A stretch of DNA of 64,000 nucleotides from contig JBBTUE010000001.1 in assembly GCA_038063915.1 (NCBI GenBank), positions 23,619 to 87,618 on the forward strand. The letters are read 5' to 3'. Positions 1-64,000 of the stretch are shown here, piece after piece. Position numbers and translations under genes: made by a program. Origin of the DNA: Patescibacteria group bacterium. Its GTDB lineage: Bacteria > Patescibacteriota > Minisyncoccia > Phycocordibacterales > UBA9973. The notes under the pieces are model-generated. The model ran no database searches and was not told the origin of the DNA. It worked only from the letters and a program-made list of their open reading frames with translations. Numbering within the stretch: position 1 is the stretch's first letter; the number at the start of each line of letters is the position of its first letter.

Positions 1-504
1 AATATCGTTAGTAAGTGAACAAAGCTCAGACACACGAAGACCCGTAGAGAATAAAAGTTCAAGAATGGATCTATCGCGCAGAGATTTTATGTCATCACCC
101 GGAGAAGCTTTGAGAAGGCGAGTAAGCTCACTACTAGAAATAAGATCAAGGTGACGCTCGGGCACTTTGGCTAAATCTATTTCTTCCGCGGACATTGATT
201 TTATATTTTTGCGAGTTAAATACTTCAAGAAAACACGAAGAGCTATCATGTAGTAATTCTGTGTCTTTCTTGAAACAGTTTTGCCCGTGGCTCTGTTGTT
301 GCCCATAGACTGGCGATTGAGCCACAACCGAAACTCGCGCACCGACGTGCTATCTATATCTTCCGGATTTTTAGCCTTTGAAAACTCTAAAAATCGAGTA
401 ATATAGTGGTCGTAATTCTCCACCGTTTTCAAGCTTCGGCCTTTTTCAATTTCTATATGTTCTAAAAATTCTCTCTTTAATTGTTCTAATTTATTAGTAG
501 CCAT
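1..504 (-). CDS. XerC/XerD-family tyrosine site-specific recombinase, N-terminal part (gene continues beyond window start)
   Basis: Minus-strand translation from ATG (504-502) gives MATNKLEQLKREFLEHIEIEKGRSLKTVENYDHYITRFLEF...SILELLFSTGLRVSELCSLTNDI. This is the SAM-like N-domain and the LLxxTGLRxSEL box typical of XerC/XerD. The ORF is open at position 1 and is absent from the ORF track because it is truncated. Confidence 0.7.
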   Translation of the reverse strand, partial: MATNKLEQLKREFLEHIEIEKGRSLKTVENYDHYITRFLEFSKAKNPEDIDSTSVREFRLWLNRQSMGNNRATGKTVSRKTQNYYMIALRVFLKYLTRKNIKSMSAEEIDLAKVPERHLDLISSSELTRLLKASPGDDIKSLRDRSILELLFSTGLRVSELCSLTNDI

Positions 505-564
505 ATTTATGCCTACACACCCTTGGAGTGTCGCACAATAATTTTACCACATTTTGTAATAAAA

Positions 565-594
565 ATAGCTACTTTAGTTAACTAAAGTAGCTAT
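565..594. promoter_or_regulatory. 30-bp perfect palindrome ATAGCTACTTTAGTTAACTAAAGTAGCTAT (11-6-11 architecture); intrinsic terminator for the 601-1497 gene and/or operator upstream of the xer-like gene
   Basis: Perfect inverted repeat followed on the minus strand by TTTTATT. Contains the AACTAAAGTA half-site twice (inverted), the same half-site found in the yerC-like promoter (3348-3375). Confidence 0.5.
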
Positions 595-600
595 TAATCC

Positions 601-1497
601 TCAAATGGATATACTTTTCAAGAAATCTATATAACTTCCAGATTCAGGTTGGCCTATAACCTTTCGTTCTATATCAGAACAATTAATAGCCTTGCTTGAA
701 GATTTTTCTATTTCTTTAAACAAAATTATTGTTTGATTTATACAAAATCTTGAAAATGCTTTGCGGAAACTCTTAGGAATAGAAGCCCACTCCTCCGGTT
801 CACCAAATGGTAATATATAAGGCAACCCTATATTTTTACTACCAGTTAAAGAACGTCCAGAAAATGGAATTCCAAGATAGAAATCTCTTTCACAAACTTC
901 GTCAATAACTTCATTATAGACTTTTGAACAGTGAATTTCTATTTTAGGATTAACATATGGATTGAGAACGAGATTAATTCCATTTTGTATCCCTATCCCA
1001 GCACAAATAATCGGGACACGAATCCCAATACGAGAAAGTAGTTTAAACACTCTCATCATAAAAACACCGGAGAAAATTACATCGTCCACCAAACACACCT
1101 CTTTAATTCCATGTGACTTTAATTGGTTCAACTGCTTTAAGAGTGAATAACTTCCAAAGCGACTTTGTAATCCTTTATTCACGCCTTGCAAATCGATCTT
1201 TCTGGTAAGTTCAATTGAAAAATCACAAGGGAAGTATACTGGATCAAGCGACACACAAGGTAAGTTGCTACTTTCTGTAACCATTTGCATATGACCTAAA
1301 ATTTCTTCTTCTGAAATAAATTCAAAGTCAGGAAATATCTGAAACATGTAATTTGAGAATTCCTTTCTTAACTCATCAAAGAATTCTTTTGTGGGTAAGA
1401 TAAAGCTTTTTTGCTTTGCCCATTTCTTAAGCAATAGATAAATGTCTGCTGAAACAACGTATTTCATATTTATAATTTTTAAGATGAAAGATAACAA
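601..1497 (-). CDS. hypothetical protein with type-I phosphoribosyltransferase-like PRPP-binding motif
   Basis: 298-aa ORF. The internal motif VCLVDDVIFSGVFMM resembles the PRTase PRPP loop (VLLVDDVxTTGxT). The rest is not assignable by eye. Palindromic hairpin plus U-tract at its 3' end (565-594). Confidence 0.4.
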   Translation of the reverse strand: MLSFILKIINMKYVVSADIYLLLKKWAKQKSFILPTKEFFDELRKEFSNYMFQIFPDFEFISEEEILGHMQMVTESSNLPCVSLDPVYFPCDFSIELTRKIDLQGVNKGLQSRFGSYSLLKQLNQLKSHGIKEVCLVDDVIFSGVFMMRVFKLLSRIGIRVPIICAGIGIQNGINLVLNPYVNPKIEIHCSKVYNEVIDEVCERDFYLGIPFSGRSLTGSKNIGLPYILPFGEPEEWASIPKSFRKAFSRFCINQTIILFKEIEKSSSKAINCSDIERKVIGQPESGSYIDFLKSISI

Positions 1498-2219
1498 TTA
1501 ATTTTTTGTTTTGAGAGTTTTTCAACATTCACAAAGAGACAGCCATCTTTTGTGCGTTTATAAGCATAAGGAAGAATGGGTATGTACTCTGTTGTTTCCG
1601 CCTTTATTGGTTTAAAACTATCGATATTTCTATTAAGTATATGGGGGAGTTCGCTTACCTTACCAATAACTCTATAGATAATTTTCTTATAAGATTTTGT
1701 TTTTTGCATATTGATATTTTCTAAAAAAATACGCAAGGTTCTTTCGAGTTCGTATTTGGCCTTTGGTATATTATTTAGTCCATATTCAATTTCAAATCCC
1801 GCACCTTTGAACAATTTTACGGAAGGTCCAGTTTTACTTTGGAGTGATTCCCATATTACTGTTTTTGGAATAGGTAATAACTCAGCAAGTTTGAATGAGT
1901 TTACTCGATTGATCTCATTACATAAGATAATGAATGGCTCATGTTTTTGTTTTGGTACCCCATGAATATCAACCACATAATCATATGCTTGCATGTAGTT
2001 GAATATTTTTAGAGCCCGTTTTTCTTCATAGGTACCACATTTTTTGCCCGGGAATACACGATTTAGATCAGATTCAATAAATCGAACGTTAGTCTTTATA
2101 GCTTTCGGATTACCAATAATATAGTCAAAGGATTTAAATTCTTTCCTTAACTTCTTAATCACAGAAATAGAATAATGTTCATTTCCGTGTGTGCCAACAA
2201 TGAATAGTAGTTTTTTCAT
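1479..2219 (-). CDS. AstE/AspA-family zinc hydrolase (succinylglutamate desuccinylase/aspartoacylase-like deacylase)
   Basis: N-terminal IVGTHGNEH (HxxE zinc ligands) and downstream DIHG motif characteristic of the AstE_AspA family. Overlaps the downstream gene by 19 nt, which suggests an operon. Confidence 0.5.
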   Translation of the reverse strand: MKKLLFIVGTHGNEHYSISVIKKLRKEFKSFDYIIGNPKAIKTNVRFIESDLNRVFPGKKCGTYEEKRALKIFNYMQAYDYVVDIHGVPKQKHEPFIILCNEINRVNSFKLAELLPIPKTVIWESLQSKTGPSVKLFKGAGFEIEYGLNNIPKAKYELERTLRIFLENINMQKTKSYKKIIYRVIGKVSELPHILNRNIDSFKPIKAETTEYIPILPYAYKRTKDGCLFVNVEKLSKQKINCYLSS

Positions 2220-2261
2220 TTTATTTGTTTTTAGTTATTAAATTTTCAAAGAACAATCTCT

Positions 2262-2292
2262 TCCTAAAAGAAAAACCTCTTCTGGGAAGAGG
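2262..2292 (-). terminator. Rho-independent terminator after the LOG-family gene
   Basis: CCTCTTC-TGG-GAAGAGG stem-loop followed by a U-tract on the minus strand. Confidence 0.5.
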
Positions 2293-2380
2293 TTGAGTGT
2301 AGAAAATTAAGTACTTTCAACAACCAGTCTCTTCTAAGAAAAGATGGGTGTGGTGAGCGGTATTTTTAATGTAATATCTT

Positions 2381-2920
2381 TTATTCATTATTCTTCTTAA
2401 TTAAAATGAGTATTTTTTCAACTGCCTCCTCTGGATTATCAACTCCTTCAATTTTTATTCTTTTCCTTTCGTCTAAGTACTGACCAGACAATTTATCACT
2501 CCACCCACCAGTATTTTTCATAGCAATAATTGGAATATTAGCTTGATAAGCAATTGCAATCTCAGTAAGTGTTCCAGAGCCTCCGCCAATTGTAATAATT
2601 CCGTCACAACTCAATATAAGAGCTGTTTCTCTACCACCACCCCTCTCGAGTCCTGTTGAAATAACAACATCCACATTTTCTTTCTCAAATATATCAAGCC
2701 CACGATTATATGTTAGACCCACAGTCAAACCACCTGCCTTTTTTGCTCCTCGGCAAGCTGCAGTAGAAAGTGAATCGTAATCTTTTTCCGCACCAAAAAT
2801 AAGAGTTGCACCATTTTTAGCAACTAGATAACCGATCTGTTCAGCTAGATTTTCTAATTTTTTTGAATAATTTAAGTCAGCTGCCGACCCCATAACGCCA
2901 ATTTGTATTTTTCTTTTCAT
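2381..2920 (-). CDS. TIGR00725/LOG-family Rossmann-fold nucleotide-binding protein (lysine-decarboxylase-like / nucleotide N-glycosidase family)
   Basis: 179 aa. GVMGSA N-terminus and ITIGGGSGTLTEIA (GGGxGT) motif of LOG/TIGR00725 proteins. Hairpin plus U-tract terminator downstream at 2262-2292. Confidence 0.55.
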   Translation of the reverse strand: MKRKIQIGVMGSAADLNYSKKLENLAEQIGYLVAKNGATLIFGAEKDYDSLSTAACRGAKKAGGLTVGLTYNRGLDIFEKENVDVVISTGLERGGGRETALILSCDGIITIGGGSGTLTEIAIAYQANIPIIAMKNTGGWSDKLSGQYLDERKRIKIEGVDNPEEAVEKILILIKKNNE

Positions 2921-2940
2921 AAACTTTGATACTAAATAAT

Positions 2941-2973
2941 AAAATTCCCTTCCTAAGAAAACTTAAGAAGGGG
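2941..2973 (-). terminator. Rho-independent terminator after the yerC-like gene
   Basis: 11-bp stem CCCTTCCTAAG/CTTAAGAAGGG (one mismatch), AAAA loop, U-rich tail on the minus strand. Confidence 0.5.
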
Positions 2974-2993
2974 TTGGTTTCGAAGTGTAGAGT

Positions 2994-3332
2994 TTAATTA
3001 CGCGTCAAAGACAATCCTTTCCCAAGTTTGGTAGGATTGTGATGATGATTTGATATACGAGAGAGGATAAGGCGATAGCCACCGAGCGAACCTTTGAGCC
3101 ATTTGGAGATGCGAGCAATGGTAGTAGAGGATAGGCCAGTTAGCTCTATAATCGAAGCATATTGAGTATCGCGGGAGAGTAGGCGAGCAGCTTCAAGGCG
3201 TTTGCCAAATTCTTCGATTTCGCCTGAAGTCATAAGATCGCGGAGAAAACGCTTGGCTTCATCTTTTGATTCCAAGGCTAAAATAGCATTTAAAAACTGA
3301 TTATTCTCTTTTTTACTCCAACTGGCTTCCAT
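2994..3332 (-). CDS. YerC/YecD-type Trp-repressor-like DNA-binding protein
   Basis: FLRDLMTSGEIEEFGKRLEAARLLSRDTQYASIIELTGLSSTTIARISKWLKGSLGGYRLILSR matches the YerC/YecD (TrpR-like, PF01371) pattern. Promoter with a palindromic operator lies immediately upstream (3339-3367). Confidence 0.6.
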   Translation of the reverse strand: MEASWSKKENNQFLNAILALESKDEAKRFLRDLMTSGEIEEFGKRLEAARLLSRDTQYASIIELTGLSSTTIARISKWLKGSLGGYRLILSRISNHHHNPTKLGKGLSLTRN

Positions 3333-3338
3333 ATATCC

Positions 3339-3367
3339 ACTTTATCGAACTAAAGTACTTTAGTCAA
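3339..3367 (-). promoter_or_regulatory. sigma70-like promoter of the yerC-like gene (-35 TTGACT, 17-nt spacer, -10 TAAAGT) with embedded 16-bp perfect palindrome ACTAAAGTACTTTAGT (3349-3364)
   Basis: Read on the minus strand: TTGACT-AAAGTACTTTAGTTCGA-TAAAGT, then 6 nt, then ATG (3332). The palindrome occupies the -35/spacer region, and a third AACTAAAGTA copy sits at 3366-3375. Flanked by inverted TATCCAC (3335-3341) / GTGGATA (3377-3383). Confidence 0.5.
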
Positions 3368-3417
3368 CTAAAGTATGTGGATAACTAATCTACATCAAAT
3401 AGGAAATGGGGCTGGGC

Positions 3418-3446
3418 TTGCAATTTTTTGTAAAATGTGCTAGTAT
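3418..3446 (+). promoter_or_regulatory. rpsO promoter (-35 TTGCAA, 17-nt spacer, extended -10 TGcTAGTAT)
   Basis: -10 ends 8 nt before ATG 3455 with no convincing SD. Confidence 0.4.
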
Positions 3447-3454
3447 ATAAGGGT

Positions 3455-3715
3455 ATGTTAACAACAAAGAAAAAGCAGAATATTATAAAGAAAAGCCAAA
3501 TTCACGATAAAGATACTGGCTCACCCGAAGTGCAGATAGCAATTCTAAGTAAAAAGATAGATGAGCTTGCCGTCCACCTAAAGGAACACAAAAAAGATAA
3601 CCACTCCCGCAGAGGTCTAATCAAGATGGTCGCAGATCGCCGAAAACATCTAAAACATCTAGAGAAGACAGACAAGACACGATTTGCAACTCAAACTAAA
3701 CTATTAAAAGCCTAA
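3455..3715 (+). CDS. rpsO: 30S ribosomal protein S15
   Basis: TGSPEVQIAILSKKIDELAVHLKEHKKDNHSRRGLIKMVADRRKHLKHL is the classic S15 signature. The track ORF starts at GTG 3437; the ATG at 3455 (MLTTKKK) fits S15 N-termini better. Terminator at 3721-3757. Confidence 0.9.
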   Translation: MLTTKKKQNIIKKSQIHDKDTGSPEVQIAILSKKIDELAVHLKEHKKDNHSRRGLIKMVADRRKHLKHLEKTDKTRFATQTKLLKA

Positions 3716-3720
3716 GCATC

Positions 3721-3757
3721 GTGTCCTCCGACCCCTGTCGGAGGACACTTTGTTTTG
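3721..3757 (+). terminator. Rho-independent terminator after rpsO
   Basis: GTGTCCTCCGAC-CCCT-GTCGGAGGACAC perfect 12-bp stem, followed by TTTGTTTTG. Confidence 0.8.
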
Positions 3758-3770
3758 ATACAATATATAC

Positions 3771-4277
3771 ATGAGCATAATTAAACACAAAGAACAGAGG
3801 GTCGGGGTATTTATAGATACTTCAAACCTTTACCATAGCGCTAAAAATTTATACAAACGAAAAGTAAACTTTGGGGCAGTACTAAAAGATGCTGTCGCAG
3901 GACGCAAACTCGTACGTGCAACAGCATACGTAATCACATCAGAAGGTGGAGAAGAAAAAAACTTTTTCGAAGCTCTGACTAAACTCGGCATTGAAACAAA
4001 GACAAAAGAACTCCAAATATTCTCTGGCGGAGCTAAAAAGGGCGACTGGGATGTAGGTATCGCAGTTGACGCAATGAAAATGGCTCCAAAGCTCGACGCA
4101 GTAGTGCTCGTCGCTGGCGACGGTGACTTTGTACCACTGGTAGAATATTTACAGAGTACTTCTGGTATTCAAGTCGAAGTAGTATCTTTTGGTAAGTCCT
4201 CCTCTATGAAATTAAAAGAAGTCGCCGACGACTTCCTCGACCTCTCCGAAAATCCAAGAAAATACCTAATATATTAA
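3771..4277 (+). CDS. NYN-domain (LabA/PIN-like) putative RNA nuclease
   Basis: RVGVFIDTSNLYHS...DVGIAVDAMKMA...VVLVAGDGDFVPLVEYLQ...QVEVVSFG is the NYN/LabA-like domain pattern. Confidence 0.6.
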   Translation: MSIIKHKEQRVGVFIDTSNLYHSAKNLYKRKVNFGAVLKDAVAGRKLVRATAYVITSEGGEEKNFFEALTKLGIETKTKELQIFSGGAKKGDWDVGIAVDAMKMAPKLDAVVLVAGDGDFVPLVEYLQSTSGIQVEVVSFGKSSSMKLKEVADDFLDLSENPRKYLIY

Positions 4278-4281
4278 TAAG

Positions 4282-4310
4282 AAAAAAGAACATCCGGAGA
4301 TGTTCTTTTT
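4282..4310. terminator. bidirectional hairpin terminator between convergent NYN gene and 4331-4768 gene
   Basis: AAAAAAGAACATC-CGGA-GATGTTCTTTTTT: 8-bp stem flanked by A-run and T-run. Confidence 0.65.
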
Positions 4311-4330
4311 TAAATTCAGCGGTGAATAAT

Positions 4331-4768
4331 TTAGTGTAATAATTTATCCTCACTACCATCATTCCCATCATCTATAGGACTTACATTGTGCTCTACGCCG
4401 AAATCAATTGAGACTTTTACTAAATAGCCATCACTTCTTACATAGTGATCAGTGCGCTTACCATGGCCAAGCTCGGTATAGATGTGAGGACCTTTACTGC
4501 CTGGCTTATGCGTTCTTGAGTGATTGTAACTGAAAGTAGTCTTGTTCACTTCAGTAATTGCACACTCAATGTAGGTAAGTGGTTTACCTTTACCACTAAA
4601 ATATGTAAGTATCGCAGCATGTTTTTTCCCGACGCATTTTTTCAACAAGTGCTGCATCTTTAAAAGAACTTTAAGGTATGGACCACAGAATCTTAACGCA
4701 CATACCTGCTCTATAGGGAGTGACCCGAATCCAATAAATGATACATTATTTGCGGTTATAGTTTTCAT
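4331..4768 (-). CDS. hypothetical protein
   Basis: 145-aa ORF with no motif recognisable by eye (Cys/His-containing: CALRFCGPY, HYVRSDGY). A bidirectional hairpin terminator (4282-4310) lies between its 3' end and the NYN gene. Confidence 0.35.
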   Translation of the reverse strand: MKTITANNVSFIGFGSLPIEQVCALRFCGPYLKVLLKMQHLLKKCVGKKHAAILTYFSGKGKPLTYIECAITEVNKTTFSYNHSRTHKPGSKGPHIYTELGHGKRTDHYVRSDGYLVKVSIDFGVEHNVSPIDDGNDGSEDKLLH

Positions 4769-4973
4769 GCTAAAAGATTTAAAAGGTTTGTTTTTTCTTC
4801 ACTTTATACCTTAATTTAAAGTAAGTCAAAGTGTTAATTAGACCCTTTATAAAATAGTGTCTTTCTGCTATGCTATCGGTATTAGTAGATAATAATAGTT
4901 ATTCTCCAGACGGATAGAGTTGAAACCAATACAGAGTTTCAAAACTAGGGTCTGGAGGGGAGCTCATATATAT

Positions 4974-7103
4974 ATGCATAGGAAAGAATACGAGGTAGAA
5001 ATCGGTGGTAAGAAGATTACTGCTATTTTCAGTGATTTAGCAGAGCAAGCTAATGGCTCAGTCATGCTCGAGTGCGAGGGTACAGTAATTATGGCTACGG
5101 CTGTAATATCGAAAAGCGGAGAGAATAACCCGGGATTTTTTAACTTAACAGTTGAATACTTAGAGAAGTTCTACGCTTCCGGCAAGATTCTTGGCAGTCA
5201 ATTCATGCGCCGAGAGGGTAGACCATCGGACCAAGCCATACTCGCAGCTCGAATGACAGACCGTACTATCCGCCCACTTTTCGACCACCACATAAAAAAT
5301 GCAGTCCAAGTCATTATCACAGTCATTGCAATCGGCGGTGCTGACCCAAAAACTCTAGCAATCAACGCCGCATCTATAGTGCTTTATATATCAGATATCC
5401 CATGGAAAGGTCCTATTGGAGCAGTACATATAAGCAAAGCCCGTGGCGACTCTACATTAAAAGTAAATAATTATATTCCAAACTCTGATGAGGCAGTATA
5501 TGATCTTGATCTACTAGTATGTGGTAAAGAACAAACTATAAATATGATCGAGTCTATGGCATTTGAACTTGGTGAAGAAGAAATGGGTAAATGTTTTGAC
5601 ACTGCAATGGTTGAAATTACAAAGTGGGAAGAATTTCAAAAGAAACTAAAGAAAGAACTTGGTAAAGAAAAACTTCTATTTCCTAAATTAGAAACACCGA
5701 GTGAGGTAATAGAACTTTTTAACGAAAAGGTGAAACCTATCTTAGATAAAGGATTATTCAGTAAAGACAGCAAGAAAATTACTGCTGAGGCAGAAGTAGT
5801 TTGGAAAAATACTATTGATGAGAAATATGAGAAGGACGATATCCAATCAAAATATGTTGCCCATGACTATATGCATCATTATCTAGATCATGCATTTCAC
5901 AACGAAGCTATTCTAAATAACGCGCGCGCAGATGGTAGAGCTCTAGATGAAGTGCGTGGACTCTATGCGAAAGCTGGAGGAATATCTCCCTCCCTTCATG
6001 GTTCGGGAATATTTTATCGTGGTGAGACTCACGTCCTATCTGTACTTACCCTTGCAGGACCAGAGAGTATGCATACGATTGATGGCATAGAATTTTCTGC
6101 AAAGAAAAGATTCATGCATCATTATAATTTCCCTCCATATTCAAGTGGTGAGACTGGCCGTGTCGGTGCTACGAGTCGTAGAGAAATGGGCCACGGCTTC
6201 CTCGTTGAGAAAGCTCTGACTCCCGTCATGCCTGACAAAATCTTATTCCCATATACAGTACGTGTTGTATCCGAATCTGTAGCTTCAAACGGATCGACAT
6301 CCCAAGCATCAATTTGCGCTACAACTATTACCTTAATGGATGGAGGAGTGCCTATCAAGGCGCCGGTAGCTGGTATATCAATAGGTGCAATGATAGATGA
6401 AAAAGATAAAAATAAATACGTACTCCTCACTGACATCCAAGGGCCAGAAGATCACTACGGCGATATGGATTTCAAAGTAGCCGGAACTTCAGATGGTATC
6501 ACAGCCATACAGCTTGATGTAAAAGTAGATGGAATCCCAGCTTCTATTTTAAAAGAAGCTCTAACTCGTGCTAAAGTAGCAAGACTAAAAATCTTAGAAA
6601 CTATTAAAACAGAAATAGCTACACCACGCCCAAATATCTCACCAAACGCTCCGATGATACTCACTGTCAAAATCAAGAAAGATCAAATCGGTATGATTAT
6701 CGGCCCAGGAGGTAAGAATGTAAACGCAATTCGTGAAGAGACAGGAGCCGAAATTACAATTGAAGAAGACGGTACCGTATTTATCACTGGAAAAAATGGC
6801 GGAGCAGAGAAGGCCAAGAAAATTATTGAAGATATGACCCACGAGTACACAGTTGGTGACCTTGCCTCAGGTGAAGTAGTAAAGCTTATGGACTTCGGTG
6901 CATTCGTTAAAATAGCGACTGGCACAGAAGGGCTAGTGCACGTATCTGAAATTGCCCCATTCCGTGTAGAAAAAGTTTCTGATATTCTTAAGGAAGGCGA
7001 CAAGGTTCCAGTGAAGATAATAAAAGTAGATGAGAAGGGACGTTTGAATTTATCCATCAAAGAAGCTGACCCTAACTTCTTTAAACCAAATGGAGGAAAA
7101 TAA
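4974..7103 (+). CDS. pnp: polynucleotide phosphorylase (PNPase)
   Basis: Two RNase-PH-like domains, KH (IGMIIGPGGKNVNAIREETGAEI) and S1 (YTVGDLASGEVVKLMDFGAFVKI) domains. The track ORF starts at TTG 4920; the ATG at 4974 (MHRKEYEVEIGGKKI) aligns with PNPase N-termini. GGAGGGG lies upstream. Confidence 0.9.
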   Translation: MHRKEYEVEIGGKKITAIFSDLAEQANGSVMLECEGTVIMATAVISKSGENNPGFFNLTVEYLEKFYASGKILGSQFMRREGRPSDQAILAARMTDRTIRPLFDHHIKNAVQVIITVIAIGGADPKTLAINAASIVLYISDIPWKGPIGAVHISKARGDSTLKVNNYIPNSDEAVYDLDLLVCGKEQTINMIESMAFELGEEEMGKCFDTAMVEITKWEEFQKKLKKELGKEKLLFPKLETPSEVIELFNEKVKPILDKGLFSKDSKKITAEAEVVWKNTIDEKYEKDDIQSKYVAHDYMHHYLDHAFHNEAILNNARADGRALDEVRGLYAKAGGISPSLHGSGIFYRGETHVLSVLTLAGPESMHTIDGIEFSAKKRFMHHYNFPPYSSGETGRVGATSRREMGHGFLVEKALTPVMPDKILFPYTVRVVSESVASNGSTSQASICATTITLMDGGVPIKAPVAGISIGAMIDEKDKNKYVLLTDIQGPEDHYGDMDFKVAGTSDGITAIQLDVKVDGIPASILKEALTRAKVARLKILETIKTEIATPRPNISPNAPMILTVKIKKDQIGMIIGPGGKNVNAIREETGAEITIEEDGTVFITGKNGGAEKAKKIIEDMTHEYTVGDLASGEVVKLMDFGAFVKIATGTEGLVHVSEIAPFRVEKVSDILKEGDKVPVKIIKVDEKGRLNLSIKEADPNFFKPNGGK

Positions 7104-7995
7104 AAAACCTGAAAACTTAAATAACGAAGTAAAAACAATCCATACCTACACTACGGATATGGCTGAAGCTGTACGTGACAATGAGACATCTATCATAAAG
7201 ATAGCCCTGGCCGAAAAAGATAAGAGGGAGAGGGAAGAGGTCTATCAAGTAGCAAAAGGTACTCCGCTATCTAAAACCCTACTTCTCTTGGGAGGGTTAG
7301 TATTTACTGCGGTTGCAGTAATAACTTCCTATCTTATTATCAAAAAAAATAAAGAGAGTAACATTGTCCCACAAGCTGTGGTAGAAATCGTAGCTCCGAT
7401 ATCATACGACGACAAAGTATTTATAGATGTCACAGAAATATCTAGCCAAGTAGAGTTAGCGACTGCTATTAACAAGGAGGTGTCTAACCCAAACAAAGTA
7501 AGATCGATAAAATCAATATTCTTAAAAGAGATAGTAGGTGGGGTGCCCAAGCTAACAACTCTCAGTGAATTTCTCTCATTAATGAAAGTAAGTGCTCCGC
7601 AAGCTCTGACGAGGAATCTAGACGAGTCGTACATGATAGGAGTTTATACCCCTTTACCTGAGAATTCGGACAGGAATCATTTATTCCTAATACTAAAAAT
7701 CAGAGATTATAACCAAGCATATGCGTCGATGCTTACTTGGGAGAAGACAATACTCTCTGATATGTTTGCATTATTTGATATAAACGTAAGTGGTGAGAAG
7801 AGTGAACTTTTTGAAAAACCATGGGCTGATATAGTAATAAATAATAAGGACGCGCGAATCCTATACGATAAGACAGGTGAAGATATTTTGTACTATATAT
7901 TCCCAGATAAAAACACACTAATAATCACTGATAATCAGGATGCAATTAGAGAGATAGTTACTAGACTAATAGCTCGCACGACCAAGCCATTATAA
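7090..7995 (+). CDS. hypothetical membrane-anchored protein
   Basis: 301-aa ORF with one predicted TM segment (LLLLGGLVFTAVAVITSYLII). Overlaps the pnp stop by 14 nt. Confidence 0.4.
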   Translation: MEENKKPENLNNEVKTIHTYTTDMAEAVRDNETSIIKIALAEKDKREREEVYQVAKGTPLSKTLLLLGGLVFTAVAVITSYLIIKKNKESNIVPQAVVEIVAPISYDDKVFIDVTEISSQVELATAINKEVSNPNKVRSIKSIFLKEIVGGVPKLTTLSEFLSLMKVSAPQALTRNLDESYMIGVYTPLPENSDRNHLFLILKIRDYNQAYASMLTWEKTILSDMFALFDINVSGEKSELFEKPWADIVINNKDARILYDKTGEDILYYIFPDKNTLIITDNQDAIREIVTRLIARTTKPL

Positions 7996-8032
7996 GATTG
8001 CCAATTACTCCCCATATTGTTAGTATTATAGG

Positions 8033-8392
8033 ATGAAAACAGATACATATAAATTAAAACTACAAGAGGAGAAGAAACTACTAGAAGACGAACTAGGTTC
8101 GATCGGTAAACTTGATAAAGAAACTGGTGAATGGGAAGCAGTTCCAGAAGAGCAGACATCTCCAGAGGCAGATGAAAGTGATATGGCAGATAGAACAGAG
8201 GATTTCGGTGAGCGCTCAGCTACTACTAGCGCACTAGATGCTAGGTTTGATGATATAAATGACGCACTAACTAAAATAGAGAGTGGTATATATGGTATGT
8301 GCGAGTCTTGTGGTAAACAAATTGAAGAGGATAGATTAAATGCAAACCCTGCAGCAAGAACTTGTAAGAATTGTATAGATAAAATGATTTAA
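8033..8392 (+). CDS. DksA/TraR-family C4 zinc-finger protein
   Basis: C-terminal YGMCESCGKQIEEDRLNANPAARTCKNC (CxxC-17-CxxC) with an acidic coiled-coil N-terminus, which is DksA/TraR family architecture. Confidence 0.6.
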   Translation: MKTDTYKLKLQEEKKLLEDELGSIGKLDKETGEWEAVPEEQTSPEADESDMADRTEDFGERSATTSALDARFDDINDALTKIESGIYGMCESCGKQIEEDRLNANPAARTCKNCIDKMI

Positions 8393-8399
8393 TCAATAT

Positions 8400-9968
8400 A
8401 TGTCATTTGCAAGGACATATTCTGCGCAAACCCACTTACTGAAAGGCAAAATAGTCACGGTAGAAGTTGATATTACAAAGAACACTCTGCATGCATTTAC
8501 ACTCGTCGGCCTACCAGATAAAGCAGTAGATGAGTCGAAAGATAGAATGAGTTCAGCTCTCAAGAATTCGGGCTTCGCATCTCCTAAAAATCAGAATCAG
8601 AAAATAGTAATATCCCTGTCCCCAGCCGATCTAAAAAAAGAAGGGCCGTATTTTGATTTGGCTATTGCCCTTGCATACTTATTGTCAGCTGAGGAGATTG
8701 ACTTTGATCCAGAGGGGAGAATATTTCTAGGCGAACTATCATTAAATGGCGAGTTGCAGTCGATAAAAGGTGCACTGCCTCTAGTCCAAGAAGCAAAACG
8801 ACTTGGATATAAAGAAATTTTCTTACCAGAGCAAAATGTAAAAGAAGGAGCACTAGTCGATGGTATCTTGATATACGGCGCACGCACTCTAAAAGAAGTT
8901 ATAGATCATATTTACAAAGTCAAAAAAGATAAGAAGGGTAATCCACTAGAAAAAGAGAGGATTAAACTATCGCCGACTCCAAAAACAGAGATAATATATT
9001 CAAATAAAGAAAATTCGATAGATTTTTCTGATATCCGCGGACAAGAAGGTGCTAAACGTGGTATCGAGATTGCTGCTGCCGGTGGACACAATATCGCTAT
9101 GTCAGGACCACCTGGTACTGGCAAGACTATGCTTGCTCGAGTATTCTCCCACATACTGCCTGATCTTAATACAAATGATATTTTAGAGATTACAGGTATC
9201 CACTCTGTAGTAGGACTATTGGATAATGAGTTAGTAACAGTGGCTCCATTTCGCGCCCCGCATCATACTGCGAGCTATGTATCGATGATTGGGGGTGGGG
9301 CTACTCCGAAACCAGGTGAAGTTACTCTTGCTCACAAGGGAGTTCTTTTCTTGGACGAATTTCCGGAATTTGAAAAACGTGTTTTAGAATCTCTACGCCA
9401 ACCACTCGAAGACAATATAGTATCTATATCGCGCGCTCGAGGATCAGCAATATTCCCGTCAAATTTCATTCTGGTTGCTGCTATGAACCCTTGTCCATGT
9501 GGAAATAAAGGTAGCAAGCAAAAGGCTTGTATTTGTAAGCCTAGCGACTTAGATAGATATACTAGGAAACTCTCGGGGCCTATTATGGATCGTATTGATA
9601 TTTGGGTCACAGTTGGGGCAGTAGACTACGAAAAACTTTCAAGCGAAGAACCATCGGGAGAGAAGACATCTACTATAAAAGGTCGAGTAAAGAGAGCTCG
9701 CGACATACAAATAAAGAGATTCAAGTCTGCCCCAAGAAAAATAAATACAAATAGCGAAATGAATGTAAAAGAGCTCGCGATATATGCACCGATTACCCCT
9801 GAAATTAAAAAATTATTAAATGAATCTGCTGAGCGACTTCAACTCTCCGCTCGAGCATATCATCGCACTATCAAACTCGCCCGCACTATCGCAGATCTCG
9901 AAGGTAGCGAAGCTATAACTTCCGGCCATATCCTCGAAGCACTTCAATACAGACCGAGAAGCTCATAA
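8400..9968 (+). CDS. comM: YifB/ComM-family Mg-chelatase-like AAA+ ATPase
   Basis: N-terminal Lon-like domain, then Walker A (SGPPGTGKTM), Walker B (VLFLDEF), and the C-terminal ChlI-like helical domain. The 522-aa length is typical. Hairpin terminator at 9966-9997. Confidence 0.85.
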   Translation: MSFARTYSAQTHLLKGKIVTVEVDITKNTLHAFTLVGLPDKAVDESKDRMSSALKNSGFASPKNQNQKIVISLSPADLKKEGPYFDLAIALAYLLSAEEIDFDPEGRIFLGELSLNGELQSIKGALPLVQEAKRLGYKEIFLPEQNVKEGALVDGILIYGARTLKEVIDHIYKVKKDKKGNPLEKERIKLSPTPKTEIIYSNKENSIDFSDIRGQEGAKRGIEIAAAGGHNIAMSGPPGTGKTMLARVFSHILPDLNTNDILEITGIHSVVGLLDNELVTVAPFRAPHHTASYVSMIGGGATPKPGEVTLAHKGVLFLDEFPEFEKRVLESLRQPLEDNIVSISRARGSAIFPSNFILVAAMNPCPCGNKGSKQKACICKPSDLDRYTRKLSGPIMDRIDIWVTVGAVDYEKLSSEEPSGEKTSTIKGRVKRARDIQIKRFKSAPRKINTNSEMNVKELAIYAPITPEIKKLLNESAERLQLSARAYHRTIKLARTIADLEGSEAITSGHILEALQYRPRSS

Positions 9969-9997
9969 AAAATCCCTCGCTGTCGAGGGATTTTTTA
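9966..9997. terminator. bidirectional hairpin terminator between comM and convergent PG-binding gene
   Basis: AAAAAATCCCTCG-CTGT-CGAGGGATTTTTT. Confidence 0.75.
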
Positions 9998-10372
9998 TGA
10001 ATTGTAGAGTACTCTAATTTTTGCTCCGGCAATACCGTCTATCGGTAACCCTTTGGCTCTCTGGAATTCCTCGAGAGCTTTCTTTGTCAGTGGCCCAAAA
10101 CGACCATTAGCTTTATTCTGAGCAAGAGCGATAGCAGCAGGGCCTGTAGCTTTTTTAATTAGAAATTTCTGCAATGCGAGGACGTCACTACCGGCCATTC
10201 CAAATTTAAGATTTCTTTTGACTACTTTTCTAGACTTGGGTTTAGCTGAGTGTGGAGCAGTCTCTGGAGTGATAAGAGTCGGAGTACTAATTAATCGCTC
10301 AGCAGAAACAACAAAAGGACTGCTAATGAAAAATGAAAACATTATTAAAATTGGTATAAATTTTTTATTCAT
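9995..10372 (-). CDS. secreted peptidoglycan-binding domain (PG_binding_1) protein
   Basis: Signal peptide (MNKKFIPILIMFSFFISSPFVVSA) and C-terminal LKFGMAGSDVLALQKFL...GRFGPLTKKALEEFQRAKGLPIDGIAG (PF01471-like). Overlaps the upstream M23 gene by 8 nt. Confidence 0.6.
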   Translation of the reverse strand: MNKKFIPILIMFSFFISSPFVVSAERLISTPTLITPETAPHSAKPKSRKVVKRNLKFGMAGSDVLALQKFLIKKATGPAAIALAQNKANGRFGPLTKKALEEFQRAKGLPIDGIAGAKIRVLYNS

Positions 10373-11513
10373 TTATTTCTAAGTCTTTATCATTAATTTT
10401 AAGTCCAATATATGGGTTGCGAAGTTCTCCATGGAAACCGAGGTGAAGATGTGGGCCAGTCGATTTACCAGTTGATCCTACATAGCCGATGATGTCACCC
10501 TTCTTTACATCTTGCCCTGCAACCGCAACTACTTTACTCATATGACCAAATATCGCCTGGCGACCGTCATTAAAATCAATCACAACATACAATCCATACC
10601 CACCGTTGTAACCACTTTTATCAGCAATCAAAACATTACCATCCTGAACTGCATATATAGGAGTGCCCTTCGGTGCGGCAAAATCGTAAGCCTGGTCAGC
10701 ATGCAATCCTTGGGAAACTCGGCCTATGCCAACAGGGAATGGCCATATATAGTCTCCACTTATAGTACCTGTCGGTTGACCAGTAGGTGTATTTTCTTGT
10801 TTTGGTTCTTCAGGAATATTACTCATTGGGTTAGGAATGACAACAGGAGTACTTGGAGGTGTAACAGGTGGAAGTGGTTCAACTATTGGGGTAGTAGGAG
10901 TGAGAGCTGTGTCGTTTATTTGTTTTTCTTCTTTTTCAATAACTACTTTCTCTGTATCAACTGGTTTAGTTTTATTTTCCTTTTTAGTTTTGTCGTCTAT
11001 CGGTTTATCGGTAGCCTTTATTGCAAGAATAGTTAGTTTCTGGCCGATTTTTAGTAGGTCGCTTTTCTTTAGGTCAGCATTTGAGGCAATAATGGTGCTT
11101 TTAGGGACTTTAAGCCTATTACTTATACCTTCTAGTGTGTCTCCTTTTTTAACAATATAAGTCGTAATTTTAACAGATGAGTCATATTTTTCAAGCTCAG
11201 AATCAACTCCGAGTGCACCATTGTTGGATAGGAGTGCTTCATTTAGTGCTATAACTGGGGGTTCATCTTTAATATTTTTAAGATCGGGGTTAATCGAAGA
11301 CTCTAGAAGGGGTACATTTTGAGAGTTGTGAATTATACTTTCTTCCTCATTAGGTATCTCTGAAGCTTGAGTTTCTGGGCCAACTATCTTGGTAATTAAG
11401 TTAGAGAAAAAGCCAGCATTTGTATGACTTGGCTTCATTAATATATATATAAATATAAATGCAAACAAACAGACCTTTAGCATTAAAGGCTTGATAAATA
11501 AGGATATTTTCAT
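10365..11513 (-). CDS. LysM-domain M23-family peptidoglycan endopeptidase
   Basis: LysM (YIVKKGDTLEGISNRLKVPKSTIIASNADLKKSDLLKIGQKLTIL) plus an M23 core (GYNGGYGLYVVIDFNDGRQAIFGHM...GDIIGYVGSTGKSTGPHLHLGF). Start is probably MKISLF at 11513 (signal peptide) rather than the track start at 11591. Confidence 0.75.
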   Translation of the reverse strand: MKISLFIKPLMLKVCLFAFIFIYILMKPSHTNAGFFSNLITKIVGPETQASEIPNEEESIIHNSQNVPLLESSINPDLKNIKDEPPVIALNEALLSNNGALGVDSELEKYDSSVKITTYIVKKGDTLEGISNRLKVPKSTIIASNADLKKSDLLKIGQKLTILAIKATDKPIDDKTKKENKTKPVDTEKVVIEKEEKQINDTALTPTTPIVEPLPPVTPPSTPVVIPNPMSNIPEEPKQENTPTGQPTGTISGDYIWPFPVGIGRVSQGLHADQAYDFAAPKGTPIYAVQDGNVLIADKSGYNGGYGLYVVIDFNDGRQAIFGHMSKVVAVAGQDVKKGDIIGYVGSTGKSTGPHLHLGFHGELRNPYIGLKINDKDLEINE

Positions 11514-11847
11514 CTTATGGTTATTTGGGCAACCAAAATCACCATTAGAATCTTTTGTTTTGAGTAAAATAAGCCTAAATAAATTAACCACACTATATCA
11601 CCCCCTTTGGGAATTACAGTACGACCGCGTGAGCGAGGGCTGTAATTGTATAAGTAATGTTAGTGTGATTGCTACGATCGTCTCGGAGTGGCCGTAAAAT
11701 ATGGCTTTTACATTCTTTTCGGTAGTTTGGGACTGGATTAGTCCTTATTTACAAGGGTAGCCCAGATGGGGCAGTTAGTCAACGGAGTAATACACAGGAC
11801 CACTTGGAGACTGTTTCTACCCTTATAGTACAACACAGATTTAGGAT

Positions 11848-11877
11848 TTGACAAGTGGGGTAGGTGTGTTGTATAAT
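11848..11877 (+). promoter_or_regulatory. consensus sigma70 promoter (TTGACA-18 nt-TATAAT) for the giant-gene pair
   Basis: TTGACAagtggggtaggtgtgttgTATAAT. The first ATG downstream (11885) is 7 nt after the -10 box. Confidence 0.55.
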
Positions 11878-11884
11878 GGAACAC

Positions 11885-14473
11885 ATGTCAGGACAACCAT
11901 GGAAAGAAGTTCTACGTGCAATCACTTCAAACGGGGGTGGTGGCAATTCTAATGAAGATAACAAAATAAGTAAACAAGAAAGGAAAGCGAGGGAAAAGGC
12001 AGAAAAAAAGTCTGTTCCTGCCCTACAAAACAAAGCTAGAGAAAAAAGATATCCTGTTGTTAATATTGAAACTGGAGGCGATCTAAACGTAGATAGTCCT
12101 CTTATTGAGCTAAGGGAGGTTGGAGACTACAACTCGATTTTGTTGGATGCTAATCCGGGGAAGAAAAAGAAGTCTGAACATTTAGGCAAGTTTAGCCCTG
12201 AAGAAAAGAAGGAGAAAAAATATATTAGATCAGGGGAGTATATGGAGCACTTAAAATCGAAAGTTTTTATGGATCCAGGCCATGCAAGAATGGCAGAGAA
12301 AACTCTGGACTATCTTGGAAAAAAGACATTCACTAAAGAATTAGTAGAAAAGTTATTCAGTGGGTACCCTGATGAGTCTACAGGGACAAGTAATAATGAT
12401 ATAATAAAGAAACGGAACATGCCTGGAAAAAATGAACTCAAAAGTAATGTTGTTGTAGAAAAAAAAGCACCTAATGCTGAAGATTTGAAGTTGCAGAATG
12501 AAATATATAGAGAAGCCGATTATTGGAGAGACATATTGAAAAGAAAATCTGGTGATAAGAAAAGGGATGAGAGGAATATGAGAGAGATGGAGACTTTCGA
12601 ACGTAGCCCTTATGGCTGGATGAAAGAAGCACTCACAAATGCTATTAATAAAAATAAAGCATTACTATCTGGTACTACTGATACTCGTGAACGACAAAGA
12701 ATAGATGAAAAGATTAGGATAAACACAGAAAGTTTAAATAATATTGATCACGCTTTTGAAAAGAATTTACCGCTGAAATTAGACAGGAAATTCACCCCAA
12801 ACGAAATGCCTCTAGGTAAAGACACGATATTCAAAGTGGGTGATTGGACAAAAGAAATAAATGACTATGTTGATGGAAAAAGCTCAAAATACTCTATAGA
12901 AGGGGTAGTTCAACGTCGGAATGACGACTTTATAGTTTTAAAAAATGACAAAGGGGAAACTGTTGAGATAAATCTCTGGGACTTGGCAGATGGAGTAAGG
13001 GAAAATCTCCCAGGGAAAAATGAAGGTGGAAAAGAAAAACAAAGTAAGTTTGAAGAAATAAAAAAAGGGTCTGTAGTTAAAGTTAGAACAGGTGGAGTAA
13101 AAGGCCCCGTGACTACCTACGAAATCTTAGATATTAAAGACGGTAAAGTTTTCTTTAAGAACCTGACAAAAAAACACGGAGGTAGTATGAATATGTCTAT
13201 AGAAGGCATGCAGGCTTTCCTTTCTGGTAGTGGTACAGAATTCCTAGTAGAAGAAAAAAAGGTTTTCGAGAAAGCAAAAGATCCTGTGGTTGAAAATAAG
13301 ACTATCCCAAAACCAAAGCAAACTGTCCCTGAGACTAAACCAGTCGTTATCGGAAGTGTAGATGATGTAAAAAGAATAGATAATGACCTTGGTTATGTTA
13401 ATGCTGCAGTCTTAACGAGAGAACTGAAGATTGATAGAAATAAGGCAGAGGAGTTATACAGAGAGTACATGGCAGGCAAGCCAAATGAGGCGACAGATAA
13501 TAAGACAAAAAAGAAGCCAGGAAAAGGTAAGGTGGAGAAAACTCCTGAAACTAAAACGGCTACGACCGAAGAAAAAACTGACAAAAAGGAAGAGAAAAAG
13601 AAGGCGGAGAAAAAAGAGAAGATCGTAGGACTAAGTGAAGAGAAAATGACAGAGATACTTGGATACACAAAGTCTGTAATGGAAAAGTGGAAAGCTGAAA
13701 AAGCACAAGATGATATTGAAAGACAAAAAGAGGAAGCGGAGGAAAAACAAGACGATGCAGAAAGGCAAAAAGAGCTTTATGAAATAAAAGCTGGTGAAGA
13801 AAAGCTAGCAGAACTCATGAAACTCCGAGAAAAACTCGTCGCTGAAGAAGGATTAAAAGAGAAACCGGAGGAAAATATTAATATAAGAGAGAGATTGGCC
13901 GACAATATTGCGCTACTAAAAGCAAATAAAAAGAGAGCCGAGGACGAACTGGCAAACACAAGTGGGCTCAGACTTTTAAAGGTGCTCGGACTCAATAAAT
14001 CAATAAAAAGAGCGAGAGTAGAATTATTGAGAATGGAAAAAATGGATCTTGAGCTCGATAAAAAAGAAAAACCACTACTCTACTATGCGGCCAGCAGAAT
14101 TACAAACGACTATGTACTACAAGAACTCCGAAATAAAGACCTGGGTGAAGTTATTGATTTGCGTCGTCTAAAAAACACCAATGAATACGAATGTAAAACC
14201 AAATATTTACATGGGACTAGAGAGAATGAAGGATTTTATGAATTCAACCCATTTGGGTTTGTAAAAGTTATAAAGAATGTAAAAGAAATACGCGACGATA
14301 AGGGAGTCAATATAGATTCAGAAGATGCTATATATAAAATACTGAGTCCAGATTTTAAGGTTATCGCCAATGACATAAAGGGGTACACCGAGGCGACGAG
14401 GCTTTATAATCAAGCAACTGAACAATATAAAATGAGGGTCGAAGAAAGATTCAACCAATTAAATAAGAAATAA
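11885..14473 (+). CDS. giant K/E-rich hypothetical protein (no TM predicted)
   Basis: Approx. 860 aa, extremely charged and lysine/glutamate-rich with long predicted coiled coils (KEEKKKAEKKEKIVGL..., ERQKEEAEEKQDDAERQKELYEIKAGEEKLAELMKLREKL). A consensus sigma70 promoter (11848-11877) overlaps the track start at 11864; the first ATG after the -10 box is at 11885. Confidence 0.5.
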   Translation: MSGQPWKEVLRAITSNGGGGNSNEDNKISKQERKAREKAEKKSVPALQNKAREKRYPVVNIETGGDLNVDSPLIELREVGDYNSILLDANPGKKKKSEHLGKFSPEEKKEKKYIRSGEYMEHLKSKVFMDPGHARMAEKTLDYLGKKTFTKELVEKLFSGYPDESTGTSNNDIIKKRNMPGKNELKSNVVVEKKAPNAEDLKLQNEIYREADYWRDILKRKSGDKKRDERNMREMETFERSPYGWMKEALTNAINKNKALLSGTTDTRERQRIDEKIRINTESLNNIDHAFEKNLPLKLDRKFTPNEMPLGKDTIFKVGDWTKEINDYVDGKSSKYSIEGVVQRRNDDFIVLKNDKGETVEINLWDLADGVRENLPGKNEGGKEKQSKFEEIKKGSVVKVRTGGVKGPVTTYEILDIKDGKVFFKNLTKKHGGSMNMSIEGMQAFLSGSGTEFLVEEKKVFEKAKDPVVENKTIPKPKQTVPETKPVVIGSVDDVKRIDNDLGYVNAAVLTRELKIDRNKAEELYREYMAGKPNEATDNKTKKKPGKGKVEKTPETKTATTEEKTDKKEEKKKAEKKEKIVGLSEEKMTEILGYTKSVMEKWKAEKAQDDIERQKEEAEEKQDDAERQKELYEIKAGEEKLAELMKLREKLVAEEGLKEKPEENINIRERLADNIALLKANKKRAEDELANTSGLRLLKVLGLNKSIKRARVELLRMEKMDLELDKKEKPLLYYAASRITNDYVLQELRNKDLGEVIDLRRLKNTNEYECKTKYLHGTRENEGFYEFNPFGFVKVIKNVKEIRDDKGVNIDSEDAIYKILSPDFKVIANDIKGYTEATRLYNQATEQYKMRVEERFNQLNKK

Positions 14474-14476
14474 TAT

Positions 14477-17395
14477 ATGAACAGAGAATCAATGCCTACA
14501 ACCTTAGCCGAAGTTGATAAACTTATAGCTGAAACCCAAAGCAAACTCGAGGCTGATACAAAGACGTACGAGGCTAATGAAAAAGCAAGAGATGCAAGAG
14601 GAGCAACTAGGGAAGCCAACGAAAAAATCAGAACCGAAAAAGAAGCCTCACAGGAGACAGAAAAAGAAGCGACCATAGATAGAGTCATTGCAGAAGGCGC
14701 TACAAAAGAACAGGCAAATGCTGTGCGTGAGAGTCTGGGTATGGAAGAAGATTTGAGAACTCCAGAGCAAAAAGTCAACGACGCGCGTAATAAATTTATA
14801 AAAGAATCTTTAAAACTTCGAGAGGAAACTCGTAAACGGACAAAAATAGCAAAAATAAAGAACTCAATTCTAAATGTATTCAGAAGTGATAATAAACAGA
14901 AGATCGCTCCTGAAGGAGTTTACCCTACCGAAAAACACAAGGAGGCAAAAAAGTCATACGATAGAGCCAAGACTGAGATGTATAATGACATGCTCAATAA
15001 AAAACGGATAGAACTAAAAGCGACTGGACTAAGTGGTAAGAAATTAGAAAAAGCTCTAACTGAGTACAAAACTACAGAAATAATACTCAAGACTATGCCA
15101 GAAGAACGTCAAAAAATAATTGACGCTAAAGTAGAGAAACCTGCTTTGTGGAAAAAGCTCGTGAGAGGCTATATGAGTATAAAGCCAAAATGGAAAAGGG
15201 TAGCACTCAGTACCGCACTATTCTTGGCACCAGCTGCTGCTGGAGCGATAGGATCTGCAGCTGCACTTTATTCACTTGGAGGATTGGCAGCTATTAAATT
15301 TGGTAGAAGTATGGCCATAGGTGGAATCAGCGCGACACTCGTCAAAGGAATAGATTGGTTGAAACGAGGTAAGGATGCAGAATTCAAAAGACAACAGGAG
15401 ATAAAAACAGCACAACTACAAGGAGAATTCGCAAAAGGTGAGATGACGGTGGAGCAGTTGGAAAAATATGAGAGTGGATCTGAAAGTATCGAAGATGCAA
15501 GTAGAAAGAGGTTGCGTAATCGTATGATACTTAAAATGAGTGTGGGTATTGCTATTGGTGCTGGAGCGGGTGCCTTATCCCACTTTGCTATGGATGGAGG
15601 AGGGCATCATGATGCGATACAACCTGACAATGGTACAGTTACACCAGATGGACCGGAAGTAAATACAAATATTCATAATGTAGTAGAAGCTGATGTCCTA
15701 AAAGGTCATGGAGCAATCCAGACAATATCTGAACTTCAAGATAAACTGAGAGCAGAATATCCAGATGTAACTCAAGCTCCGCCGAGCGTACAACATATAT
15801 TAAGCATGAAAGCTGATCGACTTGCTATCGAGTACGGCATGTTCAAGCCGGGAGATGATGCAGAAAGTGCAATTATGAAACTCGGTTCGAAGTTTGAAGT
15901 AGACACAGACGGAAATGTATCCTTCCACCAAGAAGGAACTACTACTCTATTAGAACAAGGAACTGACTCAGATGTCAGTCAAGTATATGGAGGTAGGATG
16001 ATTGATGGCGACCACTCTGGAAGAGTAGATGTAGATCGAGACCTTCAATCAGAATATGAGAAGATGCACCCACAGACAAATCCAGAAGGAGTAAAAACTT
16101 CTGATATGACTACTGAAGAATACAAACTGGCTCACCCACAAACAGATCCAGACGCACTACCAGAAGGAGTTAAGGTTTCCGACTTACCAGATGAATACAA
16201 ATCAACTCATCCATATTTAGATGAAAATACTCAGACACCCACTGAAGCTTCAACAACTCCAAAAATAGATGAGATAAAGACTAACCCACCAATTGAACCA
16301 TTAAAGGGCAACTGGAACACTGGTAATGAAGGCGTGATTCGTCCTCTGCAAGGCGACTTCAACATTGGAGGAGCAAGTACGCTCGGCACAGTAGGAGTCG
16401 GTCCATCAAATACTAGCGAGATGATCGATAACGGATTCACAAAAGAAGTACCAATGACAAACGTCGCTTCAAATGAAATTCTAGCCAGTCAGAAAATAGA
16501 TAATATAATAAACGTTGAACACGGTCCGAAGAATATAGATATTGACCGTATAGAAAAAGATGTTAGACACTTGGAAACTGTGAAGGATGTGAGGGAAACA
16601 TTTGGCCGTTCAAATGTAGTTATAGACAAGCCAGACGACAACACTATAGATGGAATAAAATACGATGAATGGAATAAATCTGTAAATGACACATTTGAAG
16701 ATCATAATGTGAAATTTACTTCGTACGAAGACTATAACAAGGAACGTGAATTGCAAGGACTCTTTGGCGAAAGCAATAAAGCAGTAGAATATACAGACGG
16801 CAAAAACGAGAACGTCATAACAACGACATATTTCCGCGACCCAGTTGCTCACCCTGAGTGGAATACTATAAGTAAAATCCCAGCTAAAAACTTCTTTGAA
16901 GACAATATCAACGAGACTACTAAACTAGTAGACGGAACTACTATATCAAAGGAGAACCTTGACCAACTAGTAGAAAAAGGAGTCTTAAATGATAATTATA
17001 AATTTACTCACCACGACGAGCTTGAACGTCTATCGAAAACCTATGAAAAGTTAGTTCCTAAAATTGAAGAAGCTCTTGCGAATGACAAACCGATTGGTAA
17101 CGAGACAATGGAGTCTTATATAGAACGTATTACTAAGAAAGTTTACCAAGCAGATGATGGAACACTCTATGGAGTCAAAGGCAACGTAAACTGGGACAAT
17201 CAAATTGCAAGATCTATAAACACAAGTCAAAATATATCCAATTATAGTGGTAATACCCCGACTACTAGCATCGCCCCTGGATATGGCCTATGGCAGACAA
17301 GTAGTGAATACAACAGGCAGATAACCAGTGATGTACTTAGGAGAGTTTTAGGATATAATGACATGACAACTGTAGTCCGTAATCCATTCAGATAA
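14477..17395 (+). CDS. giant hypothetical membrane protein with internal short repeats
   Basis: 972 aa. Charged coiled-coil N-terminal 240 aa, predicted TM segments (ALSTALFLAPAAAGAIGSAAALYSLGGLAAI; MSVGIAIGAGAGALSHFAM), and a C-terminal ~600 aa with three HPQT(N/D)P...EGVK(T/V)SD repeats. It starts 4 nt after the previous giant gene. Confidence 0.5.
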   Translation: MNRESMPTTLAEVDKLIAETQSKLEADTKTYEANEKARDARGATREANEKIRTEKEASQETEKEATIDRVIAEGATKEQANAVRESLGMEEDLRTPEQKVNDARNKFIKESLKLREETRKRTKIAKIKNSILNVFRSDNKQKIAPEGVYPTEKHKEAKKSYDRAKTEMYNDMLNKKRIELKATGLSGKKLEKALTEYKTTEIILKTMPEERQKIIDAKVEKPALWKKLVRGYMSIKPKWKRVALSTALFLAPAAAGAIGSAAALYSLGGLAAIKFGRSMAIGGISATLVKGIDWLKRGKDAEFKRQQEIKTAQLQGEFAKGEMTVEQLEKYESGSESIEDASRKRLRNRMILKMSVGIAIGAGAGALSHFAMDGGGHHDAIQPDNGTVTPDGPEVNTNIHNVVEADVLKGHGAIQTISELQDKLRAEYPDVTQAPPSVQHILSMKADRLAIEYGMFKPGDDAESAIMKLGSKFEVDTDGNVSFHQEGTTTLLEQGTDSDVSQVYGGRMIDGDHSGRVDVDRDLQSEYEKMHPQTNPEGVKTSDMTTEEYKLAHPQTDPDALPEGVKVSDLPDEYKSTHPYLDENTQTPTEASTTPKIDEIKTNPPIEPLKGNWNTGNEGVIRPLQGDFNIGGASTLGTVGVGPSNTSEMIDNGFTKEVPMTNVASNEILASQKIDNIINVEHGPKNIDIDRIEKDVRHLETVKDVRETFGRSNVVIDKPDDNTIDGIKYDEWNKSVNDTFEDHNVKFTSYEDYNKERELQGLFGESNKAVEYTDGKNENVITTTYFRDPVAHPEWNTISKIPAKNFFEDNINETTKLVDGTTISKENLDQLVEKGVLNDNYKFTHHDELERLSKTYEKLVPKIEEALANDKPIGNETMESYIERITKKVYQADDGTLYGVKGNVNWDNQIARSINTSQNISNYSGNTPTTSIAPGYGLWQTSSEYNRQITSDVLRRVLGYNDMTTVVRNPFR

Positions 17396-17432
17396 ATTAG
17401 GATAGATATTATTAATTAATAGTAATAAAATT

Positions 17433-17747
17433 ATGTTTACAGAAATAAACGACAATATAATAAAAACTTTAGGGATAGATGCTCTACCTGTTGAAAAACA
17501 AAAAGAAGCAATGGAGAAATTGGGGGCAATAGTCTACCAAGAAGTTATGCTTCGCGTACTTGATATCATGAATGATGAAGACAAAGATGCTTTCGAGAAA
17601 TTAATAGAGAAAAACCCTGATCCAGAGATAATGTTCACATATCTGTCCGAGAAAGTACCGACTATTGATGCAATTGTGTCCGAGGAAGCTGAGAAATTAC
17701 GGGCAGAGAGTGCAGAAATAATGAGTGAAATAGGTAAAGAAGAATAA
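17433..17747 (+). CDS. small acidic alpha-helical protein (resembles CPR-restricted DUF5663-type small proteins; from memory, unverified)
   Basis: 104-aa ORF: MFTEINDNIIKTLGIDALPVEKQKEAMEKLGAIVYQEVMLRVLDIMNDEDKDAFEKLIEK.... Confidence 0.35.
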   Translation: MFTEINDNIIKTLGIDALPVEKQKEAMEKLGAIVYQEVMLRVLDIMNDEDKDAFEKLIEKNPDPEIMFTYLSEKVPTIDAIVSEEAEKLRAESAEIMSEIGKEE

Positions 17748-17774
17748 TTTGGAAAAATGTTACAATAGGCTCTT

Positions 17775-19709
17775 ATGAATTATCTAGAGTCCTTAAATGA
17801 TAAACAAAAAGAGGCAGTACTCTATACGGAGGGGCCTCTTTTGATTGTAGCAGGGGCAGGGGCAGGTAAGACAAAGACTATTACTCATCGCATAATTCAC
17901 CTAATTCACGAGGGAGTTAACCCAAGTTCGATTCTTGCCCTAACTTTTACCAACAAAGCTGCAAAGGAAATGCGCGATCGAGTATATTCATTGCTCGAAG
18001 ATAGAGAACATGGCACAAGTGAAGGTGGGCCTTTTCTTTCAACTTTCCACTCTCTCGGAGTCCATATTATAAAAGAAAATGCCCATCTTATAGGTCTAAC
18101 AAAGCACTTCGCTATTGCTGATGAACATGATGCCCTAGTTATCATTAAAGATGCCATGAAGGCTCGCGATATTGATCCAAAGCAGTACGAACCTAGAAAG
18201 ATAAAAAGTATTATATCGAAAGCCAAAGGTGACTTTATCTCTTGTGATACATATACTGAGAACGCTAGTAGCGCTATGGGAAGTATTGTAGCCAGCATTT
18301 GGCGTGAATATGAGCGAAGATTAAAAGAAGAAAAAGCTTTAGACTTTGACGACTTACTACTTGAGACAGTTTTAATATTAAAAAAATATCCAGAAATAAA
18401 ACAAACTTATCGAGAGAGATGGAAATATATTCACATAGATGAGTATCAAGATACGAATGAAGTCCAATATGAACTGACAAAGTTATTAGTTGGAAAGGAC
18501 GAGAATATTTGCGTCGTGGGCGACACTGATCAAAATATTTATAGCTGGCGCGGAGCAAATATTAAAAACATGCTTCACTTTGAGAAAGATTACCCGAATG
18601 CAAAAGTTATAATACTCGAGCAGAACTATCGCTCGACCAAGAATATTATCGAGGCAGCAAATAGTGTCATAAAGAAGAACCAATATCGAGTAGACAAAAC
18701 ACTATTCACAGAAAATAACGTTGGAGATACTATTAGTATATACGAAGCTTATGATGAGGCAGTGGAGGCAGAATTTGTAGCGGAATCAATTCAAGAGTTA
18801 TTGAAAAGTAACTCACCAGAAGATATAGCAATACTATATAGAGCAAACTTTCAATCAAGAGTCCTAGAGGAAGCATTGCTTAGCCGGCTCATACCATATC
18901 AAGTTTTGGGTATTAAATTCTTTGAGAGAAGAGAAGTGAAAGATTTACTCTCTTATATTCGCGCATCTTACAACAGAGAAAGCCTCTCGGATATTAAACG
19001 CATTATAAACACACCAACCCGTGGTATAGGTAAAGTAACATTGGCGAAATTGTTTGCTGGTGATACTACAAACTTGCCAGTTGCGATGCAAGAGAAAATA
19101 AATAAATTCTATTTACTTCTCGATAAAATCCGCGAATACACAGACGCCCATACTCCATCCGAATCTATAAAGTATGTAATAAAAGAAACTGGGCTTGAAG
19201 ATGAACTAGCGCATGGACCAAGTGACGAGCAAGAACGCTTGGAAAATATGAAGGAATTGGTGACCCTAGCCACCAAGTATGATTCTATGCACCAAGGTGA
19301 GGGAATAGAGAAATTGCTTGAAGATGCTTCTTTAGCAAGTGATCAAGATACACTTATGCACAAAGAAAGCCTGCCTGCCGGTAGGCAGGGTGTGAGGCTC
19401 ATGACAGTACATGCATCAAAAGGGCTTGAATTCAAATATGTTTTCGTCACTGGAATGGAGCAAGATCTTTTCCCTCATGCACGAAGCGACGGAAAATCAA
19501 AAGAAGATTCTGAAGAAGAGAGGAGGCTTTTCTATGTAGCTCTGACGCGTGCAAGACACAAATTATTCCTTTCTTACGCGTCGCTTCGTACTATTTTTGG
19601 AAGTAAGCAAGTAAATACTCCGAGTGAATTTATTTATGATATCCCAGAGCATCTGACAGACTTCGACCAAGGTGGACCAAAAAGTGGCGAGAGAGTGGTG
19701 TACTTATAA
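17775..19709 (+). CDS. UvrD/PcrA/Rep-family ATP-dependent DNA helicase
   Basis: Motif I (AGAGAGKTKTITHRI), Ia (ILALTFTNKAAKEM), II (IHIDEYQDTN), III (VVGDTDQNIYSWRGA), V/VI (MTVHASKGLEFKYVFVTG; VALTRARHKLFLSY). Confidence 0.85.
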   Translation: MNYLESLNDKQKEAVLYTEGPLLIVAGAGAGKTKTITHRIIHLIHEGVNPSSILALTFTNKAAKEMRDRVYSLLEDREHGTSEGGPFLSTFHSLGVHIIKENAHLIGLTKHFAIADEHDALVIIKDAMKARDIDPKQYEPRKIKSIISKAKGDFISCDTYTENASSAMGSIVASIWREYERRLKEEKALDFDDLLLETVLILKKYPEIKQTYRERWKYIHIDEYQDTNEVQYELTKLLVGKDENICVVGDTDQNIYSWRGANIKNMLHFEKDYPNAKVIILEQNYRSTKNIIEAANSVIKKNQYRVDKTLFTENNVGDTISIYEAYDEAVEAEFVAESIQELLKSNSPEDIAILYRANFQSRVLEEALLSRLIPYQVLGIKFFERREVKDLLSYIRASYNRESLSDIKRIINTPTRGIGKVTLAKLFAGDTTNLPVAMQEKINKFYLLLDKIREYTDAHTPSESIKYVIKETGLEDELAHGPSDEQERLENMKELVTLATKYDSMHQGEGIEKLLEDASLASDQDTLMHKESLPAGRQGVRLMTVHASKGLEFKYVFVTGMEQDLFPHARSDGKSKEDSEEERRLFYVALTRARHKLFLSYASLRTIFGSKQVNTPSEFIYDIPEHLTDFDQGGPKSGERVVYL

Positions 19710-19713
19710 TATT

Positions 19714-20511
19714 ATGATTCATAAAGCGAAAAAATCTTTAGGCCAAAATTTTCTCAAATCAGAACCGGCTTTGCGCGCTATGTGCGAGGCGGGGAATTTA
19801 AATGCAAACGATGTAGTTCTTGAAATTGGTCCTGGTAAAGGAGCATTGACTGCAAAACTTTTAGAAAAGGCGTCGAAAGTTATCGCCATCGAGAAAGACC
19901 GTGCGCTCGTCACATTTTTAAAAGAGAAATTTAAAAACGAAATAGAAAATAAAAAACTTGAACTAATAGAGGGGGATTGTCTGGAATTTGAACCAGCGTC
20001 CTACAAACTTGGATCTGGAGAATACAAAATAATTGCAAACATTCCATATAATATTACTGGTGCGATATTTAAAAAGTTCTTATCTGGAAATGAGAAGCCG
20101 GGGGTTATGGTGCTATTAGTGCAAAAAGAAGTGGCTATGCGAATAGTTGCTCGAGATAAAAAGGAGAGTATTTTATCTCTTAGTGTGAAACTATACGGCA
20201 CACCAAAATATATCATGAAGGTTGGAAAAAGATTTTTTTCTCCGAGTCCGAAAGTTGACTCCGCAATTATCGCTATCACTGATATTGATAGTACTCATGC
20301 TAATTCTCTAGATAGAAAGTTCTTTGAAGTCATAAAAGCAGGGTTTGCCCACAAGCGCAAAGTTTTGAGGAAGAATCTTGAAATACTAGCACCTATAGAT
20401 GCAATAGATGAAGTGTTCGAAAAGTTAAATATAGGCAAAAGCGCTCGTGCAGAGGACCTTCCACTTGCAATATGGCTTACCGTAACTGTATATTTATCTA
20501 AATATCTCTAG
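19714..20511 (+). CDS. rsmA: 16S rRNA (adenine1518/1519-N6)-dimethyltransferase RsmA/KsgA
   Basis: KKSLGQNFL...VLEIGPGKGALT...IANIPYNITG are the diagnostic KsgA motifs. The track ORF starts at GTG 19672; the ATG at 19714 (MIHKAKKSLGQNFL) is the likely start. Confidence 0.85.
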   Translation: MIHKAKKSLGQNFLKSEPALRAMCEAGNLNANDVVLEIGPGKGALTAKLLEKASKVIAIEKDRALVTFLKEKFKNEIENKKLELIEGDCLEFEPASYKLGSGEYKIIANIPYNITGAIFKKFLSGNEKPGVMVLLVQKEVAMRIVARDKKESILSLSVKLYGTPKYIMKVGKRFFSPSPKVDSAIIAITDIDSTHANSLDRKFFEVIKAGFAHKRKVLRKNLEILAPIDAIDEVFEKLNIGKSARAEDLPLAIWLTVTVYLSKYL

Positions 20512-20547
20512 GATATTCTAGATTTTGATTGTATAATATTCGTATAA

Positions 20548-21420
20548 ATGGATAAGGAATACCTACCGAGTAAGAAGTTTATAGTGAGCGTAGCAACTAT
20601 TGTGATAGGTGTCTCGTTAATTTTTGGTATCTATAAGTTGGTAATATTTATAAAGAATAAGGTAGGTAAAGGAAAGTCGCCGACTGCGCTCATTGTAAAA
20701 GATTTGGTAGAGAAAGATGCCAACGAAAACGGTATCCCAGACTGGGAGGAATCATTATGGGGACTTGATCCCACAAAAAGTGGCTCCGAAAATAAGGAGT
20801 TTATCCTGGCAAAGCGGGCTACTATCGCAAAGGCTCATCCAGAATTAGTAGATAATACCAAGCCAGTATCAGAAAACGAAGCACTATCAAGAGATTTCTT
20901 CTCTATTATTATGTCACTACAGCAAGGTAATGCTCTAGACCAGACTTCAATTCAAGCAGTTTCAGAAGCAATAGGGAAGGACATAGAAGCCGAACCAATT
21001 GCCGATATATACACTAGGAAGACGGTAAAGGTTGTAGAATCTAACCCAAATACTATTAGTGACTATTACGGAGCATTTATCAATCTTGTAATAGAGTATA
21101 GTGATAAAAATATTGGCGACGAGCTGACCTTTATAAATCAAGGACTACAAAACAATGACCCAAAGGCCATAAAAGAAATAAACTCAATATCAAAGGCATA
21201 CAAAGCTTTCGGGGCTGAATTTATAAAGGTCCCAGTACCCAATACCTTGGTAAATACTCATATAAGTCTAGCAAATAACTATGAAAAGGTAGGGCAGATT
21301 GTTGCCAATATGACGGATTTACTCGGCAACCCATTAAATGGCATAAAATCATTTATAAATTATAAAAAATACAGCGATGCTCTGACAGATGATGTAGATA
21401 AACTTACTGCCGACCAATAA
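20548..21420 (+). CDS. membrane-anchored hypothetical protein (first gene of T4SS-like cluster)
   Basis: N-terminal TM (FIVSVATIVIGVSLIFGIYKLVIFI), then NGIPDWEESLWGLDP (thrombospondin-type-3/Ca-binding-like DxDxDG-WEE motif common in CPR surface proteins). Confidence 0.4.
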   Translation: MDKEYLPSKKFIVSVATIVIGVSLIFGIYKLVIFIKNKVGKGKSPTALIVKDLVEKDANENGIPDWEESLWGLDPTKSGSENKEFILAKRATIAKAHPELVDNTKPVSENEALSRDFFSIIMSLQQGNALDQTSIQAVSEAIGKDIEAEPIADIYTRKTVKVVESNPNTISDYYGAFINLVIEYSDKNIGDELTFINQGLQNNDPKAIKEINSISKAYKAFGAEFIKVPVPNTLVNTHISLANNYEKVGQIVANMTDLLGNPLNGIKSFINYKKYSDALTDDVDKLTADQ

Positions 21421-21449
21421 TATGTTATACTATAAGGGATAAATCTATT

Positions 21450-24182
21450 ATGAATAAAGGAATTACAAGAAAAATCGTTTCAACTTTAATCATCGCTTTA
21501 TTCCTAGTGGAAGCTGTTTTACCATTACAGACATATGCCGCTATCTCGACAAACGGTTTTACGACTCCTACGGGCCAAGCATCTACCCCTCTAAACTACG
21601 ACAATCCAAATAAGGGTGACAACCCATTTAAACCAAAAGTTAAAGATTTCTTGAACCCTCAGCTACTATCCCAAGTTGTTGGGTGTACTGGTATTGTAAA
21701 CAAGGTTTCGGACAAAGTACTTGCAGCTGTGGAGAAGGTTGCCGGTAAATTAATAGGCAAGGCGAAAAAGGCCGTAGAAGACTTTGTAAAAAAACAACTA
21801 GCAAAAAAGGTGAAAGATAACGTAGTTATTGTAGTAGTAGATGTCGTCAAAACAGCTTTAGCTGCAACAGTCACTTCACCTGGATCAGGATTTGGAAATG
21901 CAGCTGGTGATGCATTAGAGGACGTTGGAAGAGAGACTATAACGGCAAGAGATGCAAATGACGCAGGTGTGCAGAAAAGACAGGACAAAGCAGCGGAGGA
22001 TAAACTTGCAAAAGATAAAGACGACGAAAGAAAGAGAGTGCAAAAAGAATACAGAGAAAACTGCTTAAACGGTATCGCAATTCAACTTGCGAAAAATCAA
22101 CTCTCAGCAATGACCAAGCACACCATGAGTTGGATAAATACTGGATTTAGTGGAGATCCATTCTATGTCAAAAATGTAAGTAAATATATGGACGATATAG
22201 AAAGGGGAATCTTAGCAGAAGAAACAAGACTATTTAAAGGTGCAGGTAGTAGTATTAATTATCCATATGGTCAGGACTTTGCTCGAGGTGCAATATCGAC
22301 AGAGCAAGCATCTAAAAACTTTGCCGAATCAACAAAACAAAATCTTACCAGTTACCTCGCACCAGGAAAAACCGTTGATGATTTTGCGAATGATTTTTCC
22401 GCAGGTGGAAAACGTCCGTGGGATGCATGGTATTCGCTAACTCAAGATGATAATAATAACCCGTTCGGCTTTGCGGCAAATAATGCTAATAATATTATCG
22501 ACAAACAAGCAGACGCAAAGGAGCAGGCGAAGGCGGAGTTAGTAGAAGGGGAAGGGTATAGACCGCAAAAGGTCTGCAAGGAGTGGGCAAAACCAGACAA
22601 TAATTATGACGCTTCTATGTATTCAACCCCAGAAGAATGGTTTGCTTCGGAAGAATATGCCTCTTTATCTAAAACTAAATGCCTAGTGTATGAGACGGTT
22701 ACCCCTGGTAGTACTATAAAAGCTAAAGTTGATACATACATAAATACACCAGAGAATCAGCTCACATTAGTGCGGACAATGAACGATGCCCTAAACGCTT
22801 TTTTCACTATGATACTTGGCAAATTTACAAGTAAAGGAGGACTTGCTGGACTAAATCCAGCATTAAATATCCCTTCTGGGACTTCTGTTGGTGAAGAGAT
22901 AACGAGAAACATAAGATTCGATGAGGATGGATATGTAATGGTAGAAGATACTCCATACGGAGAAGGAATAATAGCTTCAAATACTACAACTGGAGTAAAT
23001 GTTGGTAATGGCTTCACTACACCTACAGCAACTAGTGGAGGTGGAGTAACGAATAGTTCCCATGCGTATATACAAGATGATGGTTTTGATATCACAAAAG
23101 ACCTTGGTAATATTTACGACCAAGACGGAGTGCTAATCAAAAAAGGTGTTATTCAAAATCAATACGACTACATAGATGCAATGGGTATCTATAGATCAGT
23201 CATTGCCGACGTACTGCCTGCTCTTGGCGAGCTTGATTATTGTATCCCGGGCCCGAATCCAAATTGGAGAGAGAACTCCAAAGAAGCGATAGACGCGTAT
23301 CTGGAGACCCTAACAGGTATAGGAGACGTGGGAGATGTGGGAGGACAACAATTTGAATATGCTCCAGAGGGTGCTTACGAATATCCTAAGCCGGTACCAG
23401 AAGTTCCTGCTAAAAAGAAACTATCATTCATTAAGAGATTGGCCATTATTATTAGTCCTACGGCGAGAATGAACGAAACGAGAAAGAAGTTTAAAGAGAT
23501 AAAGGAAAGAAGACAAAACGAAAAAGAGAGGGCTGTCATAGAGGCAGAGAATGAGAGAATTAGACTAAAGAACGAAAAAATAAGAGACGATATGTTAAAG
23601 GGTAAAAGACCACTCGACCCAATATTTATAGCCAACACTATTGGAAAAGATCGAGATTCTATTTTGAGAATGATTTCTCCAGAGAATACTGGGCTCGACC
23701 CCGTAAAACTTTTGGCAACCTTAGATGACTTTGAGGCATCAATAGATGCAACTTACGGCCTATCTGGTCCTATGCAAAACTACTGGAGCGGGAACAGTAA
23801 ATACTTGCAGATGTCACAAGAGGGCTTGAATCTGACAAAGAATATACCTGACTATATAGAAGAGATTGAGGCGGCCAAATCCGACTCGAGAGATTTGTTA
23901 GCCGAAGCAACTCCAAATCTCGACAAGCTAAAAGCAATTCAAATCAAAGTAAATGAGATAATAGCTGCCGCCCAGAAAAGAAGAAATGAGAAGGTGAGAA
24001 AGCAAGGTGGCCCCACTCTTAGCTCAGCATGTCTATTAAAAGAAAAGGTAACTTACACGGATTACAACGGCAAGATTATGTCTTCAGTTAGCGACAGGCC
24101 ACTGCCAATTATTAAAAGTAGGGAAGAAGTAATCAAAGACTACGCCCCTGTAGATAATTCATTAATAAAAGTATCCCAATAA
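21450..24182 (+). CDS. large secreted hypothetical protein (910 aa)
   Basis: Signal peptide (IVSTLIIALFLVEAVLPLQTYAA), then a long extracytoplasmic polypeptide with no catalytic motif recognisable. First large gene of the T4SS-like cluster; possible surface/adhesin component. Confidence 0.4.
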   Translation: MNKGITRKIVSTLIIALFLVEAVLPLQTYAAISTNGFTTPTGQASTPLNYDNPNKGDNPFKPKVKDFLNPQLLSQVVGCTGIVNKVSDKVLAAVEKVAGKLIGKAKKAVEDFVKKQLAKKVKDNVVIVVVDVVKTALAATVTSPGSGFGNAAGDALEDVGRETITARDANDAGVQKRQDKAAEDKLAKDKDDERKRVQKEYRENCLNGIAIQLAKNQLSAMTKHTMSWINTGFSGDPFYVKNVSKYMDDIERGILAEETRLFKGAGSSINYPYGQDFARGAISTEQASKNFAESTKQNLTSYLAPGKTVDDFANDFSAGGKRPWDAWYSLTQDDNNNPFGFAANNANNIIDKQADAKEQAKAELVEGEGYRPQKVCKEWAKPDNNYDASMYSTPEEWFASEEYASLSKTKCLVYETVTPGSTIKAKVDTYINTPENQLTLVRTMNDALNAFFTMILGKFTSKGGLAGLNPALNIPSGTSVGEEITRNIRFDEDGYVMVEDTPYGEGIIASNTTTGVNVGNGFTTPTATSGGGVTNSSHAYIQDDGFDITKDLGNIYDQDGVLIKKGVIQNQYDYIDAMGIYRSVIADVLPALGELDYCIPGPNPNWRENSKEAIDAYLETLTGIGDVGDVGGQQFEYAPEGAYEYPKPVPEVPAKKKLSFIKRLAIIISPTARMNETRKKFKEIKERRQNEKERAVIEAENERIRLKNEKIRDDMLKGKRPLDPIFIANTIGKDRDSILRMISPENTGLDPVKLLATLDDFEASIDATYGLSGPMQNYWSGNSKYLQMSQEGLNLTKNIPDYIEEIEAAKSDSRDLLAEATPNLDKLKAIQIKVNEIIAAAQKRRNEKVRKQGGPTLSSACLLKEKVTYTDYNGKIMSSVSDRPLPIIKSREEVIKDYAPVDNSLIKVSQ

Positions 24183-24192
24183 TAAGAAATTT

Positions 24193-24963
24193 ATGGAAAA
24201 TAATCCTAAAAAAAGTAAAGCTCTAATCATAACGATAATCGCGATCGTTGTGCTTGTAGCTGCTCTATACTTCTTGTTTAAAAATAGTGACAAAATTTTT
24301 GGCACAAAAGATACAGCCATTAGTAGACTATTTGCACCATTGCTTGGCTCGTCAAAAAAGAAAGCGGTGGATACTGTTAACAATACAAATACAGAACAGG
24401 GTGGGGGTACTACCGAAGACACCAGTGGAACTGTCAATAACGGGACAAATGAAGTAGTGGATGTAAATACAGGCAACAACCCGATAACAGGCGGTGTAAA
24501 CCCTATAACCCCACCACTAACACCTCTTCCGACTCCTGGAAATGATACTGCCAGTGGTGGATATACTCCTGCGCCAATTACTAACAACGATATATCACCG
24601 CTGCCTCCAATTAGAGCTCCTATCGATGAGCCGAAAATCTGCCCTGTTGAAGAAGAATTGGAATACACTAACGCAGAAAAAGACCAGCTTGCAGAACTGC
24701 TTCGTCAATATTATCTAATAGCTCCAGAGCTCAAAACTGCAGGTGAAGTCGCGATGATTAACGACGATGTAAGAAGAAATCAGGATCTAATAGATCATGC
24801 TGATACTTTAACTCTGCAATGTACTGCACAAAAGGTGAATCCAAAATACGCAGGCCCTAGTGCGACAAAGAATAATCCATATTATGGAAACTTAAATATC
24901 AAACCTGAGTTCTATGCTCCTAAACAATTCAATAGTTTAGAAGACGAGCTCAACATTTGGTAA
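24193..24963 (+). CDS. membrane-anchored hypothetical protein with Thr/Pro/Gly-rich linker
   Basis: N-terminal TM (ALIITIIAIVVLVAALYFLF), then a low-complexity NPITGGVNPITPPLTPLPTPGN region and a C-terminal globular part. Confidence 0.4.
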   Translation: MENNPKKSKALIITIIAIVVLVAALYFLFKNSDKIFGTKDTAISRLFAPLLGSSKKKAVDTVNNTNTEQGGGTTEDTSGTVNNGTNEVVDVNTGNNPITGGVNPITPPLTPLPTPGNDTASGGYTPAPITNNDISPLPPIRAPIDEPKICPVEEELEYTNAEKDQLAELLRQYYLIAPELKTAGEVAMINDDVRRNQDLIDHADTLTLQCTAQKVNPKYAGPSATKNNPYYGNLNIKPEFYAPKQFNSLEDELNIW

Positions 24964-24967
24964 CTAC

Positions 24968-27619
24968 ATGATAAGAAAACTCATCCCTTCCATCTTAATA
25001 GTTCTCATAGCCGTGAACCTATTCGCGCCTTTTACGCTTGGGATTGATAAAAAGAATAATATAGAAATAAAAAAATCAGTCGCGGAAGCTGACTTGTCTA
25101 TAACATTAGTAAAAATGAAGAGAACTAAAACATCAATCTCTTTTGGTTTTGATATTACACAACTAAGTAAGACAGATAACTTTGGCATAATAGCAGTGGT
25201 CACAAATAAAAAGGGAACTACTATGTCGAAAGAGTCTTTGGAGTTCATAAACTTCCAAGTTGGGTTAGGTGCTGGTAAAGACTGTGGAGCAATTAATGAT
25301 ACCCTTTTCACAATACCAAAAGATTCTAGAGTTGCTGGTGGTAGAGACGGTTGTGGTAGTAACTGGTTAAAAGATAATAGAAATGAGGGCTTGGCTACCG
25401 TAACTGTACCAAATTTAGTCAAAAATACACCTTATTATATAAGTTTTTTCGGCTATGCTGGAGATAAAGATATTGAAAAAAGTCTTGCCTTTCCAATATA
25501 CGACAGAGAAATTCGCACAACTTCTGATAACGAAGAAGATGATACTATAATGGAGGAACTTGGGACAACAAACTCAGACTCAGGGTACTTACCTTGGTGT
25601 ACTAGAGCTGTTTTTAAAGTTAATATTGGGGGTTGTTTTGCCCAAATTCTATACACAATTACTTTCAAGCCAACTTCATTTATTTTTGGGTTAGCTGGGC
25701 AGTTCTTTGACTTTACCTTCTTTTACTCCATAAGTGATAGCTCGTACCGATCAGGATTCGTAGTAGAGGGGTGGGGAGTAGTGCGTGACTTTGTAAATAT
25801 GTTCTTCATATTTGTCCTCCTCTATATTGCATTCTCGACAATATTATCTCTTCATGGATTTAAAACAAAAGAGATGATCATAAACGTTGTCATTATTGGA
25901 CTTCTTATAAATTTCAGTCTTTTCGCCACGCAAGTAATTATAGATACATCGAATATTCTGGCGCGCGTTTTCTATAACTCTGTAACGTCAGGCAGCGTAG
26001 ATGAAAGTACAAAGGAGTTTAAAGAAGAGAGGGGTGCACAAGGGGAGATTCAGCTTTCGGCACAAATTGTTAATATGGTTGATCCTCAGAAGCTTATAAT
26101 AAAAGCTTCAAGGGTCGGATCTACAGATAGAGGAACTACGGATAATTCGAATCAGTTTTCACGAGGTATAAGTGTTGGAACATTTATATTAGTGACTTTA
26201 CTTGCATCCGCGGTGAATGTAGTGGGTATAATTGTTTTTCTTTCTGTTGGCCTTATATTCTTAGCCCGAGTTATAGGCCTTTGGTTTGCGATGATATTCG
26301 TGCCATTCGCATTCTTCTCATATACCGTACCTGCCATGCAAGACATAGAAATGATTGGTTGGAAGAAGTGGTGGCCGGAAACTTTAAAATTGGCATTCCT
26401 AGCACCAATCTTTATGTTCTTTATGTATCTAATCATTAAATTCTTGGGTGGAAAAGAATTCTTGAAGCTCAACGGAGACAGCGGGGCAGCATTTATAATA
26501 GCAATCATTGTGCCTTTCATTTTTATAATGATTCTCCTACTCCGAGCAAAAGGTATTGCAAAAGATTTGTCTGGGAAAATTGGAGCAGCAATTACAAAAG
26601 GTGCCGTTGTAGCGGGAGGCCTTGCAGTTGCTGGTGGTGGATTGGCAGCTGCGGGTGGAGCAGCCCTTGGTAGGGGTCTGATAACGAACCCAATGAAAAT
26701 GATGCAATCGAGCCAGGCTACTAGAACTGCTGCACTAAAGAATTTCAGTATGGTTAAACCAGCTACTTGGGGCAAGGCTATGAGCGCACGTATGGCGAAT
26801 TTTAGTGTTAAGGGTGGCGGTAAGGGAGTTGGCACAGGAGTATATGATGTAGCTACCAGAAGAGAAATCAAAAGGGAGGGATCTAATAAACTAAGAGATA
26901 GACTACTTGGTATTAAAGATAGAAAAGCTGACAAGGGTCATGCATCACAATTACTCGACGAACAAGCGGATAAAATACAGAAGGGTGCAAAATACTCAGA
27001 TCTTTCTGCTCCAGAACAAGCTAAAGCTAAGACAACTATTAACAACAACGAGGTATCAAAAGCTTTGTTTGGTAAGGAATCTGATAAATTAGATAACTCA
27101 CAGATTTCTATGCTTTCAGGTATTGTAAATACAAACGGAGCAATCAATACTGCAGCACTGTCTACAGCAGCAACTACCTTGGGTAAAGATATATCGAAAT
27201 TCTACGATCCTACTAATGCTGACCCAACAAAAAGAGCAGTAAAGGATGCCAATCATCATGAGAAGATATACAACAAACCAGATAAAGATCACGTGGGTAA
27301 CGCGCTTGCATTCGCAGCGGGTGGAACGTACGACATAAGAAATATGAAGAGTGGTGGCCTTACTGCACTTGGCATTGCCTCAGCATTCCTAGGAATCGCT
27401 CCTGTATTTGCGCTCGCTATGTCAGCTCATACATCTGGCGCCCTAAGGACAGGTTTGAAAAAGTTCACAGGAGTAGATCATGGATTCTCGCAAAAGGACT
27501 TCTTGAAAGACTTGAGTCACACTTTAGACACAGCATTAAGTAGTATTAAAATTAGTGTAAAAACCGACGGCAAGGGTCACAGTGATGCAAAAGCAAAAGT
27601 AGGTGGGGGAGGACATTAA
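24968..27619 (+). CDS. TrbL/VirB6-like polytopic T4SS membrane protein with N-terminal secreted domain
   Basis: 883 aa: signal peptide plus a ~220-aa extracytoplasmic domain, 5-7 predicted TM helices (e.g. FVNMFFIFVLLYIAFSTILSL; VVIIGLLINFSLFATQVIID; FILVTLLASAVNVVGIIVFLSVGLIFLARVIGLWFAMIFVPFAFF; LAFLAPIFMFFMYLIIKFL; FIIAIIVPFIFIMILLL) and a Gly/Ala-rich hydrophilic tail (GAVVAGGLAVAGGGLAAAGGAALGRG) as in TrbL. Position next to the PrgI/VirB3 and VirB4 genes supports the call. Confidence 0.5.
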   Translation: MIRKLIPSILIVLIAVNLFAPFTLGIDKKNNIEIKKSVAEADLSITLVKMKRTKTSISFGFDITQLSKTDNFGIIAVVTNKKGTTMSKESLEFINFQVGLGAGKDCGAINDTLFTIPKDSRVAGGRDGCGSNWLKDNRNEGLATVTVPNLVKNTPYYISFFGYAGDKDIEKSLAFPIYDREIRTTSDNEEDDTIMEELGTTNSDSGYLPWCTRAVFKVNIGGCFAQILYTITFKPTSFIFGLAGQFFDFTFFYSISDSSYRSGFVVEGWGVVRDFVNMFFIFVLLYIAFSTILSLHGFKTKEMIINVVIIGLLINFSLFATQVIIDTSNILARVFYNSVTSGSVDESTKEFKEERGAQGEIQLSAQIVNMVDPQKLIIKASRVGSTDRGTTDNSNQFSRGISVGTFILVTLLASAVNVVGIIVFLSVGLIFLARVIGLWFAMIFVPFAFFSYTVPAMQDIEMIGWKKWWPETLKLAFLAPIFMFFMYLIIKFLGGKEFLKLNGDSGAAFIIAIIVPFIFIMILLLRAKGIAKDLSGKIGAAITKGAVVAGGLAVAGGGLAAAGGAALGRGLITNPMKMMQSSQATRTAALKNFSMVKPATWGKAMSARMANFSVKGGGKGVGTGVYDVATRREIKREGSNKLRDRLLGIKDRKADKGHASQLLDEQADKIQKGAKYSDLSAPEQAKAKTTINNNEVSKALFGKESDKLDNSQISMLSGIVNTNGAINTAALSTAATTLGKDISKFYDPTNADPTKRAVKDANHHEKIYNKPDKDHVGNALAFAAGGTYDIRNMKSGGLTALGIASAFLGIAPVFALAMSAHTSGALRTGLKKFTGVDHGFSQKDFLKDLSHTLDTALSSIKISVKTDGKGHSDAKAKVGGGGH

Positions 27620-27637
27620 TGGTAAAAAATTAATCTC

Positions 27638-28705
27638 ATGGATCAAACACAATTACAACAACAAATAGCTCTATATTACTCAAAACTTTCACCAGATTTA
27701 CAGGCGGTATTTTCTAGTATGAAGTGGATGGACAGTCTCAGGATTATCAACACTAAATACACTTTAAACGAAGCTCAAATACAGACGCTGGGAACAGAAA
27801 CTACTTTACTACTGATTGGTATCATAAACTTAGAAGAATTCGCGGAAACTCTATATAACGAGCTCGGGATAGAGAGTGATGTGGTAGAGAGAATAATAAC
27901 AGAGGTAAACGATTCTATATTAGAACCAATACTACCATCCCTTGATCAAGCATATCAAAATCATGTTGGATCTCTAGTAGCAGAGAAATACGAGGGATTG
28001 GAAAAATTAGACGAGCGTTTCCTTAAGCTGCCGAAAGAAGTCCAAAAAGCTATTAGCGAATCTCACTACCAGCAGACCCTATACACTATCGCAAGTAAAC
28101 AAAAACTTTCTATGGAGCAGATGGGAAGTCTTGAAGAAGCTACGAATAAGGTGTTGCTTGGTATCATTCACCCAGACAAGTACGAAACTGAGTTAAAAGA
28201 AAAACTAGGCCTGCCTGCAGATAAAACCACAGAGCTTGTAAATGACGTGAATGAAGGTGTGCTGAAAAATATCCGAGAAATATTAAAATCACACTGGAAC
28301 GACGGTAAAATCGGAGAAGTAAAACCAGAAGATGAAGTACCTATACCTCCATACGCACAAGTGAAAACTCCTGAAGCGCCAAGAGTTGAAATATCTGTCC
28401 CAAGTATAAATATAGCAGAAGTGCCAATCGAACTTCCTAAAGGAGAATCAGATATATATCAGAACGCAGGAATAGAGATGGTAAGTGAAGAAAAATCAGA
28501 CAAAGAAGACTTGGCCAAGAGTATTATTGGTAGTAAGCTGAGTCACTCTGTCGTTAGTAAACCTATCCTCAGCGATCATTCATTACCAAAAGTAAACTCT
28601 GCTCAGCCAGCCCAGCAACCTCCGGCTCCTGCTCCAGCACCAAGTAGCCCAGCTCCTGTTGCTCCTCCAGCACCAAAGCACGACCCTTACCACGAAGCCA
28701 TATAG
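27638..28705 (+). CDS. hypothetical cytoplasmic protein with Pro/Ala-rich C-terminus
   Basis: 355 aa, no TM; C-terminal QPAQQPPAPAPAPSSPAPVAPPAPK. Embedded between the VirB6-like and VirB3-like genes. Confidence 0.4.
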   Translation: MDQTQLQQQIALYYSKLSPDLQAVFSSMKWMDSLRIINTKYTLNEAQIQTLGTETTLLLIGIINLEEFAETLYNELGIESDVVERIITEVNDSILEPILPSLDQAYQNHVGSLVAEKYEGLEKLDERFLKLPKEVQKAISESHYQQTLYTIASKQKLSMEQMGSLEEATNKVLLGIIHPDKYETELKEKLGLPADKTTELVNDVNEGVLKNIREILKSHWNDGKIGEVKPEDEVPIPPYAQVKTPEAPRVEISVPSINIAEVPIELPKGESDIYQNAGIEMVSEEKSDKEDLAKSIIGSKLSHSVVSKPILSDHSLPKVNSAQPAQQPPAPAPAPSSPAPVAPPAPKHDPYHEAI

Positions 28706-28727
28706 CATTTTGTGATACAATATAAAT

Positions 28728-29141
28728 GTGCAATTTAAAGTTCCACAATTTATCGATATTGAGGACAAACTTTTTGGTCCTTTCACTTTTCGACAATTCG
28801 TATATATGGTTGGTGGGGGAGGAATGATATTTGTGATTTACAGAACACTACCTCTTTGGATTGGAATTTTTATAATTTTACCTGTTGCTGGGCTCACTCT
28901 TCTATTAACTTTCTACAAAATCAATACGAAGCCTTTTATATACTATCTCCAAGCAGCGATAAACTATCTAGTATCGAGCAAGCTATACATATGGAAACAA
29001 CGATTAGTAAAGCCAGGCTCTGAACAAGAAGAGTCTGCTAATGCTCTGCAGCCTACCTCTGTCGTGCCTATCTTGTCGTCCAACTCCCTAAAAGATCTTT
29101 CGTGGAGTTTAGATATACAAGAAAAAGATACTAATAGTTAG
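28728..29141 (+). CDS. PrgI-family (VirB3-like) small T4SS membrane protein
   Basis: MQFKVPQFIDIEDKLFGPFTFRQFVYMVGGGGMIFVIYRTLPLWIGIFIILPVAGLTLLL: N-terminal F-x-GPFT-RQF motif followed by a two-helix hairpin as in the PrgI family (PF12666). Sits immediately upstream of VirB4. Confidence 0.5.
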   Translation: MQFKVPQFIDIEDKLFGPFTFRQFVYMVGGGGMIFVIYRTLPLWIGIFIILPVAGLTLLLTFYKINTKPFIYYLQAAINYLVSSKLYIWKQRLVKPGSEQEESANALQPTSVVPILSSNSLKDLSWSLDIQEKDTNS

Positions 29142-29167
29142 AAATTAATATATGATATAATGCTTTT

Positions 29168-29815
29168 ATGGCAATCAATGCTCGTGCTGCTCAGGATTTC
29201 GTACCAATTAAAGAGATTCGTAATGGCGTCATAATACTCAAAGATGGCGGGTTTCGAGCAATCTTAATCGCTTCATCTATCAATCTATCTCTAAAATCTG
29301 CTGACGAGCAGAGTGCAATTATCAATCAATTTCAATCATTCTTGAATGGTTTAGATTTTTCTACCCAGATAGTCGTCCAATCAAGAAGGCTAGACATAAG
29401 ACCTTATCTTCTGACTCTAGAAGCTAGAGAGAAAGAGCAGACTGAAAAACTTTTGAAAATACAGACGAAGGAATACATAGATTTTATAAGAGCTTTCACT
29501 GACCAAGTAAATATAATGACCAAGACATTCTTCATCGTGGTACCATATAGCCCGACAATTATGAAGTCAAGTGAAGGTATTGTCGACAGATTGATAGGCG
29601 GTGGCCAAAAGAAACAAATTGAAAATACTAAAAAGGCTTTAGATATGGCAAGTTTTGAAGAGAAGCGTAGCCAACTCGACCAGAGAGTCGGAGTCATCAT
29701 ATCTGGACTTGGCGGACTTGGTATACGTAGCACTCAGTTGAAAACCGAAGAGATAGTCGAGCTTTTCTACAAGACATTTAATCCTGGAGATATTAGTCAG
29801 GGTATGAAATTATAA
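29168..29815 (+). CDS. VirB4-family ATPase, N-terminal domain (separate ORF)
   Basis: QDFVPIKEIRNGVIILKDGGFRAILIASSINLSLKSADEQSAIINQFQSFLNGLDFSTQIVVQSRRLD matches the VirB4/TraC N-terminal domain pattern. The stop (29813-29815) is separated by 1 nt from the ATG of the ATPase ORF. Confidence 0.55.
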   Translation: MAINARAAQDFVPIKEIRNGVIILKDGGFRAILIASSINLSLKSADEQSAIINQFQSFLNGLDFSTQIVVQSRRLDIRPYLLTLEAREKEQTEKLLKIQTKEYIDFIRAFTDQVNIMTKTFFIVVPYSPTIMKSSEGIVDRLIGGGQKKQIENTKKALDMASFEEKRSQLDQRVGVIISGLGGLGIRSTQLKTEEIVELFYKTFNPGDISQGMKL

Positions 29816-29816
29816 T

Positions 29817-31655
29817 ATGGGGATTTTCTCTAAAATTTTTGGTGGTAGTAATGTATCTCGAGCAAAGAGTACTCTTGTGATGCCTGTTATCCCTTCTGAA
29901 ATATATAGAGCGGCAACTCTTGAACTCCAAGACATCATCGCGCCTTCGGCTCTTGAAATTACCCCGAAGGGTATCAATCTCGGAGACAAAATTGCTCGTA
30001 CATTTTTTGTTATTTCATACCCAAGATATCTGACCGATAACTGGTTTTCGCCGATTATTAATCTTGATAAAGTTTTTGACGTTTCTATATTTATTCACCC
30101 TATCGACACTTCGGATATATTACGATCTTTCCAAAAGAAAGTAGCCGAGGTTCAAAGTCAGATATCTATCCGCGAATCAAAAGGCCTTGTTCGTGACCCA
30201 ATGCTTGATACTGCCTATCGTGACTTGGAAAGCCTGCGTGATAACTTGATGCAAGCCCAAGAGAAAATGTTTGATGTCGGCTTATACATCACTATCTATG
30301 CAGACAACGAGAACGATTTATTCAAAACTGAAAGTGAGATCAAGTCATTACTTGAATCAAAGCTTATATATTTAAAACCTGCATTGTTCCAGCAAGACGA
30401 GGGGTTTAAAAGTATTATTCCTCTCGGCACAGATTTGCTTGGGATACATCAAAAGCTCAATACTGAGCCACTCTCTAGCTTATTTCCATTCGTATCTTTT
30501 GACCTGACCTCTGATAAGGGTATTTTATACGGGGTAAATCGTCACAATTCTAGCCTTATAATATTTGATAGATTCTCTCTACCAAACTACAACTCCATCA
30601 CTTTTGCAACGTCGGGCGCTGGTAAATCTTATGCCACCAAGCTCGAAATTATACGCACGCTCATGTTTGATACCGAAGTAATAGTCATCGACCCAGAACG
30701 CGAGTACGAATATTTATCTGAAGCTGTTGGTGGTAGATACTTTAATATCGCACTTTCTTCTGACCACCATATCAATCCTTTTGACCTGCCTATACCGAGC
30801 TCTGACGAGACTCCAGCTGACGTGCTTCGGGCAAACACTATAAACTTGGTGGGGCTATTCCGGATAATGCTCGGAGGTCTCACTCCAGAAGAAGATTCTA
30901 TTATCGACCGCGCCATCACTGAAACCTATGCTCTTAAAGACATCACTGCTGATTCTAACTTTGCAAATATTGAACCGCCACTTCTCACAGACTTTGAAAT
31001 GGTGTTGGCTGGCATGGAAGGAAGTGGATCTCTCATTCAACGTTTGGCGAAATTTACTCACGGCTCTTGGGCTTCATTCCTCAACCAAGCATCAAATGTA
31101 GACATCAATCGTAAATTCGTCGTCTTCTCAGTGCGAGACATGGAAGACGAGCTCAAACCTGTAGCCATGTATATCGTGACTCATTATATATGGAATGCGA
31201 TTAGAAAAAATATAAAGAAAAGATTACTCGTAGTAGACGAGGCGTGGTGGATGATGAAATCAGAAGATACTGCCTCATTCCTATACTCTATTGCAAAGAG
31301 AGGACGTAAATACTACCTCGGGCTTGCCACTATCACCCAAGACGTAGGGGACTTCATGAAAAGCCCTTATGGAGTGCCAATTGTCACCAACTCGTCGATT
31401 CAACTATTGTTAAAACAGTCACCTTCGACTGTCGACGTACTACAGAAAACTTTTAATTTAACAGACGAAGAAAAATACCTACTTCTTGAAGCAAATGTCG
31501 GAGAGGGGATATTCTTTGCTGGGCTCAAACACGTAGCAGTGAAGACTATCGCATCATATACTGAGGACCAGATTATAACCTCCGATCCATCACAAATCCT
31601 TGCTATCAAGAAAGCAAAGGACGACTTGGCGGCAACAGAAGCAGTAAAACCTTAG
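29817..31655 (+). CDS. VirB4/TrbE/CagE-family T4SS ATPase, C-terminal ATPase portion
   Basis: Walker A FATSGAGKSYATK, VIVIDPEREY...INPFDL, Walker B LLVVDEAWWMM (DEAW), motif C GLATITQDVGDF. No TM and no VirD4-type features. Confidence 0.8.
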   Translation: MGIFSKIFGGSNVSRAKSTLVMPVIPSEIYRAATLELQDIIAPSALEITPKGINLGDKIARTFFVISYPRYLTDNWFSPIINLDKVFDVSIFIHPIDTSDILRSFQKKVAEVQSQISIRESKGLVRDPMLDTAYRDLESLRDNLMQAQEKMFDVGLYITIYADNENDLFKTESEIKSLLESKLIYLKPALFQQDEGFKSIIPLGTDLLGIHQKLNTEPLSSLFPFVSFDLTSDKGILYGVNRHNSSLIIFDRFSLPNYNSITFATSGAGKSYATKLEIIRTLMFDTEVIVIDPEREYEYLSEAVGGRYFNIALSSDHHINPFDLPIPSSDETPADVLRANTINLVGLFRIMLGGLTPEEDSIIDRAITETYALKDITADSNFANIEPPLLTDFEMVLAGMEGSGSLIQRLAKFTHGSWASFLNQASNVDINRKFVVFSVRDMEDELKPVAMYIVTHYIWNAIRKNIKKRLLVVDEAWWMMKSEDTASFLYSIAKRGRKYYLGLATITQDVGDFMKSPYGVPIVTNSSIQLLLKQSPSTVDVLQKTFNLTDEEKYLLLEANVGEGIFFAGLKHVAVKTIASYTEDQIITSDPSQILAIKKAKDDLAATEAVKP

Positions 31656-31697
31656 TAAAAATTGGCAATCTTCCCCTAGTTATCATATAATATAGAG

Positions 31698-32687
31698 GTG
31701 ATACTATCTCGAGGAAAAATCTTATTCGGTCTGCTTTTTTCGCTAAGTGTATTATTTACACCAGGAATAGGAAGTGCAGCATCGGAAATAGGGCTACAAA
31801 GTGGTGATATTGAAGTAGAGACAATACCAGAGAACCCAGAGCCATATCAAGACGTCACTATCAACTTAACTAGCTTTGCAACTGACTTGAATAAGGCTAC
31901 TATCGTCTGGCAAAGTGGCGGACGTACAGTTCTATCTGGAATAGGCCGTACTAGTTATTCATTTAAGGCGCTTGGACCAAATATAACTATAACCTTGGAC
32001 GTAAGCATAACTCCACCCAACTCTACTGATAAAGTTACAAAAAGAATCTCTATTAACCCCTCCGAGATAGATATACTATGGGAAGGGATTGACTCTTATA
32101 CTCCACCATTTTACAAAGGTAAATCATTCGTATCTAGCGGTGGAATGATCAAAGTAGTCGCTCTCCCAACTACAAGCACAAGTGGTAGAACCAATGCTAC
32201 GTATAGTTGGAAAAATAACGACAACGCAGTATTAAATGCTTCTGGGTACAATAAAGATTCTTACATCTTTGTAAACGATGAATTAAACACCAGAGAGAAC
32301 ATATCAGTCACTGCTTCAACTGTGAACGGGAGTTATAATGCAACCAAAAATTTAAATATCCCGATAGTAAATCCAAAAATTATTTTTTATAAGAAATCTC
32401 CAACCGAAGGAGTATTGTACAACAAAGCACTTATAAATGAGACATTTATAAGTGAAGACGAATTTACTTTAGTAGCTGTGCCTTACTTTTTGTCACTAAA
32501 AGGAAACGAGAACGACTTTAGTTATAAGTGGCAAATAAACGGGGAAGGGATAGAAACTCCTTCCAGAAAAACCGAGCTTACTGTACGCCCATCATCCAAA
32601 GGGGGGTATGCAACTATTAGCTTAGTATTAGAAAATTTAAACGCCTTTTTCCAAAAGGCGAGCGGACAGATAAAGATAAACTTATAG
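31698..32687 (+). CDS. secreted beta-rich hypothetical protein
   Basis: Signal peptide (ILFGLLFSLSVLFTPGIGSAAS), then repeated beta-strand-rich segments (e.g. YQDVTINLTSFATD / TITLDVSITPPNS). T4SS-associated position. Confidence 0.4.
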   Translation: MILSRGKILFGLLFSLSVLFTPGIGSAASEIGLQSGDIEVETIPENPEPYQDVTINLTSFATDLNKATIVWQSGGRTVLSGIGRTSYSFKALGPNITITLDVSITPPNSTDKVTKRISINPSEIDILWEGIDSYTPPFYKGKSFVSSGGMIKVVALPTTSTSGRTNATYSWKNNDNAVLNASGYNKDSYIFVNDELNTRENISVTASTVNGSYNATKNLNIPIVNPKIIFYKKSPTEGVLYNKALINETFISEDEFTLVAVPYFLSLKGNENDFSYKWQINGEGIETPSRKTELTVRPSSKGGYATISLVLENLNAFFQKASGQIKINL

Positions 32688-32688
32688 T

Positions 32689-35337
32689 ATGAAAAAATTA
32701 TACGGATACATTTTAATAGTAATACTCCTCTTGACTTCAATTCTACCACTCACTACTAGCGCGATAGTTAAGGGAAGTATTAATTTTTCTCAAATCACTT
32801 CAGATCTAAGTGGTGAATATACTCTCAATAATAAAATCTTAAGTTTTAAAGTAGCAAACAAGGCAGTAAATGGAACATACAAATCAGTCACGTATTCGCT
32901 GATCGTGCGAGTCGCTAAATCCCCAGTCAAAAACGGGACATACGAGTTTGTAACCCAGAAAGGGTCTGTGTCCGAACCCCTTTATATATCAAATTCTGAG
33001 GAAGCGAATTCAGGATATAAATCAAATAATAGATTGGCGGAGGGGCAGTTTGATAATATTGTTGATGGTAAATATTTTTTGGTTATTCAAGTAGTAAATA
33101 AGTTCCAAACAAAATATGATGGTACTAACGATACTGTAGATATAAATAAGAACGTACAGTCTAGTGAGATAACCGTGCCGGAACCAGCAAATACTGCCAT
33201 AAATCCAATCCTTTCAGTCACTGCAGTAACTACTGATAAAACAATCCAAGTTTCAGTTAGTTACGATACGAAGATTGATACCTCAGTTGATGGCATCTCA
33301 GGAGTTATCACTGGTAACGTGGTTGGTATGGGAGGTGGAGCTTATACCCAAGTACTTGACCCAACTTTTAACCCCAAAGATGGGAGAGTGGGCGCAACTG
33401 GTAAAAAAACATTTGGATTTGCAGAAATAGCTAATTTAACTCCAAACATAAAGTATACAGTTACTGTAACAGCAAAAGCAGGGACTGTAACAAAATATAC
33501 AAAGACTGCTAACTTTACGACAAAGAAAGCAACTGTGGTGACAAGCCCACCGGTTACTAATAACGGGGACCAGACTGGGAACCAAAATACTAATCCACCG
33601 ATAAAGGATACAAACAATCAGGACCAAGCTACTACTTTTGATCCTAAAAAAGATACTCCGGTTGATAACAATTCATACACACTACTCGCTCCAATAGGTG
33701 GGGTAGATAAAGTTCCAATAAACGATATTGGTAGTTATTTTAACATCATCTTCCAAATAGCTATCGGCATATGTGGCGCGTTAGCAGTGGTAATGATAGT
33801 TATCGGCGGAGTGCAGTATATGGGGACTGAATCAGTATTTGGTAAGACAGAAGCCAAAGGACAGATAGTGAAGGCAATTTTAGGGCTTTTGATAGCACTA
33901 GGCGCATATGCACTGTTGAATACCATTAGCCCTGCTCTGACGGGGAAAGGGGGGCTGACATTGGCCACGGTAAACGTATCAATTATGGACACTGTTGACG
34001 TACCCGAAGGAGGTGATATAGATGAAGTAATTACTGACGAGCAAGTTAAAAGTGGAAAACTACCTGGTATTAAGTGTGCCTCTGGATCACCTTCAAATGG
34101 TTTTTGTATGTTTGGCACGATAGATAATCCAAAACCGACTGGAGAAATACCAGCATTGGTTGATTTTTTGAAAAAAAATCCAAATCAGAGAATAACCCAA
34201 ATAGATATAATACACAAAAATAAAGTCGAAAAGTTTGTTTTCACTTTGAGTGATGGTTCTAAATACGCTACTATGGGTATAGGGCATGGTCCAGGCAACC
34301 AAAAATCAACCATGGACTGGAAATTTTCTGAACAAGGAAAAGAATACAGTGGTGACATGAAAACCCCTATAAGAACGTGGACAATTATTAATAAAGATAG
34401 AGCGAAAAACCAAAATACTGTAATAAGAAGTACTCGTAAAGGTAAAGATGGCCTTGGTTACAGTATGGGTGGAGCAAAGTTCAACCTTAATTATAGAGGA
34501 ATCGCAATACACTCGAACAGGAAAAATAGTCAGGGAACTTCAGCGGGTTGTATATTAATGTATAACGACGACTTGTTTGCACTTTATCCTTACATAAAAA
34601 CAAATGGTAGTATTAAGGTTGTGACTACCACTACAGATACATACCCTGGGAGTACTTACACAAATCCTAGTACAAATACGAATACAAACATCGGCGCTAG
34701 TTCCCAGAAATTATGTACCGATGTGGCTAGTTGTCAAAAGTTGTGCACTTCAACTAACAATGGAAACTCATACACCGGTAATCCCCCAGGAGTTCTAGAC
34801 CCAAATAGCACAACTGCATTAACTGGTATTCCCCTTGTTGAAGCTCGGTGTAAAGACTGTAACAATGTAATACCGAGAGGATCGCCTCAAGTCATTGCAG
34901 CTCTAAAGAAAATCGAACCAGCAGTTAAGGAATTAATTAGTAAAAATGAGATACCGAACCGAAAATATAATTTTAGGGTATATTCTGCATATCGATCAGC
35001 CAAAGACCAAATACGAGTTATGTGTATTAACCCAAAGACAGGTGGGACAAACACTGTCACACAAGCTGATTTAGGAAACCTATACGCCTACCCAGCAACA
35101 AGTAACCATGGCACTGGTACTGCTGTTGACTTCAAATTCTACTTTGATAATACAGAAGTATTCAACTATGGAGCTACAAGAAGCGAGGGGAGTATAGAAA
35201 AAATTATGGACAAAGCTGGTCTTCAAAGACTTATCGGGGAATCATGGCACTTCCAAACAAATAGTAGCTCAAAAACATGCAAGTACCCTAGTTGCCCTGC
35301 ACCTAAATATGAGATAGATACTACCCTCGAAGTTTAA
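32689..35337 (+). CDS. multidomain secreted protein: Ig-like N-domain + VirB2/TrbC-like pilin hairpin + L,D-transpeptidase(YkuD)-like domain + M15/VanY-like zinc peptidase domain
   Basis: Signal peptide. Pilin-like two-helix segment YFNIIFQIAIGICGALAVVMIVIGGVQYMGTESVFGKTEAKGQIVKAILGLLIALGAYALLNTISPALTGKGG (compare the VirB2 ...TLTGGG end). YkuD-like IAIHSNRKNSQGTSAGCILMYNDD. M15B/VanY-like YSAYRSAKDQ, ATSNHGTGTAVDF (SxHxxGxAxD), and ESWHFQ. Confidence 0.6.
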   Translation: MKKLYGYILIVILLLTSILPLTTSAIVKGSINFSQITSDLSGEYTLNNKILSFKVANKAVNGTYKSVTYSLIVRVAKSPVKNGTYEFVTQKGSVSEPLYISNSEEANSGYKSNNRLAEGQFDNIVDGKYFLVIQVVNKFQTKYDGTNDTVDINKNVQSSEITVPEPANTAINPILSVTAVTTDKTIQVSVSYDTKIDTSVDGISGVITGNVVGMGGGAYTQVLDPTFNPKDGRVGATGKKTFGFAEIANLTPNIKYTVTVTAKAGTVTKYTKTANFTTKKATVVTSPPVTNNGDQTGNQNTNPPIKDTNNQDQATTFDPKKDTPVDNNSYTLLAPIGGVDKVPINDIGSYFNIIFQIAIGICGALAVVMIVIGGVQYMGTESVFGKTEAKGQIVKAILGLLIALGAYALLNTISPALTGKGGLTLATVNVSIMDTVDVPEGGDIDEVITDEQVKSGKLPGIKCASGSPSNGFCMFGTIDNPKPTGEIPALVDFLKKNPNQRITQIDIIHKNKVEKFVFTLSDGSKYATMGIGHGPGNQKSTMDWKFSEQGKEYSGDMKTPIRTWTIINKDRAKNQNTVIRSTRKGKDGLGYSMGGAKFNLNYRGIAIHSNRKNSQGTSAGCILMYNDDLFALYPYIKTNGSIKVVTTTTDTYPGSTYTNPSTNTNTNIGASSQKLCTDVASCQKLCTSTNNGNSYTGNPPGVLDPNSTTALTGIPLVEARCKDCNNVIPRGSPQVIAALKKIEPAVKELISKNEIPNRKYNFRVYSAYRSAKDQIRVMCINPKTGGTNTVTQADLGNLYAYPATSNHGTGTAVDFKFYFDNTEVFNYGATRSEGSIEKIMDKAGLQRLIGESWHFQTNSSSKTCKYPSCPAPKYEIDTTLEV

Positions 35338-35351
35338 CTTATAACAATAAT

Positions 35352-36683
35352 ATGCCAAGAAAAACAATAATCATTTTCATAACTGTATTTATCCTTATCG
35401 GTGGAGGGGTTCTTGGCTATTATTACTACACAAGTAAATCAGGAACTAATAATGGTAGTACAGATAGTACTGGATATAATCAATTTAATCCTTTTGGTAA
35501 CAACCAAGGGGCTGACTCTTCTTCAAATACAAACGGTGATCAAAACACCAGCGATACCATAGGGGGTAATGGGGAAGTAGTCGAAGATGGAGGGTTACCG
35601 CAGGTTTTAAAACTCCATAAAATAACAGACTTCGCAGTAGCGGGGGCAACATACTTTGAGGAAGAAAGGCTAATACCAGAAACGGTAGTGGCGGAACCTG
35701 AACAAGTAGTAGAACCTTCACCAAAAACTAAGGCTAAAATAGTAGTGAAGAAGCCTGTGGCGCCAAAATTTGAAATAGTTCCATCTCTACGTTATGTAGA
35801 GCGAGTGACTGGTCACATATACCAGATGTATTTGGACAACAAAGTTGAGAGTAAAATTTCGAACTCAACTATTCCAAGTATCTACGAAGCTACTTGGGAC
35901 AGTAAAGCTACTTCTGTTATTTACAGGTACTTAGCGGAAGATAATAAAACTATTAATAGTTTTATGGCTACTCTTGGTGGGGCAAAGGGAGAATTTTTGC
36001 CAACAAATATTACTAGTGTAAGCTTGTCACCAGATGGAACTAAATTCTTTTATTTAACTAAGGTCCCGGGAAGTGTGATTGGGTACACTAGAGCATTTGG
36101 TGAGGATAAAATATCAAAAGTTTTCAATTCTCCATTTTCTGAGTGGCTATCGCAGTGGGCATCCCCACAGAAAATATTTCTAACAACAAAACCTTCCTCT
36201 TCTGTAGGGGGTAGCCTTTTCATGTTAAATATAGGTACAGGTTCAATGTCAAAAGTACTTGGGGGAGTATTAGGCCTTACAACTCTAGCTAACCCTGATG
36301 GATCAGCCGTTCTATACAATTCTTCTACTTCATCGGGCCCAATGCTCCAAGTAATGAATATAGACAAGCATACAACCCTAGATATTTTCACTTATGGGTT
36401 ACCAGAGAAATGCATATGGAGTCTGGATAAAATTAATATTTATTGCGCAGTACCAAATGAAATTAGTGGTAAAGATTACCCGGATACTTGGTACCAAGGA
36501 AGGATATCTTTCGACGATCATTTTGTAAAAATAAATACAGAGACACAAAGTACGACAGAGATATTAGACTCGGTAAATGAAACTGCTGTTGATGCCACAA
36601 ATCTATTTCTAAGTAAAAAAGAGGACACACTATTTTTCATAAATAAAAAAGACTCCACCCTCTGGAGCCTAGACTTAAAATAA
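35352..36683 (+). CDS. membrane-anchored hypothetical protein with TolB/PD40-like beta-propeller repeats
   Basis: N-terminal TM (IIIFITVFILIGGGVLGYYYY), a Gly/Asn/Ser-rich linker, then repeats such as LSPDGTKFFYLT, NPDGSAVLYNS, WSLDKINIYCAVPN, suggestive of PD40/TolB-type blades. Confidence 0.35.
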   Translation: MPRKTIIIFITVFILIGGGVLGYYYYTSKSGTNNGSTDSTGYNQFNPFGNNQGADSSSNTNGDQNTSDTIGGNGEVVEDGGLPQVLKLHKITDFAVAGATYFEEERLIPETVVAEPEQVVEPSPKTKAKIVVKKPVAPKFEIVPSLRYVERVTGHIYQMYLDNKVESKISNSTIPSIYEATWDSKATSVIYRYLAEDNKTINSFMATLGGAKGEFLPTNITSVSLSPDGTKFFYLTKVPGSVIGYTRAFGEDKISKVFNSPFSEWLSQWASPQKIFLTTKPSSSVGGSLFMLNIGTGSMSKVLGGVLGLTTLANPDGSAVLYNSSTSSGPMLQVMNIDKHTTLDIFTYGLPEKCIWSLDKINIYCAVPNEISGKDYPDTWYQGRISFDDHFVKINTETQSTTEILDSVNETAVDATNLFLSKKEDTLFFINKKDSTLWSLDLK

Positions 36684-36684
36684 A

Positions 36685-37140
36685 TTACTGATTGATGTAT
36701 TTTATAACTACCCGACGAGTTGGGCCGTACCCTTCGGATTCTGTCTTTATATCCGTAGCTCCTTCTAGAAACATATGAATAATTCGACGCTCGTACGCTG
36801 GCATAGGATCAACTTCAATATTACTTTTAAAATACCTCGCACGTTCCGCCATCATATGAGCAATAGTTTTCAGACTATCAAAACGTTTTCTTTGATAGCC
36901 ATTCACGTCGATAAAAACCTTAGTTACTTCTTCTGGCAAAGAATCTTTCTCCGCTATCTTTTGAATTAGATGATTGAGTGATTTCAATGTCTCTCCGTCA
37001 CGACCTATCATAGCCCTTGAATCTGGAGTCTCTACCGCAAACCATAGCATCCCACCTTCCTCCTTAAATTCGCAACTCGAAATAGTGCAGTTTGTGTGTT
37101 TGAATATATCTTCTATAATTTTCTTTATTTTATCTTGCAT
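36685..37140 (-). CDS. jag: Jag/KhpB-family RNA-binding protein (Jag_N + KH + R3H)
   Basis: MIGRDGETLKSLNHLIQKI (KH-like) and YERRIIHMFLEG (R3H motif). Conserved position downstream of yidC. Confidence 0.75.
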   Translation of the reverse strand: MQDKIKKIIEDIFKHTNCTISSCEFKEEGGMLWFAVETPDSRAMIGRDGETLKSLNHLIQKIAEKDSLPEEVTKVFIDVNGYQRKRFDSLKTIAHMMAERARYFKSNIEVDPMPAYERRIIHMFLEGATDIKTESEGYGPTRRVVIKYINQ

Positions 37141-37148
37141 AATAAGGG

Positions 37149-37907
37149 TTATATTGAATCTTTAGATAATTTCCTCCTGATGTACCACTCTTGTACGATA
37201 GTGAATATATTACTTGTAATCCAATACAACGCAACCCCAGCAGAGATTGTGTAGGCTATGAAAGCTATGAATATTGGCAATATGTATTTTATATTCATCT
37301 GCATACTTTCAGACATTTGTTCTTGGAATGTCTTTGGTTCATTTTTATCTACCTCTTTAACTATTTCAGTTTTTGGTTTTAAAGGAGATGCTAAATACCC
37401 TTGGATAAATTGAGATACTCCGGCTAGTATAGCGAGGGCTATACTTTTACTATGAACATCTATGAGCCCGAGGAAATTTGTGTGGGGGGCTACAGGAATT
37501 TGCATAAACGAATATAGTGGACCAGTTGATATATCTAAACCTTTATAAAAAACATAGTACAGTGCAAAAATAAATGGTAGCTGAAGAAGCACCACTAGAC
37601 ATCCTGAGAAGGGATTGACTCCATACTTTTTATATAATTGAAACGTTTGCTTAGCTTGCTCTTCTTTATTTGGAAACTCTTTTTTAATACGCTTTAGATC
37701 AGGTTCAATGCGCTTCATCAATATCTGACTTTTTATAGATTTCTTTGTGAGAGGGAAAAGGACAAGTTTGACTAAAATAGTGAGCAGTATTATAGCAAAC
37801 CCAACATCGCCAAAGGTTATGTTATTTATTATAAAAACTAGCCCGTTATAGATTGGTTGGTAGAAGACAGTATTCCAAATTGCTTGCATTGGTCTATTGT
37901 ATATCAA
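37149..37907 (-). CDS. yidC: membrane protein insertase YidC/Oxa1 family (short form)
   Basis: GFAIILLTILVKLVLFPLTKKSIKSQILMKRIEPDLKRIKKEF...YKKYGVNPFSGCLVVLLQLPFIFALYYVF is the YidC 60-kDa-IMP core. Synteny rnpA-yidD-yidC-jag. Confidence 0.85.
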   Translation of the reverse strand: MIYNRPMQAIWNTVFYQPIYNGLVFIINNITFGDVGFAIILLTILVKLVLFPLTKKSIKSQILMKRIEPDLKRIKKEFPNKEEQAKQTFQLYKKYGVNPFSGCLVVLLQLPFIFALYYVFYKGLDISTGPLYSFMQIPVAPHTNFLGLIDVHSKSIALAILAGVSQFIQGYLASPLKPKTEIVKEVDKNEPKTFQEQMSESMQMNIKYILPIFIAFIAYTISAGVALYWITSNIFTIVQEWYIRRKLSKDSI

Positions 37908-37931
37908 AAGGGTCTAAACCCAAAATATTAC

Positions 37932-38138
37932 TTACTTGAGCGGATCGTAGTGATTTTTTTGGAACGGATGGCAACGGCAAATCCTTATAAAACCTAGATA
38001 AATTCCCTTTATCGTACCGTATTTTAAGACGGCATCTTTTGTGTACTCCGAGCAGGTTGGAAGAAAAACACAGGAAGAATGCGACCGAAGAGGTGTTTTT
38101 TGATAGGTATTTACGAGCCAAATTATAATTTTAGTCAT
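37932..38138 (-). CDS. yidD: membrane protein insertion efficiency factor YidD
   Basis: YQKTPLRSHSSCVFLPTCSEYTKDAVLKYGTIKGIYLGFIRICRCHPF is the YidD/haemolytic-domain signature. Confidence 0.8.
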   Translation of the reverse strand: MTKIIIWLVNTYQKTPLRSHSSCVFLPTCSEYTKDAVLKYGTIKGIYLGFIRICRCHPFQKNHYDPLK

Positions 38139-38458
38139 TATTTAGGGTGGATTTTATCTATAATATCCGTAACGCCCTCTTTAATTTCCCTTAATTGGGC
38201 TAATTTAGCCTGTTTTTTAAAGAAAAATATACCAGCACATTGAGGCAGGGGTAATACTCTTAGACTATTATAGCCTTGTCTTCTAAGCTTATTTCTAGAA
38301 CTGGCCTCTTTGGCAATGGTTTTAGGCGCCACAAAAGCGTATTTGGGTTGTTTTTGGGATATATAGCGAAAGAGAAAAAGCGAATTAGACGCTGTCTTCC
38401 CAGTTTTCATGATGCTTTGGAAGAGTTCTTTGTCTATTCGCCTATTCTTAGGAAGCAT
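38138..38458 (-). CDS. rnpA: ribonuclease P protein component
   Basis: 106-aa basic protein (LPKNRRI...ASSRNKLRRQGYNSLR...) immediately downstream of rpmH. Confidence 0.8.
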   Translation of the reverse strand: MLPKNRRIDKELFQSIMKTGKTASNSLFLFRYISQKQPKYAFVAPKTIAKEASSRNKLRRQGYNSLRVLPLPQCAGIFFFKKQAKLAQLREIKEGVTDIIDKIHPK

Positions 38459-38470
38459 GGCTTCTTTTTA

Positions 38471-38611
38471 CTACTTTTTAATAGACACTTTGGCACGACC
38501 CTTTCGGCGACGAGCTTGTGTGACTTTACGGCCAGAAGCCTTTTTTGAACGAGCAAGGAATCCATGGGTTTTAGCTCTTTTCCTTCTGTTTGGTTGGTAT
38601 GTTTGAGACAT
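38471..38611 (-). CDS. rpmH: 50S ribosomal protein L34
   Basis: Minus-strand [49 protein letters not shown] (46 aa). Classic L34. Not in the ORF track (<60 aa). Divergent from dnaA. Confidence 0.85.
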
Positions 38612-38741
38612 AGAGAAAATATATACTATAATGCGCTATAATGCAATGTCCTCGTGGGTAAAAACATATCCACACATTATTAACAGGTTAATCCAGATAA
38701 CCAATTACTGTCGATTTATAAAACAGAGTATAATACGCACT
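38612..38741. other. rpmH-dnaA divergent intergenic region: candidate oriC/dnaA promoter with DnaA-box-like aTATCCACA (38666-38674) and TATAAT (38729-38734)
   Basis: Classic rpmH<->dnaA origin-proximal arrangement; 8/9 match to TTATCCACA. Confidence 0.4.
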
Positions 38742-40094
38742 ATGAATACAAAAGAGCTTTGGAATAACTGTCTTTCTGAGATTGAACTTAATATTTCAAA
38801 AGCAAATTTTACTACGTGGTTTAAAAACACATCAATAGTAAAAGAGGATGAGGGGACGCTTTTTATTGGTGTGCCAAACGAATTTGTTAAAGATTGGTTA
38901 TATAATAAATTTCACAAACTAATATTAAAAACACTTATAACACATGAAGAAGGTGTTAGAAATATTGAGTATATAATAGCGAAACACGAGCAAGTATCTA
39001 AATCCAGTGAGCAAGATTTTATAAGACAAACTACCAACACAAATAAAGAGCTACCCCTCAATGATCTATATATAAACAAGGACGACAACTTAAATCCTAA
39101 ATACAACTTTAACTCTTTTGTAGTGGGGCCGTTCAACGAGCTAGCTTACGCTGTTGCCCAAGCCATTATTACTAACCCGGGGCAGAATTATAATCCATTT
39201 TTCATTTATGGTGGTACTGGACTTGGTAAGACTCATATTATCCAAGCAATTGGTAATATTATAAAAACAAAGCACCCATCAAAAAAGATATACTACGTTA
39301 GTCTAGAGAGATTTGCTATTGATTATATTAACTCAATACAAAACAAAAATCCAAATTCATTTAAAGAAAAGTATAGAAAATACGACGTGATTATTATGGA
39401 TGATATCCAATTTATCTCTGGTAAGGATAAAACTCAAGAGGAGTTATTCCACTTATTTAATACTTTATATGAGAGCAATAAACAAATAATCTTCTCTTCA
39501 GACAAACACCCTAATTTCATACAAGGGCTAGAGGATAGACTACAATCCAGATTCGCTTCTGGTATGACTGTTCAAATCATTGAGCCTGATTATGAGTCAC
39601 GGGTTGCAATTATAAAGGCCAAATTTGAATCAACAAACTGTGTCGTTACAGATGATGTTATTTCATACCTGGCTGAATCCCTAGAGGGTAATATTCGTGA
39701 GCTTGAGGGTAGTTTAAACACAGTTATATGCCAATCTCAATTAAAGAACAAATCTCTAACCTTAGCTGAGGTAAAAACCCTAATAAAAAACAACATTAAA
39801 CCCAAAAAAACAGTAGCAATAAAGGATATTGTGCGTATTATCGCCACACACTATGGCATTTCAGAGGAAATAATTTACGAGAAAACTCGTAGAAAAGAAA
39901 TAGTTAGAGCTCGACAAGTTGCAATGTACATCCTGCGCGAGGACTTTAACATCTCTTACCCATTAATAGGTCAAAAGTTAGGTGGCCGTGACCACACAAC
40001 TGTTATTCACTCTCACTTAAAAATAAGGAGTGACCTAAAAACAGACCCGTCGTTATTACAAGAGATAGAGAAGATAAGAATTATGTTTAAGTAG
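38742..40094 (+). CDS. dnaA: chromosomal replication initiator protein DnaA
   Basis: AAA+ Walker A (IYGGTGLGKTHII), Walker B (VIIMDDIQFI), sensor and arginine finger (DRLQSRFASGMTVQI), and C-terminal DNA-binding domain (VRARQVAMYILRE...LIGQKLGGRDHTTVIHS). The ATG at 38742 (MNTKELWNNCLSEIE) is the likely start; TATAAT at 38729-38734. Confidence 0.9.
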   Translation: MNTKELWNNCLSEIELNISKANFTTWFKNTSIVKEDEGTLFIGVPNEFVKDWLYNKFHKLILKTLITHEEGVRNIEYIIAKHEQVSKSSEQDFIRQTTNTNKELPLNDLYINKDDNLNPKYNFNSFVVGPFNELAYAVAQAIITNPGQNYNPFFIYGGTGLGKTHIIQAIGNIIKTKHPSKKIYYVSLERFAIDYINSIQNKNPNSFKEKYRKYDVIIMDDIQFISGKDKTQEELFHLFNTLYESNKQIIFSSDKHPNFIQGLEDRLQSRFASGMTVQIIEPDYESRVAIIKAKFESTNCVVTDDVISYLAESLEGNIRELEGSLNTVICQSQLKNKSLTLAEVKTLIKNNIKPKKTVAIKDIVRIIATHYGISEEIIYEKTRRKEIVRARQVAMYILREDFNISYPLIGQKLGGRDHTTVIHSHLKIRSDLKTDPSLLQEIEKIRIMFK

Positions 40095-40300
40095 CCTGTG
40101 TATAAGATGTGTTTATAAAAAAATAGAGAGTGGACAACTTCACAAAATCCTACTTAAATCTAAATAGTCCCCAATAAATCATTTTTATAAAAACATAACC
40201 GCTGTAAAAAACATATATAAAACATATATAAAAAAGTAATCCACATAATCACACCCATAATAGTAATAATAAATATTAATAGATAAATATAAACAATACA
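40095..40300. other. dnaA-dnaN intergenic AT-rich region: candidate oriC / DNA unwinding element
   Basis: Very AT-rich 206 bp with a direct repeat AAACATATATA x2 (40209-40230) and DnaA-box-like tAATCCACA (40237-40245) and TGTGtATAA (40098-40106). Confidence 0.4.
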
Positions 40301-41398
40301 ATGAAAATAGAATGCTCAATAGATAAAATAAAAAACGCCCTGATCACAGTTGAAAGATTAACAGGAAAAAATCTTACATTACCAGTTCTTAGTTCAATTC
40401 TGTGGGTTGCGAATAATAAAATTCTTAAACTACGTGCCACAAACTTAAACATCGGTATAGAGATTAGTGTACCTTCTAAAATAGACAAAGAAGGTGTTAT
40501 TGCTATAAAAGGGGATGTATTATCGTCTCTTTTCTCTCAACTATCTGGAGAAGGCACAGTATATTTTGAGACTATAAATAATAATTTATCTGTTAAAACG
40601 AAACAAAATACTATTTTAATAAAAAGTGTTCCTTATGAGGATTTTCCAACAATACCAGTGATAACTGGCGATAGTATAACAATACCAACTCAAAAATTAA
40701 TAGAGGGAATAAAATCAGTCTACTACAGTTCTTCGACTTCTGAGATAAAACCAGAAATAGGGAGTGTTTATATATATCCAGAGAATGATTTATTAATTTT
40801 TGTTGCCACAGATTCTTTTCGTTTAGCCGAAAAGAAAATAAAAATAAAACAAAAACTATCCTTTCCAGGCATATTAATACCCTTCAAAAATACTACAGAA
40901 ATAATCAGAGTTTTTGAAAATACTACCGAAGATGTAAAAATTACACTCCAAAAAAACCAAATATCTTTTACAACATCTAGCATATACTTAACATCTAGAG
41001 TGGTAGATGGGTCGTTCCCCGACTACAAACAGATAATACCAAAAGAGTCTAGTACTGAAGCCGTTATTCTAAAACAAGACTTAATATCCTCTCTAAAGAT
41101 TTCAAATGTGTTTTCTGATAAATTTAACCAAATAACGGTCATAATAAAACCACAAGAAAAATCTTTCGAGATTGAGGCTAGAAACGTAGATGTAGGTGAA
41201 AACACAACCTCTGTCGGGGGGGCTCTTTCAGGGGAAGATGTCTCAGTTAATTTTAATTATAAGTATATATTAGACTGTTTTCAGTCAGTAACATCTGATA
41301 GTTTAAATTTAAAATTAAATGGGAATAACAAGCCGATGATCATAGAGCCAGTAGGTGACACATCTTTTAGGTATTTAATAATGCCAATGAATAAATGA
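40301..41398 (+). CDS. dnaN: DNA polymerase III beta subunit (sliding clamp)
   Basis: 365 aa with a three-domain beta-clamp pattern (MKIECSIDKIKNALITVERLTGK...; domain-3 LNLKLNGNNKPMIIEP). Synteny with dnaA. Confidence 0.9.
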   Translation: MKIECSIDKIKNALITVERLTGKNLTLPVLSSILWVANNKILKLRATNLNIGIEISVPSKIDKEGVIAIKGDVLSSLFSQLSGEGTVYFETINNNLSVKTKQNTILIKSVPYEDFPTIPVITGDSITIPTQKLIEGIKSVYYSSSTSEIKPEIGSVYIYPENDLLIFVATDSFRLAEKKIKIKQKLSFPGILIPFKNTTEIIRVFENTTEDVKITLQKNQISFTTSSIYLTSRVVDGSFPDYKQIIPKESSTEAVILKQDLISSLKISNVFSDKFNQITVIIKPQEKSFEIEARNVDVGENTTSVGGALSGEDVSVNFNYKYILDCFQSVTSDSLNLKLNGNNKPMIIEPVGDTSFRYLIMPMNK

Positions 41399-41399
41399 T

Positions 41400-41663
41400 A
41401 TGGATTACAACCACATCGATAGTTTTCTAGAGAGATTTAAAAAGATTTTATTTAAAGAGGAGGCGACACTTGAAGTTATCACAGGGGTCATAACTAAACA
41501 CATTGAATCACCTATAAAACCCCAATCAATTAAGATTAAAGGCCCTATTGTATATATAAATGAGTCACCAATTCTTCGTAACGAAGTATTAATTCACAAA
41601 GAAGGTATATTAAACGATCTCAAGGAATTCCTACCTCGTCATAGATTTAGTGATATACGATAG
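41400..41663 (+). CDS. DUF721-family (DciA/RemB-like) small protein
   Basis: 87 aa. KGPIVYINESPILRNEVLIHKEGILNDLKEFLP resembles the DUF721 core. Typical location after dnaN. Confidence 0.35.
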   Translation: MDYNHIDSFLERFKKILFKEEATLEVITGVITKHIESPIKPQSIKIKGPIVYINESPILRNEVLIHKEGILNDLKEFLPRHRFSDIR

Positions 41664-41670
41664 TTGGTAT

Positions 41671-44205
41671 TTAATTAACTTCAAAAATTGCCTCTACTTG
41701 GGAACTATTTCCATCGAAATCATATCCTATAATACGGATAGTATTAATTTTTTTTAAACCATTAACTTCGTTTGGAATAACTGATGTTGTAAAGGGACTT
41801 GATTTTAGAGATGTGATGTAATTATTATTTATAAATATATCAGCCTTCTTTATTAGGGCGCCGTTTTTTGGGTTGATTAATATTAATACCGGCTGATCTT
41901 TCCTATAAGGGTTTTCACTTATACCAGATATTTCTAAATCTAGTTTAGTAATTGTAGTGTGTACATTATCATAATAAGTAGGTTTATCGCTCGCGGTTAC
42001 TATCTTGTAATTAGATTTATTATTTTGCCACCATCTCTCTACTCCATACTCCCAGTTTATGTATTGCAAATCTTTCCCTGAGCTATCTGATTTTGGTTGA
42101 AGTGGGTTATCTTTATCTATCCAATATAGTATAGAGTGTATGTTTGTGATTGACTGCTCCTTTTTGGTGCTTGTTGGTGTGTAATCTGTGGCAAGCCCAC
42201 CTGATACAGTATCTATTATAAACGTGTCCCCACCTTGCCAGAACCCTCTTATAATAGGCGATAAAGAAGGACTTATTGGGTCTGGTACACCAAAAGATTC
42301 AATAGGAAGGTTCTTTAGTGCTTCTCTCATAACTTCATTCCAGATTGGTCCAGCAAGAGCAACACCTCCTTTTTTCATTGGAGTATTATCGTTATTACCA
42401 ACCCATACACCCACAGTAGCTGATGGAGTGTACCCTATAGTCCAGGCGTCTCTATTGTTATTTGTAGTACCCGTTTTAACTGCAGTCTCTCTACCTGGGA
42501 TAACTAAACTAGAATTTTCTCCAAAAGTTGGAGAGCGGGCCGAATTATCGGAAAGTATATCTGATAATATTCGAGTAATGTTTGAATCCAAAACCTGATA
42601 AGATTTATCCTCATATTTTTCAAGCACGTTCCCACTCCCGTCTTCTATAGATAATATAGCTTGGTATGGATGTCTTACCCCGTCACTTGCAAATACACTA
42701 TAAACTGAAGTCATATCAAGGAGTGTTGTCTCTCCACCTCCAATAACAAGAGATAGCCCGTAACGAGTGGGATCATTTAATGTTGTAATACCTAAGTCGT
42801 GAGCCATTTTAAGTGCCTCTGGTACACCAACTAAGTAAAGGAGTTTAACGGCTACCACGTTTATAGATTGAGCAAGTGCGTTTTTGAGTGTCATAGGGCC
42901 ACGAAAGCTATTATCATAATTGTCTGGCATATAACATGTTGCATTTTTGTGTCCAGGAAGTGGTTTACCTGTCGGGCTACAAGATGAATTGAATTCGGTT
43001 TTCGCATCAAAAAGGGTAGTGTTTTCTGTGTATCCTTTTTTAAATGCTTCGGCATATACTATTGGCTTGAAAGAAGATCCTGGCTGGCGAGATGCCGTCG
43101 CAACATTAAAATTCCCATCGATAGTCTTATCAAAATAATCTCTTGATCCAACCATCGATAATATTTGGCCGTTCCTAGGGTCAATTACTACAACTGCAGC
43201 ATTTTTACCGTTCCACTTACTCTCATTTTCTTTTGAATGGGCCAGAGCAATAGCTTCTGCTTTCAACTCCAAATCAAAATCCAAAGTAGTTATGACCTTC
43301 AAACCGCCAGAATCTAGTGCATCTTGTCCGTATTTATTTTCTAAATAATCCTTTATAAAAAACACAAAGTGAGGTGCAGCTATATGCATTGGTTGTGACG
43401 GTAGGAATTGCACATTTTCTTTTAACGCTTCATTGTAATTTTTGTCAGTTATAAATCCAAGGTCAAGCATCCTTTTCAAAACTAAATTTTTCCTACTATC
43501 TAAAGATTGCTTGTTCTTACCATACGGCGAATACCTTGTCGGTGCGTTAGGAATGGCTGCTAAATATGCTGACTCGGCAAGAGTAACCTCTTTTGGTTCT
43601 TTACCAAAAAAAGCTTTAGAGGCCTCCTCAACCCCGTAGATATTCCCTCCATAAGGAGCTTCATTTAGATAAAGAGCTAGTATATCTTCCTTACTCATGA
43701 TTTTTTCGAGCTTCATTGCTAGGATCCACTCCTTTATTTTTCTGGTCAAAGTCCTATCCGGGTTTAATAAAGTATTTTTTATAAGCTGTTGGGTTATTGT
43801 TGAACCGCCCTGGACTTTCTTTCCAGTTAACTTTGCCCAAATCGTACCCCTTATTATAGAACTAATACGAATACCATTATGTTGGTAAAATTCAGAATCT
43901 TCTATGGCTACTGTGGCGTTCTTTAAATCTACGCCCATGCTTTCGTAGGGTATGATTGTGCGTTTTATATCTTGGTGGACGTCGTAAAGAAGTATTTTGC
44001 CAGTGCGATCGTATATTTTTGTCGAGCTTTGAACTTTTCGGTCGTTAAAAGATTTAAAATCTGGTAGCTTGAGTGTGCTGACCCAGATCAAAACAATACC
44101 AGCTAGTATTACACCTATACCTAAGATAAATAAAAATATGCTTTTTATTGAGTATTTTTTTAAATGTTTTCTGTATTTGTTTGAGTATTTTCTTATATTA
44201 TCCAT
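41671..44205 (-). CDS. class A penicillin-binding protein (PBP1A-type transglycosylase/transpeptidase) with ~230-aa C-terminal extension
   Basis: N-terminal TM. GT51 motifs (VAIEDSEFYQHNGI, GGSTITQQLIKN). Transpeptidase SxxK-type region (ATASRQPGSSFKP), SxN and KTGT (VKTGTTNN). Confidence 0.85.
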   Translation of the reverse strand: MDNIRKYSNKYRKHLKKYSIKSIFLFILGIGVILAGIVLIWVSTLKLPDFKSFNDRKVQSSTKIYDRTGKILLYDVHQDIKRTIIPYESMGVDLKNATVAIEDSEFYQHNGIRISSIIRGTIWAKLTGKKVQGGSTITQQLIKNTLLNPDRTLTRKIKEWILAMKLEKIMSKEDILALYLNEAPYGGNIYGVEEASKAFFGKEPKEVTLAESAYLAAIPNAPTRYSPYGKNKQSLDSRKNLVLKRMLDLGFITDKNYNEALKENVQFLPSQPMHIAAPHFVFFIKDYLENKYGQDALDSGGLKVITTLDFDLELKAEAIALAHSKENESKWNGKNAAVVVIDPRNGQILSMVGSRDYFDKTIDGNFNVATASRQPGSSFKPIVYAEAFKKGYTENTTLFDAKTEFNSSCSPTGKPLPGHKNATCYMPDNYDNSFRGPMTLKNALAQSINVVAVKLLYLVGVPEALKMAHDLGITTLNDPTRYGLSLVIGGGETTLLDMTSVYSVFASDGVRHPYQAILSIEDGSGNVLEKYEDKSYQVLDSNITRILSDILSDNSARSPTFGENSSLVIPGRETAVKTGTTNNNRDAWTIGYTPSATVGVWVGNNDNTPMKKGGVALAGPIWNEVMREALKNLPIESFGVPDPISPSLSPIIRGFWQGGDTFIIDTVSGGLATDYTPTSTKKEQSITNIHSILYWIDKDNPLQPKSDSSGKDLQYINWEYGVERWWQNNKSNYKIVTASDKPTYYDNVHTTITKLDLEISGISENPYRKDQPVLILINPKNGALIKKADIFINNNYITSLKSSPFTTSVIPNEVNGLKKINTIRIIGYDFDGNSSQVEAIFEVN

Positions 44206-44273
44206 ACACCACTATCATATCATAGTTATAAAAGGATACGGACAAGGAGCCATTTATGTGATAAAATATATAA

Positions 44274-45455
44274 ATGGCAGATAATCTACAAGAAGAACTA
44301 CTCACGAGGGGTATCTCATCAATATATCCATCAAAGGAGTTTTTAGCCTCAAAACTAAATTCTGGAGAGAAACTTACAATATATTTAGGAATTGACCCAA
44401 CGGGCCCCACACTACATTTAGGGCATGCTATTCCCCTCCTTAAACTTGCCCAGTTCCAGAAACAGGGACACAAAATCATACTTTTAATGGGAGATTTCAC
44501 GGCTACAATTGGGGATCCAACTGATAAATCTGCTACTCGCAAGCAACTAACTCGTAAAGAGGTACTCTCAAATCTAAAAACTTACAAAAAACAAGCATCT
44601 CACCTAATATCGTTTACCGGTAAAAATCCTGCCGAGTTTAAATTCAATTCTAAATGGCTAGGGAAACTAAGTTTTACTGAGGGGCTTTCCATTGCATCTA
44701 ATATGACGGTAAGCCAAATGCTTGAGCGTGATATGTTTCAAAAAAGAATGGAAGAAGGGAAGCCAATCTTCATTCACGAATTTTTATATCCACTAATGCA
44801 AGGTTACGATTCTGTTGCTATGAACGTAGATGGGGAAATAGGAGGAAATGACCAGACTTTCAATATGCTCTGTGGGCGTGACTTAATGAAGACGCTCAAG
44901 AATAAAGAAAAGTTTGTAGTAGCGGTTAAACTCCTAGAAGATAGTAATGGTAAGAAAATGGGAAAGACAGAAGGCAATATAGTTGCTCTCTCGGACAGTT
45001 CAGAAGAAATGTATGGGAAAATTATGAGTTGGAGTGATGGGCTCATCATCCCTGCGTTCGAGCTCTGTACTTATGTACCAATGTTAGAGCTTGAAAATAT
45101 TGCAAAAGAGATGGCTGAAGGAAGGAACCCAAAAGATTTAAAAATGAAACTTGCTAAAAAAATCGTTTCTATTTTTCACGGCGAGAAAAAAGCATTGTTG
45201 GCCGAAGAGGGTTTTAATAAAACATTCCAAAAAGGTGGAATCCCTGATGTGATTAAGGAAGTTGAAAATCAAGGCAAATTAATAAAGACGATATTTATAA
45301 GTGGTGCTGCAGCGTCGATCTCTGAAGCTAGCCGGTTAGCTGATGCAGGAGCTGTCACTGATATGACAGAAGATAAAAAAGCTACCTCAAAAGATGACTC
45401 AAAACCTGGGCATGTGTATAAGATCGGTAAACATAAATTTATAAAAGTTAAGTAA
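44274..45455 (+). CDS. tyrS: tyrosyl-tRNA synthetase
   Basis: HIGH-region GIDPTGPTLHLGHAIPLLKLAQFQKQGHKIILLMGDFTATIGDPT and KMSKS-like KKMGKTEGN. Terminator at 45458-45485. Confidence 0.85.
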   Translation: MADNLQEELLTRGISSIYPSKEFLASKLNSGEKLTIYLGIDPTGPTLHLGHAIPLLKLAQFQKQGHKIILLMGDFTATIGDPTDKSATRKQLTRKEVLSNLKTYKKQASHLISFTGKNPAEFKFNSKWLGKLSFTEGLSIASNMTVSQMLERDMFQKRMEEGKPIFIHEFLYPLMQGYDSVAMNVDGEIGGNDQTFNMLCGRDLMKTLKNKEKFVVAVKLLEDSNGKKMGKTEGNIVALSDSSEEMYGKIMSWSDGLIIPAFELCTYVPMLELENIAKEMAEGRNPKDLKMKLAKKIVSIFHGEKKALLAEEGFNKTFQKGGIPDVIKEVENQGKLIKTIFISGAAASISEASRLADAGAVTDMTEDKKATSKDDSKPGHVYKIGKHKFIKVK

Positions 45456-45457
45456 AA

Positions 45458-45485
45458 TAAAAACTCCCGCACGGGAGTTTTTATT
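45458..45485. terminator. hairpin terminator after tyrS (bidirectional with the ruvBC operon end)
   Basis: AAAAACTCCCG-CAC-GGGAGTTTTTATTT. Confidence 0.7.
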
Positions 45486-45649
45486 TAATAAGATGAACCA
45501 TCCAAGTCAGCCAATCCTTCATCTAGGGGTTCGTCGTCATGGGCTTCTGCACCGTCGAGTGGTGCGTCGAGTGGATGGTCCACATCTAGACCGTCGTCTT
45601 CCTCTTCAAAGTCACCCATTTTGAACTCTTCATCGTCGTTGTAACTCAT
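45485..45649 (-). CDS. possible small highly acidic protein (54 aa)
   Basis: Minus-strand ORF MSYNDDEEFKMGDFEEEDDGLDVDHPLDAPLDGAEAHDDEPLDEGLADLDGSSY downstream of ruvC. Compositionally GC-rich relative to its surroundings. Not in the ORF track (<60 aa). A 47-aa ORF also exists on the opposite strand, so coding status is uncertain. Confidence 0.2.
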   Translation of the reverse strand: MSYNDDEEFKMGDFEEEDDGLDVDHPLDAPLDGAEAHDDEPLDEGLADLDGSSY

Positions 45650-45729
45650 AGTTATTTTAACAAGATATTGTAATGCATTATTTGTAACAAAATATTATTT
45701 CATTAACAATACCCAACCTGTGGAAAACT

Positions 45730-46212
45730 TTATACCTTAAATTTCTCACATGCCAGACATGTAAGCCCTATAGCTATAGCATCTAATTCGTCGTCAGAAT
45801 TTGTCTTTTTATCTATTTTTATAAGCTTAGAAACCATTTTTATAACCATATCCTTTGATGCTTTGCCATAGCCAGTGACAGCAACTTTTACTTGTGGAGG
45901 AGTGTATTCGAATATTTTTAAGTTATTGGTTGTAGCTATGTATATAATAGCACCACGTACTTCAGCTACATTCATAACGGTCTTCTGGTTAGTAGTCAGG
46001 TACAACTTTTCTATTGCCAAAACTTCTGGCTTATACTTCTTTATTAAATTTTCAAGTTCGAGACCTATACCACTTAGACGCGCATAAAAAGATGATGAGG
46101 ATTTTGTTTTAAAACAATCAGAATACACTAGAGTATCTTTTCGGTTGATTGCTCTTTCTATTATGGCGATACCAAGCCTCTCATATCCTGGATCAATAGC
46201 TAGTACTCTCAT
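45730..46212 (-). CDS. ruvC: crossover junction endodeoxyribonuclease RuvC
   Basis: MRVLAIDPGYERLGIAIIE (catalytic Asp), RNase-H-like fold pattern. Directly downstream of ruvB. Confidence 0.85.
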   Translation of the reverse strand: MRVLAIDPGYERLGIAIIERAINRKDTLVYSDCFKTKSSSSFYARLSGIGLELENLIKKYKPEVLAIEKLYLTTNQKTVMNVAEVRGAIIYIATTNNLKIFEYTPPQVKVAVTGYGKASKDMVIKMVSKLIKIDKKTNSDDELDAIAIGLTCLACEKFKV

Positions 46213-46214
46213 AA

Positions 46215-47207
46215 TTATTTATCTTTATAATCAAATCCAAGATGTTCGTACCCCATTTTGGTTACAGCTCTTCCGCGGTTAGTACGTTCAAGTAAACCAA
46301 GTTGTATGAGGTATGGTTCCATCACTTCTTCTATTGTAGCTTCTTCTTCAGATGTCGCAGCAGCAATTGTCTTTAGCCCCACTGGGCCACCACCAAATTT
46401 TTCAATAATGATTTTAAGTATTTGCCTATCAGAAGAGGAAAGACCGAGTTCGTCTATTTCAAGAAGCGCTAATGCTTTTTTTACAGCTTCTTTTGATAGC
46501 GGGACTTTATGAACTTGTGCGTAGTCTCTACATCTTTTCAAGAAGTAATTTGCTGTACGAGGAGTGAAGCGCGCTCTCATTGCTATCTCGTCCATGGCGT
46601 CATCTGATAACTCTACTCCAAGTATTTGAGAAGATCTTTTTAAGATTTTTTTAATTTGGTCGTGATTGTAAAATTCGAGTCGGAATACTCCCCCAGAGAA
46701 CCTAGAACGAAGAGGGGAGGATAGTAGTGCAATGCGTGTAGTTGCTGCGATTAATGTAAATGGTGGGAGCTCAAGTTGGATAGTTCGAGCTGACGGACCC
46801 TTGCCGATGATGATATCGAGCACTCCGGACTCCATGGCTGGGTATAAAACTTCCTCAACCATTTTATTTAGTCGATGAATTTCATCTATAAAAATTATAT
46901 CCCCCGGAGCAAGATTAGTCAGAATAGAAGCAAGGTCCCCAACCTTCTCTATAGCAGGGCCAGAAGTGATTTTTATCTGCCTACCTGTCTCTTTAGCGAT
47001 TAGATGAGCGAGGGTGGTCTTGCCTAGACCTGGGGGGCCGTAGAAGAGTATATGTTCTGCCGGGTGGGATCTCTCTTCGGCTGCTGTTAATAGGATTTTA
47101 AGGTTAGCTTTGATGTTTTCCTGCCCAATATACTCACTCCAGAGGTTAGGTCTAAGAGTTTGGTCTAAAAATCCTTCGTCTTTTGTTGTCTGTTTAGTGC
47201 TTGACAT
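46215..47207 (-). CDS. ruvB: Holliday junction branch migration helicase RuvB
   Basis: LFYGPPGLGKTTLAHLIA (Walker A), IIFIDEIHRL (Walker B), sensor II and C-terminal winged helix. Confidence 0.9.
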   Translation of the reverse strand: MSSTKQTTKDEGFLDQTLRPNLWSEYIGQENIKANLKILLTAAEERSHPAEHILFYGPPGLGKTTLAHLIAKETGRQIKITSGPAIEKVGDLASILTNLAPGDIIFIDEIHRLNKMVEEVLYPAMESGVLDIIIGKGPSARTIQLELPPFTLIAATTRIALLSSPLRSRFSGGVFRLEFYNHDQIKKILKRSSQILGVELSDDAMDEIAMRARFTPRTANYFLKRCRDYAQVHKVPLSKEAVKKALALLEIDELGLSSSDRQILKIIIEKFGGGPVGLKTIAAATSEEEATIEEVMEPYLIQLGLLERTNRGRAVTKMGYEHLGFDYKDK

Positions 47208-47442
47208 TAATTTGTAATCATGCTATACTTTCTCCAGAAATTTAATACAAGTTAATTATATCATCTTAGTGTGATTTTAATGAAAAAGGCATAAATCTCT
47301 AAGCAATCGGCCCCGTGCTCTATGTATGCGCGTAGGACGCCCTGGTTTCTATTTATATTTACTGGGTCTATCCTGCAACCTTACGTTACTTTATTTACGC
47401 ATGTTTATAAAGGATTGTTTAGAGATTTATGTTTTTTTATTT

Positions 47443-49143
47443 CTACTCAGCGTAGAAATCTACAACACTTGCGACTTCGTCGTAAGAAGTAATACCTTTT
47501 AAAATTTTAACTACTCCATCTTCCGCCATATCAAGAGTTCCTTGATGGCTTGCGACTTCTTTTATCTCTCTTTCGCTAGGATTTTTTGGTATTATTGCTT
47601 CTATCTCCTTATTATTATGAATAGCTTCAAATACTCCCATACGCCCTTTGTATCCAGTATTGTTGCACTCTAGACATCCGACTGGCTCATATATTTTAAA
47701 TGGAGAATTCATATCTACCCCATAACCACTAAAGTCTTTGTCGTGGGCTTTTGCGTTATCACTTACTTTTTTTATAATTCTCATCTCTTCTTCTCCTATG
47801 ACTTTCTCTTTTTTACAACTTACACATAGTTTTCTTACTAAACGCTGAGCAATAGATAATGAGAGGGCTGATACTAATATTTTAGGATTTACATCTAGAT
47901 CTATCAGACGTGGGATCACTCCCGCAGCATTATTGGTATGTAAAGTAGAGAAGACCAAGTGTCCAGTCAAAGCTGATTCAACGGCAATTTTTGCTGTTTC
48001 GCCATCTCGTATTTCTCCAACCATTATCACATCTGGGTCTTGACGAAGTGCAGAACGTAGGCCGTCGAGGAATGTGTAACCTTTTTCGCTATCAGTCTGA
48101 GTCTGAGTTATACCTGGCAAGTGATATTCAATAGGGTCTTCGATAGTTATTATCTTTATTTCTGTTGAATAAATTTTCTGGAGAAATGAATAGAGGGTAG
48201 TCGTCTTACCTGACCCAGTTGGACCAGTCAGAAGTATCATCCCGTTCGGTTTTTTAATCTCACGCATAAATACTTCAAATAATTTTGGCTCTATTCCCAT
48301 GTCTTCGAGTTTAACTCGGATAGATTTAGGGTTGAGAATACGCATAACTATTGATTCACCATAAGCACCTGGAATCAGAGAAACACGCAGACTGATTTCA
48401 TCTTGATCGAGATATATACTAAAGCGACCGTCTTGAGCTATAGATGAGTTAGTTATTTTCAGTCCAGCCAAAAGTTTAATACGAGAATTTATAAATTTGT
48501 GTATTGCAGGGTCGATCTCCATAACTGTATGAAGTACTCCATCAAGACGAAAACGCAATCTTACAGTTTTTTCTTCAGGTTCAAAGTGTAAATCGGATGC
48601 GTTGATGGCTATCGCACCAGCTAGTGCAATTTCTAGTATGTGAGATGTGGTATGAGCTTTATCTTTTTCTGTTTCCGTTATAGCTTTCTTAATATCTTCT
48701 ATATTATTGATACCCACCATTATTTTCTTAAGAGATTCTTCAGATATTGCTATACTTCCAGCTTTTGATTCTGATGCATAAGATATTTCTTTATATCTTT
48801 CCCAAGCCTTATTCAAACTAGCAAGCGACGCCATATAAAAATGAGGAATAAACCCGTGTTTAGTAAAATAATCAGTTAAGTTGGCGAGCTTATCTTCTTG
48901 TGGGGATCTGACTGCCACGTGAATATCTTTACCAAGGACCTTAAAAGGCGCGATTTCTTCTTCAATTGCCTCCTTTTCAGATATTGATCGAAGAGCGTCG
49001 TTATCAATAGGCAGTCCCGCCAAGTTTATAGGGGGGACCCCATATTTAGATTCAGCCAGTGCCTGCACTAGATCCTCCTCCTCCTGCTTCCTCAAGTCTC
49101 CTAGCTCCTTCTCCTCCTTTTCCTCATCAAATTGAATCGTCAT
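47443..49143 (-). CDS. pilB: type IV pilus assembly / type II secretion ATPase (GspE/PilB family)
   Basis: GspE N-domain, Walker A (ILLTGPTGSGKTTTLYS), Asp box, Walker B (IMVGEIRD), His box, and tetracysteine (CVSCKK...CLECNNTG). Start is probably MTIQFDEE at 49143. Confidence 0.85.
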   Translation of the reverse strand: MTIQFDEEKEEKELGDLRKQEEEDLVQALAESKYGVPPINLAGLPIDNDALRSISEKEAIEEEIAPFKVLGKDIHVAVRSPQEDKLANLTDYFTKHGFIPHFYMASLASLNKAWERYKEISYASESKAGSIAISEESLKKIMVGINNIEDIKKAITETEKDKAHTTSHILEIALAGAIAINASDLHFEPEEKTVRLRFRLDGVLHTVMEIDPAIHKFINSRIKLLAGLKITNSSIAQDGRFSIYLDQDEISLRVSLIPGAYGESIVMRILNPKSIRVKLEDMGIEPKLFEVFMREIKKPNGMILLTGPTGSGKTTTLYSFLQKIYSTEIKIITIEDPIEYHLPGITQTQTDSEKGYTFLDGLRSALRQDPDVIMVGEIRDGETAKIAVESALTGHLVFSTLHTNNAAGVIPRLIDLDVNPKILVSALSLSIAQRLVRKLCVSCKKEKVIGEEEMRIIKKVSDNAKAHDKDFSGYGVDMNSPFKIYEPVGCLECNNTGYKGRMGVFEAIHNNKEIEAIIPKNPSEREIKEVASHQGTLDMAEDGVVKILKGITSYDEVASVVDFYAE

Positions 49144-49320
49144 TATAGCCTTATTATATCGTACAAAATCACTAAATAGATACTTGACAATTGCTCGTAT
49201 ATATGCTATCATACCAGCAAACGGGTTTTCTCAAGTTAATTGATGTTTTTGCATGTTTTTCTCTGAATTTGAGGAATATATACAGAAACATCAATTTTCT
49301 AAACGACTAAACTCAAAAGC

Positions 49321-50166
49321 ATGAACATTAAAATCTTTTTGGTTGCGATGACCCTTTTGGGTTTTCAACCAATAAAAGGACAAATTAGTCCGTGTGTGAC
49401 CTATGATCAAAAAAGGACCATGGCTCAATTTAAAAACCTCATACTTTACGGGAAGGACCCGTTCATCTGGCGCCAATTGTGGCCAGAGTATGCGAGGTTA
49501 GGTAACATGATCCTGCAAACCTCCAAAGATTCATCTGTTAGAACAAAAGTTCTGTCAGCTGATCAAAAGAGTATGCAATGGTTAATGGACCACTCAAAGG
49601 ACTACGCCGAATCGTTTTATGACTGGAGTGATTACAGGAATGCTGGTAGAGAAAAGGATCAACTCATCTATACAAATTCGAAAGGGTTACCCAGTTCCTG
49701 GGTTGTACTTTCTTATAAAGATGTTGAGGGTATGTATGCCAAATTGGCATGCGGTAATGCCGAAGATCCAAAAGAGTATAAATCCTATACTCCACCGCCT
49801 ACTATAGTAACACCACCACCTGTGGTAGTTTTTCCACCACCTGTTGTTCCCAAAAAAGATACGGTGTATCTTCCTACTCCTCCGGTAAAAAAAAGATTGC
49901 CAGAATTAGTAACAAAAGAGGAAAAGAAACCGGTTCGTGATACTGTTTTTTATTTTGTAAAAGAGACAAAAACAATAATTCATGAAGGCGGTAATGACTG
50001 GAGTAGACCAGTAGGAAATTATTACGATCCCTACAGACCCCGTCCGCAAGTGTCATTTTGGATTAATGGCAGTAATAACAGGCAGAGTAATTATCAGCCT
50101 GACCGCCGCTTTGACCCTCAGGGCCTTGGTGGAGGTGGTAACCGCTGGGATCCACCTGGTGGATAA
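49321..50166 (+). CDS. secreted proline-rich hypothetical protein
   Basis: Signal peptide (IFLVAMTLLGFQP), Pro-rich tract (YTPPPTIVTPPPVVVFPPPVVPKKDTVYLPTPP), and a GGGGNRWDPPGG tail. Locally higher GC than its neighbours. Confidence 0.4.
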   Translation: MNIKIFLVAMTLLGFQPIKGQISPCVTYDQKRTMAQFKNLILYGKDPFIWRQLWPEYARLGNMILQTSKDSSVRTKVLSADQKSMQWLMDHSKDYAESFYDWSDYRNAGREKDQLIYTNSKGLPSSWVVLSYKDVEGMYAKLACGNAEDPKEYKSYTPPPTIVTPPPVVVFPPPVVPKKDTVYLPTPPVKKRLPELVTKEEKKPVRDTVFYFVKETKTIIHEGGNDWSRPVGNYYDPYRPRPQVSFWINGSNNRQSNYQPDRRFDPQGLGGGGNRWDPPGG

Positions 50167-50293
50167 AATGATTTAAGTGGGTTAACAAACGTAAAGAAGC
50201 TGTTTGAAATACAGCAGCTTCCTTACTTCTTTAAGTCTTGAACGCTTCGAAACCGTTGAAGGTTTAAAATTGTAAGATTAAATTAATATTAAT

Positions 50294-52618
50294 ATGAAAA
50301 ATTTTATGAAAAAAATAATAGTCGGAGTATTCTCACTAGCATTGATGCTCGTGGGTGTTAACATGGCGCAAGCAGCAGGATGGAATCAATATCCTGGCGA
50401 CTGCCCTGCAATTAATATAGGTAACTACAGTACTGGCCAAGGTATAAACCCTGGCTCTTGTTGGAACCTGACCAGTGTCTCGGCAACTGGTGGGCAAATT
50501 ATAAATGTCAAGATTTTTTACGACAATACAAACGGTGTTGCAGCGAATAATACAAATATTAGTCTTACAAAATCTCCTTCAGGTGCGAGTACAAATTTTT
50601 CCTTCTCAGGAAATCTAACTTCAAGTGCTGGTAACTTGCCATTTAGCCAAGTTACAGCAAATATTGCAACTTCTGAGACTTTGACGTTCAACCAAGCAAA
50701 ATGGTATCAAAACGGATCTTCTAGTCCTGTATCATTTCCTAGTGGTCAAACTGGCTCTGAAGCTTTTAGTGGAGGATTATCTCTAGGGACAATACCAAAC
50801 AATGATTGGGGGGCGATAGTATTCTCATTCAATGTTAGTTCAACTCAGCAAAGCATCTGTACAATTTCAAACTTCACTGCCAATGGTTCACAAACAGCAA
50901 ATATCTCTACTGGTCAGTCTGTAAATTTGGTTTGGAATACAACCGGCTGTACTTCAGTCACAGTTACAGGTTCAAATTACAACAACAACGCTCTAACTGG
51001 CAATCAAACAATTTATCCGACAACTTCAGGAACTTACACAATAAGTGCTTTTGGTCCAAATGGAGCTGTACCGACTCAGACTGTCTCTGTAAATATTACA
51101 AATACTCAGAGTAATTGCTACATAAATAGTTTCACCGCAAACGGTTCTTCAAATAATGTCTATATACAGATGAATAGCCCTGTCTATATAGTTTGGAGTA
51201 CCACTGGTTGTACATCAGCCACAGCTTCAGGCCTAGGGCTCTATAGCAACCAACTCTCAGGTAGTCAGACGATTTACCCATCATATTCAGGCAATGTTAA
51301 TCTAAATGCATACGGGAGTAACGGAAATCCAACACAGACTATTTATATAAACGTCGGTAATAATAATTACCAGACATGCCAAGACCCAAATGCTACTAAT
51401 TACGGTGGAGCACTTCCATGTAATTACTACAATCAATACAACAATTGTTATATAAATAGTTTTACAGCTAATGGCTCAAATTCCGTTAATATTAATTCAG
51501 GCCAAGCAGTCACACTTGCTTGGAATACAAATAATTGTACGTCAGTAAGTATTGCAGGTGTCGGTAGTAATCTACCAGCGTCTTATAGTCAAATTGTCTA
51601 TCCGACGTACACAACTACTTATGTCATGAATGCTTATGGTACTTATGGTGGAAACGCTAGCCGATCAGTAAGTGCAAATGTAAACAATGTTATATATCCA
51701 CCAATCTATAGTAATACATGTGCAGTCACTACAGTTGCAACAAATGTAACAAAGAATTCCGCTCAATTAAACGGTCTGGTAACAAATAATAATCAAAATT
51801 CAAATGCTTACTTTGAGTACGGTACCACCGTTGGCCTTGGGTCACGTACAAACGCACGTTCTACTAATGGTTCATTTAATGAAATCATAAGCGGTCTTAC
51901 AGAAGACACTATCTACTATTTCAGATCAGTAGCTGACTGCAGTGGAGGTACTAGTCGTGGAAAAATAGAAATTTTCAGCACTCTAGCTGAAAAAGTAATA
52001 AGACCTGTTATTATCCAAGGTACTACAGTTGTCGGTACACGCTCACCTATAATGCTAAAAATAGAAGATCGTTACCAATCAATCGGAGTAGGGGATATTG
52101 TAGATTATACTGTTACTTATAAAAATATAAGCAAGTTACTACTCTCTGATCCAGTTGTCCAAGTCGTAGTCCCTCGTGGAATTACAGTTATTAATTCTTC
52201 AGCAGGTACGTACTCCACAGACACAAATACCCTAACTGTACCACTTGAGAATCTAAAGCCAGGTGATGAAGGAGTGATATATGTCCAAGGGCGAGTAGAC
52301 TCGATCTCCTCAAACGTTGCTCAGATTGTCACAACTGCGATATTAGTATATACAGCTCCAAATAGTGCTCAAGAAAATGCAATTGCCTATGTGTTAAATA
52401 GTCCTAGAGAAATTGTACCTGTTGTAAAAGCAGATACAAATGGATTGGGTGCTGCCGCATTCTTTGCAGGCATATTCCCAACTACTTTACTTGGATGGTT
52501 GCTACTCATCGCACTGATTTTAGCTATCATTCTTGCTACTCGTAAATATGGTAGTAAGTCAGTAGTGCGTACAACTTCTCCAACTGGTAATCATACAACT
52601 ACGACTACAAGTTATTAA
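50294..52618 (+). CDS. cell-surface protein with three tandem ~85-aa Cys-pair Ig-like repeats, Fn3-like and DUF11-like domains and C-terminal TM anchor
   Basis: Signal peptide. Repeats built around C(Y/T)I(N/S)(S/N)FTANGS...W(N/S)TxxCTS. An Fn3-like segment (YFEYGTTVGLGSRT...TIYYFRSVA). C-terminal LGAAAFFAGIFPTTLLGWLLLIALILAIILATRKYGSK. Confidence 0.5.
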   Translation: MKNFMKKIIVGVFSLALMLVGVNMAQAAGWNQYPGDCPAINIGNYSTGQGINPGSCWNLTSVSATGGQIINVKIFYDNTNGVAANNTNISLTKSPSGASTNFSFSGNLTSSAGNLPFSQVTANIATSETLTFNQAKWYQNGSSSPVSFPSGQTGSEAFSGGLSLGTIPNNDWGAIVFSFNVSSTQQSICTISNFTANGSQTANISTGQSVNLVWNTTGCTSVTVTGSNYNNNALTGNQTIYPTTSGTYTISAFGPNGAVPTQTVSVNITNTQSNCYINSFTANGSSNNVYIQMNSPVYIVWSTTGCTSATASGLGLYSNQLSGSQTIYPSYSGNVNLNAYGSNGNPTQTIYINVGNNNYQTCQDPNATNYGGALPCNYYNQYNNCYINSFTANGSNSVNINSGQAVTLAWNTNNCTSVSIAGVGSNLPASYSQIVYPTYTTTYVMNAYGTYGGNASRSVSANVNNVIYPPIYSNTCAVTTVATNVTKNSAQLNGLVTNNNQNSNAYFEYGTTVGLGSRTNARSTNGSFNEIISGLTEDTIYYFRSVADCSGGTSRGKIEIFSTLAEKVIRPVIIQGTTVVGTRSPIMLKIEDRYQSIGVGDIVDYTVTYKNISKLLLSDPVVQVVVPRGITVINSSAGTYSTDTNTLTVPLENLKPGDEGVIYVQGRVDSISSNVAQIVTTAILVYTAPNSAQENAIAYVLNSPREIVPVVKADTNGLGAAAFFAGIFPTTLLGWLLLIALILAIILATRKYGSKSVVRTTSPTGNHTTTTTSY

Positions 52619-52673
52619 TTAATATCTTAGCAAAACCCTCTCGGCTTAGGCTGGGAGGGTTTTGTGTTAGTAT

Positions 52674-53117
52674 ATGTCTATGGAAATCATTGTTACCAAG
52701 GGCGAGCTCCAAGCCGTCGCGCACAAGCTAATAAAAAAAATTTACAGCCTCAAAAGTGGTACGGCTATTGTTGTTGCCCTTGAAGGTGAGCTCGGTAGTG
52801 GCAAGACGACTCTAACTCAAGAAATTGCTAAAATTCTCGGAGTCAAAGAGGGAGTCATCTCGCCAACTTTCGTGATTATGAAAAAATACAAAGTTAGTGA
52901 CAAAAAATTCAAACAGTTAATTCATATAGATGCCTACCGACTAAATAAAAGTTCAGAGTTACTACATCTTGGCTGGCAGGAACTGCTTGAAGATAAAAAC
53001 AATCTGATAATAATCGAGTGGCCGGGCAATGTACCAGAATGTATTCCAAGTAACGCTTGCCACCTCGAACTTGCTCACGATAAAGAGCACACTCGCACGA
53101 TAAAATTCAAAGCTTGA
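52674..53117 (+). CDS. tsaE: tRNA threonylcarbamoyladenosine biosynthesis protein TsaE
   Basis: IVVALEGELGSGKTTLTQEIAKILGV...SPTFVIMKKY...IHIDAYRL is the YjeE/TsaE P-loop pattern. Confidence 0.8.
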   Translation: MSMEIIVTKGELQAVAHKLIKKIYSLKSGTAIVVALEGELGSGKTTLTQEIAKILGVKEGVISPTFVIMKKYKVSDKKFKQLIHIDAYRLNKSSELLHLGWQELLEDKNNLIIIEWPGNVPECIPSNACHLELAHDKEHTRTIKFKA

Positions 53118-53181
53118 TTTTTCGTGGTTTTGTGGTAGTATTAGCCCAAAAGAAAAATCTTTTCACCCTAAATCTAAATAA

Positions 53182-54207
53182 GTGAATATATTTAAAAGTA
53201 GGATTTGGCTTAACTATTTTGTATACGCCATCCCTTTAACATTTACTTGGTATCTAACTAAAGGTATCCTTTATTTAGCTAACCTTGGGCATAGGTCAGA
53301 TGATATATTTGGTGTCTATCTGGTATTTGTCGGATTTGTGGTTCTCAGTATTATTATAGGAACGGTTTATGTAATATTAGAGATAAAAAAACCTTTTATC
53401 TTGAGATTTATACTTACTTTGATTTTTGGGATCTTGTTTATACCGACCTTTCTGTTATTTTTAATTGGGGGACTAGTTATTACTATCTTCCCAAAACTAA
53501 GTTGTCCTATCACTTACTTTATAAATATCCTCACGCAGTTTATGACTGGTATGTTTATTGTAAAAAAGGGCAACTTAAAATCCTTAAACAAAGGCAAAGC
53601 CATTTTAGTTTTGAACCATAGGAGTTCGGGCGACTATTCATTAGCATCTACAATCGCTGGATCAGCTCAATGGCGCGTCATGATAGGCGCGAATTTATGG
53701 AAAATTTGGTGGCTACGCTGGTTTTTTGACAGGATTGGTTTAAAGATTCCAAGAGAACAAGACAAAGCAGAAGAAAGAGCAGCAGCTGTTCGTGAAGCAC
53801 AAACATTTATAAATGAGGGGAAAAATGCAAAAGTTATTATTTTTTCGGAGGGGACAAGAAACCGTGATGATAATATTCCGATGCTTCCATTTAAACCTGG
53901 TGCGTTCAAATTGGCCTGCGATATGAAAGTACCAATCATCCCAATAGTAATAATCGGTATGCAATACTGGAGAAGGCCAAGTCCTCAAGACCCTACTTCG
54001 TTTAAAAAGAAAAAAAGAAAATTTTCCTTACGAAGTTTACCTAAAAAGGTCACCGCTTTCCTGGTATATATATTTAAGGAAGGGATTAATCCTACGATTA
54101 TCAAGGTTCATTACCTTGACCCTATAGAGTCAAGCGGGAAAGAACCCAAGGATTTACAGCAAGAAGTATGGTCTAAAATGTCCACGTTATATGAGAAGTA
54201 CTCGTAG
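53182..54207 (+). CDS. PlsC-family lysophospholipid acyltransferase with N-terminal polytopic membrane domain
   Basis: VLNHRSSGDY (HX4D), FSEGTRNRD (EGTR), and a PIIPIVIIG block. Four or five N-terminal TM segments. Confidence 0.65.
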   Translation: MNIFKSRIWLNYFVYAIPLTFTWYLTKGILYLANLGHRSDDIFGVYLVFVGFVVLSIIIGTVYVILEIKKPFILRFILTLIFGILFIPTFLLFLIGGLVITIFPKLSCPITYFINILTQFMTGMFIVKKGNLKSLNKGKAILVLNHRSSGDYSLASTIAGSAQWRVMIGANLWKIWWLRWFFDRIGLKIPREQDKAEERAAAVREAQTFINEGKNAKVIIFSEGTRNRDDNIPMLPFKPGAFKLACDMKVPIIPIVIIGMQYWRRPSPQDPTSFKKKKRKFSLRSLPKKVTAFLVYIFKEGINPTIIKVHYLDPIESSGKEPKDLQQEVWSKMSTLYEKYS

Positions 54208-54235
54208 GCCATATAATAAAAAGAAATGTTTGATT

Positions 54236-54266
54236 ATCGAGATACCTAATACGGTCTCGATTTTTT
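54236..54266 (+). terminator. Rho-independent terminator after the PlsC-family gene
   Basis: ATCGAGAT-(10-nt loop)-GTCTCGAT followed by TTTTTT. Confidence 0.55.
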
Positions 54267-54278
54267 AATACCCAAAAA

Positions 54279-54287
54279 TGCTATAAT
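54279..54287 (+). promoter_or_regulatory. polA extended -10 promoter element TGcTATAAT
   Basis: -10 ends 6 nt before ATG 54294, so the mRNA is leaderless or has a very short leader. Confidence 0.4.
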
Positions 54288-54293
54288 CGACTT

Positions 54294-56726
54294 ATGTCAA
54301 AAGGGAAAAATGCTCAAAAAAGACTTGTTTTGCTTGATGTTCACGCGATTATTCACCGCGCCTATCATGCCTTACCCGAATTTTCTAGTTCCAAAGGGGA
54401 ACCGACTGGGGCGATATATGGCCTAGCAACAATGCTTTTTAAAATCATCACCGAGCTCAAACCAGACTATATTGTAGCCTGCTTTGACTTACCCAAGAAA
54501 ACTTTTCGTCATGAAGCTTATGATAACTATAAAGCAGGTAGAGCAAAGACTGATGATGCATTAGTGGCGCAGATTATTCGCTCGCGAGATTTCTTTAAAG
54601 CTTTTTCTATACCAATGTATGAGTGTGAAGGTTTTGAAGCGGATGATTTACTAGGGACAATCGCTGAACATTTGAAAAACAATCACAAAGATGTCGACGT
54701 CATCATCGCATCAGGCGATATGGATACACTCCAACTTGTAGATGACGAAAAAGTCCGAGTCTACACTCTCAAGAAAGGAATCAACGATACTATTTTATAT
54801 GATGAAGATAAAGTCAAAGAGCGATTTGGATTTCTACCGAAATACTTACCAGATTATAAAGGGCTTCGCGGTGATCCGTCAGATAATATTATTGGCATCA
54901 AAGGCATAGGTGAGAAAACGGCTACGACCCTAATAGTAGAATATGGCACGATAGAAAAAATGTACGAAGCGATGAAGAAAAGCGACACAGTGGTACGCAA
55001 ACTCGGTATTACTGAGCGGATTTTTAATTTATTAAAAGATGGCGAGGAAGAAGCACTATTCTCAAAAACTCTCGCTACTATTCGTCGTGATGCGCCGATT
55101 AAGTTCGAGTTACCTAAAATGTCTTGGCGCGATACTGTGATCAAAGATGATGTAGCAGAATTTTTCCGTTATATGGAGTTCAAGAGTCTTCAGACAAGAT
55201 TTGTAAATATTTTAGATGGTAATGAAAATAAAAAAGCCTCGACCAAAGTCGGGGCCCCGATAGAGGTCAGGGAGGAAATTATAGACCCAAATATAAGTAG
55301 AGACAAATTAACCAAAGCTAAAATTGCTCTCTGGCTTCTCAATTCCGAGAAAACAGATCCAAATATGGATGATATTACTCACTATAAAGGAAGCTCTTCT
55401 TTTGACGAGGCATTCACCAAACTAGAGAGGGACATTGAGAAGGAGAATTTAACCTACGTCTACAAGGATATTGAGCTACCTATCATTCATATCATCGCGG
55501 GTATGGAAGAGCGGGGTATCAAAGTGGACCTAGAGTATTTAAAAAAGTTGTCAAAAGATTATCATACAGAGCTTACCAAAATAGAAAAAAGTATTTGGAA
55601 GATGGCGGGGCGAGAATTCAATATAAACTCACCAAAGCAATTAGGAGAAGTACTTTTTGATGAATTAAAAATTCAAGAGATGGGGGACAAGGGAGCACGC
55701 ACAAAAATGAAAAAGACTGCTGGTGGCGCCCGCTCGACTCGCGAAAGTGAACTCGAGAAACTAAAAGGAGAGCATCCAATTATAGATGAGATATTAAAGT
55801 ACCGTGAACTTCAAAAATTACTATCGACGTATATCGATACTATCCCAGAGCAAGTATCAAGTGATGGCCGTCTTCACGCAAAGTTTATCCAAACAGGTTC
55901 TTCAACTGGACGATTCTCGTCTCAGAATCCTAATTTACAAAATATTCCCATCAAGACAGAACTTGGTAAAAATATTCGAAAGAGCTTTGTCGCAGAGAGT
56001 GGTTATGTCCTCGCGTCTTTTGATTATTCGCAAATAGAACTTCGAGTTGCAGCGCTGATGTCGCAAGATCCATACTTCATAGAAGTATTCAAAGAGGGGA
56101 AGGATATTCACTCTGCGGTGGCGATGAAAGTTTTCGGCGTCAAAGAGAGTGATGTAACGTATGACATGCGTCGTCGCGCCAAGATTATTAACTTCGGAAT
56201 GCTCTACGGTATGGGGGTCAACGCCTTGCGCCAGAATATTGGCACTGACCGAAAAGAAGCGCAGATTTTCTATGATAATTATTTTGCCCAATTTCCGAGC
56301 ATCGTGGCTTATTTAGATAGTATTAAAAAATTCGCCAAGGACCATGGCTATACAGAGACGCTCTTTGGGCGCAAACGCTACTTCTCAGGCATTCGCTCAC
56401 CTATACCGTTTATCAAGGCTATGGCCGAGCGAATGGCTATCAACGCACCTATTCAAGGCACAGCTACGGCTGATATCATCAAGATTAGCATGAGAAGAGT
56501 TGAGGACGATCTAAAGAAAGCAGGGATACTAGACGATGTGCGACTTGTCCTCCAAGTCCACGATGAACTAGTATATGAGATAAAGGAGGATAAGGTAAAG
56601 CAGGCTATGAAGATAGTGGAAACGGCCATGAAGCACGTAATACCCAGTGAATTCTTGGCCAATTTAGAGTCAGTTCCGCTTGAAGTCTCATCGAGCTCTG
56701 GTCCAACTTGGGGGGATTTGAAGTAG
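54294..56726 (+). CDS. polA: DNA polymerase I (5'-3' exonuclease + polymerase, no 3'-5' exonuclease domain)
   Basis: 5' nuclease (RLVLLDVHAIIHRAYHA, GIKGIGEKTATTLI), Pol A motifs A (DYSQIELRVAAL), B (RRRAKIINFGMLYGM), and C (LQVHDELVYE). 810 aa. Confidence 0.9.
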   Translation: MSKGKNAQKRLVLLDVHAIIHRAYHALPEFSSSKGEPTGAIYGLATMLFKIITELKPDYIVACFDLPKKTFRHEAYDNYKAGRAKTDDALVAQIIRSRDFFKAFSIPMYECEGFEADDLLGTIAEHLKNNHKDVDVIIASGDMDTLQLVDDEKVRVYTLKKGINDTILYDEDKVKERFGFLPKYLPDYKGLRGDPSDNIIGIKGIGEKTATTLIVEYGTIEKMYEAMKKSDTVVRKLGITERIFNLLKDGEEEALFSKTLATIRRDAPIKFELPKMSWRDTVIKDDVAEFFRYMEFKSLQTRFVNILDGNENKKASTKVGAPIEVREEIIDPNISRDKLTKAKIALWLLNSEKTDPNMDDITHYKGSSSFDEAFTKLERDIEKENLTYVYKDIELPIIHIIAGMEERGIKVDLEYLKKLSKDYHTELTKIEKSIWKMAGREFNINSPKQLGEVLFDELKIQEMGDKGARTKMKKTAGGARSTRESELEKLKGEHPIIDEILKYRELQKLLSTYIDTIPEQVSSDGRLHAKFIQTGSSTGRFSSQNPNLQNIPIKTELGKNIRKSFVAESGYVLASFDYSQIELRVAALMSQDPYFIEVFKEGKDIHSAVAMKVFGVKESDVTYDMRRRAKIINFGMLYGMGVNALRQNIGTDRKEAQIFYDNYFAQFPSIVAYLDSIKKFAKDHGYTETLFGRKRYFSGIRSPIPFIKAMAERMAINAPIQGTATADIIKISMRRVEDDLKKAGILDDVRLVLQVHDELVYEIKEDKVKQAMKIVETAMKHVIPSEFLANLESVPLEVSSSSGPTWGDLK

Positions 56727-56761
56727 TAGCAGAAATGGATACATGGTGGTAGGATAATTAT

Positions 56762-57274
56762 ATGGCAGAAGACGTAAAATCAACAACAGACGAACTAAAA
56801 GACAAGTCGTATCGTGATGGATTGGTACACCTCATTCTTTCGCATTCGTATACTGTATTTTGGATGGCAGTTGTCCTTGGATTAATATTGGATATTTATG
56901 TTCCAATTGGTATTTTCTATGGACAAATGTATCAGTACGTCGGAGCAGGAATGATAATACTCGGATCTATTATTATCTACTGGGCCCAATCGACTACGAA
57001 CTGTACACTCCGAGAAGTAGAGAAGGGAATATGCCCTATTCGTGAGTTTGCTCGTGGTCCTTACAAATACAGTCGCAACCCAACCCATATTGGACTTTTT
57101 ATTATGACCCTCGGTCTTGCTTTTATTCTCAATTCACTGTTCTCTATTATTTTGGTAGTCGTAGCGTTTTTGATTACAAAATTAGTTTTTGTTAAAAAAG
57201 AGGAGTGTCTCCTTGAGGAAAAATACGGAGATATCTATTGTGATTATAAAAAGAAAGTTCGTACTTGGATATGA
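56762..57274 (+). CDS. isoprenylcysteine carboxyl methyltransferase (ICMT/PEMT)-family membrane methyltransferase
   Basis: Four TM segments and C-terminal GPYKYSRNPTHIGLF...EE..LEEKYGDIYCDYKKKV, which is the ICMT family signature. Confidence 0.55.
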   Translation: MAEDVKSTTDELKDKSYRDGLVHLILSHSYTVFWMAVVLGLILDIYVPIGIFYGQMYQYVGAGMIILGSIIIYWAQSTTNCTLREVEKGICPIREFARGPYKYSRNPTHIGLFIMTLGLAFILNSLFSIILVVVAFLITKLVFVKKEECLLEEKYGDIYCDYKKKVRTWI

Positions 57275-57906
57275 TATATATAATAGTCGGCAATGATATT
57301 AAAAAAAGGAATGAGTATATCCACTCACTTTCGCTTGTAGGTGAGTCTACGAGACTAGACCAAAACACGATAACAAAGGAAGGAATAATAGATTTAGCTC
57401 TCAGCCAGAATCTGTTTAACGAAAATCAAGTTCTCGTCGCAGACGGTATTCTTTCTTCAGACGATTTTTCTTTCTCAAAGGAGAATTTAGTCGAATTACA
57501 AAATTCTCCAAATACATTCGTTTTCTTGGAAGACAAGCTACTTGCAAGTGAGGAGAAGAAATACGATAAGTACGCTACCATCAAGCGCTTTCTAGATAAA
57601 AAGGTTGCAGATACTCCGAAGACCAATACTTTTGCTATTGCCGATGCATATGGTCGCCACGACAAGGTATCTACTTGGATTTTATACAGAGAGGCCATAG
57701 AGTCTGGCTCAGCGCCTGAGGCTATATCTGGAATGTTGTTTTGGAAGATAAAGAATATGGCACTAACAGGGACAAAGAATTTCTCGACTGATACTCTAAA
57801 GAAGCAATCGAGTGCCCTTGTATCGCTCTACCACCAATCACACAGAGGGGAGTCCGACCTATCTCTTGGGCTCGAGCAATTCATTCTAACATCACTAAGC
57901 AAATAA
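57265..57906 (+). CDS. possible DNA polymerase III delta subunit (HolA)-like protein, short
   Basis: MIYIIVGND... N-terminus and NTFAIADAYGRHDKVSTWILYREAIESGSAPEAISGMLFWKIKNMAL resembling HolA domain III. Only 213 aa, so the assignment is tentative. Confidence 0.3.
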   Translation: MDMIYIIVGNDIKKRNEYIHSLSLVGESTRLDQNTITKEGIIDLALSQNLFNENQVLVADGILSSDDFSFSKENLVELQNSPNTFVFLEDKLLASEEKKYDKYATIKRFLDKKVADTPKTNTFAIADAYGRHDKVSTWILYREAIESGSAPEAISGMLFWKIKNMALTGTKNFSTDTLKKQSSALVSLYHQSHRGESDLSLGLEQFILTSLSK

Positions 57907-58213
57907 AAAGGCCTAGGAGTCAAACCTCAATAAGTCTGCTGACTTGATGAGAACTGGCTCCTAGGCCTTTAGCCTTTAGAACGAAAGAACATATGCACTT
58001 ATATAATATATAATTGGTCAGTGCAATAAAATGTACTTGTGTGTATAACCTCTTCCCGATTTATTTATCCCATAATCTTTGGGTGTAGATTGGAAAGCTA
58101 TAAACGATACGACTTAGGTACATTATACACCAGATATCGGAAATAGCAAAATCTCTTGTGGATAAACTATTTAGAAGGTGGTCAGGCTTTGAAAAAGCCG
58201 ATTAGTTCTATTC

Positions 58214-58289
58214 TGGTGCCCTCGGTAGGAATCGAACCTACGACCATCTCCTTAAAAGGGAGCTGCTCTACCAACTGAGCTACGAGGGC
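58214..58289 (-). tRNA. tRNA-Lys (anticodon UUU), CCA encoded
   Basis: Minus-strand GCCCTCGTAGCTCAGTTGGTAGAGCAGCTCCCTTTTAAGGAGATGGTCGTAGGTTCGATTCCTACCGAGGGCACCA. 7-bp acceptor stem, GCTC/GAGC D-stem, anticodon loop CTTTTAA (T33, anticodon TTT, A37), GTAGG/CCTAC T-stem with TTCGATT loop. One G-A mismatch at 27-43. Confidence 0.85.
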
Positions 58290-58353
58290 ATATTGACGAT
58301 TACCCAAAAATACCATATTTAAGCCTTTAAATCAATATGAAATGTTATTATAA

Positions 58354-58581
58354 ATGAGTATGTACATCCATGTAAAAATTATCGCCAAAGCTAAAAAGGA
58401 ATCAATCAAACAAGAAAACGAGGACCACTTCCTCATTTCCGTCCGTGAGCCCGCCGAACGCAACCTCGCCAATACTAGGGTAATAGAGATCCTTGCCCTC
58501 CACTTCAAACTCCCAGTTGCTAAGGTTAAAATTATTAATGGACACAAATCTCCAAGTAAACTTATATCTATTAAGGAATAA
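58354..58581 (+). CDS. DUF167 (YggU/UPF0235) family protein
   Basis: IHVKIIAKAKKESIKQENEDHFLISVREPAERNLANTRVIEILALHFKLPVAKVKIINGHKSPSKLISIK fits the DUF167 pattern. A GC-rich hairpin follows at 58586-58617. Confidence 0.5.
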   Translation: MSMYIHVKIIAKAKKESIKQENEDHFLISVREPAERNLANTRVIEILALHFKLPVAKVKIINGHKSPSKLISIKE

Positions 58582-58687
58582 TCAACGCCCGCCCGCCAAC
58601 CACTTGTGGGGCGGGGGCATCATAGCCCAAGTAAGCTTTTAGCGGTGGATTGAGTTTGAGTTCGTACTAGAGTAGAATGAAGGAGTT

Positions 58688-59251
58688 ATGAGACTAGCAA
58701 AACATAAAATATCATTAGGTGGGAAAAAATTAGAAATCGAGGTTGCTTATTTAGACAAGAAAGACGGGAAGATTTTTAAAAAACTTTTTGATATTTGGAG
58801 AAAGTTAAATATAGGACTTGAAAAGTATGGAAGAAAAGTAAATATTCCTGAGGTTATATCTGAAGGAATGTTCTGTGTTTTTTCTAGCTCTGTTCGTTAC
58901 CAAAAAAAATTAAAAGGGGAGGGGACAGTTTCTTTCGATACAATTAATATAAAAAATCAAAGAAGAGAGCAAATAAAAGCGTCTAGTATAGAAGAAGATT
59001 TAACTTCTTTTGGACCAAGAACTGAATGGGACGATTTGTATTTTCTGGATTTTTTCAATAATGGGAAATTAGATGGAACTTTTAACGTTTACTTAATTCC
59101 AAATAAATTGATATATTCAAATGCTGTGAATAAAGGTCAAACCATGAAAGATCAACAAGGGGAAAAACGCAGACCTCGTTTCAGTATAAAGAAAGATATT
59201 ATTGATAAATATAAAATTAAACCTAAAGCTAAGAATGTGAAGGTTTGGTAA
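58688..59251 (+). CDS. hypothetical protein; candidate Type II restriction endonuclease partner of the adjacent C5-methyltransferase
   Basis: 187-aa ORF with no family motif recognisable. Convergent with the MTase gene, stop codons abutting (TAA 59249-59251 / TTA 59252-59254). No Vsr CFWHxH motif. Confidence 0.25.
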   Translation: MRLAKHKISLGGKKLEIEVAYLDKKDGKIFKKLFDIWRKLNIGLEKYGRKVNIPEVISEGMFCVFSSSVRYQKKLKGEGTVSFDTINIKNQRREQIKASSIEEDLTSFGPRTEWDDLYFLDFFNNGKLDGTFNVYLIPNKLIYSNAVNKGQTMKDQQGEKRRPRFSIKKDIIDKYKIKPKAKNVKVW

Positions 59252-60838
59252 TTATTCCATCGCTTTCATCATTTGTTTCGCTACAGCCTCAACCACAGGA
59301 ACACTCACAGAGTTTCCTGCTTGTTTATATAGAGCTGAGTCAGAGATTTTTGGCAAAATATAATCTTTTGGGAATCCTTGAATTCTAAAGCATTCTAAAG
59401 GAGTAAGTTTTCGTATGCCTATTTTGTCTTTTATAATAGGCACGTTGTGCCCACCCATTCCCATATTTGCTGTTAATGTTGGGCAAACCCCACTTTTGTT
59501 TTCTCTTACATATTGTCTACGCCATTGATATACTTTACCTTCCTCTTTTATATCTTTCTTAAGTTTTTCAAAAAGAGGTTTACCATTGTAATAATATTTT
59601 TCAGGCACGTTTTTCTCTAATATATCGGTGATTTTTTTAGTTAGTTTGATTGGGTGAGGGAATTCAAATTTTTCAGAATAATCCTTATTTTTAAAACCCA
59701 CTATATAAATGCGCTCTCTATTCTGTGGGATATTCCCATATTCCATGCTATTTAGAATTTTTGATTTTACAAAATACCCCATTTCCTTTAATCTTTCCTC
59801 AATAACTTTAAAAGTATTGCCTCCGTCATGACTTTTCAAATTCTTAACATTTTCTAAAAGAAATCCTTCAGGTTTTCTTTCTTCTAAAATCTCTGCCAGT
59901 TTATTAAATAAATTTCCTCTACCTTTTTCATCATCAAAACCTTTTCTATATCCAGCTATTGAAAACGGTTGGCAAGGGAATCCTGCCAAAAGGAAATCAA
60001 ATTTAGGTAAATCATCTATGCCAAGTACATTTAAGTCTTCTACTACAAGTTTTGAGTCCTTAAAATTTAAATCATATGTTTGCCTGCAAGGTTCATCGAA
60101 ATCATTTGCAAAAACTGTTTTAAACCCAGCGTTCTCAAATCCTAAGCGTATTCCACCTACACCTGCAAACAGATCAATTGTTTTAAACCCATGTTTAGTC
60201 TTTTTCGCAACTGACTTTTCTGGCTTATTAGTGATATTACTTATAACTTGAACAACAATACCTCGCACCTCAACATCTGTTCTAAATAGTGTAGGCATAT
60301 TTGGGTTTCTTGGTTCAAGGTTAAAACCTTTTCCTTTTCTATAAAGTTTTTTTAATGTCGCTTCGTTATCGTCAATAATAGCCACAACAGTCTGACCATT
60401 TTCAGCAACAGATTGGTTTTTTATTATCACAATATCACCATCAAAAATACCGTCATCTATCATAGAATCTCCAACGACACGTAGTGCGTAATATCCTTCT
60501 GACGATCTAATTTGTGGATTTATGACAGAAACTGAGCCATCTCTTTCTTCTATTGCTGGGAGTGGGTATCCAGCTTTAATGCTTCCAAGTATTGGAATTT
60601 CAATTACTGGTCTAATTTCTTTTTTTAAAATTAAGCTCCTAGCCGAATTATTAGACTTCGAAAGATACCCTTTTGATTTTAGAGAATTTATATGTTCATG
60701 TATCGTAGAAACTGCTTTTAGTTTTAACCTTTTTCGTATTTCTTCGATGGTAGGGGATATACCGTTTTCCTGAGTATAATTATCTATAAAATCTAATACA
60801 TTTTTTTGTTTTCTTGTTATTGTCTTCATATTTATCAT
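59252..60838 (-). CDS. LexA repressor (wHTH + S24 peptidase) fused to DNA (cytosine-5)-methyltransferase
   Basis: Continuous 528-aa ORF. N-terminal LexA (RKQKNVLDFIDNYTQENGISPTIEEIRKRL...; AG bond in SIKAGYPLP; VVGDSM Ser; ATLKKL Lys). C-terminal C5-MTase motifs I DLFAGVGG, IV GFPCQPFS, VI ENVKNL, VIII QNRERIYIVG, IX-X RKLTPLECFRIQGFP / QAGNSVSVPV. Confidence 0.75.
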   Translation of the reverse strand: MINMKTITRKQKNVLDFIDNYTQENGISPTIEEIRKRLKLKAVSTIHEHINSLKSKGYLSKSNNSARSLILKKEIRPVIEIPILGSIKAGYPLPAIEERDGSVSVINPQIRSSEGYYALRVVGDSMIDDGIFDGDIVIIKNQSVAENGQTVVAIIDDNEATLKKLYRKGKGFNLEPRNPNMPTLFRTDVEVRGIVVQVISNITNKPEKSVAKKTKHGFKTIDLFAGVGGIRLGFENAGFKTVFANDFDEPCRQTYDLNFKDSKLVVEDLNVLGIDDLPKFDFLLAGFPCQPFSIAGYRKGFDDEKGRGNLFNKLAEILEERKPEGFLLENVKNLKSHDGGNTFKVIEERLKEMGYFVKSKILNSMEYGNIPQNRERIYIVGFKNKDYSEKFEFPHPIKLTKKITDILEKNVPEKYYYNGKPLFEKLKKDIKEEGKVYQWRRQYVRENKSGVCPTLTANMGMGGHNVPIIKDKIGIRKLTPLECFRIQGFPKDYILPKISDSALYKQAGNSVSVPVVEAVAKQMMKAME

Positions 60839-61009
60839 ATTTTGCTACATTTACATTATATACGAATAAAAACCGAAAACTAAGGCAGTTATACACAGTT
60901 TCTACACACATTTATCACCAAAGTATACTTTTCGTTAAATGTCAAGGTGATATAATTAATAAGTAGAAGAGAAAGTCGAACTCATTAAAGAACTACAAGT
61001 CTAAAATTT

Positions 61010-61255
61010 ATGGCAAAGTTACCAAAATTTACTCTCGAGTACAACGAGAAAAAAGACCGCTGGGACCTAGAACAGGATAAAACTCATAAGGTAGTTAAGT
61101 CTTTTGAAACAAAGGAAGATGCCACTACGGGTGGCGTTCTCAGAAAAATCCTTGGTGAAGATGGCGGGTCAGTTAAAATCCAGAAAGAAGATGGAAAGTT
61201 TCAGGAAGAACGAACATACCCAAAAAGTGCTGACCCTAAAGAATCGGAAGGATAG
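61010..61255 (+). CDS. DUF2188-family small protein
   Basis: KFTLEYNEKKDRWDLEQDKTHKVVKSFETKEDATTGGVLRKILGEDGGSVKIQKEDGKFQEERTYP fits the DUF2188 pattern. Hairpin plus T-tract terminator at 61372-61399. Confidence 0.45.
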   Translation: MAKLPKFTLEYNEKKDRWDLEQDKTHKVVKSFETKEDATTGGVLRKILGEDGGSVKIQKEDGKFQEERTYPKSADPKESEG

Positions 61256-61371
61256 GTTAACTTGAGCAAAAAAACTGGTTTATAACGCGCTTGATAGATA
61301 GAGAAAATCTGTACTCGTTAGCTCAGTACTATAATCCATGATAGCGGTAGAAAAGTTTTACCTAGCTCATT

Positions 61372-61399
61372 AAAAACCACTCGTCGATAGTGGTTTTTA
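61372..61399 (+). terminator. Rho-independent terminator after the DUF2188 gene
   Basis: AAAAACCAC-TCGTCGATA-GTGGTTTTTAATT. Confidence 0.6.
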
Positions 61400-61440
61400 A
61401 TTGTTAATTCTTTTAATAACATTCTGGTATAATAAAAGTT

Positions 61441-61680
61441 ATGGAAAATAGTCAAAAAGATAATGATAAAAAATCTGAACGAAATTATCTCAATGTAATA
61501 CTTGTGTTTGCAACAATTCAGGTAATTATTACAATTTTACAATTTGTACAATCATCACTGAATTCTGCTACAAACTTAGGTAGATGGTTTGGAGCTGTTG
61601 GTATTACAGTTGTCGTAATTATGATGTGGTATATGTATAAGGTAATAAAAAATGAGAATAAACAAAAGAAATTTAAATAG
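61441..61680 (+). CDS. small two-TM membrane protein
   Basis: 79 aa; LNVILVFATIQVIITILQF and FGAVGITVVVIMMWYMY hydrophobic segments. Extended -10 (TGGTATAAT, 61425-61433) 7 nt upstream of the ATG. Confidence 0.3.
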   Translation: MENSQKDNDKKSERNYLNVILVFATIQVIITILQFVQSSLNSATNLGRWFGAVGITVVVIMMWYMYKVIKNENKQKKFK

Positions 61681-61873
61681 TGGATTTATTGGACTTTTGA
61701 TGCTTTTGATTGGAGTGGCAATTATAATATTTTTCATTGTTCGGACGGATTTGTTTACCGGTAATAAAGACGGCAAAAATATGATAGAGCAGAAGACAAG
61801 TGCCCTAGATCAAGCTAAAGATGTAAAAGCTCAGCTTGAGGAGAATAGTAGAAAAGCAACCGAACAACAATGA
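61652..61873 (+). CDS. small membrane-anchored protein
   Basis: 73 aa; N-terminal FIGLLMLLIGVAIIIFFIV TM and a charged tail. Overlaps the previous small ORF by 29 nt in another frame. Confidence 0.3.
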   Translation: MRINKRNLNSGFIGLLMLLIGVAIIIFFIVRTDLFTGNKDGKNMIEQKTSALDQAKDVKAQLEENSRKATEQQ

Positions 61874-61987
61874 AAACCGAATCAATTCTTATTCTTCCAT
61901 TTATTCGCTCGGTGCTCAAATATGGCCCTTGTTATGCAAAACCTAGTAGTATTTGCTTCGCTGATACTCGTGTGACATAATGCTATT

Positions 61988-62668
61988 ATGAAATTTGAAT
62001 CCCCTGAGGAAATCACAAAAAGAGCACAACAAGAGATTAATAACAGGCTAGACCCTGATTTCGAGCAGAAATACCAAGCCGTTAAACCCGCTCTTGATAA
62101 ATACGCAGAGGTAAAATTTATAGAGGAAAATACCAAGAAAGCCCAAGCTTTGAAGGAACGAAAAGAAAAGGAAAATGATCAAATTGAAGAAATAAGACAA
62201 TCCTTGGGTGCAACTTCTGAACAGGCTAGAAACACAATAGGGCTCGAGTTAAATATGCATTCAAAAGAGAAAATAAATGAACGAGCTCAAAATAGAATAA
62301 ATATGATTAGAGGAACTATACCAAAAGAAACCCTAGATCAGCCATGGTCAGCAAAAGCGGAAGAGGTCCTCAAGCAGTCTGGTGTCGAGAAACGTTTCCC
62401 TACTGAAGAGGCGCCAGTAGCTTCTCCAGTAGAAGTTTTAATAAACGAAAAAGTAGAAGACCAAAAACTTGGTACTCCAGAGGGTAGGGCACGCAATGTA
62501 ATGTCTATGATAGAGAACGGAAAACTCGATACAAACGAAAAGAAAGCTAAAAATCTAATTAATTTTAACGAACGAATTAATGCACTACAGCAAGAAAGAA
62601 GTGAAAAGAAAAACAAAATCCAACAACTCGTATCGTGGTGGAAAACTCTCGGTGAAAGAAATAATTAA
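61988..62668 (+). CDS. hypothetical coiled-coil protein
   Basis: 226 aa, charged/helical; no motif recognised. Confidence 0.35.
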   Translation: MKFESPEEITKRAQQEINNRLDPDFEQKYQAVKPALDKYAEVKFIEENTKKAQALKERKEKENDQIEEIRQSLGATSEQARNTIGLELNMHSKEKINERAQNRINMIRGTIPKETLDQPWSAKAEEVLKQSGVEKRFPTEEAPVASPVEVLINEKVEDQKLGTPEGRARNVMSMIENGKLDTNEKKAKNLINFNERINALQQERSEKKNKIQQLVSWWKTLGERNN

Positions 62669-63149
62669 TAATAAAATAGAGTCTATTCTCATTCTCCCCT
62701 CTATCCGATCCGCTCTCAACGTCGGGGCGATGTTTAGGACAGCAGATGCAGTGGGGATAAGCAAGATTTATTTGACGGGGACGACGCCGAGCCCTAGTGA
62801 TAGGTTTGGTAGGGTACAGAAGGATATTGCTAAAAGCGCACTTGGGGCGGAAACTTGGGTCTCATGGGAATATAAAAAAAGTTTACCCACTCTTATTTCT
62901 AAATTAAAAAAAGACGGTTTTAAAATTATCGCTATTGAGCAAGACAAGAGAGCAGTAGATTACAGAAAAGTATCCACCAAAAGCATGCATAAAGTTGCTA
63001 TCATACTTGGCCCTGAAGTAGAAGGCCTAGATAAAAAGATATTAGATAAATGCGACGCCACTGCCTATATTCCAATGCACGGGAAGAAAGAGTCGCTCAA
63101 TGTATCTGTTGCTGCAGGGATCGCCCTATTTAGAATTTTAGGTAAGTAG
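62580..63149 (+). CDS. SpoU/TrmH-family (SPOUT) RNA 2'-O-methyltransferase
   Basis: LNVGAMFRTADAVG, IIAIEQ, ILGPEVEGL, and ESLNVSVAAGIALF motifs. The ATG at 62580 overlaps the previous ORF by 89 nt; an in-frame GTG at 62649 is an alternative start. Confidence 0.7.
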   Translation: MHYSKKEVKRKTKSNNSYRGGKLSVKEIINNKIESILILPSIRSALNVGAMFRTADAVGISKIYLTGTTPSPSDRFGRVQKDIAKSALGAETWVSWEYKKSLPTLISKLKKDGFKIIAIEQDKRAVDYRKVSTKSMHKVAIILGPEVEGLDKKILDKCDATAYIPMHGKKESLNVSVAAGIALFRILGK

Positions 63150-64000
63150 TTATTTCTGGCAATGAGGGCAGAATACTGTTGCGCGATTGTTGATGAGAAT
63201 TTTTTCTAATGGTTTTTTGCATCGGACGCACGCTTTGCCAGCCTTGCCGTAGACTTTGTGCTCTCTAGCATAGTTACCCATAGATTCGTCGAGCAGGCGA
63301 TAGGTGGCCACCGACGACCCTCCAGTTTTTATCGCTCTTTTCATAATACTAACAATTTTTCCATGGAGCTTTTTAACTTCACTCTGTTTCAAGGTCGATG
63401 CATTTCGGCGAGGGTCAATACCTGATTCAAACAAACTTTCGTCTGTATAAATATTACCTACACCGGTTACAACTTCTTGCCCCATTAGGACTGTTTTTAT
63501 TCTACTCCTTCTATTTTTTAGTGAGCCTTGAAAATATTTCACGGTAAAACTTTTATCCAGTGGTTCCTTGCCGAGCAACTCGAAGTGATTTTCTTTTTCA
63601 AACGCACTGGTAGTAGGGTAGTAGAGGAGGTAGCCAAACATACGAGTGTCATTATAATATAGTGTCCCATTAGCTAATTTGAAAATAATATGAGTATGTT
63701 TGTTGGGCAAAGTTTTTTCAGATATCTCTATCGGGTGGCCTCCGATTATTTTATTTTTCCCACTTGAGGATTTGTATACAAATTGCCCCGTCATTTTTAG
63801 GTGAGCCAGTATTATTTTGTTGTGGCTCAACTTAAAAATTAAATTTTTTGCCCTACGCTCCACAGAGACAAAATGCTCACCCTTAAGTCCCCGAATAAAC
63901 TCTTCTCGTTTCTTTTTAGAGGCAGTACGAATAGTACCCTTGCCCGATACGAGCTTTGGCTTATTTACTATCACTTTTAGAATTTTTTGCCCAAGGATTG
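63150..64000 (-). CDS. fpg: formamidopyrimidine-DNA glycosylase (Fpg/MutM; Fpg/Nei family), 5' end beyond window
   Basis: H2TH region and C-terminal zinc finger (CVRCKKPLEKILINNRATVFCPHCQ). The track start at 63974 is a GTG, and the frame stays open upstream to the window edge, so the PELPEVE N-terminus is expected beyond 64000. Confidence 0.7.
   Translation of the reverse strand, partial: ILGQKILKVIVNKPKLVSGKGTIRTASKKKREEFIRGLKGEHFVSVERRAKNLIFKLSHNKIILAHLKMTGQFVYKSSSGKNKIIGGHPIEISEKTLPNKHTHIIFKLANGTLYYNDTRMFGYLLYYPTTSAFEKENHFELLGKEPLDKSFTVKYFQGSLKNRRSRIKTVLMGQEVVTGVGNIYTDESLFESGIDPRRNASTLKQSEVKKLHGKIVSIMKRAIKTGGSSVATYRLLDESMGNYAREHKVYGKAGKACVRCKKPLEKILINNRATVFCPHCQK

Follow-up and report, generated by a model that had tools for sequence, protein, structure and literature searches.

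Regulators of the HisR family (YerC in B. subtilis) control histidine biosynthesis and transport genes in Firmicutes, Actinobacteria and Synergistetes, in regulons that were described in a study without Patescibacteria (Ashniev et al. 2022, PMC9413887). The HisR operator is a 20-bp palindrome with the consensus cacTTTAnnnnnnTAAAgtg, which was confirmed for R. gnavus HisR by a DNA-binding assay, and autoregulation is frequent in the family (PMC9413887). Our literature search revealed no paper linking HisR to Patescibacteria and no definition of the ligand-site residues of characterised HisR proteins. E. coli TrpR is a small all-helical dimeric repressor that depends on a co-repressor, regulates its own gene and binds as tandem dimers. 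We know of no far-end operators for TrpR and, to our knowledge, no looping has been described for TrpR-family proteins. At the lac (O2), gal (OI), deo and lambda (OL-OR) loci, a promoter operator is paired with a second one lying hundreds to thousands of base pairs downstream. In the XerS-difSL and XerH-difH recombination systems, the site adjoins the recombinase gene.

We analysed a 64-kb stretch of DNA, referred to here as the window, from an uncultured groundwater Patescibacterium. A preliminary description had singled out four genes bracketed by inverted copies of a palindromic motif (Sites A and B) beside a gene for an Xer-like tyrosine recombinase, and had read the sites as a terminator plus operator, as recombination sites or as operators of the YerC-like regulator encoded between them. 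The four genes were named correctly: they encode a PRTase-fold protein, an AstE/AspA-like protein, a SLOG cluster-4/TIGR00725 protein and a TrpR/YerC-type regulator (PF01371, TIGR02531). We consider it likely, judging from the DNA sequence, that Sites A and B together are operators of this HisR/YerC-type repressor of the TrpR family, encoded from 3332 to 2994 on the minus strand.

The regulator gene, hisR (2994..3332, minus strand), encodes a protein of 112 aa that belongs to PF01371 (E 1.8e-16; 60.4 bits, cut-off 27) and to the YerC/YecD subfamily TIGR02531 (62.4 bits, cut-off 42.2), the families it has in common with the described HisR regulators (PMC9413887). Its matches in the PDB were 3KOR, 3FRW and 3G1C (E. 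eligens HisR), with E-values of 2e-11 to 2e-10, and it reached merely 22.5 bits on the TrpR model TIGR01321, for which the cut-off is 67. HisR proteins show high conservation across Patescibacteria, and their recognition helix is invariant. The genes downstream of hisR are hisS, hisG, hisI, an aminotransferase gene and hisD in some Patescibacteria and hutH in others, confirming the HisR-like nature of the orthologue group. Such histidine-gene targets were seen for the orthologue group and not at the locus in the window. No his, hisS or hut genes were found within the 64 kb, so the effector here may not be histidine. The described HisR regulons comprise targets in histidine biosynthesis and transport, whereas the genes that follow hisR in the window are SLOG, AstE/AspA-like and PRTase-like (PMC9413887).

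Site B consists of two abutting 18-mers on the minus strand, together spanning 3339-3374. The distal operator relative to hisR (3357..3374; ACTTTAGTCAACTAAAGT) contains a -35 hexamer TTGACT (3367->3362), and the proximal operator (3339..3356; ACTTTATCGAACTAAAGT), which ends 6 nt ahead of the hisR ATG, contains a -10 hexamer TAAAGT (3344->3339). The preliminary description had recognised the half-sites shared with Site A, but its range of 3347-3376 covers only part of the pair. Comparison of 80 orthologous hisR loci from Patescibacteria (protein identity 53-87%) revealed the double operator just before the hisR start codon, at 18-bp spacing and with TTGACT-17-TAAAGT inside it, at 73 of them. 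The consensus of these 73 operator pairs is ACTTTAcTTGACTAAAGT for the distal and ACTTTAgTTTGcTAAAGT for the proximal operator, the latter ending about 4-10 nt ahead of the start codon in most orthologous loci. The retention of both the double operator and the embedded promoter hexamers in front of hisR identifies Site B as the predicted autoregulatory promoter/operator of this gene. A further promoter-like TTGACT-17-TAAAGT site (4829->4801) was rejected as a fourth operator because its half-site spacing is wrong.

The arrangement at hisR resembles the trp, aroH and trpR operators of E. coli, which are likewise palindromic, overlap promoters and include an autoregulatory site, although the TrpR operator (TGTAcTnGTnnACnAgTACA) differs in sequence from the cACTTTA-N6-TAAAGTg of the window. 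The described HisR regulons share with the window both the palindromic operator, cacTTTA-N6-TAAAgtg, and the autoregulatory site upstream of hisR (PMC9413887). The window differs from them in the fixed tandem double operator of its promoter, in an accompanying DnaA-box-like element and in a further operator where the gene string ends (PMC9413887). The element matches the DnaA-box consensus TTATCCACA (also given as AAAAGTTATCCACA; 3376..3384, minus strand) and sits directly upstream of the distal operator of Site B, with 1 bp between them. Of 77 orthologous loci, 47 retain such a box upstream of hisR, spaced 1-3 or 10-13 bp from the operator.

The core common to Sites A and B is ACTTTA-N6-TAAAGT. 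With up to three mismatches, the 18-mer ACTTTAGTYAACTAAAGT gave six strand-matches against 0.45 expected per 64 kb, all at the two sites, and 0/100 shuffles contained six matches. Taken alone, the 10-mer AACTAAAGTA shows no enrichment (14 occurrences with up to one mismatch against 11 expected); its four exact copies all fall within Sites A and B. When the search was extended to the window plus 7 kb of left flank (71 kb), exact ACTTTA-N6-TAAAGT was present only at Sites A and B, and matches with up to two mismatches occurred at chance level. Three operators (571-588, 3339-3356 and 3357-3374) match the HisR core at 12/12 positions. The motif of Sites A and B is the HisR operator consensus, and it accompanies hisR in about 75 species, with an Xer gene nearby or not.

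Site A (564..595, on neither strand in particular) is a perfect 32-bp palindrome, AATAGCTACTTTAGTTAACTAAAGTAGCTATT, within which lies the 11-6-11 unit reported earlier; the operator core occupies 18 bp (571-588). It starts 5 nt past the stop codon (601-603) of the PRTase-like gene, and 60 bp separate its other end from the xer ATG (504, minus strand), in agreement with the distance of about 60 bp given in the preliminary description. Both halves fit the extended half-site consensus aGCTACTTTAsT (positions -13 to -1), with matches at all 12 core positions and at the four flanking consensus positions, and a single central base separates the Site A 18-mer from the distal operator of Site B. Site A is thus a predicted distal HisR-type operator, a third and idealised copy of the motif.

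On the minus strand, Site A also has the features of an intrinsic terminator. A terminator scan revealed a 14-bp stem with a 4-nt loop and a T-rich tail (TTTATTACAA), the RNA folds at -22.8 kcal/mol (z -4.8), and, as at known intrinsic terminators, the hairpin follows 5 nt past a stop codon and precedes a T-run. This hairpin and T-run on the transcribed strand make it most likely that Site A also terminates the co-directional string led by hisR. One could go further and regard Site A as an intrinsic terminator only, its resemblance to an operator being incidental; the scan, the fold and the ordinary terminators that relatives carry at the same slot are what one would then expect. In most syntenic relatives those ordinary terminators have GC stems; the stem of Site A is AT-rich (G-C pairs 4/14). 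Overall, the position is taken by an ordinary terminator, or lacks a hairpin altogether, in 10 of 11 syntenic relatives. At Site A, unlike at an ordinary terminator, sequence as well as structure follows a conserved motif predicted to bind protein, and the agreement with the consensus in both halves, the near-identity with the Site B distal operator and the low chance expectation, even with three mismatches allowed, all speak against coincidence. The motif also recurs at the far ends of gene strings in other species, and many of those copies form poor hairpins or come as tandem doubles. We therefore regard a terminator and nothing else as very improbable. Terminator plus operator, the first of the options proposed earlier, is the closest description of Site A on the grounds of the terminator scan, the fold and the half-site consensus. 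No operator follows the PRT-like gene in the closest carriers of SLOG and PRT-like genes (L039, L051, L091 and L092), so Site A is not conserved at species-group level.

We then considered the recombinase. The window holds only the N-terminal 168 aa of the Xer-like protein (1..504, minus strand); the full gene (308 aa) was found in L007, where it is followed by xth. The full protein exceeded the cut-off of the XerA_Arch model NF040815 (245 bits, cut-off 220) and remained under those of XerD (250 bits) and XerC (240 bits). No second Xer paralogue was found within the window. A dif site would be expected as a single chromosomal copy at the replication terminus, where GC skew switches. In the window the skew switches sign near 4-5 kb, but gene orientation flips there too, and only 3.4 kb lie to the left. 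Read from the sequence, the xer promoter region (527..549, minus strand) comprises an extended -10 element TGgTAAAAT (549->541) and then a conserved box, TTATTGTGCGACACT, which is invariant in 12/12 syntenic loci and unique in the window. This box (TTATTGTGCGACAYT) was also considered as a dif candidate and rejected: it is 15 bp long and non-palindromic, and so not dif-like. Xer is a vertically inherited core gene of an xer-xth pair with its own conserved promoter box.

The second option of the preliminary description was that Xer recombines Sites A and B as its core sites, making 595-3346 an invertible or excisable cassette. Like the XerS-difSL and XerH-difH systems and Xer-mobilised elements (IMEX), the locus has a single Xer-like recombinase with a palindromic 11-6-11 sequence nearby, here about 60 bp from its gene. 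In favour of this option, syntenic relatives differ in the genes they carry between hisR and xer (0.4 to 3.9 kb), and three contigs end exactly at Site A (566). A dif-type site has two recombinase-binding arms of roughly 11 bp, inverted around a spacer of 6-8 bp, as Site A does, but the 11-6-11 architecture does not discriminate, since the HisR operator has equal symmetry. A dif-type site should moreover be conserved alongside its recombinase. Among 11 syntenic relatives with orthologous xer-xth genes (Xer proteins 59-95% identical), 10 have no HisR-type site within 200 bp before xer, including L013, whose Xer is 95% identical, and in many other genomes the motif occurs with no Xer nearby, tracking hisR instead. 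The variation in gene content likewise fails to fit: the bracketed segment contains hisR, and recombination of A by B would delete it, but both hisR and Site B are retained in relatives without the cargo. The end points of this variation are therefore not A and B.

Assemblies pointed the same way. All 10 independent contigs were colinear with the window at 99.3-100% identity, and none of these assemblies contained the predicted deletion, circle or inversion junctions, so the inverted or excised forms that had been proposed as a check did not appear. All three contigs ending at 566 come from Logan assemblies, for which we take k to be 31, whereas three ENA assemblies cross Site A. We rejected these ends as signs of structural variation; they are probably an assembly artefact in which the k=31 graph folds back on the 32-bp perfect palindrome. 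Sites A and B are not Xer substrates, and we give the cassette almost no credence. With no detectable link between the palindromes and Xer, ordinary gene regulation is the better account of them.

A different role for the recombinase gene was contained in the third option, according to which the YerC-like regulator binds both sites and thereby also controls xer. Its first half agrees with our reading. As for the second, Site A might additionally serve as an operator for HisR-like repression of the xer-xth promoter, coupling the recombinase and exonuclease III to the ligand. Counted from the predicted extended -10 promoter of xer, the 20-bp core of Site A covers roughly -35 to -55, a HisR site upstream of xer is likewise present in L062, and such repression would be compatible with a terminator or auxiliary operator. 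The site is, however, lacking before xer in the 10 relatives mentioned above; that of L062 lies 124 bp upstream, with a hairpin separating it from the xer promoter; and the far-end sites of most species lie opposite the 3' end of a convergent gene, with no promoter there to be controlled. Control of xer is unconserved and conceivable only in this one genome, and we consider it rather unlikely.

We next asked how the far-end position of Site A compares across species. A similar far-end operator is present in at least 13 other species with no Xer nearby. Secondary sites lie in convergent intergenic regions in 20 of 39 cases, such regions making up 2.2% of sequence, and the convergent region that ends a hisR-led run holds a site at 13/62 loci, compared with 3/75 for other convergent regions. 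A far-end operator was seen in merely about one-fifth of species. Some far-end sites are tandem doubles, and L061 and L083 have tandem operators at both ends. By a strict stem-continuity test, the majority are poor hairpins, which rejects termination alone as a general explanation. This recurrence suggests that Site A may act jointly with the operators at the promoter, for instance by forming a repression loop or a boundary. The spacing is like that of the lac, gal, deo and lambda operators, whose loops we invoke at the hisR locus by inference only.

The genes between hisR and Site A all lie on the minus strand. A terminator-like hairpin (2947..2972) follows hisR and another (2274..2294) follows the SLOG cluster-4/TIGR00725 (LOG-like) gene (2381..2920; PF18306 E 9e-32), both detected by terminator scan and RNA fold, which makes it uncertain whether the four genes are co-transcribed. 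The SLOG product reached 88.6 bits on TIGR00725, under the cut-off of 106.9, and a literature search on SLOG cluster 4 yielded nothing useful. The next gene (1479..2219) encodes an AstE/AspA-family, zinc deacylase-like protein (PF24827 E 3.9e-15). The last (601..1467) encodes a protein of 288 aa from a hypothetical-protein family that is widespread in Patescibacteria. This protein had zero Pfam matches above cut-off, and PDB sequence searches with the single sequence and a profile returned nothing significant. Its AF2 model (pLDDT 93.4) gave top Foldseek PDB matches that were all type-I phosphoribosyltransferases (E from 5e-5, target-normalised TM 0.33-0.46), and the modelled protein probably has a PRTase fold, as identified by fold search only. 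A metagenome scan with it yielded only two loci, both without hisR, xer or HisR sites. An Rfam scan of positions 1-5000 (E <=1) detected no riboswitch or other RNA family. In Jorgensenbacteria and Taylorbacteria, a module of trpR-like, SLOG and PRT-like genes carries one site before the regulator and one between the regulator and SLOG, as expected of direct targets.

Taken as operators, the two sites would work as follows. A repressor bound to the Site B palindromes would cover the -35 TTGACT and -10 TAAAGT of its own promoter and, because Site B overlaps these elements, would shut off transcription of hisR together with read-through into the SLOG, AstE/AspA-like and PRTase-like genes. Binding would presumably require a small-molecule co-repressor, which is histidine in characterised HisR. 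Site A, at the far end of the string, would act as both terminator and operator, cooperating with the promoter through a repression loop or a boundary. More tentatively, and with considerable doubt, HisR could be a near-universal local regulator in Patescibacteria, operators at both ends of its variable cargo (a tandem pair in the promoter, one or two at the far end) forming a repression loop or insulated domain and the phased DnaA box adding an input from the replication state; the regulon here would then have moved from histidine biosynthesis to a SLOG and PRTase nucleotide/PRPP module, possibly with a different ligand.

These results strike off one candidate mobile or invertible cassette and propose a concrete regulator-operator pair for an uncultured groundwater Patescibacterium. 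The far-end operators and the phased DnaA-box-like element raise small questions and are not major surprises. The HisR family, described so far from Firmicutes and a small number of other phyla, thereby gains members in Patescibacteria, where hisR is followed by histidine genes in some lineages and by a conserved module of SLOG and PRTase-fold genes in others. Its association with hisR offers a handle on the role of the SLOG-PRTase pair in these salvage-dependent organisms.

Positions 564–595 form a perfect 32-bp palindrome, Site A, whose 18-bp core ACTTTAGTTAACTAAAGT occupies 571–588, and Site B consists of two abutting 18-mers, ACTTTATCGAACTAAAGT at 3339–3356 and ACTTTAGTCAACTAAAGT at 3357–3374. 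The preliminary description had both sequences right; the full length of A and the division of B refine it. When up to three mismatches were allowed, the 18-mer gave six strand-matches in the 64 kb compared with 0.45 expected, all at Sites A and B, and no shuffle attained six. The 10-mer first proposed, taken alone, was not enriched in the window. Exact ACTTTA-N6-TAAAGT occurs at Sites A and B only across the window and 7 kb of additional left flank (from L007, a contig extending the window leftward), while looser matches are at chance level. In B. subtilis, the yerC product is HisR, a histidine repressor of the TrpR family, whose operator consensus cacTTTAnnnnnnTAAAgtg is common to Firmicutes, Actinobacteria and Synergistetes; DNA-binding assays confirmed the motif, and these repressors often regulate themselves (PMC9413887). 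The window motif matches this consensus exactly. The regulator beside Site B (hisR, 3332→2994, minus strand) passes the YerC/YecD model TIGR02531 (62.4 bits, cut-off 42.2) and matches the solved HisR/YerC structures 3G1C, 3KOR and 3FRW. These matches support the earlier suggestion that both sites are operators of the YerC-like regulator, and the locus is of the known HisR/TrpR repressor–operator kind.

Site B was compared across 80 orthologous loci (53–87% identity, recognition helix invariant). In 73 of the 80, two operators spaced by exactly 18 bp lie immediately 5' of the start codon, and the consensus of the pairs is ACTTTAcTTGACTAAAGT followed by ACTTTAgTTTGcTAAAGT. The pair encloses TTGACT-17-TAAAGT, which a promoter scan also finds in the window (3367→3339). 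The −10 element ends about 4–10 nt upstream of the ATG, so the hisR mRNA probably has little or no leader. A repressor sitting on Site B would occlude its own promoter, leading to autorepression; its sequence marks Site B as a conserved promoter/operator for autoregulation. At one locus (L020, 5654–6001), about 310 bp of GC-richer DNA, rather than the usual 4–10 nt, separates the double operator from the hisR start; this stretch may be an insertion or an extended leader. A second TTGACT-17-TAAAGT in the window (4801–4829, minus strand), upstream of a gene for a 145-aa hypothetical protein (4768→4331), also has half-sites resembling those of HisR, but wrongly spaced, and is probably just a promoter.

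We further noticed a DnaA-box consensus, TTATCCACA (window 3376–3384, minus strand), upstream of the distal HisR operator and usually preceded by AAAAG. Of 77 orthologous loci (L011–L090), 47 have it and seven more have it in reverse orientation, at a fixed 1–3 or 10–13 bp from the operator (background rate 0.03 per 83 bp). The 64 kb holds two exact copies, counting the one before hisR. Genes switch strand at about 3.4 kb, and the sign of the GC skew reverses at about 4–5 kb (window 1–8000, with only 3.4 kb to the left); taken with the DnaA box, these shifts hint that a boundary related to replication lies here.

Exact protein matches assign the window to a Patescibacterium from Hainich groundwater. 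All genes from 3332 down to 1 lie on the minus strand, while rpsO, an NYN-domain gene and pnp diverge from 3455 on the plus strand. Downstream of hisR and a terminator-like hairpin come a SLOG cluster-4/TIGR00725 gene (2920→2381), a second terminator-like hairpin, an AstE/AspA-like gene (2219→1479), a gene for a 288-aa protein with no Pfam domain (1467→601), Site A, 5 nt past the stop codon of the latter, and the Xer-like recombinase gene (504 to past the window edge). The 160-bp spacer holding the second hairpin (2220–2380) is long for so compact a genome and has no Rfam match. The AF2 model of the 288-aa protein is confident (pLDDT 93.4) and every top fold match in the PDB is a type-I phosphoribosyltransferase (PRTase), with sequence-level scores below threshold.

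The preliminary description had also listed, as one reading, that the segment from A to B is a cassette inverted or excised by the adjoining recombinase. Relatives do differ in the genes they carry between hisR and xer, but the bracketed segment contains hisR itself, and relatives without the cargo retain hisR and Site B with no scar site; the variation is therefore not bounded by A and B. Ten contigs from independent assemblies match the window colinearly (99.3–100% identity), three crossing Site A and five Site B, and the junctions predicted for a deletion, a circle or an inversion are all absent from the assembled contigs. By these assemblies, the segment is neither mobile nor invertible, and use of Sites A and B by Xer as recombination sites is extremely improbable. 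Three contigs (L001, L006 and L010), all Logan assemblies of this population, stop at 566 within the palindrome, which three ENA assemblies cross. We attribute these ends, which look like an artefact, to the Logan graph, presumably of k=31, folding back on the 32-bp perfect palindrome.

In L007, the full Xer is 308 aa long and its gene overlaps the next one, for exodeoxyribonuclease III (xth). This Xer passes the XerA-type NCBIfam model and falls just under the XerD and XerC cut-offs; no second Xer was found in the window. The order pnp, NYN gene, rpsO / hisR, variable region, xer, xth recurs at 11 loci (L011–L014, L028, L039, L048, L051, L062, L076 and L087), with Xers 59–95% identical to that of the window, and Xer behaves as a vertically inherited housekeeping-type gene. 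The hisR–xer interval of these loci is a variable slot of 0.4–3.9 kb, occupied by a lone ORF of 67–166 aa, SLOG and PRTase-like genes, hutH and a nitrilase gene, or others. Every syntenic xer–xth pair carries at its promoter a 15-bp box, TTATTGTGCGACAYT (window copy within 527–546, minus strand), which closely follows or precedes the −10 hexamer, has no other copy in the window and is not palindromic. Site A might also repress xer–xth, as a HisR site does lie upstream of xer at L062 (124 bp off, behind a hairpin), but this is the only one of the 11 syntenic loci to have one, making such repression unlikely and conceivable in this genome only.

Outside the hisR promoters, the 80 loci contain 39 further sites (at most one mismatch), 20 of them in convergent intergenic regions, which make up 2.2% of the sequence. 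The convergent region ending the hisR-led co-directional run carries a site at 13 of 62 loci, compared with 3 of 75 other convergent regions, and several far-end sites are tandem doubles with the 18-bp spacing seen at the promoter (L061, L083 and L075). Operators at the far end of the hisR string thus recur, though in a minority of loci; no Xer was found near these loci. Half-site statistics extend the operator consensus to about position −13 (aGCTACTTTAsT), which Site A fits on both halves, making it an idealised symmetric operator. On the coding strand, Site A has the features of an intrinsic terminator as well (14-bp stem and T-rich tail by terminator scan; RNA fold of −22.8 kcal/mol, z −4.8), and most syntenic relatives have an ordinary GC-stem terminator at the corresponding place, shortly before the xer promoter. 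That it is purely a terminator is nevertheless very unlikely: far-end sites in other species are mostly poor hairpins, which suggests that protein binding, not RNA structure, is their common denominator. Most likely, a HisR-like dimer with a co-repressor would bind both its promoter's double operator and the far-end Site A, which would end the transcription unit and probably serve as an auxiliary operator, by looping or by forming a boundary.

The same-strand genes following hisR, called with a simple ORF picker at the comparative loci, vary between species: hisS, hisG, hisI, an aminotransferase gene and hisD (L020, L021, L026, L031 and L049), hutH and a nitrilase gene (L012 and L013), a PRPP synthase gene in some species, a GNAT gene with an AstE-like gene in some, and SLOG and PRTase-like genes in many. 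The orthologue group is HisR-like with variable cargo. TrpR-like, SLOG and PRT-like genes also occur as a trio in Jorgensenbacteria, Taylorbacteria and another lineage (L093 3238–5861, L094 1769–3709 and L095 3882–5867). HisR-type sites lie there before the regulator and also between it and SLOG, so the SLOG and PRTase genes are predicted direct targets in these genomes. This module, in which the TrpR-like regulator and SLOG cluster 4 are joined by the 288-aa PRTase-fold protein and, optionally, a PfkB kinase, is kept across distant Patescibacteria lineages. In one species (L074, 6427–7970), the gene after SLOG falls in a HisG (ATP phosphoribosyltransferase) BLAST cluster, replacing the PRTase-like gene, and the far-end HisR site again follows the two; the functional pair may be SLOG plus some PRTase. 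Our literature search found no paper linking HisR to Patescibacteria. HisR regulons in Firmicutes and other phyla target histidine genes, whereas the local targets in the window are not histidine genes; what is new here is the phylum, the non-histidine local targets and the far-end operator.

Follow-up and report, generated by a model that had tools for sequence, protein, structure and literature searches.

What reads the cluster of inverted repeats that lies directly in front of a yerC-like gene in this 64-kb stretch of a Patescibacteria genome (hereafter the window, meaning the whole stretch of DNA analysed)? Patescibacteria have tiny genomes and few regulators, and their transcriptional regulation is almost undescribed. 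The first-pass annotation had proposed that the repeats form an autoregulatory operator placed over the promoter of the yerC-like gene, and this proposal is supported by conservation of the motif among relatives, by its fit to the motif of the repressor HisR and by its rarity in the window. We consider it highly probable that the repeats at 3339-3374 are two abutting 18-bp operators for HisR (YerC/YecD), the predicted product of the adjacent downstream gene.

Direct inspection of the sequence places a 16-bp palindrome, ACTAAAGTACTTTAGT, at 3349-3364 and a third copy of the half-site, AACTAAAGTA, at 3366-3375. Read along the minus strand, a -35 hexamer (TTGACT), a 17-nt spacer and a -10 hexamer (TAAAGT) lead to the ATG of yerC, and the palindrome, the third half-site and this promoter are thus all present as they had been described. 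A fourth half-site, GATAAAGT, had been missed; it is the -10 element itself. Together, the four half-sites make up two abutting 18-bp boxes of the form ACTTTA-N6-TAAAGT, and the 16-bp palindrome is the junction between them, where the right arm of box 1 meets the left arm of box 2 (Table 1). We rejected this palindrome as the binding unit: isolated sites and the published HisR motif are always in the ACTTTA-N6-TAAAGT register. The three boxes found in the window, the third of which lies at a distance from the promoter, read tACTTTAGTCAACTAAAGTa, cACTTTATCGAACTAAAGTa and tACTTTAGTTAACTAAAGTa. Because the ATG follows only 6 nt after the -10 hexamer, the yerC mRNA is probably leaderless, with transcription starting at the ATG.

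The promoter had further been described as bracketed by a single inverted repeat, TATCCAC/GTGGATA. Both heptamers exist, with GTGGATA at 3377-3383 and TATCCAC at 3334-3340 instead of 3335-3341, but they do not behave as one unit. The distal arm belongs to a conserved DnaA-box 9-mer, whereas the proximal arm is the unconserved flank of box 2, with relatives carrying TAAAGTGGA, TAAAGTAGC or other variants at this position, followed by variable bases.

Table 1. Positions, within the window, of the features discussed in the text.
Feature	Position	Strand	Remarks
xerC/xerD-like tyrosine recombinase gene	1-504	-	Runs off the window; Pfam Phage_int_SAM and Phage_integrase
Extended -10, TGGTAAAAT, of the xerC-like promoter	541-549	-	TGnTAnAAT followed by TATTGTGCGACAyT, conserved upstream of xerC-like genes in syntenic loci
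32-bp perfect palindrome with predicted HisR box 3 (core 571-588)	564-595	-	5 nt after the stop of ORF 601-1497; a T-run follows on the minus strand
Weakly phosphoribosyltransferase-like ORF	601-1497	-	Pfam/NCBIfam matches
AstE/AspA-like gene	1479-2219	-	Pfam/NCBIfam matches
SLOG/TIGR00725-like gene	2381-2920	-	Pfam/NCBIfam matches
yerC/hisR-like gene, 112 aa, TrpR-family regulator	2994-3332	-	Pfam Trp_repressor, NCBIfam TIGR02531
yerC ATG start codon	3330-3332	-	6 nt after the -10; probable (inferred) transcription start
TATCCAC, proximal arm of the previously described inverted repeat	3334-3340		Flank of box 2, TAAAGTGG, plus the bases preceding the ATG; not a separate element
-10 hexamer TAAAGT	3339-3344	-	Promoter scan; conserved in relatives
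Predicted HisR box 2 (promoter-proximal)	3339-3356		Minus-strand reading ACTTTAGTTCGATAAAGT; right half is the -10 hexamer; matrix score 24.5 bits; position kept in relatives
Predicted HisR box 1 (distal)	3357-3374		Minus-strand reading ACTTTAGTTGACTAAAGT; contains the -35 TTGACT; matrix score 27.7 bits; exactly 18 bp from box 2
-35 hexamer TTGACT	3362-3367	-	Promoter scan; conserved in relatives
DnaA-box 9-mer TTATCCACA (TGTGGATAA on the plus strand)	3376-3384	-	8 nt upstream of the -35; distal arm of the previously described inverted repeat

The protein encoded by the yerC-like gene is, by its profile matches, a member of the YerC/YecD subfamily of TrpR-like proteins. It matches Pfam Trp_repressor (1.8e-16) and scores 62.4 bits against the NCBIfam YerC/YecD model TIGR02531, for which the cut-off is 42.2. 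The tryptophan repressor TrpR proper was rejected as an identity: the protein reaches 22.5 bits against the TrpR equivalog model TIGR01321, under the cut-off of 67.25, and the half-sites are ACTTTA rather than GNACT. Relatives of solved structure are 3KOR, 3FRW and 3G1C (about 1e-10 to 1e-11), and the last of these, from E. eligens, has been treated as HisR (Ashniev et al., 2022; PMC9413887). A point against the HisR reading is that the aligned recognition-helix stretch is STTIAR in this protein and TATISR in 3KOR. Homologues at 70-88% identity occur by the hundred in Paceibacteria and Nomurabacteria assemblies.

The identity of the protein leads directly to a known motif. YerC of B. subtilis carries the name HisR in the literature, as a TrpR-family repressor that responds to histidine. 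Across Firmicutes, Actinobacteria and Synergistetes it has the 20-bp palindromic motif cacTTTAnnnnnnTAAAgtg, and it is predicted to regulate its own gene in 183 genomes (Ashniev et al., 2022; PMC9413887). In the same study, fluorescence polarisation showed that HisR from Ruminococcus gnavus bound CAGTTTAGTATAGTAAAGT in vitro only with L-histidine, and HisR paralogues with altered roles were reported. The boxes of the window match the consensus base for base, and the R. gnavus site is almost identical to them. Shared with the HisR system are the YerC/YecD protein family, the motif cacTTTA-N6-TAAAgtg, the placement of the site upstream of the regulator's own gene and, as seen in Patescibacteria relatives, the link to his genes. 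The differences begin with the phylum, as Patescibacteria are not mentioned in that study (PMC9413887); our own searches of the searchable library likewise found no literature linking Patescibacteria with HisR, YerC or TrpR. Moreover, the two promoter boxes of the window adjoin each other with a set offset of 18 bp and provide the -35 and -10 of a promoter that is probably leaderless; the main text of the HisR study makes no mention of tandem sites (PMC9413887). The window promoter also differs in having a DnaA-box 9-mer beside it, and in place of his genes its neighbours are SLOG-like, AstE-like and phosphoribosyltransferase-like.

E. coli TrpR offers a second comparison. Here the fold and helix-turn-helix are the same, as is the general scheme that we propose: a palindromic operator of roughly 20 bp lies over the promoter, the co-repressor amino acid is required for binding, and the regulator represses its own gene. 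The TrpR motif, TGTAcTnGTnnACnAgTACA, is different, being built of GNACT half-sites, and the residues that contact tryptophan are not retained in HisR.

The boxes are rare in the window. The 20-mer TACTTTAGTYAACTAAAGTA occurs in the 64 kb only twice, at 570-589 and 3356-3375, where shuffled sequences predict 0.03 occurrences, and no shuffle reached the observed count. A position weight matrix for the HisR box, trained on the relatives, gives three sites in the window scores of 24.5-29.9 bits. The top value elsewhere is 7.4, compared with a mean of 8.8 for the shuffle maxima, and no further box above noise was found by this search of the 64 kb. The possibility, raised with the original proposal, that the motif is a common genome-wide repeat is thus not borne out by the window, in which it has these three sites. 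The bare 10-mer, when one mismatch is allowed, shows no enrichment in the window (14 found versus 11 expected), which indicates that the signal resides in the paired arrangement. A second TTGACT-N17-TAAAGT lies at 4801-4829; its half-sites are wrongly spaced and it has no proper box.

Conservation of the boxes was then compared among relatives. The comparison set consisted of 80 loci from species-representative genomes, with YerC homologues 42-87% identical, which together with the window gives 81 loci; a box was called as ACTTTA-N6-TAAAGT with at most two mismatches, no more than 400 nt upstream of yerC. By this definition a box precedes the yerC homologue in 75 of the 81 loci, down to about 45% protein identity, and the motif is hence conserved upstream of yerC-like genes in relatives, as expected for an operator of this kind. 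The boxes at yerC overlap either the -35 and -10 or the -10 and the start site. Two boxes lie exactly 18 bp apart in 48 of 81 loci, with other offsets uncommon, and the exact 16-mer junction recurs in 21 loci, every time at the yerC promoter. The hexamer pair is itself widespread: 47 of 81 loci carry a promoter of the form TTGACT, 17 nt, TAAAGT. For 44 of these 47, the distance from the -10 to an in-frame start codon is 6-10 nt, which points to a leaderless mRNA.

Such a conserved hexamer pair invites the reading that the element is only a strong and unusual promoter, the symmetry of which is incidental and to which no repressor binds. Both hexamers fall inside the boxes, the same pair recurs in 47 loci, and its second copy in the window, described above, stands without a proper box. 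Since the -10 is part of box 2, some of the conservation of this box could indeed come from promoter function alone. We nevertheless regard a promoter without a repressor as very unlikely. Doudnabacteria, Falkowbacteria, Gracilibacteria-labelled genomes and other distant relatives have another promoter, TTGACA, about 17 nt, TATACT, but keep the palindrome, with its left arm over the -10 and start site. The relation of operator over promoter is therefore maintained while the promoter changes, which is predicted by a repressor site and not by a mere promoter. Isolated boxes also exist away from any -35/-10 pair, namely box 3, the upstream copies that we call box 0, and sites between convergent genes. 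The 18-bp offset between the boxes is invariant in the 48 loci that have it, and the palindrome equals the motif that HisR binds in vitro (PMC9413887).

We propose that negative autoregulation of yerC through these operators would proceed as follows. Each box, (c/t)ACTTTA-N6-TAAAGT(g/a), would accommodate one HisR dimer. Box 1 lies over the -35, and box 2, which supplies the -10, reaches to within 6 nt of the ATG, such that two dimers on the abutting boxes would occupy the promoter over a stretch that begins upstream of the -35 and extends to the -10. Occupation of both boxes by co-repressor-bound HisR is expected to exclude RNA polymerase, which would place yerC under its own negative control. 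That the offset is fixed at 18 bp suggests that the two dimers touch. By analogy with R. gnavus HisR, the co-repressor required for binding is probably L-histidine.

The gene context in relatives is in keeping with a histidine-related role in some lineages and points to other targets elsewhere. Among the 81 loci, yerC adjoins hisG in 11, hisS in 8, hisD in 7 and hisIE in 7. In several relatives yerC is the first gene of a his operon. One locus (L016) has the gene order yerC-hisS-hisG-hisIE-hisD-aminotransferase (hisC), and another (L075) has a separate box in front of hisS. SLOG or AstE genes are close to yerC in 19 of 81 loci, and boxes with clear promoter geometry precede a LysE-type transporter gene (L012), a SLOG gene (L031) and AstE-like genes (L040 and L056). 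In the window, rpsO, then an NYN-domain gene and then pnp lie divergent from yerC, and on the same strand downstream of yerC follow the SLOG-like gene, the AstE/AspA-like gene, the weakly phosphoribosyltransferase-like ORF, the 32-bp palindrome and the xerC-like gene. The genes at 601-2920, enclosed between the promoter boxes and box 3, may be co-regulated. A tblastn search found no his genes in the 64-kb window, and the nearest syntenic relatives have rpsO and xerC, not his genes, on either side of yerC. For these reasons, and in view of the HisR paralogues with altered roles mentioned above, this lineage could have undergone a shift of effector or regulon.

The distal arm of the former inverted repeat remains to be placed in this arrangement. 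The 9-mer to which it belongs agrees with the DnaA-box consensus at every position, and the window has only one other such perfect copy. Its distribution is skewed towards yerC: the 712 kb of loci contain 32 perfect copies, and 21 of these fall no more than 160 nt upstream of yerC, a zone that amounts to about 1.8% of the searched sequence and in which about 0.6 copies would be expected by proportion. Allowing up to one mismatch, the 9-mer is found at a discrete distance from the -35 in 29 of the 47 TTGACT-type promoters, in forward orientation at 8-9 nt (5 loci) or 17-19 nt (17 loci) and in reverse orientation at 3-7 nt (7 loci). The two forward spacing classes are about 10 nt apart, or about one helical turn. 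Judged by this distribution, the 9-mer is a conserved accessory of the yerC promoter and a candidate DnaA site.

DnaA acts as a transcription factor outside the origin, for example on dnaA itself in E. coli and B. subtilis. The box at yerC resembles promoter DnaA boxes elsewhere in its perfect consensus, its position just upstream of a promoter and its conserved spacings; it differs in being a single box and not a cluster. To our knowledge there is no report linking DnaA to hisR/yerC, and our literature searches for such a link found none. An origin of replication at yerC was considered and rejected. There is a single box, no switch in GC skew marks 3.3 kb in particular, and dnaA-dnaN, together with the likely origin, are at 38.6-41.4 kb of the window, 35 kb from yerC, from which it follows that the yerC region is not an origin. 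Also rejected was the proximal TATCCAC as a DnaA box, as it is not conserved in relatives.

Could the element instead be controlled primarily by DnaA, with GTGGATA and TATCCAC serving as DnaA boxes and DnaA prevailing over YerC as the main regulator? The perfect consensus, the 21 copies upstream of yerC against about 0.6 expected and the constrained spacing to the -35 would all fit such control. We find it unlikely, however, because conservation is limited to the distal arm, the proximal arm being a box flank, and because the 9-mer is absent from 18 of the 47 TTGACT-type promoters while HisR boxes are present in nearly all loci. The 9-mer also lies outside the core promoter, and the distance to dnaA-dnaN and the likely origin speaks against this reading as well. 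We prefer to regard the DnaA box as an accessory input and not as a competitor of HisR.

The proposed autoregulation by HisR at the promoter boxes leaves the third box of the window to be explained. The first-pass annotation had recognised a distant perfect palindrome carrying the same half-site, given as 30 bp at 565-594; the palindrome is real, and it extends over 32 bp at 564-595. Box 3 within it has the top matrix score in the window (29.9 bits) and is located 2.8 kb from the promoter boxes, at the end of the downstream gene cluster. As RNA, it would fold into a 14-bp hairpin (-18.5 kcal/mol, z -5.9) followed by UUUUUAUU, and it is flagged by a terminator scan. A hairpin and U-run directly after a stop codon are what intrinsic terminators have; box 3 departs from them in that its stem is AT-rich (4 of the 14 pairs are G-C) and its sequence is the best HisR box of the window, for which an ordinary terminator has no reason. 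In relatives, ordinary GC-rich terminators occupy the equivalent place before the xerC-like promoter. Boxes flanked by AGCT and accompanied by T-runs lie between convergent genes in four further loci (L015, L017, L023 and L025), and in the L023 copy a G.U pair retains the hairpin while the box consensus is broken. An operator role is favoured by the box that precedes xerC in L030, by the boxes with promoter geometry at the LysE-type, SLOG and AstE-like genes described above, and by a module shared with L082 that is described below. Our reading is that box 3 serves as the putative terminator of the yerC-proximal cluster and that HisR very likely binds it as well. In regulation it could affect xerC, act as a roadblock or provide a looping anchor.

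The hairpin gives some substance to the view that the boxes belong to a family of palindromic repeats or terminator hairpins, REP-like or MITE-like, that came to lie near yerC by chance. Box 3 is a perfect palindrome with a T-run and a stable predicted fold, and AGCT-flanked versions appear in varied intergenic contexts in metagenomes. Yet a metagenome scan for the AGCT-flanked form recovered only 15 stretches in the whole collection, in mixed intergenic contexts, and the window has no more than three copies of the box. In 75 loci, moreover, the promoter copies stand at a constant position with respect to the start of yerC, and the exact 16-mer junction is at the yerC promoter in every one of its 21 loci. 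A repeat family is, on this evidence, a most improbable source of the promoter boxes.

Another conceivable role for the inverted 20-mers at 570-589 and 3356-3375 is as XerC-like recombination sites bounding an invertible or excisable 2.8-kb cassette. The two copies are 95% complementary, flank a four-gene segment and adjoin a recombinase gene. We find this scarcely credible, given that dozens of genomes have boxes upstream of yerC and no xerC in the vicinity, and that the syntenic relatives all agree in gene order and orientation, with no inversion variant seen among them. Among the 8 syntenic loci with xerC, a box precedes xerC only in the window and in L030. In addition, box 3 is perfectly symmetric and so has no asymmetric core that could give a recombination site its direction.

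Operators for HisR therefore remain our preferred explanation of the boxes, and the circuit to which they point is an extension of known self-regulation and not a new general principle. The HisR circuit was already known; by our sequence comparisons it now appears to be documented for Patescibacteria as well. One of the most conserved regulators of Patescibacteria thereby gains a name (HisR/YerC), a predicted operator, a probably leaderless promoter and a first list of targets. The candidates on that list are his operons in some lineages and LysE-type transporter, SLOG and AstE-like genes in others; boxes in front of xerC-like genes are also seen. Features that appear to be lineage-specific are the abutting boxes that form the probably leaderless promoter, the DnaA box and the box-bearing, terminator-like hairpin. 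A side question is raised by the second of these, namely the reason for a perfect DnaA box beside the hisR promoter. One speculative answer, which we hold to be possible though doubtful, is that the Paceibacteria hisR promoter is a composite switch, combining a DnaA input, a regulon that has been rewired in genomes such as this one, with no his genes nearby, to include SLOG, AstE-like, phosphoribosyltransferase-like and GNAT genes, and box 3 as both terminator and second repressor anchor. If true, such a switch would couple a regulon that senses amino acids to the state of replication or growth.

On its far side, box 3 adjoins the promoter of the xerC-like gene. We infer that the core of box 3 spans about -54 to -37 relative to the start site of this promoter. 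The ORFs that precede the box in the window, L017 and L082 have no detectable homology to one another at E below 1e-4, and a phosphoribosyltransferase gene followed by a box is thus not a conserved pair. A 60-nt module made up of the box, ATTTTTATTnCAAAA and the extended -10 is about 90% identical between the window and L082, in which the downstream genes differ.

In some of the relatives' loci that encode yerC homologues (given L numbers here), an additional box upstream of yerC extends the arrangement of HisR boxes (ACTTTA-N6-TAAAGT, the predicted HisR operator). This third upstream box, which we call box 0, lies approximately 55–60 nt upstream of the proximal box in L015, L017, L020, L025 and L029, and its right arm continues straight into the DnaA-box 9-mer (TAAAGTTATCCACA), suggesting that the ancestral order was box 0, DnaA box, box 1 and the proximal box 2. 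Within the window, a second TTGACT-N17-TAAAGT promoter-like site is found at 4801-4829 (-), upstream of a 145-aa ORF (4331-4768) for which the family scan gave no match. The HisR-like half-sites of this second site are wrongly spaced (ACTTTA-N10-TAAAGT), and the site is possibly a HisR box that has decayed, or a variant of one. A one-mismatch HisR box is also located at 7326 of L003, inside a histidine ammonia-lyase-family gene (Pfam Lyase_aromatic; 6373-7929) that lies 1 kb downstream of yerC.

SLOG/TIGR00725-like and AstE/AspA-like genes occur near yerC in 19 of the 81 loci, including the window (601-2920 (-)), L028, L031, L040, L045, L055 and L056. The two are fused into a single protein in L055, a GNAT with a zinc-ribbon-like insert is encoded alongside them in 8 loci, and some genes of the group carry HisR boxes of their own (L031, L040 and L056). 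Together, these genes look like a conserved module under predicted HisR-type control.

An extended -10 element, TGnTAnAAT, is conserved before the xerC-like recombinase genes of the window (530-549 (-)), L001-L004, L026, L028 and L030. In the same loci it is directly followed by a conserved TATTGTGCGACAyT, which might form part of a leader or serve as a binding site for a protein. The divergent rpsO promoter (3418-3457 (+)) consists of TTGCAA and TAGTAT separated by 17 nt. The rpsO ATG lies 8 nt downstream of this -10, so starts that look leaderless may be widespread in the source organism; the layout at the SLOG gene at 2920 is comparable (TAGTAT, 8 nt, ATG).

The AT-rich spacer between dnaA and dnaN is likely to be the origin. 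The DnaA boxes in this spacer are all imperfect (TGTGTATAA, TAATCCACA), and both perfect DnaA boxes of the window are located outside it, at 3376 and 58157.

Coordinates of the dnaA-dnaN region and of the restriction-modification genes in the window
Feature	Position	Strand	Length
151-aa ORF upstream of dnaA	36685-37140	-	151 aa
252-aa ORF upstream of dnaA	37149-37907		252 aa
dnaA	38631-40094	+	
dnaN	40301-41398	+	
Bsp6I-family restriction endonuclease gene	58688-59251	+	
LexA-C-5 cytosine DNA methyltransferase fusion gene	59252-60838	-	528 aa

Adjoining the Bsp6I-family restriction endonuclease gene is a gene whose product carries a complete LexA module, comprising the LexA DNA-binding domain and an S24 peptidase, fused to a C-5 cytosine DNA methyltransferase. 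A methylase with such a self-cleaving LexA module might couple the restriction-modification system to the SOS response.

Follow-up and report, generated by a model that had tools for sequence, protein, structure and literature searches.

Judged from sequence comparison, the conserved unit of this locus is the C-terminal module (C-module) of protein A together with protein B, and not the whole of A with the whole of B. By the same comparison, A arose in evolution through the fusion of two genes, which the loci L001, L004 and L044 carry separately. We consider it a serious possibility, at somewhat less than an even chance, that A and B are two halves of a Paceibacteria-specific membrane-spanning complex, with a role at the cell wall that is read from genomic context. 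From that context the most likely role would be to organise or signal cell-wall remodelling or division at the membrane. The CPR, or Patescibacteria, make up a large share of bacterial diversity, and to our knowledge little is established of how their envelope is built, divided and remodelled, many of the relevant functions being beyond annotation by homology. The locus offers here a concrete, testable module, consisting of a C-module fold without a solved relative, a candidate partner B, and alternative 'cargo' proteins which hint at what may be recruited to the membrane; in addition, profile definitions are gained for three unannotated families. Since unannotated lineage-specific families are common in CPR, the surprise is only moderate.

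On the whole, A, B and C are three open reading frames on one strand of the window (the whole 64 kb stretch of DNA analysed), at 11864/11885-14473, 14477-17395 and 17433-17747, and they are the same in independent assemblies. The first two are 862 and 972 aa long, much as the preliminary description had them (about 860 and 972 aa). The features are as follows.

11848..11877, + strand: sigma-70-type promoter TTGACA-N18-TATAAT, 12/12 consensus match; the -10 box ends 7 nt before the ATG at 11885
11885..14473, + strand: gene A, 862 aa, NCBI MEK7585648.1 'hypothetical protein'; 39% charged; predicted cytoplasmic, no transmembrane segment
12032..13489, + strand: N-module of A, aa ~50-535, HMM core 192-532
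13490..13999, + strand: K/E-rich charged linker of A, aa 536-705, partly helical/heptad-like
14000..14473, + strand: C-module of A, aa ~706-862, conserved core 733-862 (~130 aa)
14477..17395, + strand: gene B, 972 aa, MEK7585649.1; predicted three-pass membrane protein, N-terminus in, C-terminus out
14477..15193, + strand: cytoplasmic N-terminal region of B (predicted), aa 1-239, 41% charged, variable coil
15194..15598, + strand: membrane core of B (predicted), TM hairpin aa 240-289, loop 290-348, TM3 349-374
15662..16027, + strand: conserved ectodomain of B (predicted), aa ~396-517, ~120 aa, small alpha/beta domain
16067..16225, + strand: short linear repeats of B, HPQTNP-EGVKTSD, HPQTDP-DALP-EGVKVSD and a degenerate HPYLDE, in a predicted disordered extracellular linker
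16226..17392, + strand: variable C-terminal region of B, predicted extracellular, shared only by the closest homologues (P0001-P0005), mostly low-confidence/disordered in the model
17433..17747, + strand: gene C, 104 aa, MEK7585650.1, acidic, DUF5663

Neither A nor B has a family match in Pfam, NCBIfam, PHROG or PADLOC, where PADLOC gave only PglX at 13 bits (E 0.023) over 38 residues. Sequence searches of the PDB were empty for profiles of the B family, the N-module, the B ectodomain and the C-module, and for the single sequences of gene C and of a ~400-aa domain described below. The expectation that the pair would be unannotatable by homology is thus borne out in Pfam, NCBIfam, PHROGs, PADLOC and PDB sequences and folds.

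Protein A is the most charged protein of the window, with 39.2% KRDE and 27% K+E, and has no signal peptide. Both proteins had been called extremely charged at first; this holds for A, while in B it applies only to the N-terminal 241 aa (41%), the whole of B being 30% charged, similar to UvrD. Likewise, of the long coiled coils proposed earlier, a crude heptad scan recovers only short coiled-coil-like stretches, at A 598-638 and 827-861 and at B 19-67 and 151-191. The N-module of A contains helical sequence bearing the motifs PYxW and IPLKL, together with two short segments rich in beta structure and a small helical one of the pattern LGF(x)N...EAExLxxEY. It is matched alone by about 24 cluster representatives, has no match in Pfam or the PDB, and is unrelated to the C-module in a profile-profile comparison (probability 0.2%). 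A Lamin tail domain (PF00932) was considered at A aa 328-409 and rejected, with 18.1-18.7 bits against a cut-off of 34.3 and a match in 1 of 25 N-module family members. As to the searches, a word-indexed search with A, either in full or without the K/E linker, returned only A itself, so that exhaustive HMMER was needed; a global alignment of all hits misaligned the N-module, and the two modules were therefore analysed separately. The alignment A3 was too diverse for locus finding, for which a reduced alignment served.

The fusion is read from the split layout of the relatives. A 55-532 corresponds to the gene that comes first after M23 in L004 (E 2e-52), and A 780-862 to the C-terminal end of the gene that immediately precedes B in L001 and L004. 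The N-module and C-module genes are separate in these two and in L044, and the N-module is a gene of its own, 700-828 aa long and beside the M23 gene, in L001, L004, L008 and L044. The junction probably lies within the linker (aa 536-705), which contains an ER/K-rich stretch at 594-646 and a heptad-like one at 598-638, and whose residues 628-661 have 59% identity to the linker of the separate C-module protein in L004. In this genome the genes of the N-module and the C-module appear to have been brought together by an in-frame deletion; in relatives they are separate and flank genes of peptidoglycan enzymes. Fusion of shorter genes had been named beforehand as what would undo the initial reading; it holds as an event of evolution and fails as an error of assembly, since the 862-aa frame is identical on 6 independent contigs from NCBI, Logan and ENA assemblies. 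The organism, which is uncultivated, occurs in samples such as ERR3858116 and ERZ1292638.

The pairing of the C-module with B is supported by gene order. In six lineages (the window, L001, L004, L012, L041 and L043) the C-module gene is the direct upstream neighbour, on the same strand, of a gene of the B family, with a spacing of 1-4 nt where it was read; L039 and L042 are apparently related to the L041 contig, and B is there 0.6-1.2 kb downstream. Among metagenome contigs with enough downstream DNA, a B-family gene follows the C-module gene in every one. In one locus, L018, C-module ORFs are followed by a 475-aa ORF that the B-family HMMs do not recognise, which counts against the pairing. 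Moreover, three cluster representatives (P0060, P0063 and P0078) are natural fusions of linker, C-module and a B-like membrane/ecto part, and their module order places the C-module on the cytoplasmic N-terminal side of B. The co-occurrence proposed earlier as a check, of the pair with the 104-aa ORF, is indeed found, as the pair-plus-DUF5663 arrangement recurs in other genomes. In L003, L006 and L007, B has no C-module gene beside it, so that the partnership is not obligatory, or the partner is encoded elsewhere. From these arrangements we infer a physical contact of A and B.

The C-module itself is predicted to be an alpha/beta domain with two long flanking helices, which folds independently in the model with a pLDDT of 95.8. 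Being strongly conserved and confidently folded, it is under selection. In 54 of 65 matched stretches, from about 61 representatives with proteins of 84-1122 aa, it ends at most 4 aa from the C-terminus, and its N-terminal partners include PP2C in P0073 (E 1.5e-12), a ~400-aa domain common to P0023/26/28 and P0043/61, and the N-module in A, P0019 and P0089. An identity of the ~400-aa domain as DHH phosphoesterase was dropped, the DHH-like motif being without Pfam or PDB support. The C-module thus behaves as a portable targeting domain with differing N-terminal 'cargo', and as an analogy only it recalls dockerin and cohesin, being likewise small, at the extreme C-terminus, joined to varied N-terminal parts and genetically tied to one scaffold. 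Its fold is confident, and no solved structural relative was found in the PDB; the best structural neighbours, PsiB (3nct), the AP2 and WGR domains and UPF0339/YegP (2k49, 3bid), have in common with it a small antiparallel sheet packed on helices, and its motif AIYKIxGPDGxIIAxxIxGY loosely resembles YegP-type repeats. Invariant residues of the C-module lie in its motifs NEGFFEFN..GF and AIYKI.GPDG. We tentatively propose, with the odds rather against it, that the C-module is a new fold serving as a cytoplasmic address tag, which would recruit interchangeable enzymes or adaptors (PP2C, the N-module, the ~400-aa domain) to the B hub, whose ectodomain would in turn link them to peptidoglycan. If this is true, the locus encodes a CPR-specific envelope-organising and signalling system that replaces canonical division and elongation scaffolds missing from these reduced genomes.

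Protein B has 16 homologues at E<=1e-3, with 35-44% identity. The transmembrane segments noticed at first sight are found at aa 240-289 and 349-374, where hydrophobic sequence is bordered by K/R-rich stretches on what are predicted to be its cytoplasmic sides; the last 600 aa are acidic. From hydropathy, read with the positive-inside pattern, three TM segments are predicted, with the N-terminus inside and the C-terminal ~600 aa outside; both TM2 and TM3 are rich in Gly/Ala and weakly hydrophobic. The N-terminal region carries a conserved juxtamembrane helix (YKATEIL..ERQKIID..). The membrane core, with a Gly/Ala-rich hairpin and a basic, predicted cytoplasmic loop bearing a GxIxxEEYEK motif, is together with the juxtamembrane cytoplasmic segments the most conserved part of the family. 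SHOCT (PF09851) was tried for this loop and given up, as it matches 2 of 17 B-family members with a best E of 0.016 and leaves the B of the window unmatched; the GxIxxEEYEK resemblance is what is left of it. The ectodomain shows no known relatives by sequence profile against the PDB or by fold search, beside a sub-threshold hint of likeness to non-catalytic domains of the M23 peptidases Csd3, NMB0315 and VC0503 (4rny, 3slu, 2gu1). Beyond it, three HPQT(N/D)P-x7-EGVK(T/V)SD repeats had been reported; we count two full copies, with spacers of 0 and 4 aa, and the degenerate HPYLDE, in a region with pLDDT <50. TRF finds no DNA-level repeat beneath these motifs, and a related motif, (F/Y)xKxxPQxxPxGV, is repeated in P0001, P0002 and P0004. 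Taken together, B would be a membrane hub, with the charged N-terminal ~240 aa and the basic loop facing the cytoplasm, three TM anchors, and an ectodomain and a long disordered, fast-evolving tail that would face the cell wall and the surface. A would be its cytoplasmic partner, docking on the cytoplasmic face of B via the ~130-aa C-terminal module.

The same architecture can be read in another way, with B acting chiefly in adhesion or host contact at the surface of an episymbiotic CPR cell, the disordered, repeat-bearing and fast-evolving tail of B touching a host or neighbouring cell, A as a mere tether to cytoplasmic structures, and the cell-wall neighbours as coincidental. We hold this unlikely, at about one chance among several, and it has a number of points in its favour: some 600 aa are predicted extracellular, the C-terminal region is hypervariable, short linear PQ..P.GV repeats lie in disordered sequence, and species differ strongly in the gene content of the locus, which is typical of surface proteins. 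Families enriched in CPR have also been linked to cell-cell interaction (PMC6744442). However, B has no Ig-like, lectin, cadherin-like or beta-helix match, and its conservation peaks in the membrane core and the juxtamembrane cytoplasmic segments, not in the exposed tail. The PP2C phosphatase among the C-module partners fits signalling better than adhesion.

The cell-wall role of an A-B complex is suggested by the neighbours. A divergent LysM-M23 peptidase gene and a PG_binding_1 gene adjoin the locus, the gene immediately before B in L006 and L007 encodes a YkuD L,D-transpeptidase (36.4 and 30.1 bits against a cut-off of 23.4), and a GH25 muramidase gene lies within the locus of L004. This closeness could be inherited synteny instead of shared function, since the number of genes between the M23 leader and uvrD ranges, in the 30 genomes compared, from 0 to ~5. 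Such variation, differing by species, also lends something to the idea that A and B are unrelated, fast-evolving 'filler' genes of the M23-uvrD interval, whose adjacency and fusions are by-products of deletion in a compact genome; A itself resembles a deletion product, and three loci have B but no neighbouring C-module gene. We regard this idea as improbable, because the order of C-module gene and B is kept in six lineages (1-4 nt apart where read) despite protein identities of only ~35-45%, the three separate fusion clusters have an identical module order, and the C-module is strongly conserved and confidently folded.

As to distribution, the homologues that carry a source name or record title are labelled as Paceibacterota, Nomurabacteria or Patescibacteria MAGs, with some further records under uncultured Saccharibacteria, in line with the initial suggestion of a CPR-specific pair. 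Neither B nor the C-module has relatives in 2.9 million IMG/VR viral contigs. This bears on whether the locus is phage or mobile-element cargo, for example tape-measure-like or injection-related, inserted beside uvrD. Such an origin would fit the variability of the region and the proteins themselves, which are large and charged, in part helical, and have TM-like segments; these features we take to be reminiscent of some tape-measure proteins. Nevertheless the reading is disfavoured and very improbable: besides the empty IMG/VR search, A and B are without a PHROG hit at E<0.1, there is no sign of an integrase or of a tRNA at the flanks (the sole tRNA being at 58214), the G+C content is the same as that of the flanks, and the flanking housekeeping synteny is conserved. 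That the long frames are artefacts, either misassembled fusions or non-coding purine-rich sequence open by chance, could be suspected from the strong composition skew at 12-14 kb (GC skew 0.28, AT skew 0.34) and the low-complexity K/E sequence, but is refuted for practical purposes by the identity of the A frame across independent assemblies, by 87 protein-level homologues of A and 16 of B with conserved domain boundaries, and by a domain that folds with high confidence.

An A-B complex at the membrane may be compared with known systems. MapZ/LocZ is the mid-cell division landmark of streptococci and is tied to Ser/Thr phospho-signalling (StkP/PhpP). As predicted for B, it has a cytoplasmic N-terminal region, a membrane anchor and a conserved extracellular domain facing peptidoglycan, and its phospho-signalling tie may be set beside the PP2C fusion in the C-module family. 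Unlike B, with three predicted TM segments and a dedicated partner whose translation would be coupled to its own, MapZ has one TM segment, and there is no similarity of sequence or fold between them. EzrA, DivIVA and GpsB are coiled-coil membrane scaffolds of Gram-positive division and elongation and hubs for cell-wall enzymes; they are alike in that charged and helical parts in the cytoplasm are attached to the membrane or recruited to it. They differ in that A and B give no Pfam match and have only short heptad-like stretches, and in the large predicted extracellular part of B, which is absent from them. Neither these three nor MapZ or RodZ appeared when A, B and the B family were scanned against Pfam-A and NCBIfam.

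For the expression of the locus, the promoter seen earlier ahead of A is upheld, the perfect TTGACA-18-TATAAT occurring once in the 64 kb window against 0.11 expected by chance. Its -10 box overlaps the first ATG of A (11876), and the usable start is the ATG at 11885, which gives the 862 aa annotated by NCBI. The arrangement TTGACA-N18-TATAAT-N7-ATG also precedes the first locus gene in L001 and L003; in all three loci, consensus hexamers with a start ~7 nt past the -10 box conform to a leaderless sigma-70-type layout. The mRNA of A is probably leaderless, as suggested by this position of the -10 box and the same layout in two relatives. The stop of A is separated from the ATG of B by 3 nt (TAT), not by 4 as counted before. 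Taking this short gap as its sign, translation of A and B would be coupled, on one, probably leaderless, transcript. The two genes are also in one reading frame, an arrangement present in L004 and absent in L001 and L043; as it is not conserved it carries no weight, and the idea of a programmed readthrough at the in-frame TAA separating the two genes was given up. No terminator-like site is found on the + strand 3' of B or C, and co-directional genes run on past C into uvrD/pcrA and rsmA, so that A-B-C may be no self-contained operon.

Gene C had been called a small DUF5663-type protein, which is right by a narrow score: it matches DUF5663 (PF18908) at 24.0 bits, just over the gathering cut-off of 23.7 (E 5.8e-5, 78 of 84 profile positions). 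Orthologues of C beside B carry precomputed DUF5663 hits, unmarked in L003, L004 and L007 and weak in L001 and L006. No paper on DUF5663 appeared in the literature searched, and the family is without known function. C follows B in the window, L001, L003, L004, L006, L007, L008, L026, L039, L042 and L043, and not in L009 and L015. It is highly conserved, with 65-79% identity in comparisons of genomes where the B proteins share ~40%.

As a separate observation, a new structured RNA leader of ~215 nt, supported by covariation and without a match in Rfam, is found next door in the intergenic region upstream of the M23 peptidase gene. The M23 gene and this leader are also present in genomes without B at this site. 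Independently of A and B, this leader of the LysM-M23 hydrolase gene is a candidate for controlling cell-wall turnover in cis in these organisms.

Overall, the locus consists of three consecutive genes, A, B and C, all co-directional, whose products match their NCBI entries exactly (source "Patescibacteria group bacterium" MAG), and which adjoin a LysM-M23 peptidase gene (the M23 gene) with a conserved RNA upstream of it (the M23 leader).

10365-11591, minus strand: mechanical open reading frame of the M23 gene, 408 aa, GTG start, running into the conserved RNA
11590-11805, minus strand: conserved structured RNA of ~215 nt between the M23 gene and the A promoter, 5' leader of the LysM-M23 gene
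11848-11877, plus strand: promoter TTGACA-N18-TATAAT, 12/12 consensus match
11864/11885-14473, plus strand: ORF A, 862 aa, MEK7585648.1, "hypothetical protein" in NCBI
14477-17395, plus strand: ORF B, 972 aa, MEK7585649.1, "hypothetical protein" in NCBI
17433-17747, plus strand: ORF C (DUF5663-type), 104 aa, MEK7585650.1, "hypothetical protein" in NCBI

Protein A is composed of an N-module (aa ~50-535) and a C-module (aa ~706-862). The DUF5663 of C aside, no relative of either module or of B was found in Pfam, NCBIfam, PDB sequences or, at a significant level, PDB folds, and in this sense the three families are outside known kinds, as anticipated by the preliminary description, which called such pairs essentially unannotatable by homology. 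CPR genomes commonly contain unannotated families of this lineage-specific kind (PMC6744442). That description had also taken both proteins as extremely charged, with long coiled coils and, in B, three HPQT-x7-EGVK repeats. The charge holds for A, which is the most charged protein in the window (39.2% KRDE, followed by C with 36.5%), and for the first 241 aa of B (41%), while B as a whole is unremarkable (30%). The long coiled coils are not borne out, a crude heptad scan giving only short stretches (A 598-638 and 827-861, B 19-67 and 151-191). Two of the repeats are complete, their spacers being 0 and 4 aa long rather than x7, and the third is degenerate (nt 16067-16225).

An exhaustive HMMER search of 1.84 billion representatives gives 87 matches to A in two classes, ~24 with the N-module only and ~59 with the C-module only; two more proteins have both (P0019 and P0089). 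By profile-profile comparison the two modules are unrelated. In three related loci of other genomes or contigs (L001, L004 and L044) each has a gene to itself. The first gene after the M23 gene encodes the N-module protein (700-828 aa, ending in a different C-terminal domain), and the gene directly upstream of B encodes the C-module protein (514-541 aa); the DNA in between codes for a GH25 muramidase, a YkuD-like protein and small products. Residues 628-661 of A share 59% identity with the linker of the separate L004 C-module protein. The simplest reading, as we infer, is that an in-frame deletion joined the 5' part of an N-module gene to the 3' part of a C-module gene. Module shuffling is extensive among these relatives. 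Outside the window, P0023, P0026, P0028, P0043 and P0061 share a ~400-aa domain that contains a DHH-like motif and matches nothing in Pfam or PDB sequences; it is attached to the N-module or to the C-module. P0058 carries the C-module with a tail domain otherwise seen on N-module proteins.

As for B, a word-indexed search finds 16 homologues with 35-44% identity in alignment, and those carrying a name are Paceibacterota or Nomurabacteria MAGs. The conserved parts, in order along the protein, are as follows.

Part 1: juxtamembrane helix
Part 2, aa 240-289: Gly/Ala-rich hydrophobic block, long enough for a transmembrane hairpin
Part 3: basic loop with a GxIxxEEYEK motif
Part 4, aa 349-374: third hydrophobic segment
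Part 5, aa ~396-517: ectodomain of ~120 aa

The flanks before TM1, after TM2 and before TM3 are K/R-rich and the C-terminal 600 aa are acidic, which fits an N-in, C-out topology as judged from hydropathy. The AlphaFold2 model of aa 380-972 (20 sequences) is poor overall (mean pLDDT 52) and mostly disordered, apart from a small alpha/beta domain at aa ~400-500 that is mostly confident (block pLDDT 74-91 bar one short dip). The ecto region has no fold relative at E<1 (Foldseek against PDB), no sequence relative at E<=10 (PDB sequence-profile search) and no family match in Pfam.

The C-module is modelled with high confidence (AlphaFold2, 53-sequence alignment; pLDDT 95.8, pTM 0.87) as an antiparallel sheet between two long helices, one N-terminal and one C-terminal. 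Of 65 matched stretches (~61 representatives, proteins of 84-1122 aa), 54 end no more than 4 aa short of the C-terminus. The N-terminal partners of the module vary, among them a confirmed PP2C phosphatase (P0073) and the ~400-aa domain also fused to the N-module. In six lineages (the window, L001, L004, L012, L041 and L043) its gene directly precedes a B-family gene in the same orientation, with a spacing of 1-4 nt where read; L041 is counted with the apparently related contigs L039 and L042, where B is 0.6-1.2 kb downstream. All metagenome contigs with sufficient downstream DNA have a B-family gene after the C-module gene, and DUF5663 is next in all three that extend past B. In addition, the cluster representatives P0060, P0063 and P0078 unite linker, C-module and a B-like membrane/ecto part in one polypeptide. 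This gene order, together with the natural fusions, is the main basis on which we propose that A docks on the cytoplasmic side of B. There is counter-evidence, however: B has no adjoining C-module gene in L003, L006 and L007, and in L018 the C-module ORFs are followed by an ORF unmatched by the B-family HMMs.

Taken together, our reading, tentative and at a probability somewhat short of even, is that B would be a three-pass membrane hub with its ectodomain facing the wall or surface, A its cytoplasmic partner docking via the C-module, and the C-module a portable targeting domain with varied cargo. The function we infer for A and B would then lie in the organisation or signalling of the envelope or cell wall. 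The closest functional analogies are MapZ-, EzrA- and DivIVA-type scaffolds and dockerin-like modular docking; the likeness is one of analogy, and no membership test placed A or B among them.

The neighbourhood bears on this role. The LysM-M23 peptidase gene is in or beside the M23-to-uvrD interval at every locus surveyed, a PG_binding_1 gene is beside it in the window, YkuD genes above the Pfam cut-off are directly upstream of B in L006 and L007, and a GH25 gene is in the interval of L004. These recurring peptidoglycan enzymes support an envelope or cell-wall theme, and are compatible with plain inherited synteny. Instead, B with its putative ectodomain could act at the cell surface or in host contact while being tethered on the cytoplasmic side, a rather doubtful alternative. 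It is quite unlikely that A and B are unrelated genes in a variable interval, against which the C-module-B gene order and fusions stand, and for which the exceptions to that order and the variability itself speak. In a set of 30 loci located through the adjacent RNA element, 0 to ~5 genes occupy the interval between M23 and uvrD, B-family genes occur in ~13 of the loci, and M23 is followed directly by uvrD in L011, L024 and L031 (among L003-L032). In these genomes the interval from the M23 leader to uvrD is a hot spot at which genes are gained, lost and fused. Mobile-element cargo is highly improbable: IMG/VR viral contigs yielded nothing related to B or the C-module, A and B match nothing in PHROG or PADLOC, and the locus sits among ordinary housekeeping genes whose order is conserved, with uvrD/pcrA and rsmA downstream and, upstream, PNPase, a DksA-type zinc finger, a ComM/Mg-chelatase-like gene and the divergently transcribed PG_binding_1 and LysM-M23 peptidase genes. 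That the ORFs are artefactual fusions is scarcely credible, since the 862-aa A ORF recurs unchanged on six contigs (NCBI, Logan and ENA assemblies), which excludes misassembly of A.

The promoter ahead of A, described beforehand as textbook, is unique in the 64-kb window as a perfect match, against 0.11 expected by chance. Its -10 box, which overlaps the first ATG (11876), stops 7 nt short of the ATG at 11885; the mRNA is therefore probably leaderless and A has 862 aa. An identical layout, TTGACA-N18-TATAAT-N7-ATG, stands ahead of the first locus gene in L001 (the N-module gene) and L003 (the B gene itself), which argues that the promoter is real. The suggested operon of two large genes plus one stands as a minimum and not as a boundary: no plus-strand terminator-like site was found after B or C, so transcription may run on into uvrD. 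At the A/B junction (14471-14479) one shared reading frame is separated only by TAA TAT, with TAA TTT at the equivalent place in L004; programmed readthrough is unlikely because the L001 and L043 junctions are out of frame. A minus-strand promoter-like site, TTGTCA-18-TACTAT (11825-11854), overlaps the -35 box of the A promoter back to back, so one shared divergent control region may give rise to both the M23 leader RNA and the A-B transcript.

The M23 leader is also found at L003, L004, L006 and L008-L032. Its signature, TACAGTACGACCGC-N9-12-GCTGTAAT, is present in the genomes of 25 GTDB species, in every case next to the M23 gene and ~25-40 nt beyond the upstream end of the M23 reading frame (stop-to-stop, frames cut by the locus end excepted), whatever adjoins the other side. 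Covariation is strong on the M23 sense strand, where RNAalifold predicts 30 pairs, 14 with compensatory changes, versus 11 pairs and none on the opposite strand; in the pair-count test, 92.6% of cells are paired versus 37-48% with partners slid, and all 500 shuffles fall short of the observed value on each of five measures. Gene callers start M23 at a Met 26 codons further in (11513, 382 aa), leaving ~75 nt between RNA structure and start codon. Nothing in Rfam 15 matches the leader, even with the threshold relaxed to E<=10. For lysM and M23 genes of other phyla, candidate cis-regulatory RNAs have been described in the upstream region (lysM-TM7, lysM-Actino, lysM-Prevotella and M23; PMC5737381), beside which the leader looks like a further, distinct element. 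We regard it as a candidate for a new RNA, cis-regulatory or riboswitch-like, that acts on a cell-wall hydrolase gene.

Elsewhere in the window, five ORFs without Pfam match (290, 910, 256, 883 and 355 aa) run beyond rsmA at 20548-28705, and ORFs of comparable size likewise follow rsmA in L001, L004, L006 and L007, a further conserved block of CPR proteins without annotation. A 774-aa ORF at 50294-52618 has 7% charged residues, by far the window minimum, and is therefore presumably a very hydrophobic membrane protein.
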